Position numbers and translations under genes: made by a program
DNA from: Eubacteriales bacterium
GTDB lineage: Bacteria; Bacillota; Clostridia; Oscillospirales; CAG-272
DNA length: 64,000 nt
Direction: 5' to 3'
NCBI GenBank assembly: GCA_045635885.1
Contig: JAZTWO010000076.1
Span: 15,054-79,053, forward strand
In this document: positions 1 to 64,000 of the stretch, piece by piece
How positions within the stretch are numbered: the stretch's first letter is position 1
How the letters are laid out: every line of letters begins with the position of its first letter
The notes under the pieces: generated by a model
Databases searched by the model: none
What the model was told of the DNA's origin: nothing
Seen by the model: only the letters and a program-made list of their open reading frames with translations

Positions 1-2
1 CC

Positions 3-869
3 ACAGGAGCTAAGAAGCAGGACTGGAGAACTTGGTTCCTTAACGGTTGGATCGATCTTGCAACTCCCATGGCATACTATAATGATGCAAGTGACGTTAA
101 TGCAAGAGTTAAAGATATGATCCTTATGGCAGGTAACAACTGCTTGTATTATACAGGTATTGCATCCTCTTACAGTGGTTTGCCCGCATGGCAGAATAAG
201 GAACATATTGAAGCTTCTTACAATGCAGGGGCTGCAGGTTACGTAATTTTCTGTTCAACACAGATTATTGGTCACCAGGACGTTCAGGATGCACTTAAGC
301 TTGGTGTAAACGGAAAGACAGCAGTTTTGCCTCACTCCGATATCAATCTTATTCTTGCCGCAAGCTTTGCGGATATTATTGACAAGGCAGGTAGACTCTA
401 TATCCCCGCAGGTGGTATGACTGAAGAACAGATGGCAGAGCTTGAAGCAATTCTTAACGAAATTGCTGCTATGTCCGATGAAGATACAGTGGCTATTTAC
501 CTTATCAAGAACCGTATTGAAAACCTTGTAAAGAATGAAATTAAGAATTATGCTAAGGGTTATTCTCGTCAGAGAATTATCGAACAGCTTAACGAAATGG
601 TTGACATTCTTGATGCAAGAATTTCTATGCAGCTTATCGCAGACGGCGAATGGGATCCTGAAGTAGAACCTCAGCGTCCCACAGTTAACGAAAACGGTAT
701 TGGTGTTCCTAACACACCCAATACACCTAACACTCCCAACAATCCTGTAAATCCTCCCGTTAACGGTGGAAATGACAATGGTACAGAAGAACCCGAACAG
801 CTTGGTTTCTTTGCTCGTCTTATTCAGGCAATCATTGCTTTCTTCCAAAGACTTTTTGGTAAGATTTAA
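3..869 (+). CDS. GHL10 (DUF187/YngK-like) glycoside-hydrolase-like exoprotein, C-terminal part; 5' end lies outside the window
   Basis: The frame is open from the window edge (nt 3). By eye it is roughly 60% identical to the last ~270 aa of the adjacent 733-aa ORF (DW.TWF..GWI..ATPMAYY, LYYTGIASSYSGLPA, LYIPAGGMTE). A Pro/Asn/Thr linker is followed by the C-terminal tail GFFARLIQAIIAFFQRLFGKI. Confidence 0.75.
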   Translation, partial: TGAKKQDWRTWFLNGWIDLATPMAYYNDASDVNARVKDMILMAGNNCLYYTGIASSYSGLPAWQNKEHIEASYNAGAAGYVIFCSTQIIGHQDVQDALKLGVNGKTAVLPHSDINLILAASFADIIDKAGRLYIPAGGMTEEQMAELEAILNEIAAMSDEDTVAIYLIKNRIENLVKNEIKNYAKGYSRQRIIEQLNEMVDILDARISMQLIADGEWDPEVEPQRPTVNENGIGVPNTPNTPNTPNNPVNPPVNGGNDNGTEEPEQLGFFARLIQAIIAFFQRLFGKI

Positions 870-877
870 GAATTTAG

Positions 878-3079
878 TTGAAGGAGGGAATTGTTATCAA
901 AAATACATATAAAGTTTTTATTGCATTATTGATTGTTTTTGCATCGTTAACTTCTGTAATTTCAGCATCGGCCGTGCAAACATTTAATAATGATTATAGT
1001 GTCAATAAAAATGCAAGTGTTAGCACTTCCTCTCTTAATTCTACATACAACAGTATGGTAAGTAAGGTCAATTCTGCTGTGAATTCTGCTCAAACAAAGA
1101 TTTCACAGCTGTATGACCTGGATAAAGAGCTTATTGACAACTATATTTCACAAGCTAAAAATGAATTAAAGGAGATGGAAAATCTTAAAAATAGAATTTC
1201 AAATCTCCTTGGTACAAATCCAAATAGCTCTGAAATCAATTCACTTACAACGAAATTTAATAATTCCAAAGTGAAAATTGAAGAGCTTTGCTCACTTATT
1301 CTCGCTTCTTTAATCGAGAGTAACGTGGTTTCAGCAAGAGCCACTTGGTATAGACCCTGTGAAAAGACCTATGCCGAGATTAAGGCAAATGTTGAAATGT
1401 TTAAAAGTGTAGGAATTAACCTTATTTTCATTGAAACTTTCTATCATGGATGCTCCGCATTCAAAAGTGATATAAGTGATATTCCTTATCATCCCGATCT
1501 TGCATCAAGTTATAAAGATACCGAAAATAATATCGTTTATAACGATTATCTTTCTGCCTTTGTTGCTTGTTGTGTAGAGAATGGTATCGAAGTGCATGCA
1601 TGGGTTGAAAACTTTTATGTTGGAATCAATGCAAACACTAAAATAGTTGCAGATCATCCCGATTGGGTAATGTATAATGATGACGGAACTTTCCTTCAAC
1701 GCAAGGAAGGTGGACCTTACATCTTTATTGACCCGGCAAATAAAGAAGTGCAAGACCTTCTTATAAATTTTTACAACGAGTTGTTTGAAAAGCATCCCGA
1801 TGTAAAGGGACTTAATCTTGACTATATTCGTTATCCTGTTTCAAATCAGTCACAGGATACAGGATTTGCAGTTGCCGCTATGAAAGAATTTTATTCAATG
1901 CTTGGCAAAGAATTTTCTGAGGCACAACTTGCAGATCAAAACAAAATGTTGAATAAATTCTTGCAATTGTTTGATAAAAACTATCTTTATGGTGGACAAA
2001 CTGAAGCAAATGCTAACTATGAGCTTTGGGTTCAATACCGCACTCAAGTTATTACTGACTTTGTTTATCGCATAAAGACAGAGGTTAAAGAGCCAAATCG
2101 AATTGTTCTTTCAACCGCAGTTTTTGCTTCGATTAGCGAATCATTAACTGCTAAGAAAGCGGATTGGCAAACTTGGTTTAAAGAGGGATGGATTGAAATT
2201 GCAACTCCGATGGCATATTATACAAGTGCATCAACGGTTGAGGCAAGAGTAAAGGAAATGCTTGCGATTGGTGGAAATAAATGCCTTTATTACACAGGTA
2301 TTGCGTCCTCTTATAGCGGCCTTCCCGCATATCAAAACAAAGAATTTATTGAGGCATCTTATAAAGCAGGTACATCTGGTTACGTAATCTTTTCTGCGGC
2401 ACAAATTATTGGGCACAAGGATGTTCAGGACGTGCTTTCAAGTGGAGTTAATAGCAAGTGGGCAGTGTTGCCGCACGCAGATATTGACGTTATTTTGAAG
2501 GCAAGCTTTGACGATATTCTTGACAAGGTGATTAGATTATATATTCCTGCAGGTGGAATGACAGAGTCGGGAAGAGAAGCACTTGAAGAAATTTTGAATG
2601 AAATTTCTCAAATGCCCGCAACTGATTCTGATGAAATTCTTGCTATTTATAATAGACTTCAAACCCTTTTAAATAGCGAGTTGAAATCATTGGCAACAGG
2701 ATATTCATTGCAGAGATTGACAGAGAGTGTTGATTATCTTGCAGATATTATAAAGACAAGATCCCTTATGCCTATTGTTGAAGAGGAAATTCTTCCTCCC
2801 GATAATGAGGAAAATCCTGATGATGAACAAAATCCTGATGATGAACAAAATCCCGATGATGAACAAAATCCCGATGATGAAACTCAAGATAATGATGGCA
2901 ACGAAGGAGGGAATAATGGAAATGAAGACGCTGATGACAACGATTCAAACGTTGGTGGTGAGCCTTCAGACGATATTACCCCCCCACCCGTTGCAACAGA
3001 GCCAATTAAACGTGGTTTCTTGGCAAGATTGATAGAAGCAATTGTGGCTTTCTTTAACAAGCTTTTCGGTTTAGCTTAA
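878..3079 (+). CDS. Secreted GHL10 (DUF187/YngK-like) glycoside-hydrolase-like protein
   Basis: N-terminal signal/anchor (KVFIALLIVFASLTSVISASA) and an Asn/Ser-rich coiled-coil-like segment. GHL10-type motifs follow: RATWYRP, HAWVENFYVG, FIDPANKEV, LNLDYIRYP. The protein ends with an acidic (NPDDEQ)n linker and the tail RGFLARLIEAIVAFFNKLFGLA. The start is uncertain: TTG 878 lies upstream of the AAGGAGGG SD (881-888), whereas in-frame ATC 896 has ideal spacing. Confidence 0.8.
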   Translation: MKEGIVIKNTYKVFIALLIVFASLTSVISASAVQTFNNDYSVNKNASVSTSSLNSTYNSMVSKVNSAVNSAQTKISQLYDLDKELIDNYISQAKNELKEMENLKNRISNLLGTNPNSSEINSLTTKFNNSKVKIEELCSLILASLIESNVVSARATWYRPCEKTYAEIKANVEMFKSVGINLIFIETFYHGCSAFKSDISDIPYHPDLASSYKDTENNIVYNDYLSAFVACCVENGIEVHAWVENFYVGINANTKIVADHPDWVMYNDDGTFLQRKEGGPYIFIDPANKEVQDLLINFYNELFEKHPDVKGLNLDYIRYPVSNQSQDTGFAVAAMKEFYSMLGKEFSEAQLADQNKMLNKFLQLFDKNYLYGGQTEANANYELWVQYRTQVITDFVYRIKTEVKEPNRIVLSTAVFASISESLTAKKADWQTWFKEGWIEIATPMAYYTSASTVEARVKEMLAIGGNKCLYYTGIASSYSGLPAYQNKEFIEASYKAGTSGYVIFSAAQIIGHKDVQDVLSSGVNSKWAVLPHADIDVILKASFDDILDKVIRLYIPAGGMTESGREALEEILNEISQMPATDSDEILAIYNRLQTLLNSELKSLATGYSLQRLTESVDYLADIIKTRSLMPIVEEEILPPDNEENPDDEQNPDDEQNPDDEQNPDDETQDNDGNEGGNNGNEDADDNDSNVGGEPSDDITPPPVATEPIKRGFLARLIEAIVAFFNKLFGLA
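2813..2881 (+). repeat. 18-bp tandem repeat (about 3.8 copies) encoding an (NPDDEQ)n linker
   Basis: AATCCTGATGATGAACAA occurs twice, AATCCCGATGATGAACAA once, and one partial copy follows, all head to tail and in frame. Confidence 0.9.
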
Positions 3080-3153
3080 TTAAATCGACAAAAAAGATTT
3101 TCTGATGCTTTGCATCTTAAAATAATTTATTAAATACTCAGGAGGTATTTCTT

Positions 3154-6100
3154 ATGAAAATGTCAAGATTTTTGACAGTAATGGCAGTAATCCTTGTTCT
3201 TGTACTTGGTTTGTCTGCTTGTGAGTTCCCCTTGGTAAGTTCCACAACTTCTAACACAGTTGCAACTGAACCTACTAAGACAGAACCCACACACACTACT
3301 CCCACAACAACACCTACTACAAATGGTGGTAATCCCGGTGTTGATCCCACACCCGACCACGAATGCGAAAGCGTATGTCCCGAGTGTGGTTTGTGTCTTA
3401 ACGATAGTTGCGTAGATGCAGTATGCGCTGATAAGTGTGCTGGTCATCAGACAACTCCCGTTGAAACAACACCCGTTATCTCTGTAGTTCCTAGTGAAAT
3501 CGAGATTAACGCAGGTGACGATATCGATCTTATGTTCGGTGTTACTGTTGAAGACGAAGGCGACGAAGCTCCTCGTCTTATCATCTCTGATGATGATGAT
3601 TTTGATGCTGATGTTGAAGGTGTTTACACAATCACTTACACAGCAATCAACAAGTTTGGCAATGAAGCAACTGCAACACGTACAGTTACAGTTCTTAAGG
3701 CTCTTTCCGCTCTCACTCTTGAAGTTCAGAAGAACATTCTTGGTGAATCTAAGTGGACAGGCAACATGCTTAACTTCAAGAACAGCGAATACGTTGTTCT
3801 TAACGCAAGTGCAACTCTCGACAAACAGAGCGGTGTATTCTACAATGCATCTGGCTTTGAGATCACATTGACAATTTCAGGCGAATACGGCGTAGCAGCT
3901 ATCATTACTGCTAACGGCGTAGTAATTGAAGGCCGTGACGGTGCTAACAACAAGCTCGTTAACGCTTCTAACCCCGTTCGTACCTCCAGCTCCACTTCTA
4001 CTCTTGAAATCGATGGCGAAACAGTTTCTATCTCTAGCTCTTTCGCAAAGGGTATGAAGATTCCTGCAGGCGGTTATGCAATCGTTGTTCAGGCAGGTTA
4101 CTTGGGCACAACAGTTGACTCTGACGGTCGTGGCTTTATGTGCTACAACGTAATTGGCACAGTTGGTAACGTAGTTCGTTTGCTTTGGGCTGATACAAAT
4201 GAAGTTCTTACACCTTACGTTGACCAGGCTCCCGTTATCAACGGTTACAATACAACAGTTTACGCAGGTAGCAGCGAATTCGTATTTGATACAGAAGTTC
4301 TTGCAGGCGTAACAGCTACAGATGACAATGGCACATTTGATGTTTCCGACGACGTAACAGTTACAGTAACAATCAAAGACAATGGTGGCTTTGACATCAA
4401 CAAGCAGGGCAAATATACAGTAACTCTTGAAGCTACTGACGGTGAAAACACAACTGTAGTAACACGTACAGTTGAAGTTACAACTGAATCTGTTGAAATT
4501 AAGATCAACAATAATTCTTACGTAACACTTGAAGACCTTGTTGCAATCGACCAGGATCTTACAGTTCTTGGTAAGTACATCTTCGTTATCTACACACCTA
4601 ACTATAATGGTGGTCTTAACTGGACAAATGGCTACGGTGTAGCAGCAGTTATCAATAAGTACGGTGAAATCGTTCGTATTTACGACGGTGCAAGTGCTAA
4701 GTACTTTGACGAAAACAACAAGTCCGGTGTTCAGGACGGTACATGTACATCAGCTGGTTACTTGAAGGAAGCATTCGAATCTCGCCAAGATGGTGAATAC
4801 GTTCTTGTTGCTCCTAACGGTAACGGTAACGTTGGTAGAGGTTTCTTGTACTCCAACCGTACAATCGGTGCTAAGGTAACACTTCCTGGCATCACATTCG
4901 CAGCTCATGAATGTGAAAGCAAGTGCGCTAAGTGCGGTGGCTGTCTTGATGAAGCTTGTGCAGAAGCAGCATGCGCTACAAAGTGTAACTGCCACGAATG
5001 TGTAACAGTATGCGCTACATGTGGCAAGTGTGCTAACGCAGAATGTGCAGACGAAGTTTGCGCAGATAAGTGCGAAGGTCACGAAGTTCCCGCTCACGAA
5101 TGCGAAAGCGTTTGTGAACACTGTGCTAAATGTACAGACGCAGCTTGCACAGAAGAAGTTTGTGCTTCTAAGTGTGCAGGTCACGATAAGTCCATGTTCG
5201 TAACTATCGGTACAGCAAAGAAGTACGAAGCTCTTGAAGGCATGTGGGCTATCAACCAGGAAATCACAACATCCAATGCTGCAACAAAGGCAGTTTGGGT
5301 ATTTGATAAGAGCTACACAGGTAGCTTCAACACAAACGGTTACGGTGTAGCGGTAGTTCTTGACAGCTTTGGTAGAATTATTGAAGTTTATGACGGTGCA
5401 AACGTTGGTTACTGGTTGCCTTCTGGTAAGCAGGCAACTGCTCACTTCAATGCAAATACATACGCAACAACTGCATGGGCAGAACTTCAGGCAGGTGAAA
5501 CTCTTGTAGTATTCCCCAATGGTGTAGACGGCAACAAGGCTCGTCAGATCGGTCTTGATTCTCGTTACCTCTTCAATCAGAAGATGAACATCACAGGCGT
5601 TGAATTTGACGCTCCCGAAAAGACAATCACAGTAAATGGTAAGACATTTACAGCAGGTGAAGGCAAGTGGCTCTACAATACAACTGTTACTACTGCTCAG
5701 GCTCAGAACTACGCAATGATTATCTTTGATAAGAACTTCACAGGTGAATTCACAACTAATGCTTACGGTGCAGCTATCGTTCTTAACCAGTATGGTATGC
5801 TCGTAAAGGTTTATGACGGTGCTAACCTTGGCTTCTATCAGGGCAATGGTAATGAAACAGCTCACTTCACAACATCTAACTATGCTACAGTAGCTTTCTC
5901 CGACCTTAAGGATGGCGAAATTCTTATCATCCTTCCCAATGACGGAACAAATGGTGCAACATCTGCTCGTACATTTGGTCTTGGTCTTCGTACAGATGGT
6001 TCTATCGGTAAGGTAGCAACTCTTACAGGCTTCAGATTTGAATCTCCTGAAAAGACAATCACAATCGGTGCAAAGACATATACTGCTGAATACGGCAAGT

Positions 6101-6477
6101 GGCTCTACAACACAGCGGTTACTACATCTAATGCAGCTAACTATGCAATTATCCTTTTCGATAAGAACTTCACAGGCGAATTCACAACTAACGGTTATGG
6201 TGTAGCAGTAGTTCTTAACGCAGAAGGCAAGGTAACAAAGGTTTATGACGGTGCTAACGGTGGCGGTAACTGGTATACATCTGCTGGTAAAGCTGCAAAA
6301 GAAGGCATGGATGTAAACAACTATGCACAGTATGCATGGAATGAACTTCAGGAAGGCGAATTGCTTATCATTCTTCCTAATGGTGGTTCTGAAGGCAATG
6401 CGGCTCGTCAGGTTGGTCTTGATTGCCGTTGGCTCATTGGACAGAAGATGTCTGTAACAGGCTTTTCTTTCCAGTAA
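3154..6477 (+). CDS. Large surface lipoprotein of unknown function (7-Cys modules, Ig-like domains, five uncharacterised repeat modules)
   Basis: AGGAGG SD upstream of the ATG. Lipobox LGLSA|C (Cys23) followed by a Thr/Pro linker. Four 7-Cys modules, two Ig-like domains of DUF5011 flavour (G.Y..TY.A....GNEA...R.V.V), and five related 140-160-aa modules with core NGYGVA.V....G.....YDGAN...PNG. No catalytic family recognised. Confidence 0.85.
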   Translation: MKMSRFLTVMAVILVLVLGLSACEFPLVSSTTSNTVATEPTKTEPTHTTPTTTPTTNGGNPGVDPTPDHECESVCPECGLCLNDSCVDAVCADKCAGHQTTPVETTPVISVVPSEIEINAGDDIDLMFGVTVEDEGDEAPRLIISDDDDFDADVEGVYTITYTAINKFGNEATATRTVTVLKALSALTLEVQKNILGESKWTGNMLNFKNSEYVVLNASATLDKQSGVFYNASGFEITLTISGEYGVAAIITANGVVIEGRDGANNKLVNASNPVRTSSSTSTLEIDGETVSISSSFAKGMKIPAGGYAIVVQAGYLGTTVDSDGRGFMCYNVIGTVGNVVRLLWADTNEVLTPYVDQAPVINGYNTTVYAGSSEFVFDTEVLAGVTATDDNGTFDVSDDVTVTVTIKDNGGFDINKQGKYTVTLEATDGENTTVVTRTVEVTTESVEIKINNNSYVTLEDLVAIDQDLTVLGKYIFVIYTPNYNGGLNWTNGYGVAAVINKYGEIVRIYDGASAKYFDENNKSGVQDGTCTSAGYLKEAFESRQDGEYVLVAPNGNGNVGRGFLYSNRTIGAKVTLPGITFAAHECESKCAKCGGCLDEACAEAACATKCNCHECVTVCATCGKCANAECADEVCADKCEGHEVPAHECESVCEHCAKCTDAACTEEVCASKCAGHDKSMFVTIGTAKKYEALEGMWAINQEITTSNAATKAVWVFDKSYTGSFNTNGYGVAVVLDSFGRIIEVYDGANVGYWLPSGKQATAHFNANTYATTAWAELQAGETLVVFPNGVDGNKARQIGLDSRYLFNQKMNITGVEFDAPEKTITVNGKTFTAGEGKWLYNTTVTTAQAQNYAMIIFDKNFTGEFTTNAYGAAIVLNQYGMLVKVYDGANLGFYQGNGNETAHFTTSNYATVAFSDLKDGEILIILPNDGTNGATSARTFGLGLRTDGSIGKVATLTGFRFESPEKTITIGAKTYTAEYGKWLYNTAVTTSNAANYAIILFDKNFTGEFTTNGYGVAVVLNAEGKVTKVYDGANGGGNWYTSAGKAAKEGMDVNNYAQYAWNELQEGELLIILPNGGSEGNAARQVGLDCRWLIGQKMSVTGFSFQ
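4906..5184 (+). repeat. Three tandem ~30-codon 7-Cys modules (fourth copy at 3358-3447)
   Basis: The pattern HEC...C..C..C....C....C..KC.(G/C)H is repeated in translation. Confidence 0.85.
5608..6474 (+). repeat. Two adjacent ~144-codon modules (5608-6039 and 6040-6474), the closest pair among five related modules
   Basis: Both begin (D/E).PEKTIT..(G)K T(F/Y)TA..GKWLYNT.VTT and share FDKNFTGEFTTN.YG.A.VLN. They end TGF(R/S)F. Confidence 0.85.
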
Positions 6478-6526
6478 TTATTAATTCTTTAAGAATTAAC
6501 AATCAACAAAAATAAAACAAATATAT

Positions 6527-6550
6527 CCCCATCGCCTTCGGGCGATGGGG
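6527..6550 (+). other. GC-rich stem-loop with UUCG tetraloop, no U-tract
   Basis: CCCCATCGCC-TTCG-GGCGATGGGG, a 10-bp perfect stem, sits between the lipoprotein gene and the phosphodiester glycosidase gene. Confidence 0.7.
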
Positions 6551-6570
6551 GCAACAGAGAAGAGAAAAAA

Positions 6571-8229
6571 ATGAAAAAATTATTTACTTCTTTAACAGTT
6601 GTAGTAGCATTAGTTCTTTTAATGACTATTACAGTTTCCGCTTTTACATCAAGTGTTCTTTCAAATCCTTCTTATTCCATTAACATCAATGGAATGAAGT
6701 ATGTTGAAGCAACTGTAAAAGAGAACGGTTCAACACAAAAAATATTCTATGGTGAATATAACGCAACAAGCAAAGACGCTGAATATGAATGGGTAATTCA
6801 CAGTGTTAGAGATGGTTCTGAAACCACTCTTTCTACTGTATTGAAAATTGCTCAGGACTATGAAGCAAAAACAGGTCGCAAAGTTATGCTTGCGACAAAT
6901 GGCGACTATTTCTATAATACAGGCGCAAACGTTGACTCCTATGTAAATAATGGTATCGTTATTACAAAGGGTAATATGACAAACAAAAATTGCATTGGCT
7001 TTGATAACAATGGAAAAGTTGTGGTTGGCAGAATGACAGAGGTTGATGAACGTCTTGTTATTTATAACGAAAACAATGAATCACAATTTTTTAAGATTGA
7101 TAAATTTAATCAGCAGCCTGCGGCAGGTGAGATAGCTATTTATAATGTTGCAGGCACTTATACTGTAACAAATGCAGGTGCTATGGTTGTTAAGGCCGAA
7201 AGCACAAATCTTACTTCATATCCTCTTTGGGGTTCTGACTATACAATGACCGCAAAAGGCGTGCAAGAAAGTAAGACATTCACTCTTAAGAGTGGACAGT
7301 ATGCGGTAGTATATACTGCAGCTCACAATGATATTTTCAGCAATCACGTTTACGGTGATAAAGTGGACCTTGTTGAAATTCCTGCGGGTCAGTTTGCAGG
7401 ATGCACATGGGTAGTTGGCGGTTATGACGCTTTGGTTAATAACAATATTGTTAACACAAACTGCCATACTGACAACAGTGGTAATGCTGCAGCTCCTCGT
7501 ACATTTATCGGTTTTAAGGCAGATGGTACAGGATTCCTTTGTGTAGTTGACGGACGTGGTGCAGGCGGTTCTGCAGGTATCACAGTTAATCAGGAAGCAC
7601 AGCTTGCAAGTGTTCTTGGCGCACAGTTCGCTCTTGAGCTTGACGGTGGTGGTTCTTCCACTATGATTATTCGTGTAAACGATAAGCTTACACTTCGTAA
7701 TAGTCCTTCCGACGGTTCTATGAGAAAGGTATCCAATGCTATCCTTTTGGTTGAAAAACCAAAGGCAGAGGGATCACATGAGCATACTTTCGTTGAAGGT
7801 AAGTGCGAGTGTGGTGCAACTGATCCCAATTATAACCCCGGTTCAACTGAACCTCACAATCACTATTGGAATGCTGCAACATGTACAAGTCCTCGCACAT
7901 GTGAATGTGGCGAAACACTTGGTTCTGCTCTTGGACACAAATACGTTAACGGTATTTGCACAAGATGTCAGGAAGAAGACCCCAATTACATTCCTCCTCA
8001 CGAACACGTTTTCGTTGAAGGTAAATGTGAATGCGGAGCGGTGGACGAAAATTATCAACCTCCTCACGAGCACAACTTCGTTGAAGGTAAGTGCGAATGT
8101 GGGGAAGAGGATCCCAATTATACTGAAGAGTCCATGCAATCGGATTGTGGCGGTACTGTTGGCTTCGGTGGAATGATAAAGAGAATTATCGAAGCAATTA
8201 TTAAGTTTTTTATGGAATTATTTTCCTAA
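6571..8229 (+). CDS. Secreted phosphodiester glycosidase family protein (NAGPA/DUF2233-like) with Cys/His mini-modules
   Basis: Signal peptide (TITVSA|F). NAGPA-type motifs ATNGDYF, PRTFIGFKADGTGFLCVVDGRG and ALELDGGGSSTMI. Five His/Cys mini-modules at 7777-8121. C-terminal tail MIKRIIEAIIKFFMELFS. Confidence 0.85.
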   Translation: MKKLFTSLTVVVALVLLMTITVSAFTSSVLSNPSYSININGMKYVEATVKENGSTQKIFYGEYNATSKDAEYEWVIHSVRDGSETTLSTVLKIAQDYEAKTGRKVMLATNGDYFYNTGANVDSYVNNGIVITKGNMTNKNCIGFDNNGKVVVGRMTEVDERLVIYNENNESQFFKIDKFNQQPAAGEIAIYNVAGTYTVTNAGAMVVKAESTNLTSYPLWGSDYTMTAKGVQESKTFTLKSGQYAVVYTAAHNDIFSNHVYGDKVDLVEIPAGQFAGCTWVVGGYDALVNNNIVNTNCHTDNSGNAAAPRTFIGFKADGTGFLCVVDGRGAGGSAGITVNQEAQLASVLGAQFALELDGGGSSTMIIRVNDKLTLRNSPSDGSMRKVSNAILLVEKPKAEGSHEHTFVEGKCECGATDPNYNPGSTEPHNHYWNAATCTSPRTCECGETLGSALGHKYVNGICTRCQEEDPNYIPPHEHVFVEGKCECGAVDENYQPPHEHNFVEGKCECGEEDPNYTEESMQSDCGGTVGFGGMIKRIIEAIIKFFMELFS

Positions 8230-8264
8230 AAAATAAATTAAATTAACTCATAAGGAGAAACAAA

Positions 8265-9824
8265 ATGAAAAAGATTTTATCATTCATTCTTTTGATCGCT
8301 ATGCTTTGCACAAGCGTTCTTGCAGTTACATCATGCGGTCCTGCTGACAATGGTGGTAACGGTGGCGACGATATCGATATGAATATCGACTTGTCCAAGA
8401 AGCCCACACTTAACGTTTTGATGCCTAACTCAGGTAAGTCAATCGAAGCAGTTAACAACAATGTTAACGCTCAGGTTATCGAAACACTTACTGGTTACAA
8501 AGTAAACTACACACAGCTTCCTGCTGATGCAACAACAACTCTTAACACAATCTTGATGGATAAAGAGAGATATGATGTTATGAAGCTCACAAAGGATCAG
8601 TTCAGCGACCTTGTTGACCAGGATATGCTCCTTGATATCACTGATGCTCTTAAGACATTCGCTCCTGATATGCTTGCAAACATTTCTCAGGAATCTTGGG
8701 ACGTTGTAACAGTTAACGGTAGAATTTACGGTATTCCTGAACGTGCTTCCAGCGACAATATCGAAAATCCCATCGTTCTTAACTACGACCTTATGCTTGA
8801 ATTGAACCTTGATATTCCCGAAACACTTGACGAATTCACAGAAGTTCTTAGAGTTATGACAGAACATCTTGGTAGACCCGCTTTGACATTTGATAAGTTT
8901 ACTCCCCTTGTTCCCGCTATTTCTGCTGCATTTGGTATCTATACATACTGGCAGGAATATGATGGAGAAGTTCTTTTCTACATGAATGCTCCCAGATATA
9001 AAGAATACGTTGATTACATGCACTCACTCTACGAAGCAGGTTACATTGACCCTGAAGTAGCTACAAATGATGCTGCAGTAGCAACAAACCGTTTTGTAAA
9101 TAGCTTTGATGCTTCTGCAGGCGGTGCAAAGGCAGGCGCATATGCTTGTTCTTTGTGGACAGTTCCCGCAATCACAACAGGTCTTTCCACAAAGGGTATC
9201 GACACAACTGATACACTTGATAACCACCTTGCATACGTTCGTTCTCTTAAGGAAAATGCAGGTGATGAAGAAAAGGTATACAGAAGCAGTGGTTACACAT
9301 ACATCTCAGCTATTCCTTACTACATGGCTGACAGAGCAGGTTATGCTCTTGACTGGATGAACTCCAAGATTAAGGATACAGAAACAGAAGACAACTTCCG
9401 TCAGATGGTTCTTGGTACACAGGACGTTCACTGGACATTGACATCAGATGGTTCATATATGCCCATCAACCCTGCATTCGCAGAAAAGGATGACGCTTCT
9501 TACTATATGACAGGTTCTAACGAAAACAAGTACACAGAATACTGGCTTGCACGTGTACGTAAGCAGCCCGAACTTTACAGAGCATGGTCCACAATGATGG
9601 AAGATGCAGATGCAGTAGGTGTATACAACGTTGTTGACTTTACTCCTCCTCTTGCAAAATATTCTGCTAACCGTTCAGCAATCGAAACAAATGCTCAGGA
9701 CTGGTTCTATATTATGCTTAGAGATGGTTCCGGCAAGCTTGCTGAATACCAGGCTAAGCTTAATGGTCAGTATAAGTGCGCAGACGCAACTGCAGAAATT
9801 AACAACTGGTATAAAAACAAATAA
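8265..9824 (+). CDS. Sugar ABC transporter substrate-binding lipoprotein (large LplA/YtcQ-like class)
   Basis: AAGGAG SD and lipobox LAVTS|C. It is a ~520-aa extracellular solute-binding protein sitting directly upstream of two MalFG-type permease genes. Confidence 0.85.
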   Translation: MKKILSFILLIAMLCTSVLAVTSCGPADNGGNGGDDIDMNIDLSKKPTLNVLMPNSGKSIEAVNNNVNAQVIETLTGYKVNYTQLPADATTTLNTILMDKERYDVMKLTKDQFSDLVDQDMLLDITDALKTFAPDMLANISQESWDVVTVNGRIYGIPERASSDNIENPIVLNYDLMLELNLDIPETLDEFTEVLRVMTEHLGRPALTFDKFTPLVPAISAAFGIYTYWQEYDGEVLFYMNAPRYKEYVDYMHSLYEAGYIDPEVATNDAAVATNRFVNSFDASAGGAKAGAYACSLWTVPAITTGLSTKGIDTTDTLDNHLAYVRSLKENAGDEEKVYRSSGYTYISAIPYYMADRAGYALDWMNSKIKDTETEDNFRQMVLGTQDVHWTLTSDGSYMPINPAFAEKDDASYYMTGSNENKYTEYWLARVRKQPELYRAWSTMMEDADAVGVYNVVDFTPPLAKYSANRSAIETNAQDWFYIMLRDGSGKLAEYQAKLNGQYKCADATAEINNWYKNK

Positions 9825-9846
9825 ACATTATTAAGGAGTGCACAAT

Positions 9847-10788
9847 ATGAGCACCAAAAAACAAAAAATGACTTTTGGAACAAAAGTGAAAAAGTATAAA
9901 TCTCTTATTCCTTTTGTTATTCCTGCAATGATGTTTGCTCTGGTTTTCTCATATTTACCTATGACAGGTATTTTGATCGCATTTAAGGATAATCCTAATT
10001 TTTTGCGATATGACGTTGTAACTGCATTCCAAAAATCCGAATGGACATTGGAGAACTTTAGAATATTGTTTTCCGACCCTGAAATTTTGTCTTACATCAG
10101 AAATACATTGATTATTTCTGTTATGAAGATAGTAATTTTGTTCCCATTGCCTGTAATTTTGGCAGTAATGATCACCGAGCTTAGAAGCAAAAAGTTTTCT
10201 AAGCTCGTGCAGGGAATAGTATTCTTGCCCCACTTCTTTTCATGGATTGTTATTGTTGGTATTTTCAACAGTATTTTTGGAATGTATGGACCTATTAATA
10301 ACCTTAGTGTAGCACTTGGTGGCGAAGCGGTTCACTTTATGGGTGAGCCCGGATGGTTTAGATGGCTTGTTGTAATTCTTTCCGGTTGGAAGGAAATCGG
10401 ATATAGCTCCATTGCATATATCGCAGCAATTATGTCAATTGACCCTGCGCTTTATGAGGCGGCAAAAATTGACGGTGCAAGCAAGCTCAAACAGATTTGG
10501 AATATCACAATTCCTTCAATCATGCCCACAATTATAGTAATGCTTATTATCCGTATCGGTTATTTGATGGATGCGGGATTTGAGCAGGTTTATGCTATGC
10601 TTAACTCACTTACAAGAGAAACCGGTGAAATCATTGGTACTTATGTATATAGATTGGGTTTCTCAATGGGTAAGAGTGACTATGGTTTGTCCACAGCTGT
10701 TGGTTTGTTTAATGGAGTAATTTCATTGATATTAATCCTTTCAGCAAACTACTTCAGTAAAAAGAAAACAGGAAATGGTGTGTGGTAA
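9847..10788 (+). CDS. Sugar ABC transporter permease (LplB/YteP-like)
   Basis: Multi-TM protein with an EAA-type loop (EAAKIDGASKLKQIWNITIP). ATG 9847 has GGAG 8 nt upstream, whereas the ORF-track GTG 9838 overlaps the SD. Confidence 0.85.
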   Translation: MSTKKQKMTFGTKVKKYKSLIPFVIPAMMFALVFSYLPMTGILIAFKDNPNFLRYDVVTAFQKSEWTLENFRILFSDPEILSYIRNTLIISVMKIVILFPLPVILAVMITELRSKKFSKLVQGIVFLPHFFSWIVIVGIFNSIFGMYGPINNLSVALGGEAVHFMGEPGWFRWLVVILSGWKEIGYSSIAYIAAIMSIDPALYEAAKIDGASKLKQIWNITIPSIMPTIIVMLIIRIGYLMDAGFEQVYAMLNSLTRETGEIIGTYVYRLGFSMGKSDYGLSTAVGLFNGVISLILILSANYFSKKKTGNGVW

Positions 10789-10790
10789 TT

Positions 10791-11666
10791 ATGGCTAAAA
10801 GTTTAACAATTAGAAATAATAGCAAAATTAAAGAAAATCGACTTTTCAACATTATTAATACAATAGCGTTGACAATTATCTCGATTATATGCTTTATACC
10901 ATTTCTTAACGTGTTGTCAGTAGCTTTGTCTACTGCAGGAAATGATATTAACTTTACTCCTAAGGGCTTTACTTGGTATAACTTCCAGTACGTTTTCTCT
11001 GATACTGGATTTTGGAGAGCAATGGGAGTATCCTTCCTTGTAGTTGTATGCGGAACATTATTGTCAGTAACAGTAATGTTTGCAGCGGCATATGCATTGT
11101 CAAAACCCAATTTTCCTGCTCGAAAGGGAATTATGGTATTCTTTATTATCGTAATGATCTTTTCTGGTGGTATGGTACCCAATTACCTTGTTGTTAGTAC
11201 ATTGGGTCTTACAAAAACTCCCTTGGCGTTGATTTTGCCATCAGTTGTGCAGGTATATAACCTTATTTTGATTAAGAGTTATCTCGAGGGACTACCCCTT
11301 GAACTTGAAGAATCTGCTTCTATTGACGGAGCAAATAACCTTCAGATAATGTTCAAAATATTGTTGCCTATGTCTATGCCATGTGTAGCAAGTGTAAGCT
11401 TGTTCACAGCAGTAACACTCTGGAACAACTATACCAGTGCGTTGCTTTATCTTGGTACCGAAGAAAAGTGGTACCCCTTGTCGCTCTATATTCTCAACTA
11501 TATTCAGTTGCCACCTGACACTCTTTCAGTAGCTATGAAGGATTTGCAGAAGGATAATATTGAAGCGGCTATGATCGTTGTTAGTATAATACCCATCCTT
11601 CTTGTTTACCCCTTGGTACTTAAATACTTTACAAAGGGCGTAACAGTTGGCGCAGTAAAAGGATAA
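10791..11666 (+). CDS. Sugar ABC transporter permease (LplC/MalG-like)
   Basis: Multi-TM protein with an EAA loop (ESASIDGANNLQIMFKILLP). ATG 10791 is preferred; the ORF-track GTG 10782 overlaps the upstream stop. Confidence 0.85.
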   Translation: MAKSLTIRNNSKIKENRLFNIINTIALTIISIICFIPFLNVLSVALSTAGNDINFTPKGFTWYNFQYVFSDTGFWRAMGVSFLVVVCGTLLSVTVMFAAAYALSKPNFPARKGIMVFFIIVMIFSGGMVPNYLVVSTLGLTKTPLALILPSVVQVYNLILIKSYLEGLPLELEESASIDGANNLQIMFKILLPMSMPCVASVSLFTAVTLWNNYTSALLYLGTEEKWYPLSLYILNYIQLPPDTLSVAMKDLQKDNIEAAMIVVSIIPILLVYPLVLKYFTKGVTVGAVKG

Positions 11667-11667
11667 T

Positions 11668-12534
11668 ATGACCATATGTATCGATATGGGTGCAACCGAA
11701 ATTAAGGTTGCACCCATTAAAGGAAAAGAAAATGAGATTTTTGTGGGAGATGTACAGAGATTTCCCACCAATGCATCCCTTGGTAAAAAGGGAATTACAG
11801 ATGCTCTGTATCAGGCAATATCTTCACTTAATGGAGATGATGTTGATGGTGTGGCTATCGCATCTGCAGGAGATATTGACGTTAATACTTCAATTATAAC
11901 CTATGCAACCGAGAATTTGCCCGGAATGATAGGTTTCGACTTTGCGCAATTTTGCAAAGAGAATTTTAATTTACCTGCAAAAGCCATTAATGATGCCCAT
12001 GCGGCGTTACTTGGTGAAATGGTTTTTGGTGTTGGTAAGGATTATCAAGATAAGAGAGTAGTGATGCTTACTCTTGGTTCAGGTGTTGGCGGCGGCTACT
12101 ATGCAGGTGGCGAAATTGTTGCTAACAAAGAGAACGATTTTGGCAGATTTGGACACATTTGTCTTGAAGAAAATGGTAGAGAATGCACTTGTGGAAAGCA
12201 CGGATGCATTGAAATGTACCTTTCAGGAAGAGCGATTCATAAAGATGCCAACAAAATAGGAATAGATGGTCCTGATATTTTTAGAAAGTATGCGGCAGGC
12301 GAACCTAAAAACGTTGAGTTTGTTGAAGACCTTCGCAAAAACCTTAAAATATCACTTGATTTAGTAATGCAGGTTAGCCCATTTGATGTTTGTATCATTG
12401 GTGGCGGTGTTGCCGATTGGATGGAAGAACATTTCTATTCAATTACAGAAGGACTTGGCTATCCTATTATTAGAGCATCCCTTGGTAATAGCGCAGGAAT
12501 TTATGGCGCATATGCTCACTATATCAAAAGATAA
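11668..12534 (+). CDS. ROK-family sugar kinase
   Basis: ROK motifs DMGATEIK and LGSGVGGG plus the zinc motif CTCGKHGCIE. There is no HTH domain, so this is a kinase rather than a repressor. It starts 1 nt after the permease stop. Confidence 0.75.
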   Translation: MTICIDMGATEIKVAPIKGKENEIFVGDVQRFPTNASLGKKGITDALYQAISSLNGDDVDGVAIASAGDIDVNTSIITYATENLPGMIGFDFAQFCKENFNLPAKAINDAHAALLGEMVFGVGKDYQDKRVVMLTLGSGVGGGYYAGGEIVANKENDFGRFGHICLEENGRECTCGKHGCIEMYLSGRAIHKDANKIGIDGPDIFRKYAAGEPKNVEFVEDLRKNLKISLDLVMQVSPFDVCIIGGGVADWMEEHFYSITEGLGYPIIRASLGNSAGIYGAYAHYIKR

Positions 12535-12593
12535 TCGTTGAATTTGAAAACTGATTTTTTAATAAAATATTACATAAAAAGCGTAGAAATATT

Positions 12594-14192
12594 ATGAAAA
12601 CAATTAATGCACAAGTAATTATTTGTGGTGCTTCACTTGGTGGCACTATTGCGGCTATAAGCGCAGCAAAGGAAGGCAAAAAAGTTGTTCTTCTTGAAAA
12701 AACAAAATGGATTGGCGGTCAGTTGACTTCCCAAGCAGTTCCTCCCGACGAGCATATGTGGATAGAGGAGCAGGGTTGCACTCGTTCATACCAGGAATAT
12801 AGAACTAAGGTTAGAAGCTATTATAGAAATCTTGAAGGTTATTCCGAAGAAATTAAAAATAGAGATTATTTCTGTCCCGGTGCATCTGAGGTTAGCTGGA
12901 TTGCTCATCCTCCTCGTCTTGCGCTTTCCATTCTTAACGATATGGTTGCTCCTTACGTTGAAAATGGCAATTTGACCATCTATACTGAAGTTCAGATAAA
13001 GGAATGTATTACAGAGGGTGACGAAATCAAAGGCGTTGTATATAATATCGACGGTGAAGATGTATTGCTCACAGGTGATTACTATCTTGACGGTACAGAT
13101 ATTGGTGACCTTATTTGCATTTCAGGTACTGAATATCGTGTTGGTGCGGAAAGCAGACACGAAACAGGTGAAGAGGATGCCCCCGAAGTTGGAGATTCTG
13201 AGGATATGCAGTCATTCATCTATTCCGCATGTATTGAAAATAGACGTGAGGGCGATTATACTATCGAAAAGCCCGAGCTTTATGATAAATTCAGTCAAAT
13301 GATGATGCCTTATGATAATCATAAGCTTTATTCAATGTACGGTCCTAACTCATCAACAGGTAAGGCGAAAAAATTTGGTATGTTCCTTGAGGAATTTAAC
13401 GAGGAAGGAAAAGAGCTTTTCCCCTTGTTTAAATACAGAAGAATCGTTTGCGCAGATTATTTCACCGACGGAAGTCAGCCCTATGACGTTACACTCGTGA
13501 ACTGGCCTCAAAATGATTTTTTCCACGGTAATCTTTTCGATTGCGAAGATGCAGAGTATAACGATTATCTTGCAAAGCAATATACTCTTTGTTTCGTATA
13601 TTGGCTTCAGACTGAAGCACCCAGATATGACGGTGGAAAGGGCTATCCATATTTTAGATTAGCTCCCGAATACGTTGGGACAGAGGACGGATTGTCAATG
13701 GCTCCATATATTAGAGAGTCAAGACGTATCAAAGCGAAAAAGACTATTACCGCTACTGACGTTTGTGATGCTGAAAAATGCAAATTTGAAGATAGTGTTG
13801 GTGTTGGAAGTTATCCTATTGACCTTCATATCACTACAAAAACACATACTTTCTTCTATAAACCAACACATAGATTTACAATTTCTCTTGGGGCAATGAT
13901 TCCTGAGAGAATGAAGAATATTTTGCCCGCTTGTAAGAATATTGGTTCAACCCATCTTACCAATGGTTGCTATCGCTTGCATCCTGTAGAATGGAATGTT
14001 GGAGAGGTTGCTGGACTTCTTGCTTCCTTTGCAATAGACAAGGGTGTTCTTCCGGTTAACGTATGGGAGAATAAGGAATTGTTCAATGAATTCTGTTTGT
14101 TGCTTGACAATCACGGTATTCAGAGATATTGGGATGAAAATAATCTTGAAGCAGGCTATGAGCGTGTTAAAAAGCTCAAAACATTTGCTTAA
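12594..14192 (+). CDS. FAD-dependent oxidoreductase of unknown substrate
   Basis: N-terminal dinucleotide-binding motif VIICGASLGGTIAAISAAKEGKKVVLLEK..W.GGQ. The 532-aa layout resembles FAD_oxidored-type proteins found in glycan loci. Confidence 0.7.
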   Translation: MKTINAQVIICGASLGGTIAAISAAKEGKKVVLLEKTKWIGGQLTSQAVPPDEHMWIEEQGCTRSYQEYRTKVRSYYRNLEGYSEEIKNRDYFCPGASEVSWIAHPPRLALSILNDMVAPYVENGNLTIYTEVQIKECITEGDEIKGVVYNIDGEDVLLTGDYYLDGTDIGDLICISGTEYRVGAESRHETGEEDAPEVGDSEDMQSFIYSACIENRREGDYTIEKPELYDKFSQMMMPYDNHKLYSMYGPNSSTGKAKKFGMFLEEFNEEGKELFPLFKYRRIVCADYFTDGSQPYDVTLVNWPQNDFFHGNLFDCEDAEYNDYLAKQYTLCFVYWLQTEAPRYDGGKGYPYFRLAPEYVGTEDGLSMAPYIRESRRIKAKKTITATDVCDAEKCKFEDSVGVGSYPIDLHITTKTHTFFYKPTHRFTISLGAMIPERMKNILPACKNIGSTHLTNGCYRLHPVEWNVGEVAGLLASFAIDKGVLPVNVWENKELFNEFCLLLDNHGIQRYWDENNLEAGYERVKKLKTFA

Positions 14193-14214
14193 TTTTTGAA
14201 TTTGGAGGGTGACT

Positions 14215-15351
14215 ATGCTTGCTATAAGAAATGCAAAAATAGTGCTTGAAAATGAAATATTAGAGGGAAAGGTATTGCTTCTTTCCGACAAAATTGAGGG
14301 AATAGTAGAAGAAAACGAAATTCCCGATGGTGCAGAGATTATTGATTGCGAGGGTGGATATATCACTCCCGGATTTATCGATTTGCACATTCACGGATAT
14401 TTGAGCAAGGATGTTTGTGATGCAACAGCTGAAAGCATCAGAACAATCGCAGGCGGAATTGTTGAAAATGGTGTTACAGGATTTTTGCCTACAACAATGA
14501 CCGTTGATATGTCCGTAATAAAAGGCGCACTCGATGCTTGCCGTGAGGTAAGAAACAGCGGCGAATATTACGGTTCAACAATACTCGGTGTTCACGCGGA
14601 AGGACCTTTCATTTCCGCATCTAAAAAGGGTGCGCAGGACGAAAGATTTATCTTAAAACCCGATGCTGATTTTGTAAAGGCAAACGCCGATATAATCAAA
14701 ATTATTACACTTGCTCCCGAAGAGGACAAGGATTTCCTTGAAATTAAGAGAATGGCAGACGAAACTGATGTTGTTGTTTCTATGGGCCATACCTCTGCAG
14801 ATTATAGAACCGCAATGGAAAGCACAAAGAACGGTGTAAAGCATTCAACACATCTTTTCAACGCAATGACTCCTATGACACATCGTGCTCCCGGTGTTGT
14901 TGGTGCGGCGCTTAATTCCGACGTTTCTTGTGAGCTTATCGTTGATACATATCACGTTGACCCTGCGCTCTATGAAATGGTTTACAAAATGAAGGGAAGA
15001 AAGCTTTGCTTTATCACCGACTGCTTGCCCGCAGGTGGACTTCCTGAGGGTGAATATACACTCGGTGGTGCAAAGATAATATATAAGAATAATCTTTGCA
15101 AACTCGAGGACGGCACAATCGCAGGTAGCGTTCTTAAACTCAACAAAGGTGTATGGAACGTGTATAACAACTCCACAATTCCACTCCACGAATGTGTAAA
15201 CTGCGCAACTCTTAATCCCGCAACAACTATCGGTGTTGCCGATAGAAAGGGTTCGATTGAAGTTGGTAAGGATGCAGACGTTGTTCTACTTGATGATGAG
15301 TTCAACGTAAAGAAAACTATTATCGGGGGAATAGTTAGATATGAGTCTTAA
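14215..15351 (+). CDS. nagA: N-acetylglucosamine-6-phosphate deacetylase
   Basis: Amidohydrolase motifs GFIDLHIHG, GVHAEGPFIS, MGHTSA, HLFNAM and ITDCL. ATG 14215 follows a GGAGGG SD; the ORF-track GTG 14209 lies inside that SD. Confidence 0.85.
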   Translation: MLAIRNAKIVLENEILEGKVLLLSDKIEGIVEENEIPDGAEIIDCEGGYITPGFIDLHIHGYLSKDVCDATAESIRTIAGGIVENGVTGFLPTTMTVDMSVIKGALDACREVRNSGEYYGSTILGVHAEGPFISASKKGAQDERFILKPDADFVKANADIIKIITLAPEEDKDFLEIKRMADETDVVVSMGHTSADYRTAMESTKNGVKHSTHLFNAMTPMTHRAPGVVGAALNSDVSCELIVDTYHVDPALYEMVYKMKGRKLCFITDCLPAGGLPEGEYTLGGAKIIYKNNLCKLEDGTIAGSVLKLNKGVWNVYNNSTIPLHECVNCATLNPATTIGVADRKGSIEVGKDADVVLLDDEFNVKKTIIGGIVRYES

Positions 15352-16438
15352 ATCTATTAAGACTGTTTCTAAAAAATCACCAATGAAAGCAATAGCAAAT
15401 AATTTTAAATTATGTTCCAAGGCTATTTCCGCCGAAATTTATGGGGCAGGACATATCAACATGACCTATTTGATAGTTTGTGAGGATGGAACTAAATATA
15501 TAATGCAAAAGATTAATAATATAACCTTTCCTAATGTAGATGAATTGATGTCGAATATTTGTGGAGTTACAGAATACATTGCTAAGTCTGCAAACGAGGG
15601 TGCCGAGGTTCTTTTGGTCGTTCCTACTTTAGACGATAAGCCATATTATTTTAATGGAAATGAATATTATAGAGTATATACTTTCCTTTCAGGTGAAACA
15701 GTTGAAACAGGAGCTACATTGAAGCAGTTTGAACTTGCGGGGCGTGGTTTTGGTCAATTTCAAAATTTGCTTAATGGATATCCTGCAGATAAATTGTTTC
15801 AATCTATTAAAAACTTTCACAATACGGTTGATAGATTTGAAAAATTTGAAAAAGCCATTGAATTAGACTCTGCTAATAGAGTTAATGATTGTAAAGAAGA
15901 AGTTGAATTTTTTAAATCAAGAAAAGAGTATTGTTCAAAAGTGCTTGACCTTATATCAAGTGGAGAGATACCACTTCGTGTTACTCATAATGATACAAAA
16001 CCCAACAACGTTCTTGTTGATGAAGCAAATGATAGGGTTGTTGGCGTGTTGGATCTTGATACGGTTATGTCGGGTAGCATTCTTTATGACTTTGGTGATA
16101 GCATTCGTTATGGTGCAAACACTGGGGCTGAAGATGAAGTTGATTTAACAAAAATTGGATTTTCTGAGTCATATTATGAAAGCTATTGCAAGGGATTTTT
16201 ACCTCTTGTGAAGCACATGCTTACAGATTCCGAGAAGAGTAATATACATTTTGGTGCGATGCTTATGACTTATGAATGTGGTATGCGCTTTTTAACCGAT
16301 TATCTTTCAGGTGATACATATTTTAGAATTCACCGAGAACATCATAATCTTGATAGATGCAGAACACAAATGAAACTTCTTTCTGAAATGGAAAAGAAGG
16401 AACAAATTATGATTGATATCGCGAAAAGATATCTATAA
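15341..16438 (+). CDS. nahK: N-acetylhexosamine 1-kinase (NahK/LnpB-like, APH-fold)
   Basis: Strong by-eye similarity to bifidobacterial NahK: GAGHINMTYL, IPLRVTHNDTKPNNVL, LDLDTVMSGSILYDFGDSIRYGA, ECGMRFLTDYLSGDTYF. Overlaps the nagA 3' end by 11 nt. Confidence 0.8.
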   Translation: MSLKSIKTVSKKSPMKAIANNFKLCSKAISAEIYGAGHINMTYLIVCEDGTKYIMQKINNITFPNVDELMSNICGVTEYIAKSANEGAEVLLVVPTLDDKPYYFNGNEYYRVYTFLSGETVETGATLKQFELAGRGFGQFQNLLNGYPADKLFQSIKNFHNTVDRFEKFEKAIELDSANRVNDCKEEVEFFKSRKEYCSKVLDLISSGEIPLRVTHNDTKPNNVLVDEANDRVVGVLDLDTVMSGSILYDFGDSIRYGANTGAEDEVDLTKIGFSESYYESYCKGFLPLVKHMLTDSEKSNIHFGAMLMTYECGMRFLTDYLSGDTYFRIHREHHNLDRCRTQMKLLSEMEKKEQIMIDIAKRYL

Positions 16439-16458
16439 AAAACAAAAGGAGTATGTGA

Positions 16459-17841
16459 TTGATTATGCTTGCGACAAATAAGACAAAGTTAGATAAGGGA
16501 TTTATGCCAATTGCTCTTGTTTGTAGAGAAATGAGAGAAAATACTAAAGACAACGGTCAGGATATCGTTGTTGCGGTTGAAAGAAATCAGGGCTATACAT
16601 ACGTTTATAAAACAAGAATATATAAAGACGGAACAGGTCACGACGAAGAAAACTGCAAGTTTATCGATAGAATTGCTAAAACTCTTTTGTGGATTGCAGG
16701 CGGCTATAAGGTAACTATCGCAGGTAGTGAAGTAGTTGGTGAATATATCAAAAACACATTCTGCTATGGCGGAACAAGAGATTTCGACGTTCGCTTTATG
16801 GAGAGAGTTTACGAGGAAAAGTTTGAAGTTATCGTAACTGACCTTGCAAATGCTCCCAAAGAAAAAAGCTCTGCTTGTCCCGTTGGTAAGCACCTTGACG
16901 GTTGCCGTATCGGATTTGATGCGGGTGGATCTGACAGAAAGGTTTCTGCCGTTGTTGACGGTGAAACAGTTTACTCCGAAGAGGTTGTTTGGTTCCCAAA
17001 ACTCAACTCCGACCCAAGCTATCACTATGAGGGCATTTTGAATGCTATGAAAACAGCAGCATCACATATGCCAAGAGTTGATGCTATCGGTGTATCAAGC
17101 GCAGGCGTTTACATTGACAATAAGATTATGGTCGCATCACTCTTTATCAAGGTAAATGATGACGATTTTGAAAAGAAAGTTAAGAATATGTATATAGACG
17201 TTGCACGTGAAATCGGTGAAAATATTCCGATTGAGGTTGCAAACGACGGTGACGTAACTGCTCTTGCAGGTGCTATGAGCCTTGAGGATAACGGAATTCT
17301 CGGTATTGCTATGGGCACAAGTGAAGCGGCAGGCTACGTTGATATGGACGGCAATATCACAGGTTGGCTTAACGAGTTGGCTTTTGCTCCCGTTGACTAT
17401 AACGAGGATGCAATGGTTGACGAGTGGTCGGGTGACTACGGCTGCGGAGTTAAGTATTTCTCACAGGACGGTGTTATCAAGCTTGCCCCCTATGCAGGAA
17501 TCGAGCTCGATGAAAACCTTTCTCCCGCCGAAAAGCTTAAGGTTGTACAAAACCTTATGAAAGATGGCGACGAAAGAGCAAAGGCAATCTATGAAACAAT
17601 CGGCGCATATTTCGGTTATACACTTGCTTATTACGCTGAATTTTACGATATTAAGCACGTTCTCATTATGGGCCGTGTAACAAGTGGTGACGGTGGTGAA
17701 ATCCTTCTTAACAAGGCAAGAGAGGTAATTGCAACCGAATTCCCCGAACTTGACAAGAAGATGACTCTCAATATCCCCGATGAAAAGGCAAGAAGAGTTG
17801 GTCAGTCAGTAGCGGCCGCAAGCTTACCCAAAATAAACTAA
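16459..17841 (+). CDS. Atypical ROK-like/ASKHA-superfamily sugar kinase homolog with a novel ~145-aa N-terminal extension
   Basis: The C-terminal ~310 aa carry IGFDAGGSDRK, GVSSAGVY, VANDGDVTALAG and MGTSEAAGY but lack the ROK Cys/zinc motif. TTG 16459 is 7 nt after AAGGAG; ATG 16465 is the alternative start. Confidence 0.6.
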   Translation: MIMLATNKTKLDKGFMPIALVCREMRENTKDNGQDIVVAVERNQGYTYVYKTRIYKDGTGHDEENCKFIDRIAKTLLWIAGGYKVTIAGSEVVGEYIKNTFCYGGTRDFDVRFMERVYEEKFEVIVTDLANAPKEKSSACPVGKHLDGCRIGFDAGGSDRKVSAVVDGETVYSEEVVWFPKLNSDPSYHYEGILNAMKTAASHMPRVDAIGVSSAGVYIDNKIMVASLFIKVNDDDFEKKVKNMYIDVAREIGENIPIEVANDGDVTALAGAMSLEDNGILGIAMGTSEAAGYVDMDGNITGWLNELAFAPVDYNEDAMVDEWSGDYGCGVKYFSQDGVIKLAPYAGIELDENLSPAEKLKVVQNLMKDGDERAKAIYETIGAYFGYTLAYYAEFYDIKHVLIMGRVTSGDGGEILLNKAREVIATEFPELDKKMTLNIPDEKARRVGQSVAAASLPKIN

Positions 17842-17873
17842 AAATTCAAATCATTCTAAGTTAGGAGTAAACT

Positions 17874-18884
17874 ATGAACATTTTAGTAACCGGTGGTGCT
17901 GGTTATATTGGTAGCCACACTTGTGTTGAACTGCTTAACAAAGGATATAATGTTATTGTTATTGATAATTTTGTGAATTCTTCAAAAGAATCTCTCAATA
18001 GAGTCAGCCAAATAACAGGTAAAAGTGTAAAATTGTATGAAGGAGATGTATGTGACAAAGAACTCCTTGAAAAGGTTTTTAGTGAAAACGAAATAGAATA
18101 TGTAATTCACTTTGCGGGTCTTAAGGCGGTAGGTGAAAGCTGTTCAATGCCTGTTAGATATTATCAGAATAATATTATAAGCACACTCCATCTTGTTGAG
18201 GTGATGGGAAAATATAACTGTAAAAAGATTGTTTTTTCATCGTCTGCTACTGTGTATGGTGACCCGGAGGTGCTTCCTCTTACAGAAAAGTGCAAGGTTG
18301 GTGGAACAACCAATCCTTATGGTACGTCAAAATATTTCCAAGAAATAATACTTTCTGATCTTTGCAAAGCGGATAAGGATTGGACGGTGGTGCTTCTTAG
18401 ATATTTTAATCCCGTAGGTGCACACGAAAGTGGACTTATTGGTGAAGCTCCGTCTGGTATTCCCAATAACCTTGCGCCTTATGTTGCAAAGGTTGCAATT
18501 GGTCAGCTTCCTTATCTTAATGTATTTGGCAATGACTATGATACACACGATGGAACTGGTGTTAGAGATTACATTCACGTTGTGGACTTGGCAAAAGGTC
18601 ATGTTATTGCAATTGAAAAGGTTGAAAACACTGGGTGTCATGTTTACAATCTTGGCACAGGTGTGGGATATTCTGTCCTTGACCTTGTTAAAGCATTCGG
18701 TAAGGCTTGCGGACATAATATAGCATATAAATTTGCTCCACGCAGACCTGGTGATATAGCATCTTGTTATGCAGATGCAACAAAAGCTAAAGAGGAGCTT
18801 GGATGGAGAGCAGAGCATGGGCTCGATGAAATGTGTTCTTCAGTTTGGAATTGGCAAACTAAAAATCCAAATGGATATAACTAA
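17874..18884 (+). CDS. galE: UDP-glucose (UDP-hexose/HexNAc) 4-epimerase
   Basis: NAD motif [11 protein letters not shown] and catalytic YGTSK; 336 aa; AGGAG SD. Confidence 0.9.
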
Positions 18885-18886
18885 AA

Positions 18887-19729
18887 ATGTATATAATTAG
18901 TAATAAAAAAATAAAGATTCAAATTAGTGAAATTGGCGCTGAAGTTAGAACTGTAATATATAACGGAAAAGAACGCGCTTGGCAAAATAAAACAGGCGAG
19001 TGGTCTGGATGTGCAATCTTGCTTTTCCCATTCGCAGGCTTTAACCGACTCATTTATGACGGAGTTGATTTCGGTGTTCAAAAGCACGGATTTTGCAGAA
19101 GTGAAGAATTCAATCTTGTTTCACAGGCTGAAAATAGCATTGAATTTGAGCTTTGTGCAAATGATAGAACAAGAGCAGTATATCCATACGAATTCGCGTT
19201 CAGAGTAAAATATGAGCTTGTGGATGATGGATATGAGGTTTCATATACGATCAAAAACACGAGTGAAAAGGCAATCCCTCTCGCGTGTGGTGGACACGAG
19301 TCCTTCGCACTTGATAATGAAGTAGAAAACTACTACGTTGAATTTGAAAAGGAAGAATATTTTGACTTTCTTATTCATAATTCAAGTGGTATGCTCACAG
19401 GTGAGAAAGTAAATCACGGAGCGGGTAAAATTTTGCCTCTCGAAAAGGATTTTACTGATAATAGCGCAACTGTTATTCTTGGCAACATCAATTCAAGAAA
19501 AGCAACACTTAAAGATAAGAAAACCGATGAAAAGGTGGTTGAAATCACATTCGACGGCTTTTCAAATCTTCTTTTGTGGCATCCCCACGGTTCAAAAATG
19601 CTTTGCATTGAGCCTTGGCAGTGCTTGCCATCATATGTTGATGAAATAAAAGAATTTAAAGAGAGAAAAGGCGTGATCAACCTTTCTCAAAACTGTGAAA
19701 TTGCATTCACAAGAAAGATCACATATTAA
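18887..19729 (+). CDS. Aldose 1-epimerase family (LacX-like) protein
   Basis: 280 aa with an HGF.R...GGHE.F pattern typical of the small mutarotase-like family. Starts 2 nt after the galE stop. Confidence 0.6.
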   Translation: MYIISNKKIKIQISEIGAEVRTVIYNGKERAWQNKTGEWSGCAILLFPFAGFNRLIYDGVDFGVQKHGFCRSEEFNLVSQAENSIEFELCANDRTRAVYPYEFAFRVKYELVDDGYEVSYTIKNTSEKAIPLACGGHESFALDNEVENYYVEFEKEEYFDFLIHNSSGMLTGEKVNHGAGKILPLEKDFTDNSATVILGNINSRKATLKDKKTDEKVVEITFDGFSNLLLWHPHGSKMLCIEPWQCLPSYVDEIKEFKERKGVINLSQNCEIAFTRKITY

Positions 19730-19845
19730 TTTAGGCAATATATTTTTATATATTCAAAATAAACAGCGTTTGAGGAAAACCGATGGGGCATTATATTTTA
19801 GCCACCGCATATATCGGCCAAAAGTAACGCAAAAAGGAGAAAAAT

Positions 19846-21027
19846 ATGTCAACAGTAACACTTAAGCATGTTTACAAAGTGTACGAAAACGCAGACAAAA
19901 AGGCAGTTAATACAAAACCTGCCGTATCCGATTTCTGCATGGAAATTCAGGATAAAGAATTCATTGTATTCGTTGGTCCTTCAGGTTGTGGTAAATCTAC
20001 AACACTTCGTATGATCGCAGGTCTTGAAGAAATTAGCGACGGTGAAATTTGGATTGACGATACACTCGTTAATAACGTAGCACCTAAGGATAGAGATATC
20101 GCAATGGTATTCCAAAACTATGCTCTTTATCCCCATATGACCGTATATGATAATATGGCATTTGGTCTTAAGCTCCGTAAAATCCAAGACCCCGTAACAG
20201 GACAGCTCAGAAAGTACACCAAGGCAGAAATTGACGAAAAGGTTCAGCACGCAGCAAAGATTCTTGCAATTGAAGAATACCTTAAGAGAAAGCCCAAAGC
20301 ATTGTCCGGTGGTCAGCGTCAGAGAGTTGCCCTTGGTAGAACTATCGTTCGTAACCCCAAGGTGTTCCTTCTTGACGAACCTCTTTCAAACCTTGACGCA
20401 AAGCTTAGAGCAACAATGAGAAGTGAAATTATCAAACTTCACGACCAGCTCGGTGCTACATTTATTTATGTAACTCACGACCAGGTTGAAGCTATGACAA
20501 TGGGTACAAGAATCGTTGTTATGAGAGACGGTTTTGTTCAGCAGATTGGCGCTCCCCAGGAACTTTATGACTATCCTATCAACACATTCGTTGCAGGATT
20601 TATTGGTACACCTCAGATGAACTTCTTTGACGGTAGAATTACTCCCGATGGTGTTATTACATTTGCTAATAATCAGACAATTAAGCTTTCAAAAGAAGCT
20701 CTTGCTAACTTTGATACATCAAAGATCGGTTCAGGTCTTGATATTATTATGGGTGTTCGTCCCGGTGACCTTAAGCTTCTTGAAACTCCCAATGATATGA
20801 GCGTTTCTGCTAAGGTTGAAGTTGTTGAAGCACTTGGTAACGAAACTATCATTTATGCTAACCTTGATAAGAATGCAGACGGTTCTATCGAAAAGAGTCC
20901 TACAAGCATTGTTGCTTCTGCAAAACTTAAGAAGAATCCTGCACGTCGTTCTGAAATCATTCTCGGTATCGACGAAGAATCAATACATATTTTTGAAAAA
21001 GCAACTGAAAGAAGTATCAGAAAATAA
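19846..21027 (+). CDS. Multiple-sugar ABC transporter ATP-binding protein (MsmX/MsmK/UgpC-like)
   Basis: Walker A GPSGCGKST, signature LSGGQRQRVALGR, Walker B FLLDEPLSNLD, and a MalK-type C-terminal domain. AAGGAG SD; a hairpin terminator follows. Confidence 0.9.
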   Translation: MSTVTLKHVYKVYENADKKAVNTKPAVSDFCMEIQDKEFIVFVGPSGCGKSTTLRMIAGLEEISDGEIWIDDTLVNNVAPKDRDIAMVFQNYALYPHMTVYDNMAFGLKLRKIQDPVTGQLRKYTKAEIDEKVQHAAKILAIEEYLKRKPKALSGGQRQRVALGRTIVRNPKVFLLDEPLSNLDAKLRATMRSEIIKLHDQLGATFIYVTHDQVEAMTMGTRIVVMRDGFVQQIGAPQELYDYPINTFVAGFIGTPQMNFFDGRITPDGVITFANNQTIKLSKEALANFDTSKIGSGLDIIMGVRPGDLKLLETPNDMSVSAKVEVVEALGNETIIYANLDKNADGSIEKSPTSIVASAKLKKNPARRSEIILGIDEESIHIFEKATERSIRK

Positions 21028-21037
21028 AATTATATCT

Positions 21038-21066
21038 AAAAAGGAGAAGCTCGCTTCTCCTTTTTA
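21038..21066 (+). terminator. Intrinsic terminator after the MsmX-like ATPase gene
   Basis: AAGGAGAAGC..GCTTCTCCTT hairpin followed by TTT. Confidence 0.75.
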
Positions 21067-21085
21067 GAAATTGATAGGTAATAAT

Positions 21086-22132
21086 ATGGATATAGTTAAA
21101 CTTATACCTGCCTATAAAAGCATTATTTGGGGTGGGAATAAACTTAAAACTGAATACGGTAAAGATACTGATTTATCACCATTGGCAGAAACGTGGGAAT
21201 TGTCATTCCACAAGGATGGAAAAAGCTTGCTTGAAAACGGCACACCTCTTTGTGACGTAGCAACTGAGGAAGATCTTGGTGACAACTGCAAAGGATTTGA
21301 TTTTTTTCCTGTGCTTGTTAAATTTATTGATGCTCAGGATAAGCTTTCTGTTCAGGTGCATCCTTCAGATGAATATGCATTAAAGCACGAAAACAGTCTT
21401 GGTAAAACTGAGATGTGGTATATTGTTGATGCAGACGAGGGTGCAGGTATATACCTTGGTTTTGAAAAGGATATTACTCGTGAACAGTTTGAAAAGGCAA
21501 TTGACGAAAAAAAATTAACCGATTTTCTCAAATTCATTCCTGTAAGCAAGGGTGAAAGTTATTTTATTCCATCTGGAACAATACACGCAATTTGTGCAGG
21601 ATGTCTTATTTGTGAAATTCAACAAAATAGCAATATCACATATCGAGTTTATGACTATGGCAGACGAGATAAGAATGGAAATGAAAGAGAATTGCACGTT
21701 GCCAAGGCAATGGACGTTTCTGATTTGACTGCTATTGAGCCCAAGGAATTGAATATTCAAACAGAAGATGGTCTTCTTAAAGGAATAAATAAATTCTTTA
21801 CTGCGACATTGGTTGAAATCAACGGTAGCAAGGCATTTAAAACAGATAAAAACACATTCCGTTGCTTTACTTGTCTTGACGGAGACGGCAAAATAGGTGA
21901 TGTTGATATTAATAAAGGCGAAACTGTTTTTGTTCCTGCAACTGCAAGTGCTTTTAATGCAAGTGGTAATTTTAGTGCCATAATGACCACTATTCGTAAG
22001 TATTGTTTGTATAATGATGGCAAATCATTTAGAGTTGAAAATGACCTTGGTCAAACAATTGCAACTAATGATAGTATGGATGCTTTGTTAAATACTTGTG
22101 GACTTACAGTATCCGATATTGAAAATTTGTAA
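21086..22132 (+). CDS. manA: Mannose-6-phosphate isomerase, class I
   Basis: Motifs IIWGG, QVHPSDEYA, GKTEMWYIV and IPSGTIHAI. ATG 21086 is preferred; the ORF-track TTG 21071 abuts the upstream terminator. Confidence 0.8.
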   Translation: MDIVKLIPAYKSIIWGGNKLKTEYGKDTDLSPLAETWELSFHKDGKSLLENGTPLCDVATEEDLGDNCKGFDFFPVLVKFIDAQDKLSVQVHPSDEYALKHENSLGKTEMWYIVDADEGAGIYLGFEKDITREQFEKAIDEKKLTDFLKFIPVSKGESYFIPSGTIHAICAGCLICEIQQNSNITYRVYDYGRRDKNGNERELHVAKAMDVSDLTAIEPKELNIQTEDGLLKGINKFFTATLVEINGSKAFKTDKNTFRCFTCLDGDGKIGDVDINKGETVFVPATASAFNASGNFSAIMTTIRKYCLYNDGKSFRVENDLGQTIATNDSMDALLNTCGLTVSDIENL

Positions 22133-22139
22133 AAAATTA

Positions 22140-22170
22140 ATCTCCTTTGCATTTGCAAAGGAGATTTTTG
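22140..22170 (+). terminator. Intrinsic terminator after manA
   Basis: TCTCCTTTGCA-tt-TGCAAAGGAGA followed by TTTTT. Confidence 0.8.
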
Positions 22171-22248
22171 TTGACAAAATGTACTTTGTTACTTGATAAA
22201 TATTTGATTTTATGTTACAATAATAAAAAGTGATTTAAGGAGTTTATT

Positions 22249-23343
22249 ATGTCAAAAATCTATTTTAGAAACTCAAAAAATTGGACAAAGGTAATTGCTA
22301 ATTGTGAAAATATAGAGCTTGTTGAACGTGATGCGCAGGGTGACTATATTTTTGATAATAAACAAAATGACTGTGTTTGTTTTGGCAATCAAAATGAAAA
22401 GACAAGCAAGGTTTATCCCGGTGCACTCTCTATTGGTGTAGAATACAAAACTAATAAGGGAATGAATAAGGATTTGACCTATCTTTTTTCTAAAAACATT
22501 GAAATAACAGGAAAAGTTGATAATTATATTTTGATTGATGAGAAAAATCTTTCTCATAGAGTGGACAAGAGCAAAAAAGTTAGTGTGTTTGTGCCCAATA
22601 GTTATGATGGCACTATAGCACACGATATTTTATACTTTTTTGATGCTCAAAATTTGTTTTGTGGTGCAGGCGATTATACAGAAAATGGCGACCCCTATGG
22701 CTCATGGCAGATTGACGTTGTTATTAGTGAGCTTTATCGTCAGTATGGAAAGAATTTGATTGTTGTTGGAATTGATAATGCCGACGAGTATAGAAGTCAC
22801 GAGTTGTTTATGAATCCTGCAAAATTTGGCGCACTTGCCCCCTTGGCTACCGCTATTCCTGATGACAACTTTTCAAAAGGCTATCTTGAGGGGCTTGATG
22901 ATTTTATGAAACAGACACTCCACCCATTTATCAAAGAAAAATACTGCGTTAAGGAAGATAATATCGGTGTTGGTGGTTCATCAATGGGCGGAATAGCTGC
23001 ATTCTATTGCGGACTTCGTGAATTGGGTTTTTATAAGTACGTTCTCTCATATTCTCCTGCCTATGGACTTTATGAAATGAGTGCATTTGAGAATTGGTTT
23101 GCAAACAAAAAGTTTGCAAATAACAAAGAAATTTTGCCCAAAATTCATATTTATTGTGGAGAGGGCGATCCACTTGAAAGATTACTTGTTGGCTCAACTA
23201 AAGCGATGAAGGGAACACTTGTAAGATACGGTTATCCTGAAAATAAGTTATTTGAAACTTATGACGAAGAGAAGCCCCACAATGAAGAAAGCTGGAGACT
23301 TATACTTGGCGAAAGTTTTACAAAATTATTAGAATTAAATTGA
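22249..23343 (+). CDS. Alpha/beta-hydrolase 'putative esterase' family protein
   Basis: Nucleophile elbow GGSSMGG; esterase-family layout; AAGGAG SD. Confidence 0.65.
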   Translation: MSKIYFRNSKNWTKVIANCENIELVERDAQGDYIFDNKQNDCVCFGNQNEKTSKVYPGALSIGVEYKTNKGMNKDLTYLFSKNIEITGKVDNYILIDEKNLSHRVDKSKKVSVFVPNSYDGTIAHDILYFFDAQNLFCGAGDYTENGDPYGSWQIDVVISELYRQYGKNLIVVGIDNADEYRSHELFMNPAKFGALAPLATAIPDDNFSKGYLEGLDDFMKQTLHPFIKEKYCVKEDNIGVGGSSMGGIAAFYCGLRELGFYKYVLSYSPAYGLYEMSAFENWFANKKFANNKEILPKIHIYCGEGDPLERLLVGSTKAMKGTLVRYGYPENKLFETYDEEKPHNEESWRLILGESFTKLLELN

Positions 23344-23400
23344 CTTTTAATCGAAAAAATGATATAATACAATGTTATCATTTGCATAAAGGAGATATTT

Positions 23401-25056
23401 ATGGAAAAGACAAGATGGTATAAGGATATGGTGTTTTACCAAATATGGCCACGTTCCTTTAAGGACGGAGATGGTGACGGTATGGGAGATTTATGGGGAG
23501 TTTATGAAAAACTTGATTACATTAAATCTCTTGGATGTGACGGCATTTGGTTTTCGCCCTTATATCCTTCGCCAGGTATTGATTGCGGATACGATATTTC
23601 AGATTACTATGATATAGCAGAAGAATTTGGCGGAATGGAAGCATTTGAAAAGGTGCTTTACGGTGCTCACGAACGAGGTATGAAGATTATAATGGACCTT
23701 GTTGTAAATCACACAAGTGACCAGCACGAATGGTTTCAAAAAAGCCGTCAGAGAATAGAGCCATATACTGATTATTATATTTGGAGACCTGCCAAGAAAA
23801 ATGGAAAGCTCCCGAATAACTGGGACTCACTTTTTGAAGGCAAGGCATGGGCTTGGGATGAGGTGCGTCAAGAATATTATATGCATCTTTTTGCAATTCA
23901 ACAGGCAGATTTGAATATGGATAATCCACTTGTTCGTGAAGAGGTAAAGAATATTCTTCGTTTTTGGCTTGATAAGGGTGTCGACGGTTTTAGAGAGGAC
24001 GTTATTACGTTTATTTCAAAGCCCGACGGTTTGCCCGACGATAAAATTATGCCTGCTTCAAAGGGTATATTTATGTTTAATCACGGTCCACATCTCCACG
24101 AATATCTTGAGGAATTTCACCGTGATGTTTTTTCAAAATATGACTGTATGACACTTGCAGAAGCACCATTGGTAACTCCCAAAAAGGCGCTTGAATATAT
24201 TGATGAGAAAAACAATCCCGTTCTTGATATGATGATTCAATTTTCCACTCAAGAAGCAGACTGTTTTATGACTGACTATTATCATATGCCATTCAATCTC
24301 AGAAAGCTTAAAAAGTGCTATTCAAAATGGCAGAATGGGCTTGAGGGTAGGGGTTGGAATATGCTTTATATTGAAAATCACGATCATCCGAGAATGGTTT
24401 CTCGTTACGGTAGCGAAAAATTCCAAAAAGAGAGCGCTATGATGCTTGCGATTTCATATCTTTTCCAAAAGGGAACGCCATTTATTTATCAGGGTCAAGA
24501 AATTGGTATGACAAACTGGTATCCCAACGACCCACATATGTATGAAGATGTGCAAACTCTTTGGCAATATAATAATGTTGCAACAAAGAAGTCAGACAAA
24601 AAGCGTCTTGAAAGATTGTGGCACGGATCTCGTGATTCTGCAAGAACTCCTGTTCAATGGAGTGCCGAAGAAAACGCAGGATTTACAACAGGTACACCTT
24701 GGTTTTATGTTAATGAGAATTATAAGCACATTAATGTGGCGGATCAAGAAGCAGATAAAAATTCTATTTTGAATTTCTACCGTTGCGCAATAAAGCTTCG
24801 TAAAGAGCTTTCAAGCGTTAAAAACGGTAATTATATTGAGTATGGAAAGCATTCTTCGTCTTTCTATACATATTCACGTGAGGATGAGAATGAAAAAATT
24901 CTTGTTGTTTGCTCGTTTACAGAGAAGAGCAAGAAGTGGCGCGTTCCTTCGGGATTTGATCTTTCAAGCGGCGAGCTTTTGCTCTGCAACTATGATAAGC
25001 TTGATAAATCAATTCTTAAACCTTACGAAACAAGAGTATATAGGTGGAAAAAATAA
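23401..25056 (+). CDS. GH13 alpha-glucosidase / oligo-1,6-glucosidase
   Basis: GH13 conserved regions QIWPRSF.DGDGDG.GD, DLVVNHTS, GVDGFREDV and IENHDHPR. Confidence 0.85.
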   Translation: MEKTRWYKDMVFYQIWPRSFKDGDGDGMGDLWGVYEKLDYIKSLGCDGIWFSPLYPSPGIDCGYDISDYYDIAEEFGGMEAFEKVLYGAHERGMKIIMDLVVNHTSDQHEWFQKSRQRIEPYTDYYIWRPAKKNGKLPNNWDSLFEGKAWAWDEVRQEYYMHLFAIQQADLNMDNPLVREEVKNILRFWLDKGVDGFREDVITFISKPDGLPDDKIMPASKGIFMFNHGPHLHEYLEEFHRDVFSKYDCMTLAEAPLVTPKKALEYIDEKNNPVLDMMIQFSTQEADCFMTDYYHMPFNLRKLKKCYSKWQNGLEGRGWNMLYIENHDHPRMVSRYGSEKFQKESAMMLAISYLFQKGTPFIYQGQEIGMTNWYPNDPHMYEDVQTLWQYNNVATKKSDKKRLERLWHGSRDSARTPVQWSAEENAGFTTGTPWFYVNENYKHINVADQEADKNSILNFYRCAIKLRKELSSVKNGNYIEYGKHSSSFYTYSREDENEKILVVCSFTEKSKKWRVPSGFDLSSGELLLCNYDKLDKSILKPYETRVYRWKK

Positions 25057-25059
25057 TAT

Positions 25060-25974
25060 ATGGGGCATAAAAAATATACGTCAATGCTGCTTTTGTTTTT
25101 AGCATCAATATTTTGGGGATTTGCGTTTGTAGCGCAGGACCTCGTTGCAAATATTAAGCCAATCACAGTTGGTATGGTGAGATGGTTTATAGGTGCAATT
25201 TTCCTTTTCTTTGTAATAATGATTTGGGATAAGGCAACAAATAGCGGCAGAAAGCTCATTTCAAAGGGCAAATTGGATTTCACCAAAACAGAAATCCGAG
25301 GTGGCATTGTAATGGGTATAATAATTTCAATAGCATCCATTTTTCAACAAATGGGTATAAATCAGGGAACAACCGGAGGTAAAGCGGCATTCATTACCGC
25401 ACTTTACGTTGTTTTAGTTCCGATTTATGCATTGTTTTTGAAAAAGAGAGCAAAATTAAATGTTTGGATGGCTGTTTTTGTGGCAGTTATTGGATTTTAC
25501 CTGCTTTGCATTAAAGAGGGAGAGGGAATTGTTCCTTCAGACTTTTGGGTTATTTTGAGCGCAATGATTTATCCAATTCATATTCTCACAATCGACCATT
25601 TCGCCCCCAAATGCGATTGCATCAGAATGTCTTGTTTACAGTTTTTCTTTGCATTCATAATAAATGGGTGCTTTGCATTCATTCTTGAATCACCTATTCA
25701 ATGGGGAGAAATTTCAACTCACATTATGCCGTTTTTGTACCTTGGCATATTCTCAAGCGGAATTGCTTATACCTTGCAAATTATAGGGCAGAAGAATGTT
25801 AATCCCACAGTGGCATCTCTTATTTTGTCACTTGAATCCGTTTTTGGCTTGCTTGGTGGAATGATAATTTTGGGCGACAAGCTCACTGTGAAAGAGTACA
25901 TTGGAGCAGGGCTTATATTCTTTGCAGTTGTAATATCACAGGTTGAATTTAAAAAGAAAAATCGTGTTCCATAG
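25060..25974 (+). CDS. EamA/DMT-family transporter
   Basis: About 10 hydrophobic segments arranged as two EamA-like halves; 304 aa. Confidence 0.8.
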   Translation: MGHKKYTSMLLLFLASIFWGFAFVAQDLVANIKPITVGMVRWFIGAIFLFFVIMIWDKATNSGRKLISKGKLDFTKTEIRGGIVMGIIISIASIFQQMGINQGTTGGKAAFITALYVVLVPIYALFLKKRAKLNVWMAVFVAVIGFYLLCIKEGEGIVPSDFWVILSAMIYPIHILTIDHFAPKCDCIRMSCLQFFFAFIINGCFAFILESPIQWGEISTHIMPFLYLGIFSSGIAYTLQIIGQKNVNPTVASLILSLESVFGLLGGMIILGDKLTVKEYIGAGLIFFAVVISQVEFKKKNRVP

Positions 25975-25989
25975 AACACGATTTTTTTA
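25958..25989. terminator. Bidirectional terminator between the EamA gene and the recombinase gene
   Basis: ATCGTGTTC-cata-GAACACGAT flanked by A-runs and T-runs; it overlaps the EamA stop codon. Confidence 0.7.
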
Positions 25990-26991
25990 GTCATCTTTTT
26001 TGATTTTTGCAAGTGGATTTTGCTCCATTGCGTTGCGCATATTTTCGTTTGAAACGTGGGTGTAAATTTGCGTTGTATTGAGCTGCTCGTGACCAAGAAT
26101 ATCTTTAAGCACACGCACGTCAACGTTGCCGCTTTGATACATTAGTGTTGTGGCGGTGTGGCGGAGCTTGTGAACGGAAAAATGCTTTGCCTCAAGCCCT
26201 GCAAGTTCAAGATATTTATAAACCATCCATTGAACAGTTTTTACACTTATTCGCTTATTAAGTCTGCTTAAAAAGAGCGCTTTGGTTTGTACGTTCTCAT
26301 ATTTGGGACTTAAACGAATTTCAAGATAATCGTGAAGCACCGTTCGACACGCCTCGTTGAGATAAATTATTCTTTCTTTGTTACCCTTACCAAGAACACG
26401 AAGGGAACGAAGCTCACGGTCTATATCGTTTAAGTTGATGCCCACAAGCTCAGAAAGTCGCATTCCGCAATTGAGAAAAAGCGTGAGAATACAGTAATCT
26501 CGCTCCTTGGTGTTTGATTCGGGGTCATCAAGAACTGCTTGAAGAAGCATCATGGACTCGTCAAGCGTCAAAAATTTTGGCAAGGTTTTCTTGGGCTTGG
26601 GTGACTCAATGTTAATTGCGGGATTTTCATCAAAATAGTTTCGCTTTGTGGTGAAATATTTGTAAAGTCCCTTGATAGCAGAGAGTTTGCGAGCCTTAGC
26701 ACTCCACATATTTTTGCGAGTGTCGCCCGTGTAAAAAAGAAATTCATATATTTGCTCGGTTTTAACCTTTGAAAGATAGTCGGCATCTATTGAGGTTATG
26801 TCAATTTGAATAAACTCCTCAGAGTCGATTTCAATTTTATTTTCAACCGCTAAAAGATAGCGAAAAAAGGTGCGAAGATCAAGCATATATTCGTTTACTG
26901 TTTTTTCAGAGCAACCTTGAATTGTGCGCTTGTATATGGCAAATTGCTGAACGTCCTGTGAAAATTCATTAAGTTCGGGGAATGAACTCAT
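25987..26991 (-). CDS. Tyrosine site-specific recombinase, XerC/XerD-like
   Basis: Catalytic region GMRLSEL, HKLRHTATTLM, LGHEQLNTTQIYTHV, plus an N-terminal SAM-like core-binding domain. ATG 26991 follows GGAGG; the ORF-track TTG 27012 lies upstream of the SD. Confidence 0.85.
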   Translation of the reverse strand: MSSFPELNEFSQDVQQFAIYKRTIQGCSEKTVNEYMLDLRTFFRYLLAVENKIEIDSEEFIQIDITSIDADYLSKVKTEQIYEFLFYTGDTRKNMWSAKARKLSAIKGLYKYFTTKRNYFDENPAINIESPKPKKTLPKFLTLDESMMLLQAVLDDPESNTKERDYCILTLFLNCGMRLSELVGINLNDIDRELRSLRVLGKGNKERIIYLNEACRTVLHDYLEIRLSPKYENVQTKALFLSRLNKRISVKTVQWMVYKYLELAGLEAKHFSVHKLRHTATTLMYQSGNVDVRVLKDILGHEQLNTTQIYTHVSNENMRNAMEQNPLAKIKKDD

Positions 26992-27092
26992 ATCATACCT
27001 CCAATTATACAAAATTACACATTAATTATATCACACTTTTTCAATAAAGGGAAGAGATATAATAAAATTTTTTAGAAATATTTTCAAAAATG

Positions 27093-27121
27093 CTTGACAA
27101 AAAGCGATATATGTGGTAATA
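27093..27121 (+). promoter_or_regulatory. Sigma-A promoter of tRNA-Arg
   Basis: TTGACA, a 17-nt spacer, then TAATAT, located ~25 nt upstream of the tRNA 5' end. Confidence 0.7.
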
Positions 27122-27145
27122 TATATAAGTCGCAGAGAGCGATAT

Positions 27146-27222
27146 GTGCCATTAGCTCAGCCGGATAGAGTGTTTGGCTACGAACCAAAAGGTCGGGGGT
27201 TCGAATCCCTCATGGCACGCCA
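27146..27222 (+). tRNA. tRNA-Arg (anticodon ACG)
   Basis: A 77-nt cloverleaf. Acceptor GTGCCAT/ATGGCAC, anticodon arm TTTGG-CTACGAA-CCAAA, T arm GGGGG-TTCGAAT-CCCTC, encoded CCA. It has its own consensus promoter and terminator. Confidence 0.9.
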
Positions 27223-27223
27223 T

Positions 27224-27257
27224 AAAGGAGATGCAGTTGCATCTCCTTTTTTGTTTT
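27224..27257 (+). terminator. Terminator after tRNA-Arg
   Basis: GGAGATGCA..TGCATCTCC followed by TTTTTTGTTTT. Confidence 0.8.
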
Positions 27258-27481
27258 GATTTTTTGCGGACAGTCGAGGACACCTGTCCCTACAACAGAT
27301 AATAGTAATTTTGGCGGAGATTATAGCCATATTTATTAACAATGTAGCTATATACATTCTATCGTTGCCCATCGCTTACAATCTACTGCGAGGTAAAATC
27401 AAAGCCAAGCGGATGGAATTCTTGGTGGAATGAGTACAACTGCCCTGTAGTTTGGGGTTACAAAGGTGAATAACAAAATAT

Positions 27482-27512
27482 AAAAAACAAAGGGAACTCA
27501 AAAGAGTTCCCT
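27482..27512 (-). terminator. Terminator after the topoisomerase B gene
   Basis: AGGGAACTC-aaaa-GAGTTCCCT, with a T-run on the minus strand. Confidence 0.75.
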
Positions 27513-27525
27513 TAATTTTATTAAT

Positions 27526-29526
27526 TTAAACATCAATATCCTTAATATACTCGCTACCGTGTTCGGCGATGAATTTTTTGCGGGCGGCGAGGTCGTCGCC
27601 AAGGAGAGTTTCAAACATCACTTCGGTGAGATATGGGTCTGCGGGGTCAACGGAGATGAGTCGACGTGTTTCGGGATTCATTGTTGTTTCCCACATCATT
27701 TCGGGCTCGTTTTCGCCAAGTCCCTTTGAACGCTGAATTGTATATTTTGTGCCTTCAAGCTTCTTTAATATTGCCGCTTTTTCAAATTCGTCAAATGCGA
27801 AATAGGTCTTGTCCTTTGTTGTGATTTCAAAAAGGGGAGTTTCAGCGATGAACACCTTATGCTCGGCAAGAAGTGTGGGGAGCAAACGATAGAAGAGTGT
27901 CAAAAGAAGCGTTCTGATCTGGAAGCCGTCTTCGTCGGCATCGGTACAAAGAATGATCTTTGACCATTTGAGGTCATTAATGTCAAACGGGTCGATATTG
28001 CCCTTAACCTTGCCTTTAATTTCAACACCGCATCCGATTACACGGAGAAGGTCGGTGATTACTTCGCTCTTGAAAATCTTATCATATGAGCTTTTAAGAC
28101 AGTTAAGAGTTTTACCTCTAACGGGAATAATCGCCTGGAATTCTGCATTTCTGCCGAGTTTACAAGAGGTTAACGCAGAGTCACCCTCAACGATGTAAAG
28201 CTCACGAACTGCGGGGTCTTTGCTTCGACAGTTAACAAACTTTTCAACCTTATTTGAAAAGTCCATTTTGCTTTTAAGACTTTCTTTAAGCTGAATTCTT
28301 GTTTTTTCTGCGGTTTCACGTGAACGCCTGTTCAAAAGCACCTGATTTGCGAAAACCTCTGCTTCGATGGGATGCTCCATAAAGTAGATTTCAAGATTTT
28401 TCTTCAAAAATTCCGTCATCGCTTCATAAATGAAGGTATTGGTGATGGATTTCTTTGTCTGGTTTTCGTAAGATGTCATTGTTGAAAAGCTGTTTATAAC
28501 AAGGCACAAACAGTCTGCAACGTCGGTGAACTGAATTTTTGATTCAGTTTTGTTATATTTATTTGCATTTTTAATATATTTATCAAGTGCATAAACAAAG
28601 GCAACCTTAACCGCCTTGTCGGGTGAGCCACCATGCTCAAGGTAACTTGAGTTGTGGTAATATTCAAGTCTGTTTACAGTATTTGAAACGCAGAAAGAGA
28701 AGTCTGCCTTAAGTTTATATTCGTCCTTATCGTTTCTATCTCTACCTTGAGTTTCAAGATGCCACAAAACCGGCTCTGTAGCTGCGCTTTCGCCACACAT
28801 TTCTTTGATATAATCAGAAATACCGTGTTCGTATTTGAATGACTTTTTAGAGAATTTTTTGCCATCTTCTTCAACGTTGAGTTCAAATTCGATGCCTGAA
28901 TTGATTACTGCCTGACGGTGAAGAGTTTCTTCAAAGAATGAGTGAGGAATGTTTATATCTGTGAAAACGTCAAGGTCGGGTTTCCAACGAATTACTGTAC
29001 CTGTTCGTTTTTCGCCCCTTGCAAGCTCACGTGTTTTAAGTTCACTTACAGGCTCACCCTTTCTAAAGTGAATGGAACGCTCATAAACACCGTCATAGGA
29101 ATAAACGTCCATATATTCAGAGCTATACTGAGTTGCGCAAGCACCAAGACCGTTAAGACCGAGGGAATATTCATAAGCAGATTCTTCGTTGTTGTTATCG
29201 TATTTACCACCTGCATAAAGCTCGCAGTAAATAAGATCCCAGTTCCATCTACTCTCGGCTTCGTTATATCCAAGGGGGACACCGCGTCCGTGGTCGTCAA
29301 CTTCGATTGAGTGGTCTTTAAATGCGGTTACTTTAATAATGTCACCATGACCTTCACGGGCTTCGTCTACAGAGTTTGAAAGAATTTCAAAAAAAGAATG
29401 CTCGCAACCCTCAAGACCGTCAGAGCCGAAAATAACTCCGGGACGCATTCTTACACGGTCAGCACCCTTTAATGCTTTAATGCTTTGGTTATCATATTGT
29501 GGTGTAGAAGTTTTAGTTTTAGCCAT
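27526..29526 (-). CDS. Type IIA DNA topoisomerase subunit B (GyrB/ParE-like)
   Basis: GHKL ATPase motifs (SNSVDEA, DDHGRGVP, GLNGLGA) and Toprim motifs (LYIVEGDSA, PVRGKTLN, CTDADEDG). ATG 29526 follows GGAG; the ORF-track TTG overlaps the SD. No A-subunit gene is adjacent. Confidence 0.85.
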   Translation of the reverse strand: MAKTKTSTPQYDNQSIKALKGADRVRMRPGVIFGSDGLEGCEHSFFEILSNSVDEAREGHGDIIKVTAFKDHSIEVDDHGRGVPLGYNEAESRWNWDLIYCELYAGGKYDNNNEESAYEYSLGLNGLGACATQYSSEYMDVYSYDGVYERSIHFRKGEPVSELKTRELARGEKRTGTVIRWKPDLDVFTDINIPHSFFEETLHRQAVINSGIEFELNVEEDGKKFSKKSFKYEHGISDYIKEMCGESAATEPVLWHLETQGRDRNDKDEYKLKADFSFCVSNTVNRLEYYHNSSYLEHGGSPDKAVKVAFVYALDKYIKNANKYNKTESKIQFTDVADCLCLVINSFSTMTSYENQTKKSITNTFIYEAMTEFLKKNLEIYFMEHPIEAEVFANQVLLNRRSRETAEKTRIQLKESLKSKMDFSNKVEKFVNCRSKDPAVRELYIVEGDSALTSCKLGRNAEFQAIIPVRGKTLNCLKSSYDKIFKSEVITDLLRVIGCGVEIKGKVKGNIDPFDINDLKWSKIILCTDADEDGFQIRTLLLTLFYRLLPTLLAEHKVFIAETPLFEITTKDKTYFAFDEFEKAAILKKLEGTKYTIQRSKGLGENEPEMMWETTMNPETRRLISVDPADPYLTEVMFETLLGDDLAARKKFIAEHGSEYIKDIDV

Positions 29527-29637
29527 TTTTATCTCCAAAAATGTAATAATCTATATAATAATATAATTATACCAAAAAAAATCTCATTTGAAAAGGGTTT
29601 TTTATAAAAAAATCTCGAAAAATCAACTATTTTTCTA

Positions 29638-29666
29638 TTGCAAAAATGAAGAAAAAACGATATAAT
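29638..29666 (+). promoter_or_regulatory. Sigma-A promoter upstream of murD
   Basis: TTGCAA, a 17-nt spacer, then TATAAT, located 34 nt before the murD ATG. Confidence 0.65.
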
Positions 29667-29699
29667 ATAAAATAGGAGATTTTGTTTTTGGAGGCAGGT

Positions 29700-31124
29700 A
29701 TGAAAACAGTTGAACTCATTAAAAACAGAATAGGAAATAAGCGTTGTGCCGTGCTTGGATTTGGCGTTTCAAACGTGCCTTTGGTTGAGGTTTTGCTTGA
29801 ATGCGGAAACGAGATTACTGTGCATGATAAAAAAGAAATTGAAAATCTTGGCGAAAAAGCAAAGCTTTTTCAAAGTCAGGGTGTACACTTTGTTACAGGC
29901 GAAAATTATCTTGACAATATTGATGCGGATATTATTTTCCGTTCTCCCGGAATTCGTCCCGACTATGACGGCATAAAAAGAGCTGTTGAAAATGGTGCAG
30001 AGTTGACAAGTGAAATGGAGCTTTTCTTGGAGCTTACTCCTGCCTATATATTGGGTGTTACGGGAAGTGACGGAAAAACCACAACCACCACCATTGCATA
30101 TAAATTGCTTGAAAAAGAATTTGAAAATTCTGATAGACAAATTTACGTTGGTGGAAATATTGGCACTCCTTTGCTCTCAAAAGTTGGTGAGATGACCGAA
30201 AGGGATATTTGCGTGCTTGAGCTTTCAAGCTTTCAACTTTTCACCGCAAAAAAATCGCCCCACCGTGCTATTATCACCAATCTTTCGCCAAATCATCTTG
30301 ACTGGCACAAGGATATGCAAGAGTATGTTGAGGCAAAGACCAACATTTATAAGCATGGTTGCACAAAATTGACTATTAATGGCAACAATGAGCTTTCAAA
30401 AGAGCTTTGGGTTGCAGATGATATTGAATTGGCATTGTTTTCTGTTGATTATTCCTATGATGATATAGTTGAAAAATATAAAGACAAACCCGAGGAAAAA
30501 TCAAAATCTGCAATGTTTGTTTATGAAGGAAGCATTTACCGTTATTATAATAATCATGTGTTAAACGTATTAAATCTTGAGTCTATATTGATTCCCGGCA
30601 GACACAATATAGAGAATTATATGGCGGCTATTTCTCTTACTTGGGGAATGGTTTCAGAACCGACTATTAAATATATTGCAAAGACATTTGGTGGTGTTGA
30701 GCATCGCCTTGAACTTGTTCGTGTGTTTGATGAAGTATTATACATAAATAGCTCGATTGACTCAAGTCCAACACGCACTGCAGCGGCATTGTCTGCCTTG
30801 CCAATAAAGCCAATTGTTATTTGTGGCGGATATGACAAGCATATACCATTTGAACCATTAGCCGATGCGTTGAACGAAAAAGCCAAAGCGGTTATTTTAA
30901 CGGGTGCTACCGCCGAAAAGATAAATTCTGTGTTAGAAGCAAGTTGCTCAACAATAGATATTTATCTTGAAAAAGATTTCGAAAAAGCCGTAAAATTAGC
31001 AAGGGATATAGCGAACAAAAGTGATATAGTTTTGCTTTCGCCTGCATGTGCAAGCTTTGATGCTTTTGATAATTTTATGCAACGTGGAAATAGATTTAAA
31101 GAAATTGTAAACGAATTTAAATAG
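29700..31124 (+). CDS. murD: UDP-N-acetylmuramoylalanine--D-glutamate ligase
   Basis: Mur ligase P-loop GVTGSDGKTTTT and N-terminal GFGVSN. ATG 29700 follows GGAGG. Confidence 0.9.
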   Translation: MKTVELIKNRIGNKRCAVLGFGVSNVPLVEVLLECGNEITVHDKKEIENLGEKAKLFQSQGVHFVTGENYLDNIDADIIFRSPGIRPDYDGIKRAVENGAELTSEMELFLELTPAYILGVTGSDGKTTTTTIAYKLLEKEFENSDRQIYVGGNIGTPLLSKVGEMTERDICVLELSSFQLFTAKKSPHRAIITNLSPNHLDWHKDMQEYVEAKTNIYKHGCTKLTINGNNELSKELWVADDIELALFSVDYSYDDIVEKYKDKPEEKSKSAMFVYEGSIYRYYNNHVLNVLNLESILIPGRHNIENYMAAISLTWGMVSEPTIKYIAKTFGGVEHRLELVRVFDEVLYINSSIDSSPTRTAAALSALPIKPIVICGGYDKHIPFEPLADALNEKAKAVILTGATAEKINSVLEASCSTIDIYLEKDFEKAVKLARDIANKSDIVLLSPACASFDAFDNFMQRGNRFKEIVNEFK

Positions 31125-31137
31125 ATTGGAGAAAGTT

Positions 31138-32193
31138 ATGGAACTTAAAAAGTTAATTGTTGACCTTTCAGGCCTTATGTCCATTGGTGGATTTGAAAGA
31201 TTTGAAAGAGAAAAATTACTTTCACTCGTTGGCAACGAATTTGACGAGTGTTATCTTGATAACGTGGGCAACCAGATTTTTGTTAAAAAATGTGGCAAAG
31301 AAAATGCCCCCAAAATTATGCTTGACGCACATATGGACGAAATCGGTATGTATGTTACCGAAATTCTTGACGGAGGTTTTCTTCGTGTTATAAATATTGG
31401 TGGAATTGACACTCATATTTTGCAGGCAAGTGATGTAATCATCTATGGAAAAGAAGAAAGACTTTTTGGTGTAATTGCATCAACTCCCCCTCACCTTGCA
31501 AGTGGTGACGGTAAGAAGCTCCCTCAAATCGACGAGCTTTTGATTGATACTTGTCTTACCAAAGAAGAACTTGAAAGTAAAATTAGAATTGGCACACCCG
31601 TTGGATTTGCTCCCAAGTATACAGAGATACTTAACAATAAAATTATGGGCAAGAGCTTTGACGATAAGGCGTGTGCGGCTTGTGCAATTTACGCAACTGC
31701 TACAACACCACGTGAAGAGCTTGCAGGCGACGTTTACGTTATGCTTTCTTGTTGTGAAGAAGTAACTAACATGGTTGCTCCGGGTGCTTATTCTATCAAT
31801 CCCGATTATGCAATGAGCATTGACGTAAATCTCGGCAGAGTTCCCGGAACAAAGAAAGAGGAGACTGTTGAACTTGCAAAAGGTCCTTCAATAACAATTT
31901 CTGCGGTTACTGACAGAAAGCTTACGAATATGCTTATTGATGAGGCAAAAGAAAAGGAAATTCCTTATCAAATTTCAGTTTCCCCAACAAATACAGGAAC
32001 AAATGCCACATCAATTCAACTTGCAAGAGAGGGAATTCCTACAGTTGACGTTGGATTACCATTGACTTCAATGCATACATATAACGAAATTATTTCTCTT
32101 GATGATGCACAAACACTTTGTGATCTTGCGTCCGCATTCATTAAGAGCGAAAAAATAGCAAACGAATTTGGCAAAGGAGGACTTGTATTATGA
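31138..32193 (+). CDS. M42 family (FrvX/CelM/TET-like) aminopeptidase, copy 1 (most divergent)
   Basis: Motifs HMDEIG, FDDKAC (in place of DDRAG), CCEEV and a C-terminal SMHT. ATG 31138 follows GGAG. Confidence 0.8.
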   Translation: MELKKLIVDLSGLMSIGGFERFEREKLLSLVGNEFDECYLDNVGNQIFVKKCGKENAPKIMLDAHMDEIGMYVTEILDGGFLRVINIGGIDTHILQASDVIIYGKEERLFGVIASTPPHLASGDGKKLPQIDELLIDTCLTKEELESKIRIGTPVGFAPKYTEILNNKIMGKSFDDKACAACAIYATATTPREELAGDVYVMLSCCEEVTNMVAPGAYSINPDYAMSIDVNLGRVPGTKKEETVELAKGPSITISAVTDRKLTNMLIDEAKEKEIPYQISVSPTNTGTNATSIQLAREGIPTVDVGLPLTSMHTYNEIISLDDAQTLCDLASAFIKSEKIANEFGKGGLVL

Positions 32194-33251
32194 GATTAAA
32201 CGGTGTTGAGCTTTTAGAATATCTTTGCCAAAAATTCGGTCCTACAGGATTTGAAAAAGAGGTTGCAGATGCTATTATCGAGCAACTTGAAGACAACTGT
32301 GACAAAATTGCTAAAGATACATTTGGTAACGTATACGCACTTGTTAAGGGTGAAAGTAGCGATAGAGTTATGATTTCTTCCCATATGGACGAAGTTGGAT
32401 TTATGATTACCGATATTGATAGTGACGGATATATTAAATTTGCAAATCTTGGTGGCATTGACCCCAAGGTGCTTTACGGCAAACAAGTTGTTCTTGGCAA
32501 CGAAAAAACAAAGATAAACGGTGTTATTGCAGCAAAGGCAATTCACCACAAGAGAAGAGAAGATAGATTTTCTGTTACTCCAATAAATGAGATGTATATT
32601 GATATTGGCGCAAAGGATGCAGATGAGGTGAAGGGATATGTAAACATCGGTGATTTTGGCGTGTTTAACTCTGATTTCGTTTTCTTTGGAACCGATAACA
32701 AATATATGAAGGGTAAAGCTATTGACGATAGAGCAGGTTGTTGCGCTATGATTGAAATAATCAGAAAGATTAGAGAAAATAATATTACTCTTCCTTTTGA
32801 TACATATTTCTGCTTTACAGTAAGAGAAGAAGTTGGACTTTCAGGTGCAAGAGTTGCCGCAGAAAAGGTTAAGCCCTCTCGTGCAATTATTCTTGAAAGC
32901 ACCGCTATTGGTGATATTGCAGGTGCGCCTGCACACAAGAGAGTTGCAGACGTTGGAAGTGGTGGGGTTATATCTTTGATGGATAGATCCACAATCTATG
33001 ATACCGATTTCGTTAATTTTACACTTGATACAGCAAAAAGCAATGATATAAAAGCGCAAGTTAAGAGATATGTTTCAGGCGGTAACGATGCTGGACATAT
33101 TCATAAATCAGGAAAGGGTGTTAAATGCGTTGCCATTTCTATGGGTACAAGATATTTGCATTCACCTGCTTGCGTTGCAAGTATAGAGGATTATGAGTCA
33201 ATCAGAGAGCTTGTTTTTGCAATGCTCAAAAATATGAAAGCGGAGGTTTAA
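32190..33251 (+). CDS. M42 family aminopeptidase, copy 2
   Basis: Motifs HMDEVG, IDDRAGC, REEVGLSGA and YLHSP. ATGA start/stop overlap with copy 1. Confidence 0.85.
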   Translation: MRLNGVELLEYLCQKFGPTGFEKEVADAIIEQLEDNCDKIAKDTFGNVYALVKGESSDRVMISSHMDEVGFMITDIDSDGYIKFANLGGIDPKVLYGKQVVLGNEKTKINGVIAAKAIHHKRREDRFSVTPINEMYIDIGAKDADEVKGYVNIGDFGVFNSDFVFFGTDNKYMKGKAIDDRAGCCAMIEIIRKIRENNITLPFDTYFCFTVREEVGLSGARVAAEKVKPSRAIILESTAIGDIAGAPAHKRVADVGSGGVISLMDRSTIYDTDFVNFTLDTAKSNDIKAQVKRYVSGGNDAGHIHKSGKGVKCVAISMGTRYLHSPACVASIEDYESIRELVFAMLKNMKAEV

Positions 33252-33255
33252 TATT

Positions 33256-34251
33256 ATGTATAATACACTTAAAACTATTACACTTGTTCACGGAGTTTCT
33301 GGCAAAGAGCACCGTGTTGCTAATACACTTAAAGAAATGATTGCACCTTATTGTGATGAGTCACATATTGATGCTATGGGCAATCTTATTGCAGTTAAAA
33401 AGGGTACATCTGCAAATCCCAAAAAGGTTTTGCTTTGCGGACATATGGACGAAATTGGTTTTATCGTTAACTTTGTTGAAGATAACGGATTTGTTCGTGT
33501 AGCTCCCATTGGCGGCATTAACTGGGTTGCTTGTGCATTTGGTGAAGTTGTGTCTGATAAGGGCATTCACGGTGTGCTTGTTCCCAATTCAGGAACAAAG
33601 GCAAGCGATTTTGCCCCTGATCTTTTCTACATCGACATTGGTGCAGATAATAAGAAAAATGCAGAAAGAAAAGTTAAAATTGGTGATACGTTTGTTCTTA
33701 AATCCAATCTTACAAAGCTTAATGCAAATAGAGTTGTTGGTCGTCCACTTGATGATAGAGCAGGTTGCGGCATAGTTCTTGAAATTGCAAATAGAATTGC
33801 AAAAGAACCCGTAGCGGATGACGTTTACTATGTATTCAGCGTTCAAGAAGAGGTTGGATGCCGTGGTTCAAAAACTGCAGCTTTTGCAATTGGAGCAGAC
33901 GTTTCTCTTACATTCGACGTAACAGGCACGGGTGATACTGCAGGTTCAAAGCCCATGGCAGTTAAACTTGGTGGCGGTGCCGCAATAAAAATTAAGGATG
34001 CTTCTGTAATTTGCGACTCTGAGGTTGTAGAAAAGCTTACTCGTATCGCAAAGGAAAAGAATATTAAGAGTCAGCACGAAATTCTTGCTTACGGTGGAAC
34101 TGATACATCATCCATTCAGATGACAGGCGCAGGATGCCGTGCAGGTGCTATTTCAATTCCTTCAAGATATATTCACTCAGGAGTTGAAATGATTGACATG
34201 AACGACTATAAGGCATGTATTGACCTTGCAGTTGAATTTATTAAGGAATAA
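33256..34251 (+). CDS. M42 family aminopeptidase, copy 3
   Basis: Motifs HMDEIG, LDDRAGC, QEEVGCRGS and YIHSG; GGAGG SD. Confidence 0.85.
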   Translation: MYNTLKTITLVHGVSGKEHRVANTLKEMIAPYCDESHIDAMGNLIAVKKGTSANPKKVLLCGHMDEIGFIVNFVEDNGFVRVAPIGGINWVACAFGEVVSDKGIHGVLVPNSGTKASDFAPDLFYIDIGADNKKNAERKVKIGDTFVLKSNLTKLNANRVVGRPLDDRAGCGIVLEIANRIAKEPVADDVYYVFSVQEEVGCRGSKTAAFAIGADVSLTFDVTGTGDTAGSKPMAVKLGGGAAIKIKDASVICDSEVVEKLTRIAKEKNIKSQHEILAYGGTDTSSIQMTGAGCRAGAISIPSRYIHSGVEMIDMNDYKACIDLAVEFIKE

Positions 34252-34256
34252 TAGAT

Positions 34257-35516
34257 ATGGAATTTTCAAATGAAGTTATAAAGCTTGTGGGCGAAGCTGA
34301 AATCGCCCTCAAGGAAACCTTTGAAGAAATTGACAGAATTTCTTTTAAAAATACTCAAAAGGTAATGAATGCTTTTGCTAACCACAGAGTTTCAGACGGT
34401 ATGTTTGGTTCAACAAGTGGCTATGGTTATGACGATAAGGGCAGGGACGTGCTTGATGAAATTTGGGCAGAGGTTTTTGGTTGTGAATCAGCATTGGTAA
34501 GACATTCTATAGTTAGTGGAACACACGCTCTTACTATAGGTCTTTTTGGGCTTTTGCGCCCAGGCGATATTATGCTTTCAGTTGCAGGCAAGCCCTATGA
34601 TACGCTTGAAGAGGTAATTGGAATTGTTGGTGAAGCAGGAAACGGCTCGCTTAAGGATTTTGGCGTTGAATATCGCCAAATTGAGCTTAAGGATGACGGA
34701 ACTTTTGATTATGAAACCGTTGGCAGAGAATTGAAAGTAAATGCGCAGAAAATCAAAATGGTATTTATTCAGCGTTCAAAGGGTTATCTTAACAGAAGAA
34801 CTCTTACAGTTGATGAAATTGGCGAAATGGCTCGTTTTGTTAAGTCGCTTTCTCCCGAAACTTACGTTGTAGTTGACAACTGTTATGGTGAATTCGTTGA
34901 AGAAAAAGAGCCGGTTGCTGTTGGCGCAGACCTTTGTATCGGATCACTTATAAAAAATCCCGGTGGCGGTATGGCAGAAACAGGTGGATATTTTGCAGGA
35001 ACTAAAAAGGCGATTGAACTCGTTTCTTACCGTTTGACTTCTCCCGGAACTGGTGCAGAGGTTGGTGCAACAATCGGACAAAATAAGAATATGTATAAGG
35101 GTCTTTTCTATGCTCCACATACAACTGCGCAGGCACTTAAAACGGGTTATCTTGCGGCATATATGTTTGAAAAAATGGGATACAATGCTGCTCCAAAGTG
35201 GAATGAAAAGCGTTCCGATATAATTCAGTCCGTTATTACAGGCGACCCTGAAATTCTTTGTGCTTTTTGTCGTGGAATTCAGGCGGGCTCTCCCGTTGAT
35301 GCATATGTTACTCCTGAACCTTGGGATATGCCCGGATATACCGATAAGGTAATTATGGCGGCAGGCGCATTCACACAGGGTTCTTCAATTGAGCTTTCTG
35401 CAGATGGGCCCATTAGACCTCCATACACCGTATATTTCCAAGGCGGATTGACATACGAAAGTGGTAAAATTGGCATTATGAGTGCGGCGCAGACCGTTAT
35501 GAATTTGAAAAAATGA
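34257..35516 (+). CDS. YnbB-like PLP-dependent enzyme ('aluminium resistance' / Cys-Met metabolism fold)
   Basis: 419 aa with motifs SGYGYDDKGRD and SGTHAL, typical of the YnbB family. Confidence 0.75.
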   Translation: MEFSNEVIKLVGEAEIALKETFEEIDRISFKNTQKVMNAFANHRVSDGMFGSTSGYGYDDKGRDVLDEIWAEVFGCESALVRHSIVSGTHALTIGLFGLLRPGDIMLSVAGKPYDTLEEVIGIVGEAGNGSLKDFGVEYRQIELKDDGTFDYETVGRELKVNAQKIKMVFIQRSKGYLNRRTLTVDEIGEMARFVKSLSPETYVVVDNCYGEFVEEKEPVAVGADLCIGSLIKNPGGGMAETGGYFAGTKKAIELVSYRLTSPGTGAEVGATIGQNKNMYKGLFYAPHTTAQALKTGYLAAYMFEKMGYNAAPKWNEKRSDIIQSVITGDPEILCAFCRGIQAGSPVDAYVTPEPWDMPGYTDKVIMAAGAFTQGSSIELSADGPIRPPYTVYFQGGLTYESGKIGIMSAAQTVMNLKK

Positions 35517-36679
35517 GAGAGATATATTTAGATAATAGTGCAACAACTCCGATTTGTGAAGATGCAAAAATTAAAATGAATGAAGCTATGGAATGCTATG
35601 GCAATCCATCTTCTCTTCATTCAAAGGGATTTGATTCTTCAAAAATGATAATTGATGCACGAAATAAGATACTAACCTCGCTTTTTGTAAGAAACGGAAA
35701 GCCCGAAAATCTCATTTTTACCGCAGGCGGAACAGAAGCAGATAATCTTGCGCTTATGGGTGTTGCTTATGCCAAAACTCGCAGAGCGAACAGAATTATC
35801 ACAACGGATTCTGAACATTCTGCCATTGAAAATACTCTCAAAGTACTTGAAAATGATGGATTTGAGGTTGTTCGTCTTACAACTAAAAACGGTGTTATAG
35901 ACATTGATGAATTTACGTCCGCAATGAACAAAAACACATTGCTTGTTACTATGATGCACGTTAACAACGAAACGGGTGCAGTGTACAACATTAAGGAGTG
36001 CTTTAAAATTGCAAAGCAGGTAAATCCCGACGTTGTAACACATACAGATGCGGTGCAATCCTATATGAAGCTTAAGGTTTCTCCAACAGAACTCTGCGCT
36101 GATTTGATAAGTATTAGCGCACATAAAATTCATGGTCCAAAGGGAATAGGTGCACTTTACGTTAGCCCCGATGTAATTAAGAAAAAGCAAATAAAAGCAA
36201 TTATTTACGGCGGTGGGCAGGAGTTTGGCTTCCGTTCAGGCACTGAAAATCTTATTGGTATTGCAGGCTTTGGTGCGGCGGCATATAGGGGATTTAAAAA
36301 CCTTGCCAAAGACGTAACTACAATGCGTGAGCTTCGTACATATGCCCTTGAAAAGCTTTCAAGCCTCAATGTTAGAGTTAATTTGCCAAAAGGTGAGTGT
36401 GCTCCGCACATCATTAATATAACCTTACCGTCAATTAAAAGCGAAACGATGCTTCACCATCTTTCTGCAAAGGGGATTTATGTTTCAAGCGGCTCTGCTT
36501 GTTCTTCAAACTCTGCTACAAAAAAGATTAGCCGTGCGCTTCGTGGCTTTGGACTTACTGATTTTGATGCTGATTGTTCAATGAGAATTAGTTTATCTCC
36601 TTTTAGTAAAAAAGAAGATATTGACGAATTGATTTTGGCGCTTTCAGAGGGAATTGATAAACTTGTTAAAATCAAATAA
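35513..36679 (+). CDS. Cysteine desulfurase (NifS/IscS class V aminotransferase)
   Basis: Motifs HVNNETG, SISAHKIHGPKG (PLP Lys) and SSGSACSS (catalytic Cys). ATGA overlap with the upstream gene. Confidence 0.85.
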   Translation: MREIYLDNSATTPICEDAKIKMNEAMECYGNPSSLHSKGFDSSKMIIDARNKILTSLFVRNGKPENLIFTAGGTEADNLALMGVAYAKTRRANRIITTDSEHSAIENTLKVLENDGFEVVRLTTKNGVIDIDEFTSAMNKNTLLVTMMHVNNETGAVYNIKECFKIAKQVNPDVVTHTDAVQSYMKLKVSPTELCADLISISAHKIHGPKGIGALYVSPDVIKKKQIKAIIYGGGQEFGFRSGTENLIGIAGFGAAAYRGFKNLAKDVTTMRELRTYALEKLSSLNVRVNLPKGECAPHIINITLPSIKSETMLHHLSAKGIYVSSGSACSSNSATKKISRALRGFGLTDFDADCSMRISLSPFSKKEDIDELILALSEGIDKLVKIK

Positions 36680-36680
36680 C

Positions 36681-36712
36681 AAAAAGCGGTGAGCAAATTG
36701 CTCACCGCTTAA
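36681..36712. terminator. Bidirectional terminator between the cysteine desulfurase and ATPase genes
   Basis: AAGCGGTGAGCAA-a-TTGCTCACCGCTT with A/T-rich flanks. Confidence 0.75.
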
Positions 36713-36724
36713 TTATTATTATTA

Positions 36725-39415
36725 TTATTTGTTTTTCTTAATTTGTCTTGTTATCAATTTTGTGATTTCAACAATAGGAATTACAAGGATTGCAAGACCC
36801 AATGCGATACCGTATTCTGTGATATCAAGATGTGCAAGACTGAATGCTTCTGCAAGGAAGTCAATTTCAATTACTGCAGTTGTAAGCAAGAATGAAAGAA
36901 TTCCTGCGCCCCAGAGCCAAACGTTCTGAGTCTTCATCTTGAAGATTGAGCCGTGAAGTGATCTCATATTAAATGCGTGGAAAATTTCTGCCATTGAAAG
37001 TGTCAAGAATGCCATTGAAGTACCAAGCATTTCTGCACTATAAGTTCCTGCAGCAATTGCTTCTGCGTGGTGGAGTTGTGCAAGCCAATCACGACCAATG
37101 ATGTAAGAAGCAAGAGTGATAATTGTTACAAGAGCACCCTGATATACTACTGCAAAGCCAAGGCCACCTGCGAAAATGCCTTCTTTGGAATCACGAGGAG
37201 CGCGTTTCATAACGTCATCTTCGGGCTTTTCCATACCAAGAGCAAGTGCGGGGAAGCAGTCAGTAATAAGGTTAATCCAAAGCAAGTGAACTGCCAAGAA
37301 AATGTTCTGAATACCAAGAAGTGTTGCAAAGAAGATTGTAAGCACTTCAGAGAGGTTGGAAGCAAGAAGGAACTGAATAGCTTTTCTGATGTTATCGTAA
37401 ATTCTACGACCTTCACCTGCGGCTGAAACGATTGTTGCAAAGTTGTCGTCTGCAAGAATCATATCAGCAACGTTCTTAGTAACGTCAGTACCTGTAATAC
37501 CCATACCAACACCAATGTCGGCATTTTTAATAGAGGGAGCATCGTTTACACCGTCGCCTGTCATAGCGGTAATCTTACCTTTTTTACGCCAAGCATTAAC
37601 TATTCTTGTCTTATGCTCGGGTTGAACACGTGCGTAAACGGAATATTTTTCAACAAGAGTTTCAAAATCTTCATCTGAAATATCGTCAAGCTCTGCACCT
37701 GTAATTGCTTGAGATGCATCACTGATAATACCAAGCTGTGTTGCAATAGCAACTGCAGTGTCCTTATGGTCACCTGTAATCATAATGGGACGAATACCTG
37801 CAAGACGGCACTGGTCAATAGCAGGTTTAACTTCGGGACGAACGGGGTCGATCATACCAACCATACCGATAAAGCAAAGATTATTTTCAACTGCCTCTGC
37901 TTCATAAACTGTGGGAGCAGCATCAAGATCTTTGTAAGCGGCAGCAAGTACACGAAGCGCACGGTCTGCCATGCCTTTGTTTGCGGCAAGGATTTGTGAT
38001 CTGATTTCGTCATTAAGAGGAGTTACCTTGCCACCAATGAGGGCGGAAGTACAAACCTTAAGAATTTCATCAGGAGCACCCTTTGTGAACTGAACGAACT
38101 TGCCGTTTTCTTTTGTATGAACTGTGGTCATCATCTTACGCATAGAGTCGAAGGGAACTTCGCCAACACGCACGAAAATGTTCTTTTGAGTGTTTTTAGA
38201 AAGATTAAGTGTTTCTGCATAGTTAACAAGAGCACATTCTGTGGGCTCACCAACAGCTGTACCTTCCTTAACGTCAAATTCTGCGTCAGAGCAAAGTGAC
38301 ATTGCGTTTGCAAGAAGGGCTTCGTCTTCGCCATGGTGGTCAACAACGGTCATCTTGTTTTGTGTAAGAGTACCTGTCTTGTCGGAGCAGATAATCTGTG
38401 TGCATCCAAGAGTTTCAACCGCAGTAAGCTTACGAATAATGGCATTTCTCTTGGACATATTAGTAACACCGATTGAAAGAACGATTGTTACAACAGTTGA
38501 AAGACCTTCAGGAATTGCTGCAACCGCAAGGGAAATAGCAACCATAAAGAAGTCCATAACCTTATCGAATGTAAATGCACCTGTTGTTACAAGTTCACGA
38601 ATAACGTTAATGCCAAATACGAGAATAGAAATGATGATTACGAGAACTGTGAGGATTTTTGAAAGCTGAGAAAGCTTTACCTGAAGGGGAGTTTTACCTT
38701 CTTGAGCATTTGCAAGAGCATCTGCAATCTTACCCATTTCAGTATCCATACCTGTGCCGGTTACAACTGCTTTTGCTCGTCCGTAAACGATAACACTACC
38801 CATGTAAACCATGTTCTTGCGGTCACCGAGTGTAACCTCGTCAGATTCAATTATATTTTCAGTTTTGTTTACAGGAACGGATTCACCGGTAAGAGCGGCT
38901 TCTTCCGCTTTAAGAGAAGCACACTCAATAATTCTTGCATCTGCAGGAACTGCGTCGCCTGCTTCAAGAACGATAATATCACCAACTACAAGATCTTCAC
39001 TTTTAACAGTGATTTGGCGTCCGTCACGAATAACCTTACTTGTTGCAGCGGCAATTTCTTGCAAAGCTTCAATTGCTTTTTCTGCCTTGCTTTCTTGAAG
39101 AACGCCGAGAATAGCGTTGATAAGAACTACTGCAAGAATAATAACGACGTCTGAGGGGAAGCCGAAATGACCGCTTGTAACACCCTCATAGATTTCCATG
39201 CCTGCAGAGATAGCTGCAGCAACGATAAGAATGATGGTCATGGGTTCTGCAAGCTGCTTCATAAAGCGCTTGAACATAGACTCTTTTTGACCTTCAGCGA
39301 GTTTGTTTTTTCCATTTTTTTCAAGACGTGACTGAGCTTCTATTGAAGAGAGACCGTTTTCGTTAGTTGAAAAATGGGAAAGAACTTCTTCTTTGGAATT
39401 GTTGTAGAAATTCAT
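36725..39415 (-). CDS. P2-type cation-transporting ATPase (Ca2+/Mn2+ exporter class, YloB/MgtA-like)
   Basis: Motifs TGES, PEGL, DKTGTLT, MITGDH and GDGVNDAP. ATG 39415 follows AAAAAGGAG. The 45 extra N-terminal codons in the ORF track cover the riboswitch leader. Confidence 0.9.
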   Translation of the reverse strand: MNFYNNSKEEVLSHFSTNENGLSSIEAQSRLEKNGKNKLAEGQKESMFKRFMKQLAEPMTIILIVAAAISAGMEIYEGVTSGHFGFPSDVVIILAVVLINAILGVLQESKAEKAIEALQEIAAATSKVIRDGRQITVKSEDLVVGDIIVLEAGDAVPADARIIECASLKAEEAALTGESVPVNKTENIIESDEVTLGDRKNMVYMGSVIVYGRAKAVVTGTGMDTEMGKIADALANAQEGKTPLQVKLSQLSKILTVLVIIISILVFGINVIRELVTTGAFTFDKVMDFFMVAISLAVAAIPEGLSTVVTIVLSIGVTNMSKRNAIIRKLTAVETLGCTQIICSDKTGTLTQNKMTVVDHHGEDEALLANAMSLCSDAEFDVKEGTAVGEPTECALVNYAETLNLSKNTQKNIFVRVGEVPFDSMRKMMTTVHTKENGKFVQFTKGAPDEILKVCTSALIGGKVTPLNDEIRSQILAANKGMADRALRVLAAAYKDLDAAPTVYEAEAVENNLCFIGMVGMIDPVRPEVKPAIDQCRLAGIRPIMITGDHKDTAVAIATQLGIISDASQAITGAELDDISDEDFETLVEKYSVYARVQPEHKTRIVNAWRKKGKITAMTGDGVNDAPSIKNADIGVGMGITGTDVTKNVADMILADDNFATIVSAAGEGRRIYDNIRKAIQFLLASNLSEVLTIFFATLLGIQNIFLAVHLLWINLITDCFPALALGMEKPEDDVMKRAPRDSKEGIFAGGLGFAVVYQGALVTIITLASYIIGRDWLAQLHHAEAIAAGTYSAEMLGTSMAFLTLSMAEIFHAFNMRSLHGSIFKMKTQNVWLWGAGILSFLLTTAVIEIDFLAEAFSLAHLDITEYGIALGLAILVIPIVEITKLITRQIKKNK

Positions 39416-39451
39416 TTTTTTCTCCTTTTTAAATTTATTGAAGTGACTTGC

Positions 39452-39566
39452 ATAAAAAAGACTCAAGTGTTGGTTAAACACTTGAGTCTTGTTCATTAAG
39501 ATATGCCAGACCGAGTGGTCATGATGTTGACATATCACGTTAATACGCAAACTACTCCCTCGAGTG
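39452..39566 (-). promoter_or_regulatory. Probable yybP-ykoY (Mn2+) riboswitch with terminator expression platform
   Basis: The minus-strand leader reads CACUCGAG-GGAGUAG...GUCAACAU...AACAAGA-CUCAAGUG. The conserved GGAGUAG and CAAGA boxes are flanked by a P1 helix (7 of 8 pairs). The 3' P1 strand is also the 5' arm of a 14-bp terminator hairpin (39458-39490) followed by UUUUUU. It sits 5' of a P-type ATPase, a known genomic context for this riboswitch class. Confidence 0.65.
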
Positions 39567-39571
39567 TTTAT

Positions 39572-39600
39572 ATTATATCACATTGTCTAATTTTTGTCAA
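39572..39600 (-). promoter_or_regulatory. Sigma-A promoter of the riboswitch-ATPase unit
   Basis: On the minus strand: TTGACA, a 17-nt spacer, then TATAAT. Both hexamers match the consensus exactly, and the promoter lies directly upstream of the riboswitch. Confidence 0.75.
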
Positions 39601-39618
39601 GAAAAATATTAACATTTT

Positions 39619-40680
39619 TTAATTAATTATTCCGCCACCAACCACAATATCTCCATCATAAAGAACAACTGATTGACCTCTTGTTATCGCACGTTGAGGT
39701 TCGTCAAATGTTACTTTAATTGTGTCTTTATCAATTTGTTCAACAGTAGCAGGTTGTTCCTTTTGATTGTAGCGGATTTTGGCTTTAACTTTAATTGGCT
39801 CGGTGATTTTTTCACAAGAAATAAGATTAATATTACTTGCGGTGAGTGTTGTTCCAAAAAGTTCGGAATTGCGTGCAAGAGTAACTGTGTTGTTTTCAAG
39901 ATTTTTTTCAACAACGTACATCGGTTCTCCAAGAGCGATGCCAAGTCCTTTGCGTTGACCAATGGTGTAATTAATAATTCCTTGATGTGTTCCCAGGATA
40001 TTTCCGTTAAGGTCAATAAAATTACCTTTTTTAAATGTTTCTCCCGTAGTTTTTTCAATAAATGATACGTAGTCACCGTCGGGAATAAAACAAACGTCCT
40101 GGCTATCTTTTTTTCTTGCATTAACAAATCCGATTTGCTCTGCAAGATTGCGTGCATCTGCTTTGGTCATCTCTCCTAAAGGGAAGATAGTGTGTGCCAA
40201 TTGATTTTGAGTAAGAGAATAGAGAACGTAGCTTTGATCCTTGGTCAAATCCAAGGCTTTTTTCAGTAAATAACGTCCGTTTTCGCCTTTTTTAATGCGT
40301 GCATAATGACCTGTGGCAACTGCGCCATAACCACGCTCCATAGCCATTTTAAGAAGCTGTTCGAATTTTATTTTTCGATTACAAACAACACAAGGGTTGG
40401 GAGTAGAACCGTTTTTATAGCAATTTATAAAATCTCCAATAACGCATTCCTTAAAAGCCGCACCAAAGTCGTGTGTTTCGTGAGGAATGCCAAGAATATC
40501 GCAAACGGATTTGGCATCTTTAATATCTTGGGCAGAGCAACAGGAGTTTTCACCATATATTAAATTGTCGCTTTCGTCGTGCAACTTCATAGTAACGCCA
40601 ATTGCTTCGTTGCTTTGCTTAATGAGATAAGCAGAAACGGCACTGTCAACTCCGCCACTCATTGCAACAAGAACTTTCAT
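39619..40680 (-). CDS. mnmA: tRNA 2-thiouridine(34) synthase
   Basis: PP-loop SGGVDSAV and the Cys motif NPCVVCN. ATG 40680 follows AAAGGAG; the ORF-track start 40716 is an extension. Confidence 0.9.
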   Translation of the reverse strand: MKVLVAMSGGVDSAVSAYLIKQSNEAIGVTMKLHDESDNLIYGENSCCSAQDIKDAKSVCDILGIPHETHDFGAAFKECVIGDFINCYKNGSTPNPCVVCNRKIKFEQLLKMAMERGYGAVATGHYARIKKGENGRYLLKKALDLTKDQSYVLYSLTQNQLAHTIFPLGEMTKADARNLAEQIGFVNARKKDSQDVCFIPDGDYVSFIEKTTGETFKKGNFIDLNGNILGTHQGIINYTIGQRKGLGIALGEPMYVVEKNLENNTVTLARNSELFGTTLTASNINLISCEKITEPIKVKAKIRYNQKEQPATVEQIDKDTIKVTFDEPQRAITRGQSVVLYDGDIVVGGGIIN

Positions 40681-40694
40681 TGAAAAACTCCTTT

Positions 40695-41207
40695 CTATAT
40701 TTTGTAGTCTTCCCACATAAACGTTGTGGGAGTGCCTTCTTCAAGCAATCCATCAAAATCATTTTGTCTGAACACTTCATAAACAGCTATTGCAACCGAA
40801 TTTGATAAATTGAGTGAGCGAAGATTGGGTCGCATAGGTATTCTAACACATTTGTCGGGATTTTTTTCAAGCAAAGCTTCAGGAAGCCCTTTGGATTCTT
40901 TTCCAAACATAATGAAAACATCACCACAATAAGTTGCTTCTGTATATTTTCTTGGTGCTTTTGTTGTAAAATAGAATACGTTTGCATTGGGATTTTTATC
41001 AAAGAAATCATCAAGATTTTCATAATATGTGATGTCAAGCAAATGCCAATAATCAAGACCTGCACGTTTGAGCTTTTTATCGTCTATTTCAAATCCCATG
41101 GGTTTAATTATATGTAATGATGCACCGGTTGCAGCACAGGTGCGTGCAATGTTTCCTGTATTTTGGGGAATTTCCGGTTCGTGAAGCACAATATTTATCT
41201 TAGACAT
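40695..41207 (-). CDS. trmL: tRNA (cytidine/uridine(34)-2'-O)-methyltransferase
   Basis: A 170-aa SpoU-type knotted methyltransferase with IVLHEPEIPQNTGNIART and LNLSNSVAIAVYE. Confidence 0.85.
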   Translation of the reverse strand: MSKINIVLHEPEIPQNTGNIARTCAATGASLHIIKPMGFEIDDKKLKRAGLDYWHLLDITYYENLDDFFDKNPNANVFYFTTKAPRKYTEATYCGDVFIMFGKESKGLPEALLEKNPDKCVRIPMRPNLRSLNLSNSVAIAVYEVFRQNDFDGLLEEGTPTTFMWEDYKI

Positions 41208-41358
41208 ATTATTTTCCTTTAAAAATAGATTTACTCTATAGATTATATAATATATCTAAAAAAATTTCAAGAATTATTTTATAAATTTACAAAAAACTAT
41301 GGTAATTATTTAAGTTTTGTAGTATAATAAGATGATATTTTGATTTTTGGAGGATTAA

Positions 41359-44088
41359 ATGGGACTTTTTGATAAGCTCTTTGGTACTTATAGCGAAAGA
41401 GAACTTAAAAAAATAGATAAAACGGTTTCAGAAATTGAGGCACTTGCCGATAAGTATTCTGCAATGAGTGATACAGAACTTTCTGGAATGACCGCAATAT
41501 TTAAATCACGCCTTGCAAAAGGTGAAACACTTGACAATATTCTTCCTGATGCATTTGCTGCGGTTAGAGAAGCGGCAGATCGTGTGCTTGGAAAGAGACC
41601 TTTTAGAGTGCAGATTATTGGTGGTATTATTCTTCATCAAGGAAGAATTGCTGAAATGAAAACAGGTGAAGGAAAAACACTTGTTGCAACAATGCCCGCA
41701 TATCTTAACGCACTTACAGGAGAGGGCGTGCATATTGTAACTGTAAACGATTATCTTGCTTCTCGTGACAGTGAAGAAATGGGTAGAGTTTATGGATTTA
41801 TGGGACTTACAACAGGTCTTGTAGTTCATGGACAAACTTCACAACAAAAGCAGGAAGCATATAATGCCGACATTACTTACGGTACAAATAATGAATTTGG
41901 CTTTGACTATCTTCGTGATAACATGGTTGTATATAAGCAAAATCTTGCTCAACGTGGACATTCATTCGCAATCGTTGACGAGGTTGACTCTATTTTAATT
42001 GACGAAGCAAGAACACCTTTGATTATTTCAGGTGCTGGTGATCCGTCAACAGATCTTTACACCAAGGCAGATACACTTGTTCGTAAGTTTAAAAAGCTTG
42101 TAGTTAAAGAAATGGATACAAAAGAGGACCAAGAGGACGTTGATGCAGATTATATCGTTGACGAAAAGGCAAAGAATGCAGTTATTACTCCTCGTGGTAC
42201 AAGAAAAGCAGAGCAGTTCTTTGGCATTGAAAACCTTAGTGATCCTGAAAATAACGAAATTGCACATCACATCAATCAGGCAATTAGAGCTTATGGCACT
42301 ATGAAACGTGATGATGACTATGTTGTTAATGAAAACGGAGTTATGATTGTTGACTCCTTTACAGGCCGTCTTATGCCCGGAAGAAGATATTCAAATGGTC
42401 TTCATCAGGCAATTGAAGCTAAAGAGGGTGTTAAGATAGAAAAAGAAAATCAAACTCTTGCTACAATTACATTCCAAAACTATTTCAGAATGTATAAAAA
42501 ACTTTCCGGTATGACAGGTACTGCACTTACAGAAGATGCAGAATTCCGTGAAATATATATGATTGACGTTGTTGAAATTCCCACTAATAGACCTATGATT
42601 AGAGTGGACCACAACGATATGCTTTATAAGAGCATCAATGCTAAATATAAGGCGATTGTTAATCAGGTAAAGGAATGTCACGCAAAGGGGCAACCTGTTC
42701 TTGTCGGAACAGTTTCTATTGATAAATCTGAGATTCTCTCAAAGCTTTTGCAAAGAGAGGGAATTCAGCACACCGTTCTTAATGCAAAGCTTCACGAAAA
42801 AGAAGCTGAGATAGTTGCGCAGGCAGGTAAGTTTGGTGCAGTTACCATTGCTACTAATATGGCAGGACGTGGAACTGACATTATGCTTGGTGGTAACTCT
42901 GAGTTTATGGCAAAGAACGAAATGCGCAAACAGGGATTTTCTGACGAGCTTATTGCAGTTTCAACAGGAACTGCCATTGTTGATGACGAAGAAATAATGA
43001 ATGCTCGCAGAACATTTGCAGAGCTAAATAAGAAGTTCAAAAAGGAAATTGAACCTGAAGCGCAAAAGGTTAGAGAAGCGGGTGGTCTTTTCATCCTTGG
43101 CTCTGAAAGGCACGAATCACGTCGAATTGACAATCAGCTTCGTGGACGTTCAGGCCGTCAAGGCGACCCCGGTGAATCATGCTTCTTCCTTTCACTTGAA
43201 GACGATCTTATTCGTCTTTTCGGTGGTGAAAAAGCGCAGATTGTTGCTAATAACCTTGGTATGAATGACGAGGATTGCCTTGACCTTAGATTCTTCTCAA
43301 ACGTGATTGAAACCTCACAAAAGAAGATTGAGGATAGAAACTTTAAAATCAGAAAGAACGTTCTTGCTTATGACGATGTAATGAATAAGCAAAGAGAACT
43401 TATTTACAAGCAAAGACAGGATGTTCTTAATGGTGTTGATATTTCAGGCAAGATTGTCAATATGATTAATGATACAGTTTCATATAAAGCGCAGGAATTC
43501 TATCATGCAGAAGATAGAACAATTGACCTTAACGGACTTGAGGCATTCTTTAGATTCCTTTTGGGTGAGAATTATCCCCATACACAAATCAGAGAGCTTG
43601 CAGATAAATGCAATATTGATGAAATTGTAGAATTGCTTTGCGAACGTGCAGAAATCGTTTATAAAGAAAAAGAAGAAATCTTTGGCGCAGAAAACATGCG
43701 TGAAATTGAAAGAGCAATTCTTCTTCGTAACGTTGACCAAAAGTGGATGGAACACATTGATGCTATGGATGATCTTAAGAGCAGTGTTGCTTTTGAAACC
43801 TATGCTCAAAGAGATCCCGTTAACGAATATCGTTTCCGTGGTGCAGATATGTTTGACGAGCTTGTTACCGATATAAGAGAGAATACTGCAAGAATGATTC
43901 TTTCTCTTACTAAAAAAGCTCCCGATACACAAAGAGTTCAAATAGCTAACCCAATTATGACATCTGCTTCAGGTGAAATTGCTAAAAAGCATATTACCGT
44001 AAAGAAAGCAGAAAAAGTTGGCAGAAATGATCCATGCCCTTGTGGAAGTGGCAAGAAATATAAAGCTTGTTGCGGTGCAAATAGATAA
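41359..44088 (+). CDS. secA: Preprotein translocase ATPase SecA
   Basis: Motor motifs MKTGEGKT and DEVDS, and the C-terminal zinc finger CPCGSGKKYKACCG; GGAGG SD. Confidence 0.95.
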   Translation: MGLFDKLFGTYSERELKKIDKTVSEIEALADKYSAMSDTELSGMTAIFKSRLAKGETLDNILPDAFAAVREAADRVLGKRPFRVQIIGGIILHQGRIAEMKTGEGKTLVATMPAYLNALTGEGVHIVTVNDYLASRDSEEMGRVYGFMGLTTGLVVHGQTSQQKQEAYNADITYGTNNEFGFDYLRDNMVVYKQNLAQRGHSFAIVDEVDSILIDEARTPLIISGAGDPSTDLYTKADTLVRKFKKLVVKEMDTKEDQEDVDADYIVDEKAKNAVITPRGTRKAEQFFGIENLSDPENNEIAHHINQAIRAYGTMKRDDDYVVNENGVMIVDSFTGRLMPGRRYSNGLHQAIEAKEGVKIEKENQTLATITFQNYFRMYKKLSGMTGTALTEDAEFREIYMIDVVEIPTNRPMIRVDHNDMLYKSINAKYKAIVNQVKECHAKGQPVLVGTVSIDKSEILSKLLQREGIQHTVLNAKLHEKEAEIVAQAGKFGAVTIATNMAGRGTDIMLGGNSEFMAKNEMRKQGFSDELIAVSTGTAIVDDEEIMNARRTFAELNKKFKKEIEPEAQKVREAGGLFILGSERHESRRIDNQLRGRSGRQGDPGESCFFLSLEDDLIRLFGGEKAQIVANNLGMNDEDCLDLRFFSNVIETSQKKIEDRNFKIRKNVLAYDDVMNKQRELIYKQRQDVLNGVDISGKIVNMINDTVSYKAQEFYHAEDRTIDLNGLEAFFRFLLGENYPHTQIRELADKCNIDEIVELLCERAEIVYKEKEEIFGAENMREIERAILLRNVDQKWMEHIDAMDDLKSSVAFETYAQRDPVNEYRFRGADMFDELVTDIRENTARMILSLTKKAPDTQRVQIANPIMTSASGEIAKKHITVKKAEKVGRNDPCPCGSGKKYKACCGANR

Positions 44089-44091
44089 TTC

Positions 44092-44122
44092 AAAAAACGG
44101 TGGATTTAATCCACCGTTTTTC
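44092..44122. terminator. Bidirectional terminator between secA and the LRR gene
   Basis: AAAAACGGTGGAT-tta-ATCCACCGTTTTT. Confidence 0.8.
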
Positions 44123-45315
44123 TACTTTTTAATTGTACCGTCAATGCAGTATATTGTATAGTTAGAGGTGCCCAAATCCCATTCTTCGTCTTTTTTAAGA
44201 TTGAGCCAATCATTTATTGTTCCATTAAAGTGAATTTCTTTAAGGTTGTTGCAATATTCAAATATACGCATATTTAACTTGGATATGTTTGCGCCAAGAT
44301 AAACAACCTCAAGATTTGAACAACTAGCAAATGCGTAATTTTCGATTGTGGTAACACTATCGGGCAAAACTACAGTTTTAAGTGCTTTGCATTTGTAAAA
44401 AGCTTTTTGACCTATAAACGTTAAGCCATTGCCCAAATACATATTTTCAAGGTCAAAGCACTGATAAAATGCATTGTTTTCGATTTTTGTAATAGAATCG
44501 GGAAGTATAATTCCTTTAATGTTTGAATAACTAAAAGCAGAGGAATCAATAGCCCATACATTTTGCTCATTGTGAAAATTTGGGATACATAAAATGGAAT
44601 CCTCACAAGTGCCAATGTCAATCACAATACCATTGCTAATATGAAGATATTTTGAAACAACAATGTCTTCAACTCTTAAAATCTTGTTACAATAAATGCA
44701 AGGGAATTGCTTTTCATCGTTTTTCACAATCCAATCGCCCTCTGCATGTGAAAGCTTTGAAACAAGCTCTGTTTCTTCTTTGCCGCATTCGTTGCAAATG
44801 CGCTTTTGCAACCCGTCAATTTCACATTGAGGTGCTAAATCAATAATCCACTCGCCAAAAGAGTGTCCCTTTGCAGCGTGGATAAGTGTGTCGGTTGCCA
44901 AGCATTCACAATGACGAATACTTTCTCCTTTTTCCGTGCAGGTTGCTTCTTTTGATAAAATGTATTCTCCCCAAGTGTGAGTATGTCCCTCAAGAGAATT
45001 AACACTCAATGTTTTTTCACAAACTGTGCAAACAGTTTTTTGAATGTTTTTGTCGGGGTCATACATCAATTCGCTTTCGGAGTGTGGAAGTTTGTCGTGC
45101 TTCTTTTCCTGCACCTTGCCGCATTCACAAAATCTTTGCTCAATGCCATATTGTGTGCAGGTGGCATCTCTAACTTTTTCCCATTCACCAAACGAATGAA
45201 CGTGCCTAAAGATAATAAGCAGAGATATTATCAATACAATACTAATTAATAAACCAATTGAAAGTATTGTAAGTTGCTTTTTTCTTAATTTCTTGTTTTT
45301 TGAAATGAGCTTCAT
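44122..45315 (-). CDS. Membrane-anchored BspA-type leucine-rich-repeat surface protein with Cys/His mini-modules
   Basis: N-terminal TM anchor (LTILSIGLLISIVLIISLLIIF). At least three H...C...C.(.)C...H modules. C-terminal LRR_5-type repeats (I.LPDS.T.IE..AF..C..L). Confidence 0.8.
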   Translation of the reverse strand: MKLISKNKKLRKKQLTILSIGLLISIVLIISLLIIFRHVHSFGEWEKVRDATCTQYGIEQRFCECGKVQEKKHDKLPHSESELMYDPDKNIQKTVCTVCEKTLSVNSLEGHTHTWGEYILSKEATCTEKGESIRHCECLATDTLIHAAKGHSFGEWIIDLAPQCEIDGLQKRICNECGKEETELVSKLSHAEGDWIVKNDEKQFPCIYCNKILRVEDIVVSKYLHISNGIVIDIGTCEDSILCIPNFHNEQNVWAIDSSAFSYSNIKGIILPDSITKIENNAFYQCFDLENMYLGNGLTFIGQKAFYKCKALKTVVLPDSVTTIENYAFASCSNLEVVYLGANISKLNMRIFEYCNNLKEIHFNGTINDWLNLKKDEEWDLGTSNYTIYCIDGTIKK

Positions 45316-45396
45316 TTTGAATTTTTGTTCCTTTAAAATAAACTGTATCTTATAATATCACAATTTATCGAATTTTGCAACAAAAACCTCAAAATT

Positions 45397-46314
45397 TTAT
45401 ATCAATATGGGTGCGGTAAAAAGTGCACGTTTGATTTGAGTATATATTTTATCCAAATCGCTAAAAGGCAAAGGATTTTCCCCCAAACCACATTCAAAGG
45501 TAAATGATGGTTTGTCGAATTCTTCAATAAACCAATCAGTAAATCCACCATATTTTGCCGTGCCGCTTGGAAATGAAATTTTGTATCCTGTAAGTCGAGA
45601 AAGAGTTTGAACCATGGGCAGGGAAGCTGCGCATGATTTTTCACCACTTGTGTAATAAATTTCTTCCCCCTGTGTGTGAAGAGCTATTGCAAGCTCGGGC
45701 TTTTCCAATCTGACAAAGTTGCATAACGCACGAGTTTCGGGTTCGCTTTCGGAATACTCTCCACTATATTTTGTGGGTGAGCCACTATTGATGTTCATAT
45801 TTCTCTCAACGATTTTGTATTCTTCAAATCCCGAATTATAGTTGTGATTTAGGTCAACCCCTCTTGCATTAGCTTGCCAATGAGAAAAATCCGGATTTTG
45901 ATTATTCATTTTTATCAAACGGTGCTTAAGAATATTGTTGTCAGCGATACCGTGAATGCTGTATTCAACACCATCGGGATTTAACATTGGTACGATATGA
46001 ATTTTTCGTGTTTCAAACAATACCTTTGCAGATATGTCAAAAATATGTATGCCACTTTTGTATTCTTCACAAAAATCTTCAACAAACTTTATTAAAAGCG
46101 CACTTGTAATCCACTCTGTCCCGTGGTGCGCACCGATATAAATTACATTTTTCTTTCCATTCCCGAGTGTTAAAAGGGGAATGCCTTTTCCAAAAATGCT
46201 TTTTCCAATATTTCCAACCTTTAAAAAGTCATATTTCTGCAAAAGATTGTGGATGCAAAATTCCATATTTTTATAATCAAAACTGTTTTTATATTCCGAA
46301 AGAACACTATTCAT
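45397..46314 (-). CDS. M14 zinc carboxypeptidase (gamma-D-glutamyl-meso-DAP peptidase-like)
   Basis: Zinc motif GAHHGTEW; about 305 aa. ATG 46314 is one codon inside the ORF-track TTG start. Confidence 0.8.
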   Translation of the reverse strand: MNSVLSEYKNSFDYKNMEFCIHNLLQKYDFLKVGNIGKSIFGKGIPLLTLGNGKKNVIYIGAHHGTEWITSALLIKFVEDFCEEYKSGIHIFDISAKVLFETRKIHIVPMLNPDGVEYSIHGIADNNILKHRLIKMNNQNPDFSHWQANARGVDLNHNYNSGFEEYKIVERNMNINSGSPTKYSGEYSESEPETRALCNFVRLEKPELAIALHTQGEEIYYTSGEKSCAASLPMVQTLSRLTGYKISFPSGTAKYGGFTDWFIEEFDKPSFTFECGLGENPLPFSDLDKIYTQIKRALFTAPILI

Positions 46315-46387
46315 CAATCATACACCGCCTTATCAACAAGTAAATTAATAAAATATATGAAAGTTGACGAAAATTATTGACAAAACC

Positions 46388-46416
46388 TTGAAATTTAGAA
46401 AAAAATAGTATATAAT
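46388..46416 (+). promoter_or_regulatory. Candidate sigma-A promoter pointing toward rsmA, upstream of the antisense tRNA-Thr
   Basis: TTGAAA, a 17-nt spacer, then TATAAT on the plus strand. The function is uncertain because the tRNA-Thr terminator hairpin lies just downstream. Confidence 0.4.
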
Positions 46417-46429
46417 TAGAATGTTAAAC

Positions 46430-46470
46430 AAAAAAGCCACCAAATAAGCTTTTTAGCTTATATGATGGCT
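46430..46470 (-). terminator. Terminator after tRNA-Thr
   Basis: A 16-bp imperfect hairpin AGCCACCAAATAAGCT/AGCTTATATGATGGCT (14 of 16 pairs), followed by TTTTTT on the minus strand. Confidence 0.7.
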
Positions 46471-46475
46471 AATTT

Positions 46476-46551
46476 TGGAGCTAGTGAAAAGACTCGAACT
46501 TTCGACCTGCTGATTACGAATCAGCTGCACTACCGACTGTGCTACACTAGC
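46476..46551 (-). tRNA. tRNA-Thr (anticodon CGT)
   Basis: The reverse complement folds as a 76-nt cloverleaf. Acceptor GCTAGTG/CACTAGC, D arm GCAC-AGTCGGTA-GTGC, anticodon arm GCTGA-TTCGTAA-TCAGC, T loop TTCGAGT, encoded CCA. Confidence 0.9.
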
Positions 46552-46565
46552 AATTCGACCTTCAC

Positions 46566-46594
46566 ATTTTATCACTTTATTGAAAATTTGTCAA
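46566..46594 (-). promoter_or_regulatory. Sigma-A promoter of tRNA-Thr
   Basis: On the minus strand: TTGACA, a 17-nt spacer, then TAAAAT, ending ~15 nt upstream of the tRNA 5' end. Confidence 0.7.
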
Positions 46595-46632
46595 GGGGAA
46601 AGACTAAAAAAATTACAGACAAGAGGAAAAAT

Positions 46633-47508
46633 ATGAATCTTTGTGACGTTAAAACAATTAAGCATATAATGAGTGTTTTTGATTTGAAATTCAGAAAGGA
46701 ATTCGGTCAAAACTTCTTAATTAATAGAGCTGTTGTAGAGGATATTGCAGACAACTGCGCAGACAGTGTTGAAACATCAATTTTGGAAATTGGCCCAGGC
46801 ATCGGCCCACTTACAACAGAGCTTGCATTGAGATATAAACAGGTTGTTGCCCTTGAAATTGACCATGGGCTTATACCTGTTCTTAAATACACACTTGGTG
46901 AATTCACAAACGTTATTGTTTATAATGAGGACGTTATGAAAGCCGACCTTGAAGAATTGCTTAAACCGTATTTTGAAAATGGAAGTGTGTCAGTTTGTGC
47001 AAACTTGCCCTACTATATCACTACTCCCATTCTTATGAAGCTTCTTGAATGTGGTTTGCCATTTGATTACATAACCATTATGATTCAATCAGAGGTTGCC
47101 GACCGTTTGTGCGCAAAGGCGGGTTCTTCTGATTATGGTGCTATCACTGCTGTTCTTGCTTATTACGGAGTTGCCGAAAAACTCTTTACAGTAAGTGCAG
47201 GTAACTTTATGCCTGCCCCAAAGGTTAATTCAACCGTTGTTAGAATTAAACTTCATAAAAATAAGCCCTATGTTCCAGCAGATGAAAAAATACTTTTCAG
47301 AACTGTAAAGGGCGCATTTGAGCAGAGAAGAAAAACCTTACCAAATGCTTTGTCTGCAAGTTTTTCGGAACTTGATAAGGACGAGATAACTCAGGCAATT
47401 GTTGATTGTGGTCACAAACCCGATATAAGAGGCGAAAAGCTTTCTATAGAGCAGTTTGTAGCACTTTCAGACAAATTGTATGAGATTATTAAGTCAAAAA
47501 ATAATTGA
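46633..47508 (+). CDS. rsmA: 16S rRNA (adenine1518/1519-N6)-dimethyltransferase
   Basis: Motifs GQNFL, EIGPGIGPLT and NLPYYITTPI. ATG 46633 follows AGAGGAAAAA. The 57 upstream codons in the ORF track run antisense through tRNA-Thr. Confidence 0.9.
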   Translation: MNLCDVKTIKHIMSVFDLKFRKEFGQNFLINRAVVEDIADNCADSVETSILEIGPGIGPLTTELALRYKQVVALEIDHGLIPVLKYTLGEFTNVIVYNEDVMKADLEELLKPYFENGSVSVCANLPYYITTPILMKLLECGLPFDYITIMIQSEVADRLCAKAGSSDYGAITAVLAYYGVAEKLFTVSAGNFMPAPKVNSTVVRIKLHKNKPYVPADEKILFRTVKGAFEQRRKTLPNALSASFSELDKDEITQAIVDCGHKPDIRGEKLSIEQFVALSDKLYEIIKSKNN

Positions 47509-47520
47509 TAGAGGAAAAAT

Positions 47521-48525
47521 ATGTTACAGTTTACTATTCCGCAGGATTATAAATCAATATTGACGTTAAGAGAAACCGAGGTTGCAATTAAAAAGGTTAA
47601 AGACTTTTTTGAAAGACAACTTGCGGTTGAATTGAATCTCACTCGTGTATCTGCCCCAATTTTTGTGCGTTCTGATAGCGGTCTTAATGATAACCTTAAC
47701 GGAAGTGAAAGACCTGTTAGTTTCGACGTTACTACAGGGGATCAGTTGGAAATAGTCCATTCACTTGCTAAATGGAAAAGGATGGCGCTTAAAACCTATA
47801 AATTTGAGCTTCATGAAGGTTTATACACCGATATGAATGCCATAAGACGTGATGAAGAGCTTGACAATATCCATTCAATGTTTGTTGACCAGTGGGACTG
47901 GGAACGCATTATTGATAAGAGCGAGAGAAATGAATATACTCTTAAAAAAACAGTGAAGTCAATTTACCGTGCGTTAAGACATACCGAAATTTATATTGCA
48001 AGCGAATATCCCTTTATTGGCAAAATTTTGCCTGAAGAGATAGAGTTTGTTACATCTCAAGAGCTTGAAGATATGTATCCCGATCTTTCTCCCAAAGATA
48101 GAGAATACGCAATTTGCAAAGAAAAGAAAGCAGTATTTTTAATGCAGATTGGTGGTAAGCTTAAGTCAGGAGAAAAACACGACGGAAGAGCGCCAGACTA
48201 TGACGATTGGAAATTAAATGGTGATATTTTGGTATATTATCCTACCTTGGATATTGCACTTGAGCTTTCTTCTATGGGAATAAGAGTTGACGAGCTTGCA
48301 ATGAGAGAGCAGCTTGCTGTTAGTGGATGCGAGGAAAGGGCATCATTGCCTTTCCACAAAGCATTGCTTAACGGTGAATTGCCCTATACAATTGGCGGTG
48401 GTATCGGTCAATCAAGAATGTGTATGTTCTTTTTAAGAAAGGCACATATCGGGGAAGTTCAGTCGTCTTTTTGGAGCGAAAAAGATCACAAATTCTGCGA
48501 AGAAAAGGGAATTAACATTTTGTAA
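47521..48525 (+). CDS. asnA: Aspartate--ammonia ligase (asparagine synthetase A)
   Basis: A 334-aa class-II aaRS-like AsnA pattern ([24 protein letters not shown]). Confidence 0.9.
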
Positions 48526-48532
48526 TTTTATT

Positions 48533-48567
48533 AAGGCATTTAAGTTGTTAAATGCCTTATTTTTTAT
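48533..48567 (+). terminator. Terminator after asnA
   Basis: AAGGCATTTAA-gttg-TTAAATGCCTT followed by ATTTTTT. Confidence 0.8.
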
Positions 48568-48588
48568 TGATAAAAATGCCAAAAACCC

Positions 48589-48616
48589 TTGACAAAATCA
48601 AAGTATGTGGTATAAT
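48589..48616 (+). promoter_or_regulatory. Sigma-A promoter of the marR-ABC operon
   Basis: TTGACA, a 16-nt spacer, then TATAAT, located ~37 nt before the marR ATG. Confidence 0.7.
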
Positions 48617-48635
48617 AGTTAACGTGTTAATTATT
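48614..48635 (+). promoter_or_regulatory. Probable MarR operator (22-bp inverted repeat)
   Basis: AATAGTTAAC-gt-GTTAATTATT, with arms matching at 9 of 10 positions. It overlaps the -10 box and the transcription start region. Confidence 0.55.
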
Positions 48636-48652
48636 TTGTTAAGGAGAGCAAA

Positions 48653-49096
48653 ATGGAACAAGAAAATTTTGAAATATATAAGACAGTTATGCGCAAAATG
48701 ATACGCATTTCACGTCTGCACAGAATGGTGTTTGAGAGGAATATTTCCAATATGGGAATCCACCACTCTCAACATCATCTTTTAATGTATATAGCTAAAG
48801 AGGGCGAGATATTATCTCAAAAGCAAATTGCAGAGCGATTTGGCATAACACCTGCAGCGGTGGCACGTTCATTGAAATCACTTGAAAGCGAAGGGTTTAT
48901 TTCAAGAACCAATCTTGAAGGTGACGGCAGATTTAATAGAATTGCTATAACTGATAAGGGCAGAGAGATAGTTGAAAATTCCTATAAAATGTTTCAAGAA
49001 ATTGATAGTAGTGTTTTTGAGAATTTTACTGAATCAGAAATTGAAGAATTTAATGCTCTTTTAGATAAAATACAAGCAAATTTGATTAAAAAATGA
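48653..49096 (+). CDS. MarR-family transcriptional regulator
   Basis: A 147-aa winged HTH (SQKQIAERFGITPAAVARSLKSLESEGFISR). AAGGAG SD. Its stop overlaps the start region of the downstream ABC gene. Confidence 0.85.
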   Translation: MEQENFEIYKTVMRKMIRISRLHRMVFERNISNMGIHHSQHHLLMYIAKEGEILSQKQIAERFGITPAAVARSLKSLESEGFISRTNLEGDGRFNRIAITDKGREIVENSYKMFQEIDSSVFENFTESEIEEFNALLDKIQANLIKK

Positions 49097-49122
49097 TGCA
49101 AGCAGTTGTGAGAGGAGAAAAG

Positions 49123-50925
49123 ATGAAAAAGACTAAATCAACCATTAACTGGTGGAAATATATAAAGCCGTATTTCCCCTATTTTGTATTGGGACCACTT
49201 TGTATGATAGTCGAGGTAATTGGTGAAATATTAATGCCAAGACTTTTGGCTTACATTATCAACCTTGGAATTGACGGTAAAACCGAAAATATGCCTGGTA
49301 TTATTCTTTGGCTTTATGAAAAAATAGGAAATAACGCATTCTTTATTGTTGCGGTTGCAGTTGGTATGATTTTAACTGCAATTCTTATGATGATTGGTGG
49401 TGTTGGTGGTGCTTATTTTGGCGGTAAAGCATCAGTTAACTTTGCCGCAGACCTTCGTGCCGACATCTATAAAAAAATCCAGAGTTATTCCTTCTCAAAT
49501 ATTGATAAATTTAGCTCCGCATCGCTTATTACAAGACTTACAAACGACGTAACACAGTTGCAAAACTTTGTAAATATGATGCTTAGAATGTTCTTCCGCT
49601 CACCCGGTATGCTTATCGGTGCGCTAATAATGGCGATTAACCTCAATCCATCATTGTCTGTAATTTTGGCGGTTTCAGTTCCGATTTTGCTTATTTCAAT
49701 TGCTTGCATTATCGTTAGGGGATTCCCACTTTTTGGAAAAATGCAAACAAAAATTGACGGACTTAACTCCACAGTTCAAGAAAACCTTACAAACGTTCGT
49801 GTTGTAAAATCCTTTGTAAGAGAAGACTTTGAAGAAGAAAAATTCAGAGCCGCCAACGCAGACCTTAAAAACACTGCGGGCAAAGCTATGAAAAATATGA
49901 TATTGATGTCTCCGGTTATGACATTGATTATGAACGTAACATCAATTGCAGTTTATTGGTTTGGTGGTCAGCAGCTTCTTGGAGGAAATATGAATACAGG
50001 TGACTTTGCTTCATTTGTAACATATATTACTCAGATTTTGTCATCACTTATGATGGTAACATTCCTCTTTGTGATGTTGTCAAGATCAGTTGCTTCGGCC
50101 AAGAGAATTGCAGAGGTTATGAATGAGGAAATTGATATTGTTGACTCCTCTGAAGGTTCAGAACATCTTGTAACAAACGGCGATATTGAATTTAGAAACG
50201 TATCATTCCGCTATTATAAAGATAGTTCTGAAAAGGTGCTTGACAATATTAATATCAAAATTAATGCAGGCGATACAGTTGGTATTATTGGTTCAACAGG
50301 TAGTGGTAAAACCACGTTGGTTTCAATGATTTCAAGACTTTATGACGTTGATGAGGGTGAAGTGCTTGTTGACGGAATAAACGTTAAGGATTATTCACTA
50401 TATAACCTTCGTGAAGGTGTTGGTATGGTACTTCAAAAGAACATTTTGTTCTCAGGAAGCATTATTGACAATCTTCGTTGGGGCAATAGTGAAGCAACCA
50501 TGGAAGAGATTAGAGAAGCGGCAGATTATGCTCAGGCAGATGGATTTATTACAAGCTTTATTGATGGCTATAATATGGACCTTGGTCAAGGTGGCACTAA
50601 CGTTTCAGGCGGTCAAAAGCAAAGACTTTGTATTGCCCGTGCGCTTCTTAAAAAGCCCAAAATTCTTATTCTTGATGACTCTACAAGTGCAGTTGACATG
50701 GCAACTGAAGCAAGAATTAGAGAGGCATTTAAAAACAGTCTTAACGACTCAACAAAAATTATTATTGCACAAAGAATCAATTCCGTTAAGGATGCAGACG
50801 AGATAATTGTTCTTGATGAGGGTAAAATTACAGGTGTTGGTACTCACGAATACCTTTTGGAAAATAACCTAACATATCAGGAAATATATTATTCACAAAT
50901 GGACAAGAAGGAGGATAACAAATAA
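49123..50925 (+). CDS. ABC exporter, fused permease/ATPase (heterodimer half A)
   Basis: A 6-TM domain plus an NBD: GSTGSGKTT, VSGGQKQRL, ILILDDSTS. ATG 49123 follows AGAGGAG. Confidence 0.85.
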   Translation: MKKTKSTINWWKYIKPYFPYFVLGPLCMIVEVIGEILMPRLLAYIINLGIDGKTENMPGIILWLYEKIGNNAFFIVAVAVGMILTAILMMIGGVGGAYFGGKASVNFAADLRADIYKKIQSYSFSNIDKFSSASLITRLTNDVTQLQNFVNMMLRMFFRSPGMLIGALIMAINLNPSLSVILAVSVPILLISIACIIVRGFPLFGKMQTKIDGLNSTVQENLTNVRVVKSFVREDFEEEKFRAANADLKNTAGKAMKNMILMSPVMTLIMNVTSIAVYWFGGQQLLGGNMNTGDFASFVTYITQILSSLMMVTFLFVMLSRSVASAKRIAEVMNEEIDIVDSSEGSEHLVTNGDIEFRNVSFRYYKDSSEKVLDNINIKINAGDTVGIIGSTGSGKTTLVSMISRLYDVDEGEVLVDGINVKDYSLYNLREGVGMVLQKNILFSGSIIDNLRWGNSEATMEEIREAADYAQADGFITSFIDGYNMDLGQGGTNVSGGQKQRLCIARALLKKPKILILDDSTSAVDMATEARIREAFKNSLNDSTKIIIAQRINSVKDADEIIVLDEGKITGVGTHEYLLENNLTYQEIYYSQMDKKEDNK

Positions 50926-52838
50926 TGGCTGCAAGAACATTAGAAGAACTTCAAAAGCAATATGGCAGCAAATCCTTCGATCCTAAAAAAGGAAAGATGA
51001 TGGGCAGACCTGGTGGTCCGGGTCCTCGTCGTGGACCTGGCGGCCCGGGTATGAGAGCAAAGGGAAAACCGAAAAATACAAAGGCGACAGTTAAAAGATT
51101 GCTTTCATACATTTCAAAATATAAATTCCGTTTGATTTTGGTGCTTGTATGTATGCTTTTCAATACACTTGCATCATTGACAGGTGCATATATTCTCAGA
51201 CCTGTAATTAATGCATTGGTTGGAAGCAATGAATTAAAGTTTATGGGAATTGTGTTTGATAATCCCCTTGAATATTTAGCGTTGATTTTGTCAGTAATAG
51301 CATGTGTTTATGTTTGCGGAATTTGTGCAAACTATATGCAGGCAAGACTTATGCTTTCGGTTTCTATGAATGCTACTGAAAACATTAGAAATGACCTTTT
51401 CAAAAAGGTGCAAAAGCTTCCAATTAAGGCGTTTGACGGCGATAGTAACGGTACCATTATGAGTAGCTTTACTAACGATATTGATAATATTGATATGATG
51501 CTTCACAACACCGTTGTTAATTTGATTTCGGGCTCTATCACTTTAATAGGAACACTTTGTATGATGATTTATACAAATATTTGGCTTACACTCATCACCA
51601 TTGTGTTTATACCGATTTTCGCTCTTTTGGCGGGTGGAATTGCAAAGCGTTCATCCAAATATTACGTTGGTCAGCAGGCAGCTTTGGGTGCTATTAACGG
51701 TTATATTGAAGAATCTGTTTCGGGTCAAAAAATCATTAAAGTATTTAATCATGAAAAAATATGTGAAGAAGAGTTTGAAACCCTCAATAACGATATGCGT
51801 GATAAGCAGTTTAAAGCGCAGTTTTTTGGTGGAATTATGGGTCCCATTCTCGGCAACACAAGTCAGATAAGCTATGCGCTTACCGCAGGTATTGGTGGTG
51901 TTCTTTGCGTTACTCGAGGATTTGACGTTGGTGGACTTTCAGTTTTTGTAAACTATTCAAGACAGTTCTCAATGCCAATTAATATGATTTCTCAGCAGAT
52001 GAGTACAATTTTCTCAGCCCTTGCGGGTGCAGAACGAGTATTTGCTCTTATGGACAGAGAACCCGAACTTGAAAGCATTGGTGAAGTACATTCTGCCGAT
52101 AATATTAAGGGTGACGTAGTTCTTGAAAACGTAAGCTTTGGTTATACACCAGAAAAAACGGTTCTTAAAAACATCTCGCTCTATGCTCATCCAGGTCAAA
52201 AAATTGCATTTGTTGGTTCAACAGGTGCAGGTAAAACTACGGTTACAAATCTTCTTAACCGTTTCTATGATATTGAATCGGGCAGGATTACCATTGACGG
52301 AGTTGATATAAAAGAATATAACCTTTCTGATTTGAGAAAGAATATTGCAATGGTTCTTCAAGATACCCATTTGTTCACAGGAACAATTATGGAAAACATT
52401 AGATATGGACGTCTTGATGCAACTGATGAAGAAGTAATCGAAGCGGCAAAAACTGCAAGTGCGCACAGTTTTATCATGCGTCTTTCTGATGGCTATAACA
52501 CAGTAATTGAGGGTGACGGTGCAAACTTGTCACAGGGTCAAAGACAGTTGCTTAACATCGCAAGAGCTGCACTTTCCAAAGCGCCCATTCTTGTTCTTGA
52601 TGAAGCAACAAGCTCAGTTGACACAAGAACTGAACGCCATATTGAACACGGTATGGACCGTCTTATGAAGAATAGAACTACGTTTGTTATAGCTCACAGA
52701 CTTTCGACTGTAAGAAACTCTAATGCAATCATGGTTCTTGAGCACGGTGAAATTGTTGAACGAGGCACACATGAAGAGCTTCTTGAAATGCAGGGAAGAT
52801 ATTACGAGCTTTACACAGGTAAAAAAGAACTTGACTAA
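50925..52838 (+). CDS. ABC exporter, fused permease/ATPase (heterodimer half B) with Gly/Pro/Arg-rich N-terminal extension
   Basis: NBD motifs GSTGAGKTT, LSQGQRQLL and ILVLDEATS. N-terminal GRPGGPGPRRGPGGPGMRAKGKPK. The start overlaps the upstream stop (TAATG). Confidence 0.85.
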   Translation: MAARTLEELQKQYGSKSFDPKKGKMMGRPGGPGPRRGPGGPGMRAKGKPKNTKATVKRLLSYISKYKFRLILVLVCMLFNTLASLTGAYILRPVINALVGSNELKFMGIVFDNPLEYLALILSVIACVYVCGICANYMQARLMLSVSMNATENIRNDLFKKVQKLPIKAFDGDSNGTIMSSFTNDIDNIDMMLHNTVVNLISGSITLIGTLCMMIYTNIWLTLITIVFIPIFALLAGGIAKRSSKYYVGQQAALGAINGYIEESVSGQKIIKVFNHEKICEEEFETLNNDMRDKQFKAQFFGGIMGPILGNTSQISYALTAGIGGVLCVTRGFDVGGLSVFVNYSRQFSMPINMISQQMSTIFSALAGAERVFALMDREPELESIGEVHSADNIKGDVVLENVSFGYTPEKTVLKNISLYAHPGQKIAFVGSTGAGKTTVTNLLNRFYDIESGRITIDGVDIKEYNLSDLRKNIAMVLQDTHLFTGTIMENIRYGRLDATDEEVIEAAKTASAHSFIMRLSDGYNTVIEGDGANLSQGQRQLLNIARAALSKAPILVLDEATSSVDTRTERHIEHGMDRLMKNRTTFVIAHRLSTVRNSNAIMVLEHGEIVERGTHEELLEMQGRYYELYTGKKELD

Positions 52839-52901
52839 ATTGATTTGGTTATGTTATAATATATTTGTATTTATGCAAATGTTTGTTAGGAGGTAAACCC
52901 T

Positions 52902-53945
52902 ATGAAGATGACATTTAGACATTACGGTGATAACGATCCCGTAACACTCGAGCAAATTTCTCAAATTCCGGGAATGTACTCCATTGTGTCTGCGGTATAT
53001 GATGTTCCTGCGGGCGGAGTTTGGAGTGAAGAGAGCATTAATGCAATCAAGACAAAGGCAGAATCTCACGGGCTTAAATTTGAGGTTGTTGAAAGTGTAC
53101 CTGTTCCCGAAGATATTAAACTTGGAAACGAGAATGCACCTCAACTTATTGAAAACTATTGTGAAAATCTTAGAAGACTTTCAAAAGCTGGTGTTAAATG
53201 CGTTTGCTATAACTTCATGCCTGTTTTTGACTGGCTTAGAAGTGAGCTTGAACGTCAAGCCCCTGACGGTTCTAATAGCTTAGCTTATGATGAGCAAACA
53301 GTTCTTTCTATGAATCCTCTTGATGGTGGACTTTCATTGCCCGGTTGGGACGAAAGCTATACACTTGATGGTCTTCGTGATCTTTTAAAGCAATATGAAG
53401 CTATTGATGAAGAACAACTTTGGAAAAATCTTGAAGCATTTTTAACAAAGGTAATTCCCGTGGCTCATGAGGTAGGCATTAATATGGCAATTCATCCTGA
53501 TGACCCGCCGTGGGGAATTTTCGGTCTTCCAAGAATTATTACTTGTGAAGAAAACCTTGAAAGATTTTTAAATATTGTTGACCTTCCCGAAAATGGTCTT
53601 ACATTTTGCACAGGATCACTTGGTGCTTCAACTGAAAATGACCTTGTAAGAATGAGCGAAAAGTTTGCAAAAAGAATTCACTTTGCTCATATTCGAAATA
53701 TTAAGCACACAGGTCCCCGTCAATTCCACGAGGTTGCACATCCAACCGATTGCGGCTCACTTGATATTTATGCTATTATGAAAGCGCTTCATGATGGTGG
53801 ATTTGATGGATATATGCGTCCCGACCACGGAAGAATGATTTGGGGTGAAAAGGGTAGATACGGTTATGGCCTTTATGACCGTGCTCTTGGCGCAACTTAT
53901 TTGTTGGGTCTTTGGGAAGCAATAGAAAAGGATGCAAAAAACTAA
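52902..53945 (+). CDS. uxuA: Mannonate dehydratase
   Basis: Characteristic N-terminus MKMTFRHYG.NDPVTLEQI.QIPG; 347 aa; AGGAGG SD. Confidence 0.9.
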   Translation: MKMTFRHYGDNDPVTLEQISQIPGMYSIVSAVYDVPAGGVWSEESINAIKTKAESHGLKFEVVESVPVPEDIKLGNENAPQLIENYCENLRRLSKAGVKCVCYNFMPVFDWLRSELERQAPDGSNSLAYDEQTVLSMNPLDGGLSLPGWDESYTLDGLRDLLKQYEAIDEEQLWKNLEAFLTKVIPVAHEVGINMAIHPDDPPWGIFGLPRIITCEENLERFLNIVDLPENGLTFCTGSLGASTENDLVRMSEKFAKRIHFAHIRNIKHTGPRQFHEVAHPTDCGSLDIYAIMKALHDGGFDGYMRPDHGRMIWGEKGRYGYGLYDRALGATYLLGLWEAIEKDAKN

Positions 53946-53963
53946 TTTTTGGGGAGAAAAATA

Positions 53964-54788
53964 ATGAATAAAGTTTGTGTTATAACAGGCGCAGGTGGAG
54001 TTCTTTGTTCATCTTTCGCCGAAGAAATGGCTAAACAAGGATACAAAGTGGCTCTTCTTGACCTTAATGAAGTTTCCGCAGGTGAGGTTGCAGAAAGAAT
54101 TAATGCCAATGGAGGCATTGCTAAAGCATATAAGGTAAACTGCCTTGAAAAAGAGAGCATTGAAGAGGCGCATAAGGCAATTCTTGCAGACCTTGGCAAA
54201 TGTACAATCCTTATTAATGGCGCAGGTGGAAACAGCCCAAGAGCGACCACTGATAAAGAATACTATGAAGAGGGCGACGAAGATAGAGAAGACATTAAAA
54301 CTTTCTTTAATCTTGACAAATCAGGTTTCGATTTTGTATTCAATCTCAACATTATGGGAACACTTCTTCCCACACAGGTTTTTGCAAAGGATATGATGGG
54401 TCAGCAGGGATGCTCAATCCTCAACATTTCATCAATGAATGCTTACCGTCCCCTTACAAAGATACCTGCGTATAGTGCAGCAAAATCAGGCATTTCTAAT
54501 TTCACACAGTGGCTTGCGGTTCATTTTGCAAGCGCAGGAATTAGAGTAAATGCTATTGCTCCGGGTTTCTTTGTAACAAACCAAAACAGAGCATTGCTTT
54601 TTAATGACGACGGTACACCAACTGCAAGAACAAATAAGATTCTTAACGCAACTCCTATGAAACGTTTTGGTGAGTCTGAGGAACTTCTTGGAACACTTCG
54701 TTTCCTTACAAATCCCAAAGAATCTGGTTTTGTAACAGGAATTGTAATCCCCGTTGACGGTGGATTTTCCGCTTATTCCGGAGTTTAA
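53964..54788 (+). CDS. SDR-family oxidoreductase (short-chain D-mannonate oxidoreductase type)
   Basis: Motifs TGAGGVLC and YSAAKSG (Y...K). Sits directly after uxuA. ATG 53964 follows GGGGAG. Confidence 0.75.
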   Translation: MNKVCVITGAGGVLCSSFAEEMAKQGYKVALLDLNEVSAGEVAERINANGGIAKAYKVNCLEKESIEEAHKAILADLGKCTILINGAGGNSPRATTDKEYYEEGDEDREDIKTFFNLDKSGFDFVFNLNIMGTLLPTQVFAKDMMGQQGCSILNISSMNAYRPLTKIPAYSAAKSGISNFTQWLAVHFASAGIRVNAIAPGFFVTNQNRALLFNDDGTPTARTNKILNATPMKRFGESEELLGTLRFLTNPKESGFVTGIVIPVDGGFSAYSGV

Positions 54789-54793
54789 ACAAA

Positions 54794-54830
54794 TAAAAAA
54801 ATTCGAGGCGATTTCGCCTCGAATTTTTAT
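54794..54830. terminator. Bidirectional terminator after the uxuA-SDR pair
   Basis: ATTCGAGGCGA-tt-TCGCCTCGAAT flanked by an A-run and a T-run. Confidence 0.8.
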
Positions 54831-54831
54831 T

Positions 54832-55332
54832 TTATTTTGCAATTTGATTTTCTATTGCCTTGTAGAATGCCTCAGTATCAGCTTCGTTCAAGAAAGAATA
54901 AACAATATAGTTTCCATAAACTTTTACTGTTGCACAATCAATTTTTTCCACTTCTTCAGGGAAATAATCCATTGTGCGATATGCATTTTGAGTATCTGCA
55001 ACATATTTTTCAATAGTTGACTTAAGCTCCTTTGCTTTGCCGTTTTCAACCTTGAAAATTCCAACCTCATTGATGTTCTTGGCATTTTGCGCACGAACAA
55101 CCGTATAGTTCAAAAGATAGGCGGGTTTCTCGTCCATAAATTCAAGAATAATATCATCATCAAGAACAATCATTCCACCGGACGTTTCAAAACTGTTTGC
55201 AACTTTGTTATACAATTCAAGTGAAGTGAACGAATCGTCATATTTTTTGCTTCCCATTACCAATGCGGTAATAACTGCAGCCACAACCAAAGCAATAGCA
55301 CAGATAATAATAATTAAAGTTCTCTTATTCAT
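54832..55332 (-). CDS. Membrane-anchored hypothetical protein (possibly DUF4358-like)
   Basis: N-terminal anchor LIIIICAIALVVAAVITALV; AGGAG SD; no catalytic motif seen. Confidence 0.55.
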   Translation of the reverse strand: MNKRTLIIIICAIALVVAAVITALVMGSKKYDDSFTSLELYNKVANSFETSGGMIVLDDDIILEFMDEKPAYLLNYTVVRAQNAKNINEVGIFKVENGKAKELKSTIEKYVADTQNAYRTMDYFPEEVEKIDCATVKVYGNYIVYSFLNEADTEAFYKAIENQIAK

Positions 55333-55339
55333 AATTCTC

Positions 55340-56089
55340 CTATTCTACGGCATGAGTTCTTATATAATAAAGAATTGCCTTATATGCATCTTCATTAAGG
55401 TGAACTCCGTCACCGTTTCCGTATTCTTCAATTTGAGCGCCATGCTCATTTTTTAATATAGATTGGGTATCAAGATATCTAAGACCATATTCTTTAGCAA
55501 TTTCCTTTGCCCATTCGTTGTTTCGGTCGATAGCTTCGTTGGTAATTACAGTTCCGTTGTTGCTGAACGATTCAGTAACGGGGAATGTTGACTGAATTAT
55601 TATTGTGGTAGAAGGTGATGCTTTTTTAATAGCATCAATCAACTTTCCGTAATATGTTTTATACTGTTTTTCTGTAAAACGAGATGCATTGTTAACACCG
55701 AGGGTTATAATAAGAATTTCTGCATTAGCATCCTTTACTGCCTGAGGAATAGTTAATTCCTTATCACCAACAAGTATTTGCAAGATGTCAGAGCCCAACG
55801 TTAATGTTGCAGAGGACGGAACTAAGATATGAGAACGGTCAATTCCACCCTTAAAGAAGTGTGATGTTGTGGATTCACCCACAAAATAAAGCTTGTCAAG
55901 ATATTCTTGACCTGCATCAGCTGTTAAAGGTAATACAACGTCAACTTCAACGGGGACGTCAACAGGCACCTCGGGTACAGGAGCTTTTTCGTCTTTATCT
56001 TTAGGCGAAAATACTGCAATTGTTAATATAATTAAGCACACAAGCAATATAGCAAGTATGATTATTCCAATTAAATTTTGTTTGTTCAT
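55340..56089 (-). CDS. Membrane-anchored SGNH/GDSL-family hydrolase
   Basis: N-terminal TM segment. Block I FVGESTTS, LGVNN, and the C-terminal GDGVHLN (D..H). ATG 56089 follows AAAGGA. Confidence 0.7.
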   Translation of the reverse strand: MNKQNLIGIIILAILLVCLIILTIAVFSPKDKDEKAPVPEVPVDVPVEVDVVLPLTADAGQEYLDKLYFVGESTTSHFFKGGIDRSHILVPSSATLTLGSDILQILVGDKELTIPQAVKDANAEILIITLGVNNASRFTEKQYKTYYGKLIDAIKKASPSTTIIIQSTFPVTESFSNNGTVITNEAIDRNNEWAKEIAKEYGLRYLDTQSILKNEHGAQIEEYGNGDGVHLNEDAYKAILYYIRTHAVE

Positions 56090-56230
56090 AAAAAATCCTT
56101 TGGGCATTTATTCAGTCATATTATTTTATCACAAAATGCTTGATTTTTCAATACTAAAATATAATTTTTTTAAATATATTTTTCACAAAAAAACATAAAA
56201 TTATTATACTTTTATCTATTGAGGTGCAAT

Positions 56231-57106
56231 ATGAAAAATAATATTTTAGAAACTATTGGAAACACTCCCACCGTGCAATTAAAATCAGCTGAATACAATT
56301 GCAATTTGTATGCAAAGCTTGAATTTTTCAATCCGTTTGGCTCGGTTAAGGACCGTGCGGCTTTGCAAATAATCGATGATGCAGAAAAATCTCAAAAACT
56401 AAAAAAGGGAATGAGAATAATTGAGGCGACCTCTGGCAATATGGGAATATCCCTTTGCGGAATCGGGGCAATAAAGGGATATAAAACAACAATTATTATG
56501 CCTGAAAATATGTCACCAATGCGAAGGAAATTAATAAAATCCTATGGTGGCGAATTGATACTAACTGATGCTAATGAAGGGATGAGGGGAGCTGTTGAAA
56601 TGGTTAAGAAGTTTGATGAAAACGCATTCAAAACACATCAGTTTGAAAATATGTCAAGCGTTAGGGCTCATATTTTAACTACCGCACCTGAAATTGACAA
56701 ACAAATGAAGGGAAAGGTTGATGCGATAATTTGCGCAATAGGAACTGGAGGTACAATAACAGGAATCGCCAATTATTTTTACCAAAGGAATGTAAAAATA
56801 ATTGGCGTTGAACCTAAAGAATCTCCATTTTTAAGCAAGGGTTATTCATCTGCACACGGTATTCAAGGAATAGGCGCAGGTTTTTGCCCCAAGATTCTCA
56901 ATATTAATTTAATAGATGAAATTATTTGCGTTTCTTATGACGAAGCAATATCGTCATCAAAGCAAATTCTTAACACTGACGGTCTTTTTGTTGGAATATC
57001 GTCGGGGGCAGTTTATGCAGCTGCGAATAAAATAGCCAATAGAGAAGAATTTGCCGACAAAAATATTGTTTTGATTTTTGCAGATGGTGGCGATCGATAC
57101 TTATAA
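56231..57106 (+). CDS. cysK: Cysteine synthase (O-acetylserine sulfhydrylase family)
   Basis: PLP lysine motif FNPFGSVKDRAA plus GTGGTITG. ATG 56231 follows GAGGTG. Confidence 0.8.
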   Translation: MKNNILETIGNTPTVQLKSAEYNCNLYAKLEFFNPFGSVKDRAALQIIDDAEKSQKLKKGMRIIEATSGNMGISLCGIGAIKGYKTTIIMPENMSPMRRKLIKSYGGELILTDANEGMRGAVEMVKKFDENAFKTHQFENMSSVRAHILTTAPEIDKQMKGKVDAIICAIGTGGTITGIANYFYQRNVKIIGVEPKESPFLSKGYSSAHGIQGIGAGFCPKILNINLIDEIICVSYDEAISSSKQILNTDGLFVGISSGAVYAAANKIANREEFADKNIVLIFADGGDRYL

Positions 57107-59455
57107 ATTATAGAATTGTTCAACAATTCTAACTGCACTCATAGCATCCTTGCCATAGGCATCTGCGCCAATCATTTTAGCATATTCTTCTGTCAAAACC
57201 GCACCGCCTACCATTACTTTTATCTCTTTGTCATAAGAGTGCAAAAGTGAAACGGTTTCTTCCATTGCGGGTAGTGTGGTTGTCATTAAAGCAGATAAAG
57301 CCACAACCTTGCAATTATATTTTTTAGCGGCATCAAGCACGATTTCGGGGTGAACATCTTTCCCAAGATCGTAAACGGCAAAACCGTAACTTTCAAGCAA
57401 AAGCTTAACTATATTCTTTCCAATATCGTGTATATCGCCCTTAACGGTTGCAAGAATTACCGTTTTACCGTTTGACTCACCTGCAGGCATTTTTTCTTTT
57501 AAAATTGCAAATGATTTGCTTGAGCATTCGGCACTCATTAATAGTTGGGGAAGGAAGAGTCGCTTTTCTTCAAATGCCTTGCCAACATTGTTAAGCGCGG
57601 GAATTATTTCAGAATTAACTATATCAATTGGAGTTGAATTTTCAATTAATTCACGAGTTTTTTCTAGCGAAGTATCAACAAGCCCCTTGATTATAGCTTC
57701 TTTTAATGTATAATTGTGCTTGGTTTCATTTGATGAGTTAGCCACATTGTTAAGTGAAAAGTTAATAAAATCCTGACACAAATCATCCTTTGCGTTTAAT
57801 GCGCGGAAAGAGTGATAAGCATTCATTATTTCTTTTGAAGCAGGATTGATTATTGCACAGTTCAATCCGTTTGCAAGAGCCAAGGTATAAAAAGTTGCAT
57901 TAATATTGGCTCTGTTGGGCAATCCGAATGACACGTTTGAAATGCCAAGACTTGTTTTATATCCCTTATAATTAAGTGCTTTAATTGTTTCAAGTGTAAT
58001 TTGCGCATTTTGTGGGTTAGAAGATATAGTCATTGCCAAGGGGTCGAAAATAATGTCTTTTTGAGAAATTCCATATTCATTTGCTTTTTCTATTATGCGC
58101 TCGGCAATAGCGATTCTGCCTTCAACAGTATGGGGTATACCGTTTTTATCAAGTGTAAGTGCAATTACTGTGCCACCGTATTTGTTTACAAGTGGGAATA
58201 TTGCATCCATACTATCACTATCACCGTTGACGGAATTAACAAGGGGTTTTCCGTTATAGATTCGCATAGCATTTTGCAAAACTAATGGATTATTTGAATC
58301 AAGTTGTAGTGGGAGATTACAAATGCCTTGCAAGGATTTTATCACGTCAACCATCATTTTTGATTCGTCTATTTCAGGAAGACCAACATTAACGTCAAGA
58401 ATGTGTGCACCTTGCTCGGCTTGTGTAATTCCTTGTTGAAGAATGTAATTCAAATCACCGTTGCGAAGTGCGTTTTTGAACTTTTCTTTTCCTGTTGGAT
58501 TGATGCGCTCACCAATTAAAATTGGCTCATTTTCAATAGTAACAGTGTGAGTATATGAAGAAACAACGGTTTCTTGTTTGTTTTCAATTTTGGGAAGTGG
58601 AATATTACGAGTTTTTTCAATAATTGCCTTAATATAATCGGGTTCTGTGCCACAACATCCACCAAGAATACTTGCGCCACTTTTTGCGATCATAAGAACA
58701 TAATCTGCAAATTGCTCTGAATTAAGAGAATACACGGCTTTTCCATCAACTACACTTGGCAACCCTGCATTGGGGTTTGCAATTATGGGAAGGGAGGAAT
58801 GCTCATAAAATCTCTTGATTAATGGGAGCATTTTGTCAGGCCCTAAAGAGCAGTTAATGCCCAAAGCATCAACCTTAAGTCCTTCAAGCATAGCAACCAT
58901 TGCTTCGGGATTAGCACCTGTAAGCATTTTTCCATTTTCATCATAAGCATTAGTAACGAAGACGGGCAAATCAGAATTTTCCTTTGCCGCAAGCACTGCG
59001 GCTTTGGTTTCATAAGAATCGGTCATAGTTTCAATAATGACAAGATCTACCCCGATTTCATTAGCTATACGAATGTTTTTTGCAAAAATTTCAATGGCAT
59101 CTTCAAATTTAAGGTCGCCAATCGGTTCAAGAAATCTTCCAAGAGGACCAATGTCAAAGGCGATAAATGCCTCATCAAATTCTGATGTAGCATTTTGCGC
59201 ATTTATAATTGCCGCTTTGATAAGCTCTGCAAAATTATCGTGCTTTAAGCAGTTTACACCAAACGTGTTGGTTGTGATAATGTTAGCGCCTGCCATGAGA
59301 TATTGGCGATGAATATCGGTGATAATTTCGGGATGCTCCAAATTCCAATTTTCAGGAAGTTCACCGGCTTTAAGTCCACGTTTTTGAAGCATTGTACCAA
59401 GACCACCGTCAAAATATATTCTTTTTTGTTTAATAAGATCTCTAATATTTTTCAT
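57101..59455 (-). CDS. metH: Cobalamin-dependent methionine synthase lacking the AdoMet-activation domain
   Basis: Hcy-binding, pterin-binding and B12-binding modules are present, including the D.H..G motif GDIHDIGKNIV. At 784 aa it ends after the B12 domain. AAAGGAG SD. Confidence 0.85.
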   Translation of the reverse strand: MKNIRDLIKQKRIYFDGGLGTMLQKRGLKAGELPENWNLEHPEIITDIHRQYLMAGANIITTNTFGVNCLKHDNFAELIKAAIINAQNATSEFDEAFIAFDIGPLGRFLEPIGDLKFEDAIEIFAKNIRIANEIGVDLVIIETMTDSYETKAAVLAAKENSDLPVFVTNAYDENGKMLTGANPEAMVAMLEGLKVDALGINCSLGPDKMLPLIKRFYEHSSLPIIANPNAGLPSVVDGKAVYSLNSEQFADYVLMIAKSGASILGGCCGTEPDYIKAIIEKTRNIPLPKIENKQETVVSSYTHTVTIENEPILIGERINPTGKEKFKNALRNGDLNYILQQGITQAEQGAHILDVNVGLPEIDESKMMVDVIKSLQGICNLPLQLDSNNPLVLQNAMRIYNGKPLVNSVNGDSDSMDAIFPLVNKYGGTVIALTLDKNGIPHTVEGRIAIAERIIEKANEYGISQKDIIFDPLAMTISSNPQNAQITLETIKALNYKGYKTSLGISNVSFGLPNRANINATFYTLALANGLNCAIINPASKEIMNAYHSFRALNAKDDLCQDFINFSLNNVANSSNETKHNYTLKEAIIKGLVDTSLEKTRELIENSTPIDIVNSEIIPALNNVGKAFEEKRLFLPQLLMSAECSSKSFAILKEKMPAGESNGKTVILATVKGDIHDIGKNIVKLLLESYGFAVYDLGKDVHPEIVLDAAKKYNCKVVALSALMTTTLPAMEETVSLLHSYDKEIKVMVGGAVLTEEYAKMIGADAYGKDAMSAVRIVEQFYNL

Positions 59456-59466
59456 TGTGATCTCCT

Positions 59467-60054
59467 TTACTTTATTCCAATCACCGCAGTAATTGACTTC
59501 ATAGGCATCATCATAAGATTTTCATTAAGAGTTATGCCAACAGTTTGAAGGGCATTGATGCGTGAAAGCAAATCCCTTTGAAAATCAAGGGGAAAGTCTG
59601 CATAGCCGGGGCTAAATCGATTGGTAGTATTAAGGTTTTGACAGATTTTTTCATTTATATAATCCGCAAGACTTTCAACCGCGGCAGATCCGATTGAATC
59701 TATAAAAAATGCGCTTGGGTCATTTTTTAGATATAATTTGGTAATAAGTCTGTCTATTTCAACACCCGTGCTAACTGCCATTATAAATGCTTCTTTAGAA
59801 TCACAAAGCACTTTTGATAGGGAGCTGCTTTTTACCTTGGCAAATCCAAAATCACAAATATTACCGCTAACGATAACGGGGATTCTTATGTAAGCATATT
59901 TGTAATTCACCACACCATTAAATTCGTCAAAGCATTTGTTTAACAGTTCATTTTCATAGTTGATGCCTGCACCAATGCGTGCCGCAAGTTCAATTTTATT
60001 TATTTCAAAATCTGATGGAGATACACTTCCATAGATAACGTCATTATAAATCAT
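59467..60054 (-). CDS. Stand-alone methionine synthase reactivation (AdoMet-binding) domain-like protein
   Basis: A 195-aa ORF between metF and metH whose start overlaps the metF stop (ATGA). Size and position fit the split activation domain known from short-MetH organisms. The motif-level assignment is weak. Confidence 0.6.
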   Translation of the reverse strand: MIYNDVIYGSVSPSDFEINKIELAARIGAGINYENELLNKCFDEFNGVVNYKYAYIRIPVIVSGNICDFGFAKVKSSSLSKVLCDSKEAFIMAVSTGVEIDRLITKLYLKNDPSAFFIDSIGSAAVESLADYINEKICQNLNTTNRFSPGYADFPLDFQRDLLSRINALQTVGITLNENLMMMPMKSITAVIGIK

Positions 60055-60911
60055 TTTATCACGTCCAAAAGATTATTTTGAATTGTTTTTGCCACGTCGG
60101 GCTTGTTCATTGAATAGATATGTACTGCATTAAAACCGTGACTGTATATGTTTCTTGCTTGGTTTGTGGCAAATTCCAATCCCGCATTTTTAAATGAAAC
60201 CGGGTCGTTTTCATATTTCATAACACAATCTAAAAATGATTTTGGAAGAGAATTTCCCGATAAAGCAACAATTCGTTCCAACTGAGAGGGGGCAGTAATC
60301 GGCATAATTCCTGCCACTATAGGAGCATTAATTCCTGCTTTTTCAAGCTTTTCTGCAAAACGATAAAATATCTCATTATCAAAAAACATTTGAGTTGTTA
60401 AAAATTCGCAACCGTGTTCAACTTTGATTTTAAGATATTCAATATCCTTTTCAGTACTTTCACTTTCGGGGTGACATTCGGGATAGCACGCACCTCCAAT
60501 GCAAAAATCACCATATTTTTTAATTTCGTCAATCAATTCATATGAGTAACGAAAATCGCAAGAATTCATATCAAAATTTGCGGGAATATCACCTCTTAAT
60601 GCAAGAATGTTTTCAATTCCAAGCAAGTCAAGTTTGGTAATTTGCTCACGCACAAGCTCTTTGCTTGATGAAATGCAGGACAAATGCGCAAGGGAAGTTA
60701 CACCCAAAGAGGATACCTCACTTGCAATTTTGGCGGTGTATTCACTTGTGCCGCCGCCTGCACCGTATGTGACACTCATATATGAGGGATTAAGCAGTGC
60801 AATTTCTTTTATAGCAGACGAAACGCTATCATATTTGTCGCTTGTTTTGGGTGGAAAAACCTCAAATGAAAGCGATGGTTTATTGCCTTTAATTATATCA
60901 ATAATTTTCAT
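60051..60911 (-). CDS. metF: 5,10-methylenetetrahydrofolate reductase
   Basis: A 286-aa MetF TIM-barrel pattern (SFEVFPPKT, VTYGAGG, NILALRGD); GGAG SD. Confidence 0.85.
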   Translation of the reverse strand: MKIIDIIKGNKPSLSFEVFPPKTSDKYDSVSSAIKEIALLNPSYMSVTYGAGGGTSEYTAKIASEVSSLGVTSLAHLSCISSSKELVREQITKLDLLGIENILALRGDIPANFDMNSCDFRYSYELIDEIKKYGDFCIGGACYPECHPESESTEKDIEYLKIKVEHGCEFLTTQMFFDNEIFYRFAEKLEKAGINAPIVAGIMPITAPSQLERIVALSGNSLPKSFLDCVMKYENDPVSFKNAGLEFATNQARNIYSHGFNAVHIYSMNKPDVAKTIQNNLLDVIK

Positions 60912-60940
60912 TTTAAACTCCGATTATGTATTATCAAATC

Positions 60941-60969
60941 ATTATATCATAAAGTAAGAAAATTTTCAA
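60941..60969 (-). promoter_or_regulatory. Sigma-A promoter of the metF-activation domain-metH operon
   Basis: On the minus strand: TTGAAA, a 17-nt spacer, then TATAAT. The -10 box ends 29 nt upstream of the metF ATG. Confidence 0.65.
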
Positions 60970-61113
60970 CACAGGTTAGAAATAAATATAATTTTAGTAA
61001 AAATATACAAAAAGCAAAGACATTTTTCGTCACTTCATTTTTATGGGCATTAATTGACAATTAATGTAAAAAAAGCTATAATTAAACCATAAAAATATAA
61101 AATGGAGATTTTT

Positions 61114-62778
61114 ATGAATAAAAAAGGGATTAAACAATTTAACAAATGCAATTTGGCTTTAGTTCTTCTCTTGATTATTGAAATGTTAATTCTTTTATTA
61201 ACGGTTAATAAATTAGTTGGATTAATTATTTTTGCTCTTTCATATTTTCTTTACCAAAAGATTAAAATAAAATTACAATATAAGTATGTTTATAGCATTC
61301 TTTATGATGATTTGGATGCCAAAAGATATTATGATGAAACAATGAAAAAGTCCAAATTTGCTTTAAACACCAGTCCTTCAATTACAGCCAATTGGTTTGT
61401 TGGAAATTACAAATATCTTGAAGAATTTCTTACAAATGAGATGAGTATGGCAAAGGGAAATCAGGCGGAATTATTTGCTTTTTGTTTAAAATACGTTTAT
61501 TTTGAAACTAACAATTTAGAAAAAATGAGAGAAATCCACGATTTTGCCAAAGAAATGGATTTGGGCATTGTTAATGATTTCTTCATCCATTATGTTAACG
61601 AGGAGTTCGAATTGTGTCTTAAAGAGTGCGACAAAATTGAAGATTGGGTAAGAAATCAAAAAAACAAGCACGTGACTTTTGAAATGGTAAGAATCAACTT
61701 TATGAGAGCGGTGGTTTATTACAGATTGGGTGAATTTGATAAGGCACGTGAACTTTTTGAAAATATTACCCAAACCGCTCCCAATATGCAATATGCCGAT
61801 ATTTCTCAAAACTACTTAAAAGCAATCGAAACAGGCGATAATCATTATATTTCAAGCGAAGTTTTATTCGTCGACAAATGTGCAGTAACCAAATCAATAA
61901 AAAGGGAAAAACGTCGTCCTCTATTGGTTGCAACCGCTTGGATAGCCGTTATTATGGCATTGATTTTGATTCTTTGGGGATTTGGGTTAAATGATACAGA
62001 AAAAGACCCTGATTTTACAATAGATAAAATTAACACAATGTTTAATGTGGAGTTAAGAAATTATCTTGATGACACTTTTGAAAATTGGTCGATTTTGGGA
62101 GATTATTATTTTGAGCAAGAAAGCATATTTGTAGTTGAGTCGACTAATTCTTTGAATATCGTTGGATATGTTTTTGAATTTGAAGGAGATGAAGTAACAC
62201 ATATAGATTTTAAAGTGTATGCAACCGATATAGAATTTAATAAGTTATATGAAAGCACCTTCTGCTATGACAATTCAAAGGTAAAATTTATTATAAGCGA
62301 TTCATATTATAATTTGTCATCAGAAACATTATATGTTGAACAAATAGAGATTGATGGGTTGACTTATTACTTTGCTATTGTGAATGTAAGAAGTTATGAA
62401 GAGAGATATGCAGAAGCATTTAATGATACAATGACTTATGCATTCGGCAAATACACGGTTTGCGGAAAATATTATTCTAAAGATGATAATATCCAAAGTG
62501 ATGTGTATGTTATTCAAACAAATGACGGTATTCATATAGTTGGTTTTTACTTTAAAATTGATGAATTGGATAAGACGGAGAACGGTTGTTCTGTATATAC
62601 CGAAAACGCTGAGTTTGATCAAAAATATTCAAGCAAAGTGTTCGGGTATGAAGGAAAATTGAGCTTTTTAATAACCGAATCAAGAGATAATATCTCAGAA
62701 GATGTTTTCTCGGTCAATGAAATTGTAATTGATGGAAATGTTTATTATTTTGCCATCGGTGACGGAGAAATTGAATAG
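61114..62778 (+). CDS. Hypothetical membrane protein: TM hairpin + TPR-like region + TM + duplicated C-terminal domain
   Basis: Hydrophobic segments near the N-terminus and at LLVATAWIAVIMALILILWGF. The two ~100-aa C-terminal copies both end in (I/V)DG..YYFAI. ATG 61114 follows GGAG. Confidence 0.6.
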   Translation: MNKKGIKQFNKCNLALVLLLIIEMLILLLTVNKLVGLIIFALSYFLYQKIKIKLQYKYVYSILYDDLDAKRYYDETMKKSKFALNTSPSITANWFVGNYKYLEEFLTNEMSMAKGNQAELFAFCLKYVYFETNNLEKMREIHDFAKEMDLGIVNDFFIHYVNEEFELCLKECDKIEDWVRNQKNKHVTFEMVRINFMRAVVYYRLGEFDKARELFENITQTAPNMQYADISQNYLKAIETGDNHYISSEVLFVDKCAVTKSIKREKRRPLLVATAWIAVIMALILILWGFGLNDTEKDPDFTIDKINTMFNVELRNYLDDTFENWSILGDYYFEQESIFVVESTNSLNIVGYVFEFEGDEVTHIDFKVYATDIEFNKLYESTFCYDNSKVKFIISDSYYNLSSETLYVEQIEIDGLTYYFAIVNVRSYEERYAEAFNDTMTYAFGKYTVCGKYYSKDDNIQSDVYVIQTNDGIHIVGFYFKIDELDKTENGCSVYTENAEFDQKYSSKVFGYEGKLSFLITESRDNISEDVFSVNEIVIDGNVYYFAIGDGEIE

Positions 62779-62781
62779 TGA

Positions 62782-62818
62782 AAAAGCCCTCTGCAATTTA
62801 AAATTGCAGAGGGCATAT
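62782..62818. terminator. Hairpin terminator between two convergent genes
   Basis: Perfect palindrome GCCCTCTGCAATTT/AAATTGCAGAGGGC. Confidence 0.7.
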
Positions 62819-62821
62819 TGT

Positions 62822-63739
62822 TTAGTTAAATAATTCGTTAAAAGCTTTTTCATCAAGGTAGAATGAGTTTTTTATCATTTCTATATTTTGCTCGGAATAT
62901 TCAATTTCTTCTGAAACTATTCTTGCAATATCGTAGATGTTTTCTTCAGTTGAAAGGGAAGCAATAAGACGTACACAGACTGTGGCAAAGCTTAACGAAA
63001 CAAAGAATTCTTCGTGTGACTCGGCTTCTGAGCAATGACGGAATATAAAATAAGCAAATGCACGCAAAAGCTTAGCATCAAGTGACTTGTCGTGTGTGTT
63101 ATCGGTAGTGAATTTATTGAAAAGTTCCTTGTGTTCGGAATTAAGATATTCAAGCTGTGACAGAGTTTTTATAACGTCATCGGCATCAAGATAAATATCA
63201 TAAATTTCATATAAAAATGACATTTTTTCTTCAAACAATTCACAAAAATCAGAGTGTTTAAGAATATCAAATATTCTTTTTCTTTCTCCAATTGCATCGA
63301 ATTCTACTACTTCTGCGGGTGCTTCGTCTTCGGAAATAATGACGAATTCATCAAAGTTATTAGAGTCTAATATAAGCTTGCAAGCCGCCTCACAGGACAT
63401 ACCGATGCCGACCTCTTTGCCTGTATTTGTATAGTTATAAAAACGGGGATGCTCACGGCAGATGTCACAAAGACAATTTTCGCCGCAATTCAAAATGATG
63501 TTGCAAAGTCCTTTTTCATTAAGGTGAGGGCAATGTTCGTTTTCTGAGAGCTTGAAGTGAGGTGTATCGGTTACTTCGATACTGTTGCGGATATTTTCGC
63601 TATATTTACCATCAAGTAAAGAGTATTTTTTTAGTGCGCTTTCGTCGACGTCAATCTCCCAACCAATGCAGCAGGAATGTCTGCACTTGTCGGCAATGCA
63701 GACGAAGTCGTTATAATATTTTGGTGCGAGGAGCTTCAT
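62822..63739 (-). CDS. Cys-rich FliB-like (flagellin lysine-N-methylase family) protein
   Basis: The N-terminus P.YY..F.CIADKCRHSCCIGWEIDVD plus the C..L...GLC and C.C..C..H clusters are typical of that family. AAAGGA SD. Confidence 0.6.
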   Translation of the reverse strand: MKLLAPKYYNDFVCIADKCRHSCCIGWEIDVDESALKKYSLLDGKYSENIRNSIEVTDTPHFKLSENEHCPHLNEKGLCNIILNCGENCLCDICREHPRFYNYTNTGKEVGIGMSCEAACKLILDSNNFDEFVIISEDEAPAEVVEFDAIGERKRIFDILKHSDFCELFEEKMSFLYEIYDIYLDADDVIKTLSQLEYLNSEHKELFNKFTTDNTHDKSLDAKLLRAFAYFIFRHCSEAESHEEFFVSLSFATVCVRLIASLSTEENIYDIARIVSEEIEYSEQNIEMIKNSFYLDEKAFNELFN

Positions 63740-63779
63740 ATATGATTTTCCTTTTGTAATGCTAAAATGTAGTTTTTAT

Positions 63780-63808
63780 ATTATAGCACAAAATTAAGAG
63801 ATTTTCAA
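63780..63808 (-). promoter_or_regulatory. Sigma-A promoter of the FliB-like gene
   Basis: On the minus strand: TTGAAA, a 17-nt spacer, then TATAAT. Confidence 0.6.
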
Positions 63809-63837
63809 GTTAAATATTTTTTGTATTTCCACATGCA

Positions 63838-63875
63838 AACAAAAAAATAAAGGTCGCATTATGCGACCTTTATTT
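63838..63875 (-). terminator. Terminator after tRNA-Trp
   Basis: AAAGGTCGCAT/ATGCGACCTTT hairpin followed by a T-run on the minus strand. Confidence 0.75.
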
Positions 63876-63951
63876 TGGCAGGGGCAGGAGGATTCGAACC
63901 CGCGACCCACGGTTTTGGAGACCGGTACTCTACCAGCTGAGCTATACCCCT
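63876..63951 (-). tRNA. tRNA-Trp (anticodon CCA)
   Basis: The reverse complement is a 76-nt cloverleaf. Acceptor AGGGGTA/TGCCCCT, anticodon loop CTCCAAA, T loop TTCGAAT, encoded CCA. Two non-Watson-Crick pairs are noted (27:43 C-U and 50:64 C-C). Confidence 0.85.
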
Positions 63952-64000
63952 ATATTGTGCCGTCCTTTGACGACTGTGATATTATATCACATAAAAACAA

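Follow-up and report, generated by a model that had tools for sequence, protein, structure and literature searches.

The left end of the window (the whole stretch of DNA analysed, 64,000 nucleotides) encodes three proteins that end in closely similar short tails, together with a lipoprotein that lies between the second and third of them. An ABC importer is encoded directly downstream of the tail-bearing genes. The features are as follows.

3-641, + strand: 3′ portion of a large exoenzyme gene of the GHL10 family, open from base 3 onwards, with its start outside the window
642-803, + strand: linker of gene 1, Pro/Asn/acidic and of low complexity, 54 aa, net charge -9
804-866, + strand: tail 1, GFFARLIQAIIAFFQRLFGKI, stop codon 867-869; 29.3 bits to the tail profile, hydrophobic moment (µH) 0.67
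878-973, + strand: signal peptide of the 733-aa GHL10 protein; TTG start, ...SVISASA/VQ, homologues start at the same place
974-2779, + strand: mature GHL10 (PF02638) catalytic region, E = 4e-16
2780-3013, + strand: acidic NPDDEQ-repeat linker, 78 aa, net charge -28
3014-3076, + strand: tail 2, GFLARLIEAIVAFFNKLFGLA, stop codon 3077-3079; 24.0 bits, µH 0.66
3154-6477, + strand: 1107-aa lipoprotein with lipobox LGLSAC and an Ig-like domain, without the tail
6571-6642, + strand: signal peptide of the NAGPA protein; ...MTITVSA/FT, AF2 helix at residues 2-19
6643-7755, + strand: globular region of the phosphodiester glycosidase (NAGPA, PF09992), E = 5.5e-26, AF2 pLDDT mostly >90
7756-8169, + strand: Cys-rich repeat stalk (HEHxFVEGKCECGxxDPNY, four copies) and short disordered linker
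8170-8226, + strand: tail 3, GMIKRIIEAIIKFFMELFS, stop codon 8227-8229; 35.7 bits, µH 0.69, AF2 helix at residues 533-551

The stop codon adjoins each of the three tails without a gap. The first-pass annotation of this DNA had described three near-identical C-terminal tails placed after acidic or Pro-rich linkers, and both direct translation and a six-frame scan agree with that description. On the + strand, nt 801-866 translate directly to LGFFARLIQAIIAFFQRLFGKI (ORF end 869), nt 3011-3076 to RGFLARLIEAIVAFFNKLFGLA (ORF end 3079) and nt 8161-8226 to GFGGMIKRIIEAIIKFFMELFS (ORF end 8229). A six-frame regular-expression scan of the window finds the motif [LIVMF]I[EQ]AI[IV].FF..LF with zero mismatches in three places only, and no further copy of the tail. 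The degenerate DNA pattern derived for the tail occurs at 2 window sites, compared with an expectation of 0.00 from 100 dinucleotide shuffles.

The N-terminus of the first protein lies outside the window, as had been noted, with gene 1 (3-869) running off the left edge. The portion present is 99% identical to residues 771-1058 of the GHL10 protein P0240 (1058 aa), its full-length orthologue, which has a signal peptide. P0240 also led to a near-identical contig; an exact-sequence look-up with the NAGPA protein of the window gave no entry. Tail 2 ends a 733-aa GHL10 protein (PF02638) that is a tandem paralogue of the carrier of tail 1 (50% identity over 313 residues), and tail 3 ends a 552-aa phosphodiester glycosidase (PF09992) with a fold unrelated to GHL10. 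The N-terminal secretion signals reported for the two full-length carriers are borne out as Sec-type, with the junctions listed above. A glycan-degrading role for the carriers is suggested only by their Pfam family assignment. That assignment, to GHL10 and NAGPA with no S11 or PBP5_C match, places the window carriers outside the class C DD-carboxypeptidase family. In the NAGPA protein the stalk and linker together span 138 aa with a net charge of -17, and residues 518-530 have pLDDT <50 in the AF2 model.

The lipoprotein encoded between the GHL10 and NAGPA genes provides the internal contrast of the locus, since it is exported with a different anchor; it was correctly recognized at the outset as having a lipobox and lacking the tail. 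Across the locus the tail is present on 3 signal-peptide proteins, and 2 lipobox proteins are without it. The cytoplasmic GH38, NanE, DUF4127 and 385-aa GHL10 proteins have neither tail nor lipobox. A lipoprotein assignment for the carriers was rejected, the pattern [LVI][ASTVI][GAS]C being absent from the tail-bearing window proteins and present in the two tail-less neighbours.

The hydrophobic-moment and helical plots that had been proposed as a check reveal a strong helical amphiphile. On the Fauchère-Pliska scale the three tails have µH values of 0.66-0.69, peaking at 100° per residue and reached by no more than 0.05% of shuffles. The same holds across 183 distinct tails, for which the mean µH is 0.68 and hydrophobic positions 2, 3, 6, 7, 10, 11, 13, 14, 17 and 18 fill one 180° arc (100-280°). 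In this set the hydrophobic positions carry 3.34 bits of conservation each compared with 1.91 bits per polar position, and the tail averages a net charge of +2.3, with an average of -9.4 over the 40 residues before it. The AF2 model of the NAGPA protein predicts an isolated helix for the tail, following a disordered stretch. The mean hydrophobicity of the tails is high (0.75-0.82), and for this reason they may insert into a membrane more deeply, or at more of a tilt, than a helix lying flat on the surface.

The 22-position tail profile returned 53 significant matches in 1.84 billion proteins, of which 44 end within 8 residues of the C-terminus. A genome scan with the degenerate DNA pattern, in which around half of the hits are chance matches in short or non-coding frames, gave at least 118 loci; among the matches listed, those inside open reading frames are again mostly C-terminal. 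The profile search that the first-pass annotation had recommended therefore extends the tail to many families beyond the window. Its carriers include a pectate lyase with CBM77, a Pel9A beta-helix protein, CotH, X25, cohesin, metallophosphoesterase, polysaccharide deacetylase, Laminin_G_3, F5/8-C and PQQ propeller proteins as well as NAGPA and GHL10, and a dozen families share the consensus (E)LNFFQRIWxAIVNFFKxLFGKK. When the locus proteins were grouped by single linkage, unrelated families were merged through their common tail, so representatives were chosen by hand. A few proteins have a tail-like helix at an internal position, with a long acidic extension after it. A separate word-indexed search with a tandem-duplicated alignment of the three tails gave 12 candidates, with two small proteins having a similar ending.

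This distribution bears on whether the tail has any role in localization at all. Two of the three window tails lie on tandem paralogues, as would be seen if the tail were a leftover of gene duplication, or it could be a chance amphipathic ending. We give such an explanation almost no weight. The third window tail is on an unrelated fold, the shuffle expectation for the window is 0, and the significant profile matches are spread over many families and are predominantly C-terminal. Furthermore, the motif is kept across homologues that are only 50-60% identical, whilst their linkers diverge freely. The possibility raised in the annotation that the tail is confined to paralogous genes is thus contradicted by its presence on many unrelated exported families. 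Linker and tail together behave as what appears to be a portable cassette on unrelated exoproteins of gut and rumen Clostridia.

The Clostridial tails on unrelated cargo are closer in sequence than generic amphipathicity requires. The pairs A9-I10, F13-F14 and L17-F18 are 87-97% conserved in Clostridia, although four of these six positions were also used to select and align the tails. Such a strict consensus could reflect a specific receptor or the recent spread of one cassette. The very high conservation on unrelated cargo, the recurrence of the consensus across families, and the cohesin domain of one carrier (L108) are all compatible with the tail being a protein-protein docking or oligomerization helix, a form of mini-dockerin that would bind a membrane or wall receptor, or form multimers, and not engage lipid. 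We nevertheless regard this as unlikely. Conservation is concentrated in residues of the hydrophobic face, with free variation on the polar side. The tail layout also ends DUF1002 proteins of Bacillales and Lactobacillales, PBP5-family enzymes of Gammaproteobacteria and, in other phyla, the cytoplasmic proteins ParB_N and CoxG, a range of hosts for which a common partner is implausible; its presence on ParB_N and CoxG is more readily explained by lipid binding than by a partner specific to one lineage. Finally, the tail gives way in some orthologues to a plain transmembrane helix, for which no partner is required.

These orthologues are not isolated cases. Among the matches listed, 27 of 120 NAGPA homologues and at least 20 of 120 GHL10 homologues have a hydrophobic transmembrane helix and a K/R cluster instead of the tail. 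The anchors are classical helices followed by a KKRK cluster, and they occupy the position of the tail. The clearest pair is P0077, which has a transmembrane anchor, and P0080, which has the tail: they share 385 of 395 residues (97.5%) up to the linker and then differ completely in both linker and anchor. Such comparisons indicate that the tail cassette and a conventional transmembrane anchor have been exchanged at the C-terminus during evolution. A crude signal-peptide test was passed by 145 of the 181 NAGPA and GHL10 homologues examined that bear the tail and are close to full length; in the failures inspected, the gene had been called from a start within the signal peptide. A lipobox is absent from all tail-bearing homologues of these two families tested. 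Lipobox and tail do occur together on some small proteins (P0152, P0156, P0167 and P0173), an arrangement that would not be expected if the tail served solely as an alternative anchor.

The exchange raises the question of whether the tail itself crosses the membrane, alone or as an oligomer, with the topology of the helices that replace it. Its length (18-21 residues) and mean hydrophobicity would allow spanning, it lies exactly where the orthologues have their transmembrane helix, and many tails end in GKK, resembling a stop-transfer cluster. These features are difficult to reconcile with the 4-6 polar or charged residues of each tail, which recur at i, i+3/4 spacing (R5, Q/E8, N/D12, K/R15, N/K16), and with a µH of ~0.68, compared with 0.10 (<H> 1.12) for a real transmembrane anchor of an orthologue. 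The window tails, moreover, end ...LFS, ...LFGLA and ...LFGKI with no cytoplasmic basic cluster, and the PBP5 tail, which has the same layout, is bound at the membrane surface as a helix inserted obliquely (PMC2909392). We consider a membrane-spanning tail to be distinctly improbable.

An extreme C-terminal element that is modular on many exported proteins and enriched in one lineage might also be a cleaved sorting signal, by which a sortase-, exosortase- or rhombosortase-type enzyme would attach the protein covalently to wall or lipid. The tails do not have the tripartite structure of such signals, in which a signature motif precedes a transmembrane helix and a basic cluster, and they are also found on cytoplasmic proteins. 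The carriers are not recognizable sortase substrates: there is no LPXTG in the last 60 residues, the tail is amphipathic and not uniformly hydrophobic, and no model matches it. With NCBIfam release 20 the three isolated tails match 0 families at E up to 10, and the four full-length proteins match no C-terminal sorting-domain model; this also sets aside the exosortase, archaeosortase and rhombosortase domains (PEP-CTERM, GlyGly-CTERM, Firmicu-CTERM). Pfam, likewise at E up to 10, yields nothing relevant for the isolated tails, only one chance phiKZ match (E = 0.23). Together these observations make a sorting signal very unlikely. Wall-binding modules (SLH, LysM, CWB2, choline-binding, SH3b) and dockerins were likewise rejected, Pfam finding only GHL10-related and NAGPA domains, and the earlier statement that the tail is neither an LPXTG nor an SLH motif is upheld by the absence of both from the three carriers.

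The first-pass annotation did not know the tail as a described signal, and our searches of Pfam, NCBIfam, PDB sequences, surface-display reviews and full text located no model or paper describing it. PDB sequences gave only chance matches to the tail profile, inside Pro-tRNA ligases (E > 1). No paper was found by searching the full-text literature for the tail strings, and for amphipathic anchors in Clostridia or Gram-positive bacteria we found only PBP5 work and general reviews. Five display modes are covered by localization predictors and by reviews of Gram-positive surface display: transmembrane helices, lipoproteins, sortase signals, wall-binding modules, and docking to the S-layer or cellulosome. 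An amphipathic helix at the C-terminus is absent from this set, and the tail is not described in the reviews. Whilst present on many unrelated secreted enzymes, the tail is therefore uncatalogued in the domain databases and reviews checked.

The annotation had proposed an amphipathic membrane anchor of the PBP5/6 kind, and four independent computed lines support this proposal: an amphipathic, isolated terminal helix is predicted; orthologues in two families have a transmembrane anchor instead; genuine Peptidase_S11 + PBP5_C enzymes, picked by our own pattern, share the C-terminal layout; and each exported soluble protein of the locus has exactly one anchor, tail or lipobox, with none on the cytoplasmic enzymes. 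Judging from sequence, we estimate a probability of roughly 70% that the tail is an in-plane, peripheral membrane anchor of the PBP5/6 type, acting as a modular cassette for surface retention in monoderm Clostridia. The organism, an uncultured Clostridium of gut or rumen, encodes Spo0A and its cell envelope is thus presumably monoderm. We envisage that the enzymes would be exported through Sec and their N-terminal signal peptides removed by signal peptidase I, after which the final 18-20 residues would fold as a helix at the outer leaflet of the cytoplasmic membrane, with the Phe/Ile/Trp/Leu face buried and the Arg/Lys/Gln/Asn face at the anionic head-groups. A long linker, acidic or Pro-rich, or else the Cys-rich stalk, may then give the catalytic domain enough reach to enter or cross the cell wall. 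An enzyme held at the membrane by such a tail and linker would as a consequence release its products beside the ABC importer encoded directly downstream.

A broader version of this idea, to which we attach some credence without favoring it, is that acidic linker and tail form a general, uncatalogued and mobile display cassette of gut and rumen Clostridia in which the strict consensus serves something beyond plain lipid affinity. Candidates for this further function are recognition of a specific lipid or lipid-linked wall precursor, regulated release, or loading onto membrane vesicles. If true, the cassette would decide whether hundreds of carbohydrate-active enzymes stay cell-bound or become public goods. 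The membrane anchor itself, if correct, would reclassify as cell-bound the pectate lyases, starch-binding X25, GHL10, NAGPA and CotH proteins of gut and rumen Clostridia, along with DUF1002 proteins of other Firmicutes, all of which are now read as freely secreted, and would give a clue to the function of the widespread DUF1002 family. 'Selfish' and shared glycan degradation in gut and rumen communities would then be modelled differently, and a compact tag of ~20 residues would be available for surface display in Clostridia.

Among known systems, the sortase LPXTG, SLH, LysM, CWB2 and lipobox modes of display in Firmicutes have the same presumed purpose of keeping exoenzymes at the surface, but their motifs and domains are absent from the three carriers, and the lipobox is used by neighboring proteins instead. 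The C-terminal transmembrane anchor of Gram-positive exoproteins occupies the same position in NAGPA and GHL10 orthologues and follows a similar linker; it is uniformly hydrophobic with KKRK after it, whereas the tail described here is amphipathic, and in many cases nothing follows it in the protein. The cytoplasmic membrane-targeting sequences of MinD and FtsA are also short, terminal, amphipathic and cationic helices that bind surfaces reversibly, a likeness extended by the tail motif on the cytoplasmic ParB_N and CoxG proteins. The MinD/FtsA-type helices act at the inner leaflet and are shorter and less hydrophobic than the tails, a comparison for which their sequences are illustrative only.

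A more distant parallel is the pestivirus protein Erns, a secreted glycoprotein enzyme whose long C-terminal amphipathic helix is reported to lie in the plane of the membrane, to hold the enzyme there and to serve in addition as a retention and secretion signal (PMC3937272). Erns differs from the proteins considered here in being a eukaryotic viral protein; its helix is much longer and has no sequence relation to the tails.

The closest parallel is with the class C PBPs (PBP5/DacA, PBP6/DacC, DacD). In E. coli PBP5 the last 18 residues form a membrane-binding amphipathic helix, and deleting them delocalizes the enzyme (PMC2909392). As in these enzymes, the tails are at the extreme C-terminus of Sec-exported proteins with a cleaved signal peptide, and consist of an amphipathic helix of ~18 residues after a Gly; at ~18-20 residues, with high µH and one continuous apolar face, they have the form of a PBP5/6-type anchor. 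The C-terminal end of E. coli PBP5 has the same spacing as the Clostridial tails (NFFx(K/R)I..xI...F...FG compared with NFFQRIWxAIxNFFxxLFG). Marinobacter and Holzapfeliella DacA tails match the Clostridial pattern outright: PEGGFFKRIWDAIKLFFVQLFQ ends Peptidase_S11 + PBP5_C enzymes of Marinobacter and others, and MNFFEKIWHAISSFFSSLFGK ends a Lactobacillaceae DacA. Marinobacter-type DacA tails score 16-22 bits and the Lactobacillaceae DacA 17 bits, both having been picked by our own pattern. With the Clostridial profile, the score of E. coli PBP5 is 5.9 bits, a value reached by 1 in 1000 shuffles, and E. coli PBP6 scores no higher than shuffles. We do not take the likeness as homology, because the E. 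coli scores are weak and the cross-phylum matches were pattern-selected. Pneumococcal DacA was set aside as a comparison because a preprint calls its helix N-terminal. The two systems differ in host, that of the tails being presumably monoderm, and in cargo, which is Peptidase_S11 + PBP5_C in the class C PBPs and a range of unrelated, mostly carbohydrate-active exoproteins here. They differ also in that the helix of PBP5 directly follows the PBP5_C domain, whereas the tails follow an acidic/Pro-rich or Cys-rich spacer of 50-140 residues.

The first-pass annotation described three near-identical C-terminal tails in the window, and direct translation bears this out, a stop codon immediately following each (ORF ends 869, 3079 and 8229).

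Tails in the window, from direct translation
801-866, + strand, tail 1, C-terminus of gene 1: LGFFARLIQAIIAFFQRLFGKI
3011-3076, + strand, tail 2, C-terminus of gene 2: RGFLARLIEAIVAFFNKLFGLA
8161-8226, + strand, tail 3, C-terminus of gene 3: GFGGMIKRIIEAIIKFFMELFS

A six-frame scan found no fourth copy of the strict motif in the 64 kb, and the motif rewritten as degenerate DNA has 2 sites in the window versus 0.00 expected from 100 dinucleotide shuffles. Gene 1 is truncated by the left edge of the window; the 288 residues that can be read match the C-terminal end of the GHL10 protein P0240 (1058 aa, with signal peptide) at 99% identity. By Pfam, gene 2 encodes a GHL10 protein of 733 aa and gene 3 a phosphodiester glycosidase of the NAGPA type (552 aa). 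Gene 1 is a paralogue of gene 2 (50% identity), and tail 3 is carried on an unrelated fold. As initially described, the gene 2 and gene 3 products have N-terminal secretion signals, which are of the signal-peptidase-I type, while the intervening gene encodes a tail-less 1107-aa protein bearing a lipobox (LGLSAC). The acidic or Pro-rich linkers noted ahead of the tails measure 54 residues (net charge -9) for tail 1, 78 (-28) for tail 2 and 138 (-17) for tail 3. The apparent start of the GHL10 gene is a TTG (window 878-900), in agreement with homologues; a strong AAGGAGG lies just within the ORF at 881-887, and the annotated start may therefore need checking.

The hydrophobic-moment analysis that had been proposed reveals strong amphipathicity. 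The three tails have moments of 0.66-0.69 and mean hydrophobicities of 0.75-0.82, and the moment is maximal at 100° per residue, a value reached by no more than 0.05% of same-residue shuffles. When 183 distinct tails are compared, the hydrophobic positions (2, 3, 6, 7, 10, 11, 13, 14, 17 and 18) fall within one 180° arc and carry 3.34 bits per position versus 1.91 for the polar positions, the former figure being somewhat inflated because four of those positions anchored the alignment. The mean charge of these tails is +2.3, versus -9.4 for the preceding 40 residues, which are chiefly E, P, D, N, T and G. In an AlphaFold2 model of the NAGPA protein with 52 homologues (mean pLDDT 85), the tail is a lone helix (533-551, pLDDT about 70-80) preceded by a disordered stretch (518-530, pLDDT <50).

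We interpret the tail as a PBP5-like anchor that holds exported enzymes in the outer leaflet of the membrane, to which we assign a probability of about 0.7. The length and hydrophobicity of the tail would also permit a true membrane-spanning tail anchor, but this is improbable given the high hydrophobic moment, the 4-6 polar or charged residues in each tail, and the existence of tails that stop at ...LFS without a basic cluster.

The same kind of tail ends about 90 of the 120 best NAGPA homologues. Among the best 120 GHL10 homologues it is present in 72 by a strict pattern and 93 by a looser one, the difference being mostly close variants such as NFFLWLINLIVEFFKNLFGIK. The relatives bear the NCBI names 'Clostridia bacterium', 'Ruminococcaceae' and 'Eubacteriales' and are MAGs. 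For the proteome-scale scan suggested in the first-pass annotation, HMMER was run with a 22-position profile made from 51 tails on 1.84 billion representative proteins, giving 53 matches at E ≤ 1e-3. The tail has a positional bias, with 44 of the 53 matches lying ≤8 residues from the C-terminus; an E/P/D-rich linker typically precedes it, and the consensus is (E)LNFFQRIWxAIVNFFKxLFGKK. It is also modular. Pfam scans of the longer profile matches and of loci from the genome scan place it on pectate lyase with CBM77, Pel9A-like beta-helix, pullulanase X25, CBM26, polysaccharide deacetylase, CotH, cohesin, metallophosphoesterase, Laminin_G_3, F5/8-C, GLUG, PQQ propeller and Ig-like proteins. Because the carriers are so many and unrelated, the idea that the tail is restricted to paralogues does not hold. 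The distribution likewise contradicts a functionless tail, which is scarcely credible, and a cleaved sorting signal is very improbable, since the tail lacks a tripartite architecture and matches no Pfam or NCBIfam model.

Some carriers depart from this layout. P0001 and P0002 are proteins of 77-78 aa without a signal peptide that end LPLIEAIIAFFKRLFGKKKQDV, nearly identical to tail 1 across 13 residues. Four profile matches of 111-164 aa (P0152, P0156, P0167 and P0173) combine an N-terminal lipobox with a C-terminal tail, separated by mainly acidic low-complexity sequence. Variant tails occur in the proteins P0127, P0140, P0142, P0265, P0201 and P0214 and at locus L072; some of the variant-tail proteins have a 70-100-residue acidic extension after the helix, P0265 has a tandemly duplicated tail, and further variants have an additional 'xLFG' turn. 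The anchor reading accounts neither for the small lipobox-plus-tail proteins nor for the few with an acidic extension.

Some NAGPA and GHL10 orthologues have, at the position of the tail and behind a linker of the same type, a helix that is hydrophobic throughout and then a KKRK-type cluster, which together make a classical C-terminal membrane anchor; the hydrophobic moment of one such anchor is 0.10. Of the 120 homologues listed for each family, this arrangement replaces the tail in 27 NAGPA and at least 20 GHL10 proteins. The homologues P0077, with a transmembrane anchor, and P0080, with the amphipathic tail, agree at 385 of the first 395 positions, beyond which linker and anchor are entirely different. 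Judged by this alignment, the pair represents a recent swap between the two anchor cassettes.

The tailed genes belong to a conserved sugar-utilisation locus, which we read from a near-identical contig (97% nucleotide identity), a related MAG and a scan of the window.

Composition of the locus
Extent: L123 1-10000 (same species, upstream of the left edge of the window) and window 8265-19729
Upstream: RpiR-type regulator
Cytoplasmic enzymes: GH38 alpha-mannosidase, NanE, DUF4127, 385-aa GHL10
Exported: two tailed GHL10 proteins, lipoprotein, tailed NAGPA protein, lipoprotein solute-binding protein
Downstream: two ABC permeases, ROK kinase, FAD oxidoreductase, NagA-like amidohydrolase
Further downstream: putative kinase (APH/phosphotransferase family in the window), aldose epimerase
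Also in the window: second ROK-like protein, NAD-dependent epimerase/dehydratase
Continuation of the locus in the related MAG (L121): mannose-6-P isomerase

The five exported soluble proteins of the locus carry a single anchor apiece, a tail or a lipobox, and its cytoplasmic enzymes have neither; in the remaining signal-peptide-like proteins of the window the membrane anchor is N-terminal. The substrate is likely a Man/GlcNAc(-phosphate) glycan. Spo0A, encoded on the near-identical contig, marks an endospore-former lineage, and the organism is therefore presumably monoderm.

The sequence features, the positional bias, the modularity and the swap with transmembrane anchors are direct results; we infer membrane binding, its topology and a role for the spacer. 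The enzymes would be exported by Sec, and signal peptidase I would remove their sole N-terminal hydrophobic segment. The terminal helix would then partition into the outer-leaflet interface with its aromatic/aliphatic face buried and Arg/Lys on the anionic head-groups. The catalytic domain would be kept outward, in or beyond the wall, by an acidic or Pro-rich spacer that the polyanions of membrane and wall repel, or alternatively by a Cys-rich stalk, with products set free beside the ABC importer encoded immediately downstream.

Cys-rich mini-repeats lie between catalytic or Ig-like parts and the anchor in two proteins. The NAGPA stalk (window 7756-8169) has four copies of HEHxFVEGKCECGxxDPNY, predicted by AlphaFold2 as small hairpins (pLDDT 75-88), and the lipoprotein (window 3154-6477) has HECESVCxxCGxCxDxxCxxxxCxxKCxGH near its N-terminus and around residues 590-680. 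They have no Pfam match and may be metal- or disulfide-stabilised stalk modules. Elsewhere in the window, a tRNA-Thr (46476-46551, - strand) is overlapped by a mechanical ORF (46462-47508, + strand), the 5' end of which is thus probably not coding.

A genome scan with the degenerate DNA pattern returned at least 118 loci, about half of them chance matches in short or non-coding frames. The matches listed include about ten Gammaproteobacterial proteins of 389-395 aa ending PEGGFFKRIWDAIKLFFVQLFQ and one Lactobacillaceae protein ending MNFFEKIWHAISSFFSSLFGK. Pfam was run on two representatives, L029 and L055; both contain Peptidase_S11 and PBP5_C, domains that class them as PBP5/6-type DD-carboxypeptidases. 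Also among the matches listed are exported DUF1002 (PF06207) proteins from Bacillales, Lactobacillales, Streptococcus and Lachnospiraceae, with signal peptides and the same tail layout (loci L001, L009, L012, L017, L021, L025, L026, L030, L041, L048, L050, L057, L077, L079, L082 and L099; for example FFSNIWNAIVNFFKGLFGG), suggesting that this uncharacterised family is membrane-anchored. Spirochaete ParB_N proteins of ~129 aa in the same set (locus L100, 5305-5691; also L059, L075, L080, L106, L052 and L023) are cytoplasmic, lack a signal peptide and end GFFRRIWxAIxxFFRxLFxxx, joining a DNA-binding-type domain to a membrane-targeting-like tail. The listed matches further include one actinomycete CoxG with the same tail layout. 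A distribution of this breadth is more readily reconciled with a helix that binds membrane surfaces generically than with a recognition tag specific to one lineage. A dedicated docking or oligomerisation helix would account for so strict a consensus among unrelated cargo; it is nevertheless unlikely, since the polar face is variable, plain transmembrane helices substitute for the tail, and the tail occurs across phyla and on cytoplasmic proteins.

In the databases and freely accessible literature searched, we found no description of a conserved, portable tail cassette on carbohydrate-active or other exoproteins of monoderm Clostridia. A PDB sequence search found the tail in no chain, a full-text search of that literature found no match to the tail strings, and amphipathic C-terminal helices are missing from the anchoring modes given in two broad reviews of trafficking and surface display in Gram-positive bacteria. 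If the anchor reading is true, many gut and rumen enzymes, and the DUF1002 family as well, would receive a different predicted localisation; the reading is directly testable.

The closest known system is PBP5, whose last 18 residues form an amphipathic helix that binds it to the inner membrane on the outer face; removal of these residues leaves the protein delocalised and inactive in vivo (PMC2909392). The 22-residue C-terminal end of E. coli PBP5, taken from the genome, has the same spacing as the Clostridial tail. Against the Clostridial profile its score is just 5.9 bits, a value reached by 1 in 1000 shuffles, and PBP6 does not score above shuffles; Marinobacter-type DacA tails reach 16-22 bits, having been chosen by the tail pattern itself. 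The resemblance should not be pressed too far. The anchor principle is already known from the low-molecular-weight PBPs, and anchoring by such a helix is mechanistically unsurprising.

Follow-up and report, generated by a model that had tools for sequence, protein, structure and literature searches.

The window, that is, the whole 64-kb stretch of DNA that was analysed, carries on its minus strand a gene for a P-type IIA cation pump preceded by a structured leader of ~114 nt, which is equipped with a promoter and a terminator. The features of the locus are listed in the order of transcription.

39572..39600, minus strand: promoter, sigma-70-type, with the -35 TTGACA at 39600-39595, a 17-nt spacer and the -10 TATAAT at 39577-39572
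39559..39567, minus strand: 5' strand of P1 (P1.1), ACACUCGAG, pairing with 39486-39478
39553..39558, minus strand: 5' strand of L1, GGAGUA, which with G39559 makes the invariant GGGAGUA box
39549..39552, minus strand: 5' strand of P1.2, GUUU, pairing with 39494-39491 (GAAC)
39537..39548, minus strand: P2 hairpin, GCGU-AUUA-ACGU, from the predicted fold, of differing length between orthologs
39531..39536, minus strand: 5' strand of P3.1, GAUAUG, pairing with 39505-39500 (CAUAUC)
39521..39530, minus strand: 5' strand of L3, UCAACAUCAU, putative metal-site loop by analogy, with a conserved C-A dinucleotide
39509..39520, minus strand: P3.2 hairpin, GACC-ACUC-GGUC, from the predicted fold and a per-sequence hairpin test
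39506..39508, minus strand: 3' strand of L3, UGG, with an invariant G (G61)
39495..39499, minus strand: linker UUAAU (junction J3/1), single-stranded, which replaces helix P4; no hairpin is possible there
39491..39494, minus strand: 3' strand of P1.2, GAAC, from covariation
39487..39490, minus strand: 3' strand of L1, AAGA, with an invariant AGA; the next residue, C39486, closes P1
39478..39486, minus strand: 3' strand of P1, CUCAAGUGU, common to the 5' arm of the terminator; switching sequence
39454..39490, minus strand: intrinsic terminator, with a 14-bp stem (39490-39477 with 39471-39458), the loop UAACC and a U6 tract at 39459-39454
39413..39428, minus strand: ribosome-binding site AAAGGAGA at 39428-39421 (GGAG at 39425-39422) and start codon ATG at 39415-39413, from ortholog alignments
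36725..39415, minus strand: regulated gene, coding for a P-type IIA cation pump of 896 aa that is LMCA1-, SERCA- and PMR1-like

The promoter matched the consensus at 12 of 12 positions, with a TG extended -10 within the spacer, so that the perfect TTGACA-17-TATAAT described on this strand in an earlier note on this DNA was confirmed. As predicted from the promoter spacing, the 5' end of the transcript would lie near 39567-39565 and is probably the 5' end of P1. The leader carries ACACUCGAG followed by GGAGUAG at its 5' end and, near its 3' end, AAC, AAGA and CUCAAGUGU in succession; when the full leader was folded, none of 200 shuffled sequences was equally stable (z = -5.55).

The stem of the terminator contains five G-C pairs and closes a 5-nt loop, two residues of the U6 tract being also counted in the stem, and one terminator-like site was found where 0.2 were expected. 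The tract does precede the ATG at 39415, as had been noted before, although at a distance of 38 nt and not 37. The reuse of AAGAC by the hairpin, also proposed in that note, was borne out: the 5' arm of the terminator includes AAGAC and the entire 3' strand of P1, and the two pairings are mutually exclusive. At -29.2 kcal/mol, the terminator conformer lies 12 kcal/mol below the aptamer with P1 closed (-17.0 kcal/mol), and therefore the default state is expected to be OFF.

In the alternative conformer, 39567-39559 pair with 39486-39478 to form a P1 of 8 bp with one C.A mismatch, as had been suggested from the outer octamers of the leader, and this helix is flanked by the boxes GGGAGUAG and AAGAC. 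Both boxes had been recognised previously, but the 3' one had been read as AACAAGA, whereas the box proper is AAGAC and the AAC belongs to the 3' strand of P1.2. As regards the cross-helix A-minor contact of the class, the window aptamer has the conserved L1 adenosines and the closing pair of P3.1. The canonical four-way junction includes a helix P4, in place of which the window element has only 5-6 unpaired nucleotides (UUAAU) between P3.1 and P1.2. The stability of the aptamer folded alone was modest compared to shuffled sequences (z = -1.95).

Of 80 orthologous ATPase genes taken from different MAGs of gut Clostridia, ~70 had the same leader ahead of them in the same orientation, 67 of these copies having three helices and 3 having P4. 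For the covariation analysis, 53 leaders were aligned with MAFFT, which takes no account of structure. Compensatory changes were detected in 15 of the 18 pairs, and 93.7 % of the cells were paired, compared to 30-48 % when the partners were slid; double-change cells numbered 222, against 59 +/- 13 after shuffling, and the observed values were not attained in any of 500 shuffles. The helices appear in the expected order (P1.1, P1.2, P2, P3.1, P3.2), and P1.1, P1.2, the base of P2 and P3.1 were individually paired in 85-98 % of cells. For P1, columns 5-9 with 107-111 were 94.7 % paired, with double changes in three of five pairs, and for P1.2, columns 16-19 with 99-102 were 97.6 % paired, with exchanges such as AU:26/GC:25 and CG:24/UA:22. 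All three base pairs at the base of P2 showed compensatory changes, as did all six of P3.1 (double changes; 94.7 % of cells paired), for which complementarity at six of six positions was found in 49 of 63 leaders. Because MAFFT left the P3.2 hairpin unaligned, the evidence for it comes solely from a crude, approximate per-sequence test, by which 47 of 63 leaders were predicted to form a hairpin of 3 bp or more at this place.

In the loops of the 53 aligned leaders, the GGGAGUA box was invariant in all 53; in the 3' L1 box (AGAC), A79, G80 and C82 were invariant and A81 was at least 90 % conserved; and in L3, C39 and A43 were invariant, with A40, A41 and C42 at least 90 % conserved. The 3' triplet of L3 was UGG in 41 of 63 leaders and CGG in 7 of 63. 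All 67 three-helix leaders have a linker where P4 would be. It reads UGAAA, UUAAA or AUAAA in about two thirds of them, while in the clade of the window it is UUAAU, and a few other leaders also deviate from UNAAA. In at least 62 of these 67 leaders, the 5' arm of the terminator overlaps the 3' box and the 3' strand of P1. Separately, one subclade showed a different L3, CCGCUAAC...CCGG, and one leader (L064) had a tandem arrangement.

This pattern of substitution also bears on the coding potential of the region, as an open reading frame of 941 aa begins at TTG 39550, inside the aptamer, and runs uninterrupted into the ATPase gene. If this frame were real, the RNA structure would be a coincidence. 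However, the leader varies by compensatory base-pair substitutions and not in a codon pattern, the TTG follows the -10 at a distance of only 22 nt, and a strong terminator lies within the extension. A good ribosome-binding site precedes ATG 39415. The tblastn matches of the orthologs begin at residue 1 and the alignment with LMCA1 at residue 3, and the 45-aa extension matches no ortholog. In 61 of 69 orthologs, in-frame stops were found at most 45 codons upstream of the start, with a median of 15 codons. We thus give the longer frame practically no chance; the real start is ATG 39415, and the product has 896 aa instead of 941 aa, as the earlier note had maintained.

That note had assigned the leader to the yybP-ykoY class and had proposed a search with RF00080 as a check, the lack of a match, along with metal-independent read-through, being taken there as a refutation. 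At the gathering score (45 bits, Rfam 15), RF00080 gave no match, either in the window or in any of 20 orthologous loci; a sub-threshold local match was seen on P3/L3 (39501-39535; 13.4 bits, E = 0.034). We do not accept this as a refutation. The validated E. coli mntP riboswitch, used as a control, likewise scored below the threshold (41.6 versus 45 bits), and the model covers P2, P3 and P4, with no positions for the 3' L1 box or the 3' strand of P1, so that an aptamer without P4 cannot score well. As mntP is also missed and the model requires P4, the result with RF00080 is a false negative.

The best Rfam match was RF02617 (SSRC10), which aligned with the full leader and the terminator (34.5 bits, E = 2.1e-5) and scored 40.2 bits with another ortholog (L040). 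Both matches are significant, although neither reaches the gathering score of this family (56 bits), the model of which was built from streptococci only. A covariance model (R2) was built from the leaders of other species, excluding the window together with its four closest relatives, and it gave a single match in the 64-kb window, at 39478-39567 on the minus strand (75.7 bits, E = 6.7e-17). With another model, R1, E. coli mntP was not found under default filters, the global alignment being broken at the P4 insertion; with the filters off, the best match in the mntP region was the riboswitch itself (14.1 bits, E ~ 0.0015).

Other Rfam candidates were discarded. A search of 281 nt at E <= 10 gave nothing above chance level: a preQ1-II match of 20 bits was driven by the ribosome-binding site and the terminator, and miRNA families matched the terminator hairpin. 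The preQ1-II, miRNA, BsrG and S774 matches aligned only with the terminator hairpin or with A/T-rich flanks, all of them far below gathering.

The closest known relatives of the leader are the S. pneumoniae mgtA riboswitch (SN44; Martin et al., 2019, PMC6649816) and S. pyogenes SSRC10 (RF02617; Tesorero et al., 2013, PMC3675131). The former is a yybP-ykoY riboswitch with a terminator and a three-way junction, in which UNAAA stands in for P4; a PII-type ATPase is under its control, and Mn2+ activates its read-through in vitro and in vivo (PMC6649816). SSRC10 lies directly upstream of SPyM3_0440, a 'putative calcium transporter' of S. pyogenes (PMC3675131). Like them, the window element has a three-way junction of P1/P1.2, P2 and P3.1/P3.2 with a short A-rich linker in place of P4, the GGGAGUAG box in the 5' strand of L1, an invariant AGA in its 3' strand, and a terminator overlapping the 3' strand of P1, as expected of an ON switch. 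It also shares with them an own promoter, a terminated leader of ~110 nt and a PII-type Ca2+/Mn2+ ATPase as the downstream gene. Among streptococcal mgtA riboswitches, the UNAAA linker is reported to be invariant, as is AGA in the 3' half of L1 (PMC6649816), whereas the linker of the window is UUAAU. The element differs further in its host, an uncultured low-GC gut Clostridia instead of a Streptococcus, and in its L3, which is UCAACAU as in mntP, the streptococcal and L. lactis type being CGUCAAUA.

The resemblance to E. coli mntP is close in both loops. The GGGAGUA box of L1 is identical to that of mntP (GGGGAGUAG) and also to the RF00080 and RF02617 consensus, and L3 is nearly identical, UCAACAUCAU...UGG in the window versus UCAACAUACU...UGG in mntP and GUCAACAUAC...UGGC in the RF00080 consensus, while the 3' L1 box is AAGAC in the window and GAGAC in mntP. 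The C/A dinucleotide of L3 that coordinates the metal is C40/A41 in L. lactis and C49/A50 in S. pneumoniae (PMC6649816). The order of the helices is the same as in the canonical members mntP, L. lactis yoaB and B. subtilis yybP/ykoY, and the conserved loops imply L1-L3 docking as in these; unlike them, the element has no P4 and no RF00080 match at the gathering score. Whereas mntP and alx regulate translation, the window element has a terminator, as do L. lactis yoaB and S. pneumoniae mgtA. E. coli alx forms a three-way junction through the loss of P2, with P4 kept, and still senses Mn2+, indicating that the family tolerates the loss of a peripheral helix (PMC12153347); the window element, by contrast, keeps P2 and lacks P4, and alx differs from it in having another L3 and in being pH-coupled and translational. 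The class is tied to metal exporters, including P-type ATPases such as those of L. lactis yoaB and C. difficile CD2503 (PMC11477304).

From these comparisons, we consider it highly likely that the leader is a riboswitch of the yybP-ykoY (Mn2+-type) class, of a three-way-junction subtype without P4, and that it serves the P-type IIA ATPase gene as an ON switch at the level of transcription. The class assignment made before is supported by the covariation, by the R2 and RF02617 matches and by the mntP-like L1 and L3, the subtype without P4 not having been recognised at that time.

A different role for the transcript was considered, in which its main product would be a stand-alone, trans-acting sRNA of ~114 nt, similar to SSRC10, and its adjacency to the ATPase gene incidental. 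The best Rfam match is indeed filed as an sRNA, SSRC10 is a discrete transcript in S. pyogenes with its own promoter and terminator (PMC3675131), and in the window the element comes with a consensus promoter and a strong terminator of its own. However, the element lies directly upstream of the orthologous ATPase, in the same orientation, in ~70 of 80 species, and the overlap between P1 and the terminator, kept in nearly all three-helix leaders, is the typical mark of a cis-acting switch. A scan of 39300-39800 revealed no separate promoter between the terminator and the ATG. Later work showed the streptococcal homolog to be a riboswitch (PMC6649816). In the OFF state of such a switch, a terminated leader would be expected to accumulate. 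The sRNA explanation is therefore very improbable. RF02617, which is catalogued as an sRNA, in fact represents the terminated product of the riboswitch without P4.

With the leader taken as a metal-responsive ON switch, the following mechanism can be proposed. The consensus promoter would place the first transcribed residue at the very 5' end of P1. In the absence of metal, AAGAC and the 3' strand of P1 would be drawn into the 14-bp terminator and the polymerase would stop at the U6 tract, leaving the ~114-nt terminated leader as the product of the OFF state. When the cognate divalent cation rises, it would bridge L1 (GGGAGUA/AAGA) and L3 (UCAACAU/UGG), docking the P1-P2 leg onto the P3 leg and locking P1. 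The locked helix would sequester the 5' arm of the terminator and allow read-through into the ATPase gene, whose pump would then export the excess of cation. By analogy with the known members, Mn2+ is most likely the cation, and Ca2+ would possibly bind as well; the same analogies suggest in which direction the gene is regulated in vivo and which substrate the pump transports.

The ATPase carries the motifs TGES, PEGL, DKTGT, MITGD, GDGVND and NLITD. Among NCBIfam models it scored 626 bits with the PMR1-type, 620 bits with the SERCA-type and 516 bits with the PMCA-type, and only the PMCA-type match passed its cutoff; among solved structures, that of Listeria LMCA1 comes closest (6zhf, E = 9e-207). 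The aptamer of S. pneumoniae binds Ca2+ tighter than Mn2+ in vitro (PMC6649816). Given this binding and the closeness of the pump to LMCA1, Mn2+ is not secure as the physiological signal.

The same fold and the same ON switch could thus respond to Ca2+ or another divalent cation, the element then being a Ca2+-responsive riboswitch for a Ca2+ efflux pump. The similarity of the pump to a Ca2+-ATPase of Listeria, the fact that the sole NCBIfam cutoff passed is that of a Ca2+-ATPase, the Ca2+-site motifs PEGL and NLITD, and the higher affinity of the pneumococcal three-way-junction aptamer for Ca2+ would fit this, as would the deviation of the linker from the streptococcal UNAAA and the divergent L3 of one subclade. 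Yet the metal-binding loops L1 and L3 are essentially identical to those of the Mn2+-responsive mntP, and pumps of the PMR1/SPCA and MgtA/YoaB types with the same motifs transport Mn2+. A natural Ca2+ riboswitch is not known, which counts against this reading. In S. pneumoniae it is Mn2+ and not Ca2+ that drives in vitro read-through and in vivo induction, despite the tighter binding of Ca2+ (PMC6649816). Ca2+ or another divalent cation as the signal is therefore unlikely, and Mn2+ is preferred. In the same doubtful range we place the idea that the three-helix clade found before LMCA1-like pumps in gut Clostridia is tuned to Ca2+, or to both Ca2+ and Mn2+. If this were true, it would represent a natural Ca2+-responsive riboswitch controlling Ca2+ efflux, and the CCGCUAAC...CCGG subclade and the tandem arrangement of L064 would represent further tuning of selectivity or cooperativity.

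For annotation, the 941-aa open reading frame should be trimmed to 896 aa, and the current RF00080 model misses the whole subtype without P4, scoring even E. coli mntP below its threshold. The form without P4 was already known from streptococci, and in this sense nothing is conceptually new. With the present leaders, the three-way-junction, mgtA-type Mn2+ riboswitch extends from streptococci to many uncultured gut Clostridia, where it is the usual regulator of the LMCA1-like ATPase among the species sampled (~70 of 80), and LMCA1-like pumps that are annotated as Ca2+ pumps probably serve in the detoxification of Mn2+, or of Mn2+ and Ca2+.

The reading of the minus strand between 39300 and 39750, together with a consensus scan, bore out the earlier note's description of a promoter, a boxed leader, a P1 helix and a terminator ahead of the P-type ATPase gene. 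The elements of this region are as follows:

39600-39595, minus strand: promoter -35 box TTGACA (consensus scan; 12/12 matches together with the -10 box)
39577-39572, minus strand: promoter -10 box TATAAT (consensus scan; 17-nt spacer, TG at the spacer end)
39490-39458, minus strand: intrinsic terminator, 14-bp stem, loop UAACC, then a U run (consensus scan)
39439-39453 and 39544-39558, minus strand: segments paired with each other in the predicted minimum-free-energy fold of the 5'-UTR
Upstream of ATG 39415, minus strand: ribosome-binding site AAAGGAGA, read from the sequence and rated good

A single terminator-like site was found in the scan, compared to 0.2 expected in shuffles. The 5' end of the leader reads ACACUCGAG-GGAGUAG and, further 3', AAC-AAGA-CUCAAGUGU; the outer 9-mers pair as P1 (8 bp plus one C.A mismatch), and the 3' 9-mer with its preceding AAGA constitutes the 5' arm of the terminator. 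The full leader fold was much more stable than those of shuffles (z = -5.55), and the aptamer part alone was predicted to form P1 and two hairpins, one small, the other long and interrupted by an internal loop.

For comparison across species, 80 loci were fetched with the 896-aa protein from one-genome-per-species contigs, all of them from uncultured gut Clostridia/Bacillota MAGs (protein identity 64-83 %), and in most of them GGAGTA was located 130-190 nt 5' of the ATPase start. The parsed leaders have a common layout: P1 is followed by GGGAGUAR, a P1.2 of 3-4 bp and a variable P2 hairpin, then by P3.1, UCAACA..., the hairpin P3.2, YUGG and the 3' strand of P3.1; a short linker rich in A leads on to the 3' strand of P1.2, [A/G]AGAC and the 3' strand of P1. 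In at least 62 of 67 parsed leaders, a terminator overlapped both the AGAC box and this last strand of P1.

When 53 compact leaders were aligned with MAFFT (alignment A1), GGGAGUA, the C and A of L3, the G of UGG and AG-C were invariant, and RNAalifold returned 18 pairs, with compensatory double changes in 15. Paired cells amounted to 93.7 %, compared to 75.5 % in shuffles and to 30-48 % after the partners had been shifted by 1-3 columns, with 222 double-change cells (59 +/- 13 in shuffles) and a covariation score of 0.64 (0.27 in shuffles); none of 500 shuffles attained any of the observed measures. All the helices contributed, with paired fractions of 94.7 % for P1, 97.6 % for P1.2, 84.9 % for the P2 base and 94.7 % for P3.1. 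P3.2, which MAFFT left unaligned, was assayed sequence by sequence, an approximate test in which 47 of 63 leaders had a hairpin of 3 bp or more.

The covariance model built from A1 (R1) found held-out leaders at 45-80 bits, among them four loci overlooked by the motif scan and a second, tandem copy in L064. A second model (R2) was built from A2, an alignment of 61 R1 matches that excluded the window and the four loci closest to it. Over the whole 64-kb window R2 gave a single match, at 39478-39567 on the minus strand (75.7 bits, E = 6.7e-17). In total, the three-helix form was found in about 67 loci.

The RF00080 (yybP-ykoY) match expected by the earlier note did not appear: with the Rfam 15 model, no match reached the gathering score anywhere in the 64-kb window or in 20 orthologous loci, nor did 281 nt around the leader yield one at E <= 10. 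Taken at face value, this absence was half of what that note had named as speaking against the assignment, and a positive control was therefore run with an experimentally validated member, the mntP riboswitch of E. coli (L081:5462-5558), which reached 41.6 bits and so fell short of the gathering score of 45. As the printed alignment shows, the 177 positions of the current model include base pairs for P2, P3 and a long P4 alone and cover neither the 3' box of L1 nor the 3' strand of P1; therefore, an aptamer without P4 cannot score well. In a search of 39452-39572, the local RF00080 match was confined to P3/L3 (39501-39535, 13.4 bits, E = 0.034), and the best Rfam match was RF02617 'SSRC10' (39453-39564, 34.5 bits, E = 2.1e-5), aligned end to end with aptamer and terminator. 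The same family matched the orthologous leader of L040 at 40.2 bits. All of the approximately 70 ATPase leaders were missed by RF00080.

With filters off, the best R1 match in the mntP region was the riboswitch itself (5463-5551, 14.1 bits, E ~ 0.0015). Aligned by hand, both leaders read:

mntP: UUUG-GGGAGUA-GCC-[P2]-GUACGUG-UCAACAUACU-CGUU..AACG-UGG-CACGUAC-[P4 hairpin]-A-GGC-GAGAC-CAUAU
Window: UCGA-GGGAGUA-GUU-[P2]-GAUAUG-UCAACAUCAU-GACC..GGUC-UGG-CAUAUC-UUAAUG-AAC-AAGAC-UCAAG

The L1 and L3 metal-site loops are essentially identical, and the sole difference noted is a linker in the window where mntP has the P4 hairpin. Exactly this architecture has been described for the riboswitch of S. 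pneumoniae mgtA, which belongs to yybP-ykoY and has a three-way junction, UNAAA instead of P4, an invariable AGA in the L1 3' half, an invariant metal-coordinating C and A in L3, a terminator and a PII-type ATPase gene downstream (Martin et al., PMC6649816). The streptococcal linker differs from that of the window (UUAAU) at the last position; UGAAA, UUAAA or AUAAA is found in about two thirds of the orthologs. The alx riboswitch is a three-way junction without P2 (PMC12153347), and the sole Mn2+ riboswitch of C. difficile likewise precedes a P-type ATPase gene (PMC11477304). Together, the mntP-like loops and the published P4-less architecture support the yybP-ykoY identity proposed earlier. 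SSRC10 itself is a transcript of ~110 nt with its own promoter and terminator, directly 5' of SPyM3_0440, annotated in S. pyogenes as a 'putative calcium transporter' (PMC3675131); its position, size and signals point to the streptococcal mgtA leader in its terminated form.

As 39490-39478 are common to both, P1 and the terminator are mutually exclusive. For the 114-nt leader, computed energies were -29.2 kcal/mol with terminator, P2 and P3 and -17.0 kcal/mol for the closed aptamer, so termination would be the default state. The ligand would stabilise P1 through L1-L3 docking and allow read-through into the ATPase gene, which makes the element a predicted ON switch, like L. lactis yoaB and S. 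pneumoniae mgtA. From the L1/L3 identity with Mn2+-responsive members, the ligand is probably Mn2+. A physiological response of the three-helix clade to Ca2+ seems quite improbable: the mgtA riboswitch binds Ca2+ more tightly, but its read-through is activated more by Mn2+ than by Ca2+, in vitro and in vivo (PMC6649816).

In the fold of the whole 5'-UTR, the L1/P1.2/P2 5' region GGAGUAGUUUGCGUA was paired with UAUGCAAGUCACUUC, just 3' of the terminator, and CUUC/CUCC strings resembling anti-Shine-Dalgarno sequences were seen between terminator and ribosome-binding site in L001, L002 and L005. Both could be due to chance or to an extra control layer in read-through transcripts.

Three orthologous ATPase loci carried a longer aptamer (L003:1336-1450, L008:1330-1444, L012:1339-1446), in which a further hairpin lies at the site of P4 and L3 (UCGUCAUCAC) resembles that of L. 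lactis; R1 and R2 scored them at 20-26 bits. Three- and four-helix forms are therefore both found at this orthologous site, and both stayed below the gathering score of RF00080. Ten loci had no R1/R2 match, two of them cut by contig ends with a terminator remnant still visible. In another, L019, with the mnmA-ATPase synteny of the window, only linker, 3' box and terminator were kept (AUAAAGCAAGAC plus terminator, ~150 nt 5' of the ATPase start, locus position ~1350-1500), and the aptamer 5' half (GGGAGUA, L3) was absent; this leader could represent a riboswitch in decay or another kind of regulator.

In L064, two complete three-helix units of substantially different sequence lie in tandem before one ATPase gene (1068-1177 and 1261-1392), each with its own terminator (T-runs at ~1210 and ~1436). 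A subclade (L028, L029, L034, L035, L036, L038, L043) had CCGCUAAC...CCGG in L3 (in two cases UCGCUAAC...CCGG) in place of the usual GUCAACA...CUGG. The C-A presumed to coordinate the metal has changed neighbours here, coupled to U-to-C in the 3' L3 strand, which might alter metal selectivity.

The regulated gene encodes a P-type IIA ATPase, with NCBIfam matches of PMR1 type (626 bits), SERCA type (620 bits) and PMCA type (516 bits, above its cutoff), the motifs TGES, PEGL, DKTGT, MITGD, GDGVND and NLITD, and Listeria LMCA1 as nearest solved structure (aligned over residues 3-892). Judged by sequence, its substrate could be Mn2+, Ca2+ or both. The listed 941-aa ORF begins at TTG 39550, within the structured leader, and was rejected as an artefact; the shortening to 896 aa put forward in the earlier note is backed by the ribosome-binding site of ATG 39415, by alignments that start at residue 1 with orthologs and residue 3 with LMCA1, and by in-frame stops at most 45 codons upstream of the start in 61/69 orthologs (median 15 codons). 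Neighbouring genes and other RNAs were:

39619-40716, minus strand: mnmA (tRNA 2-thiouridine synthase), the next gene upstream, its end 19 nt from the -35 box
41359-44088, plus strand: secA, further upstream, on the opposite strand to the ATPase gene
35513-36679, plus strand: IscS/NifS-type cysteine desulfurase, convergent, downstream of the ATPase gene
27146-27219 (plus strand), 46479-46551 and 63879-63951 (both minus strand): three tRNA genes (Rfam, 55-70 bits)
L075:1152-1237 and L075:5446-5546, minus strand: c-di-GMP-I riboswitch (50.1 bits) and RT-5 RNA (54.2 bits), flanking the ATPase locus (Rfam)
L012:131-207 and 424-498, plus strand: repeated, sub-threshold Gut-1 RNA-like matches upstream of the ATPase

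Annotation gains in three respects: the ORF should be shortened, the Rfam 15 model of RF00080 is insensitive to the three-helix subtype, and RF02617 'SSRC10 Streptococcus sRNA 10', catalogued as an sRNA, appears to be the same RNA, the leader of a three-helix Mn riboswitch in its terminated form. The evidence supports the window element as a further example of a known riboswitch class and of its known three-helix subtype, hosted by a low-GC (38 %) genome of uncultured gut Clostridia.
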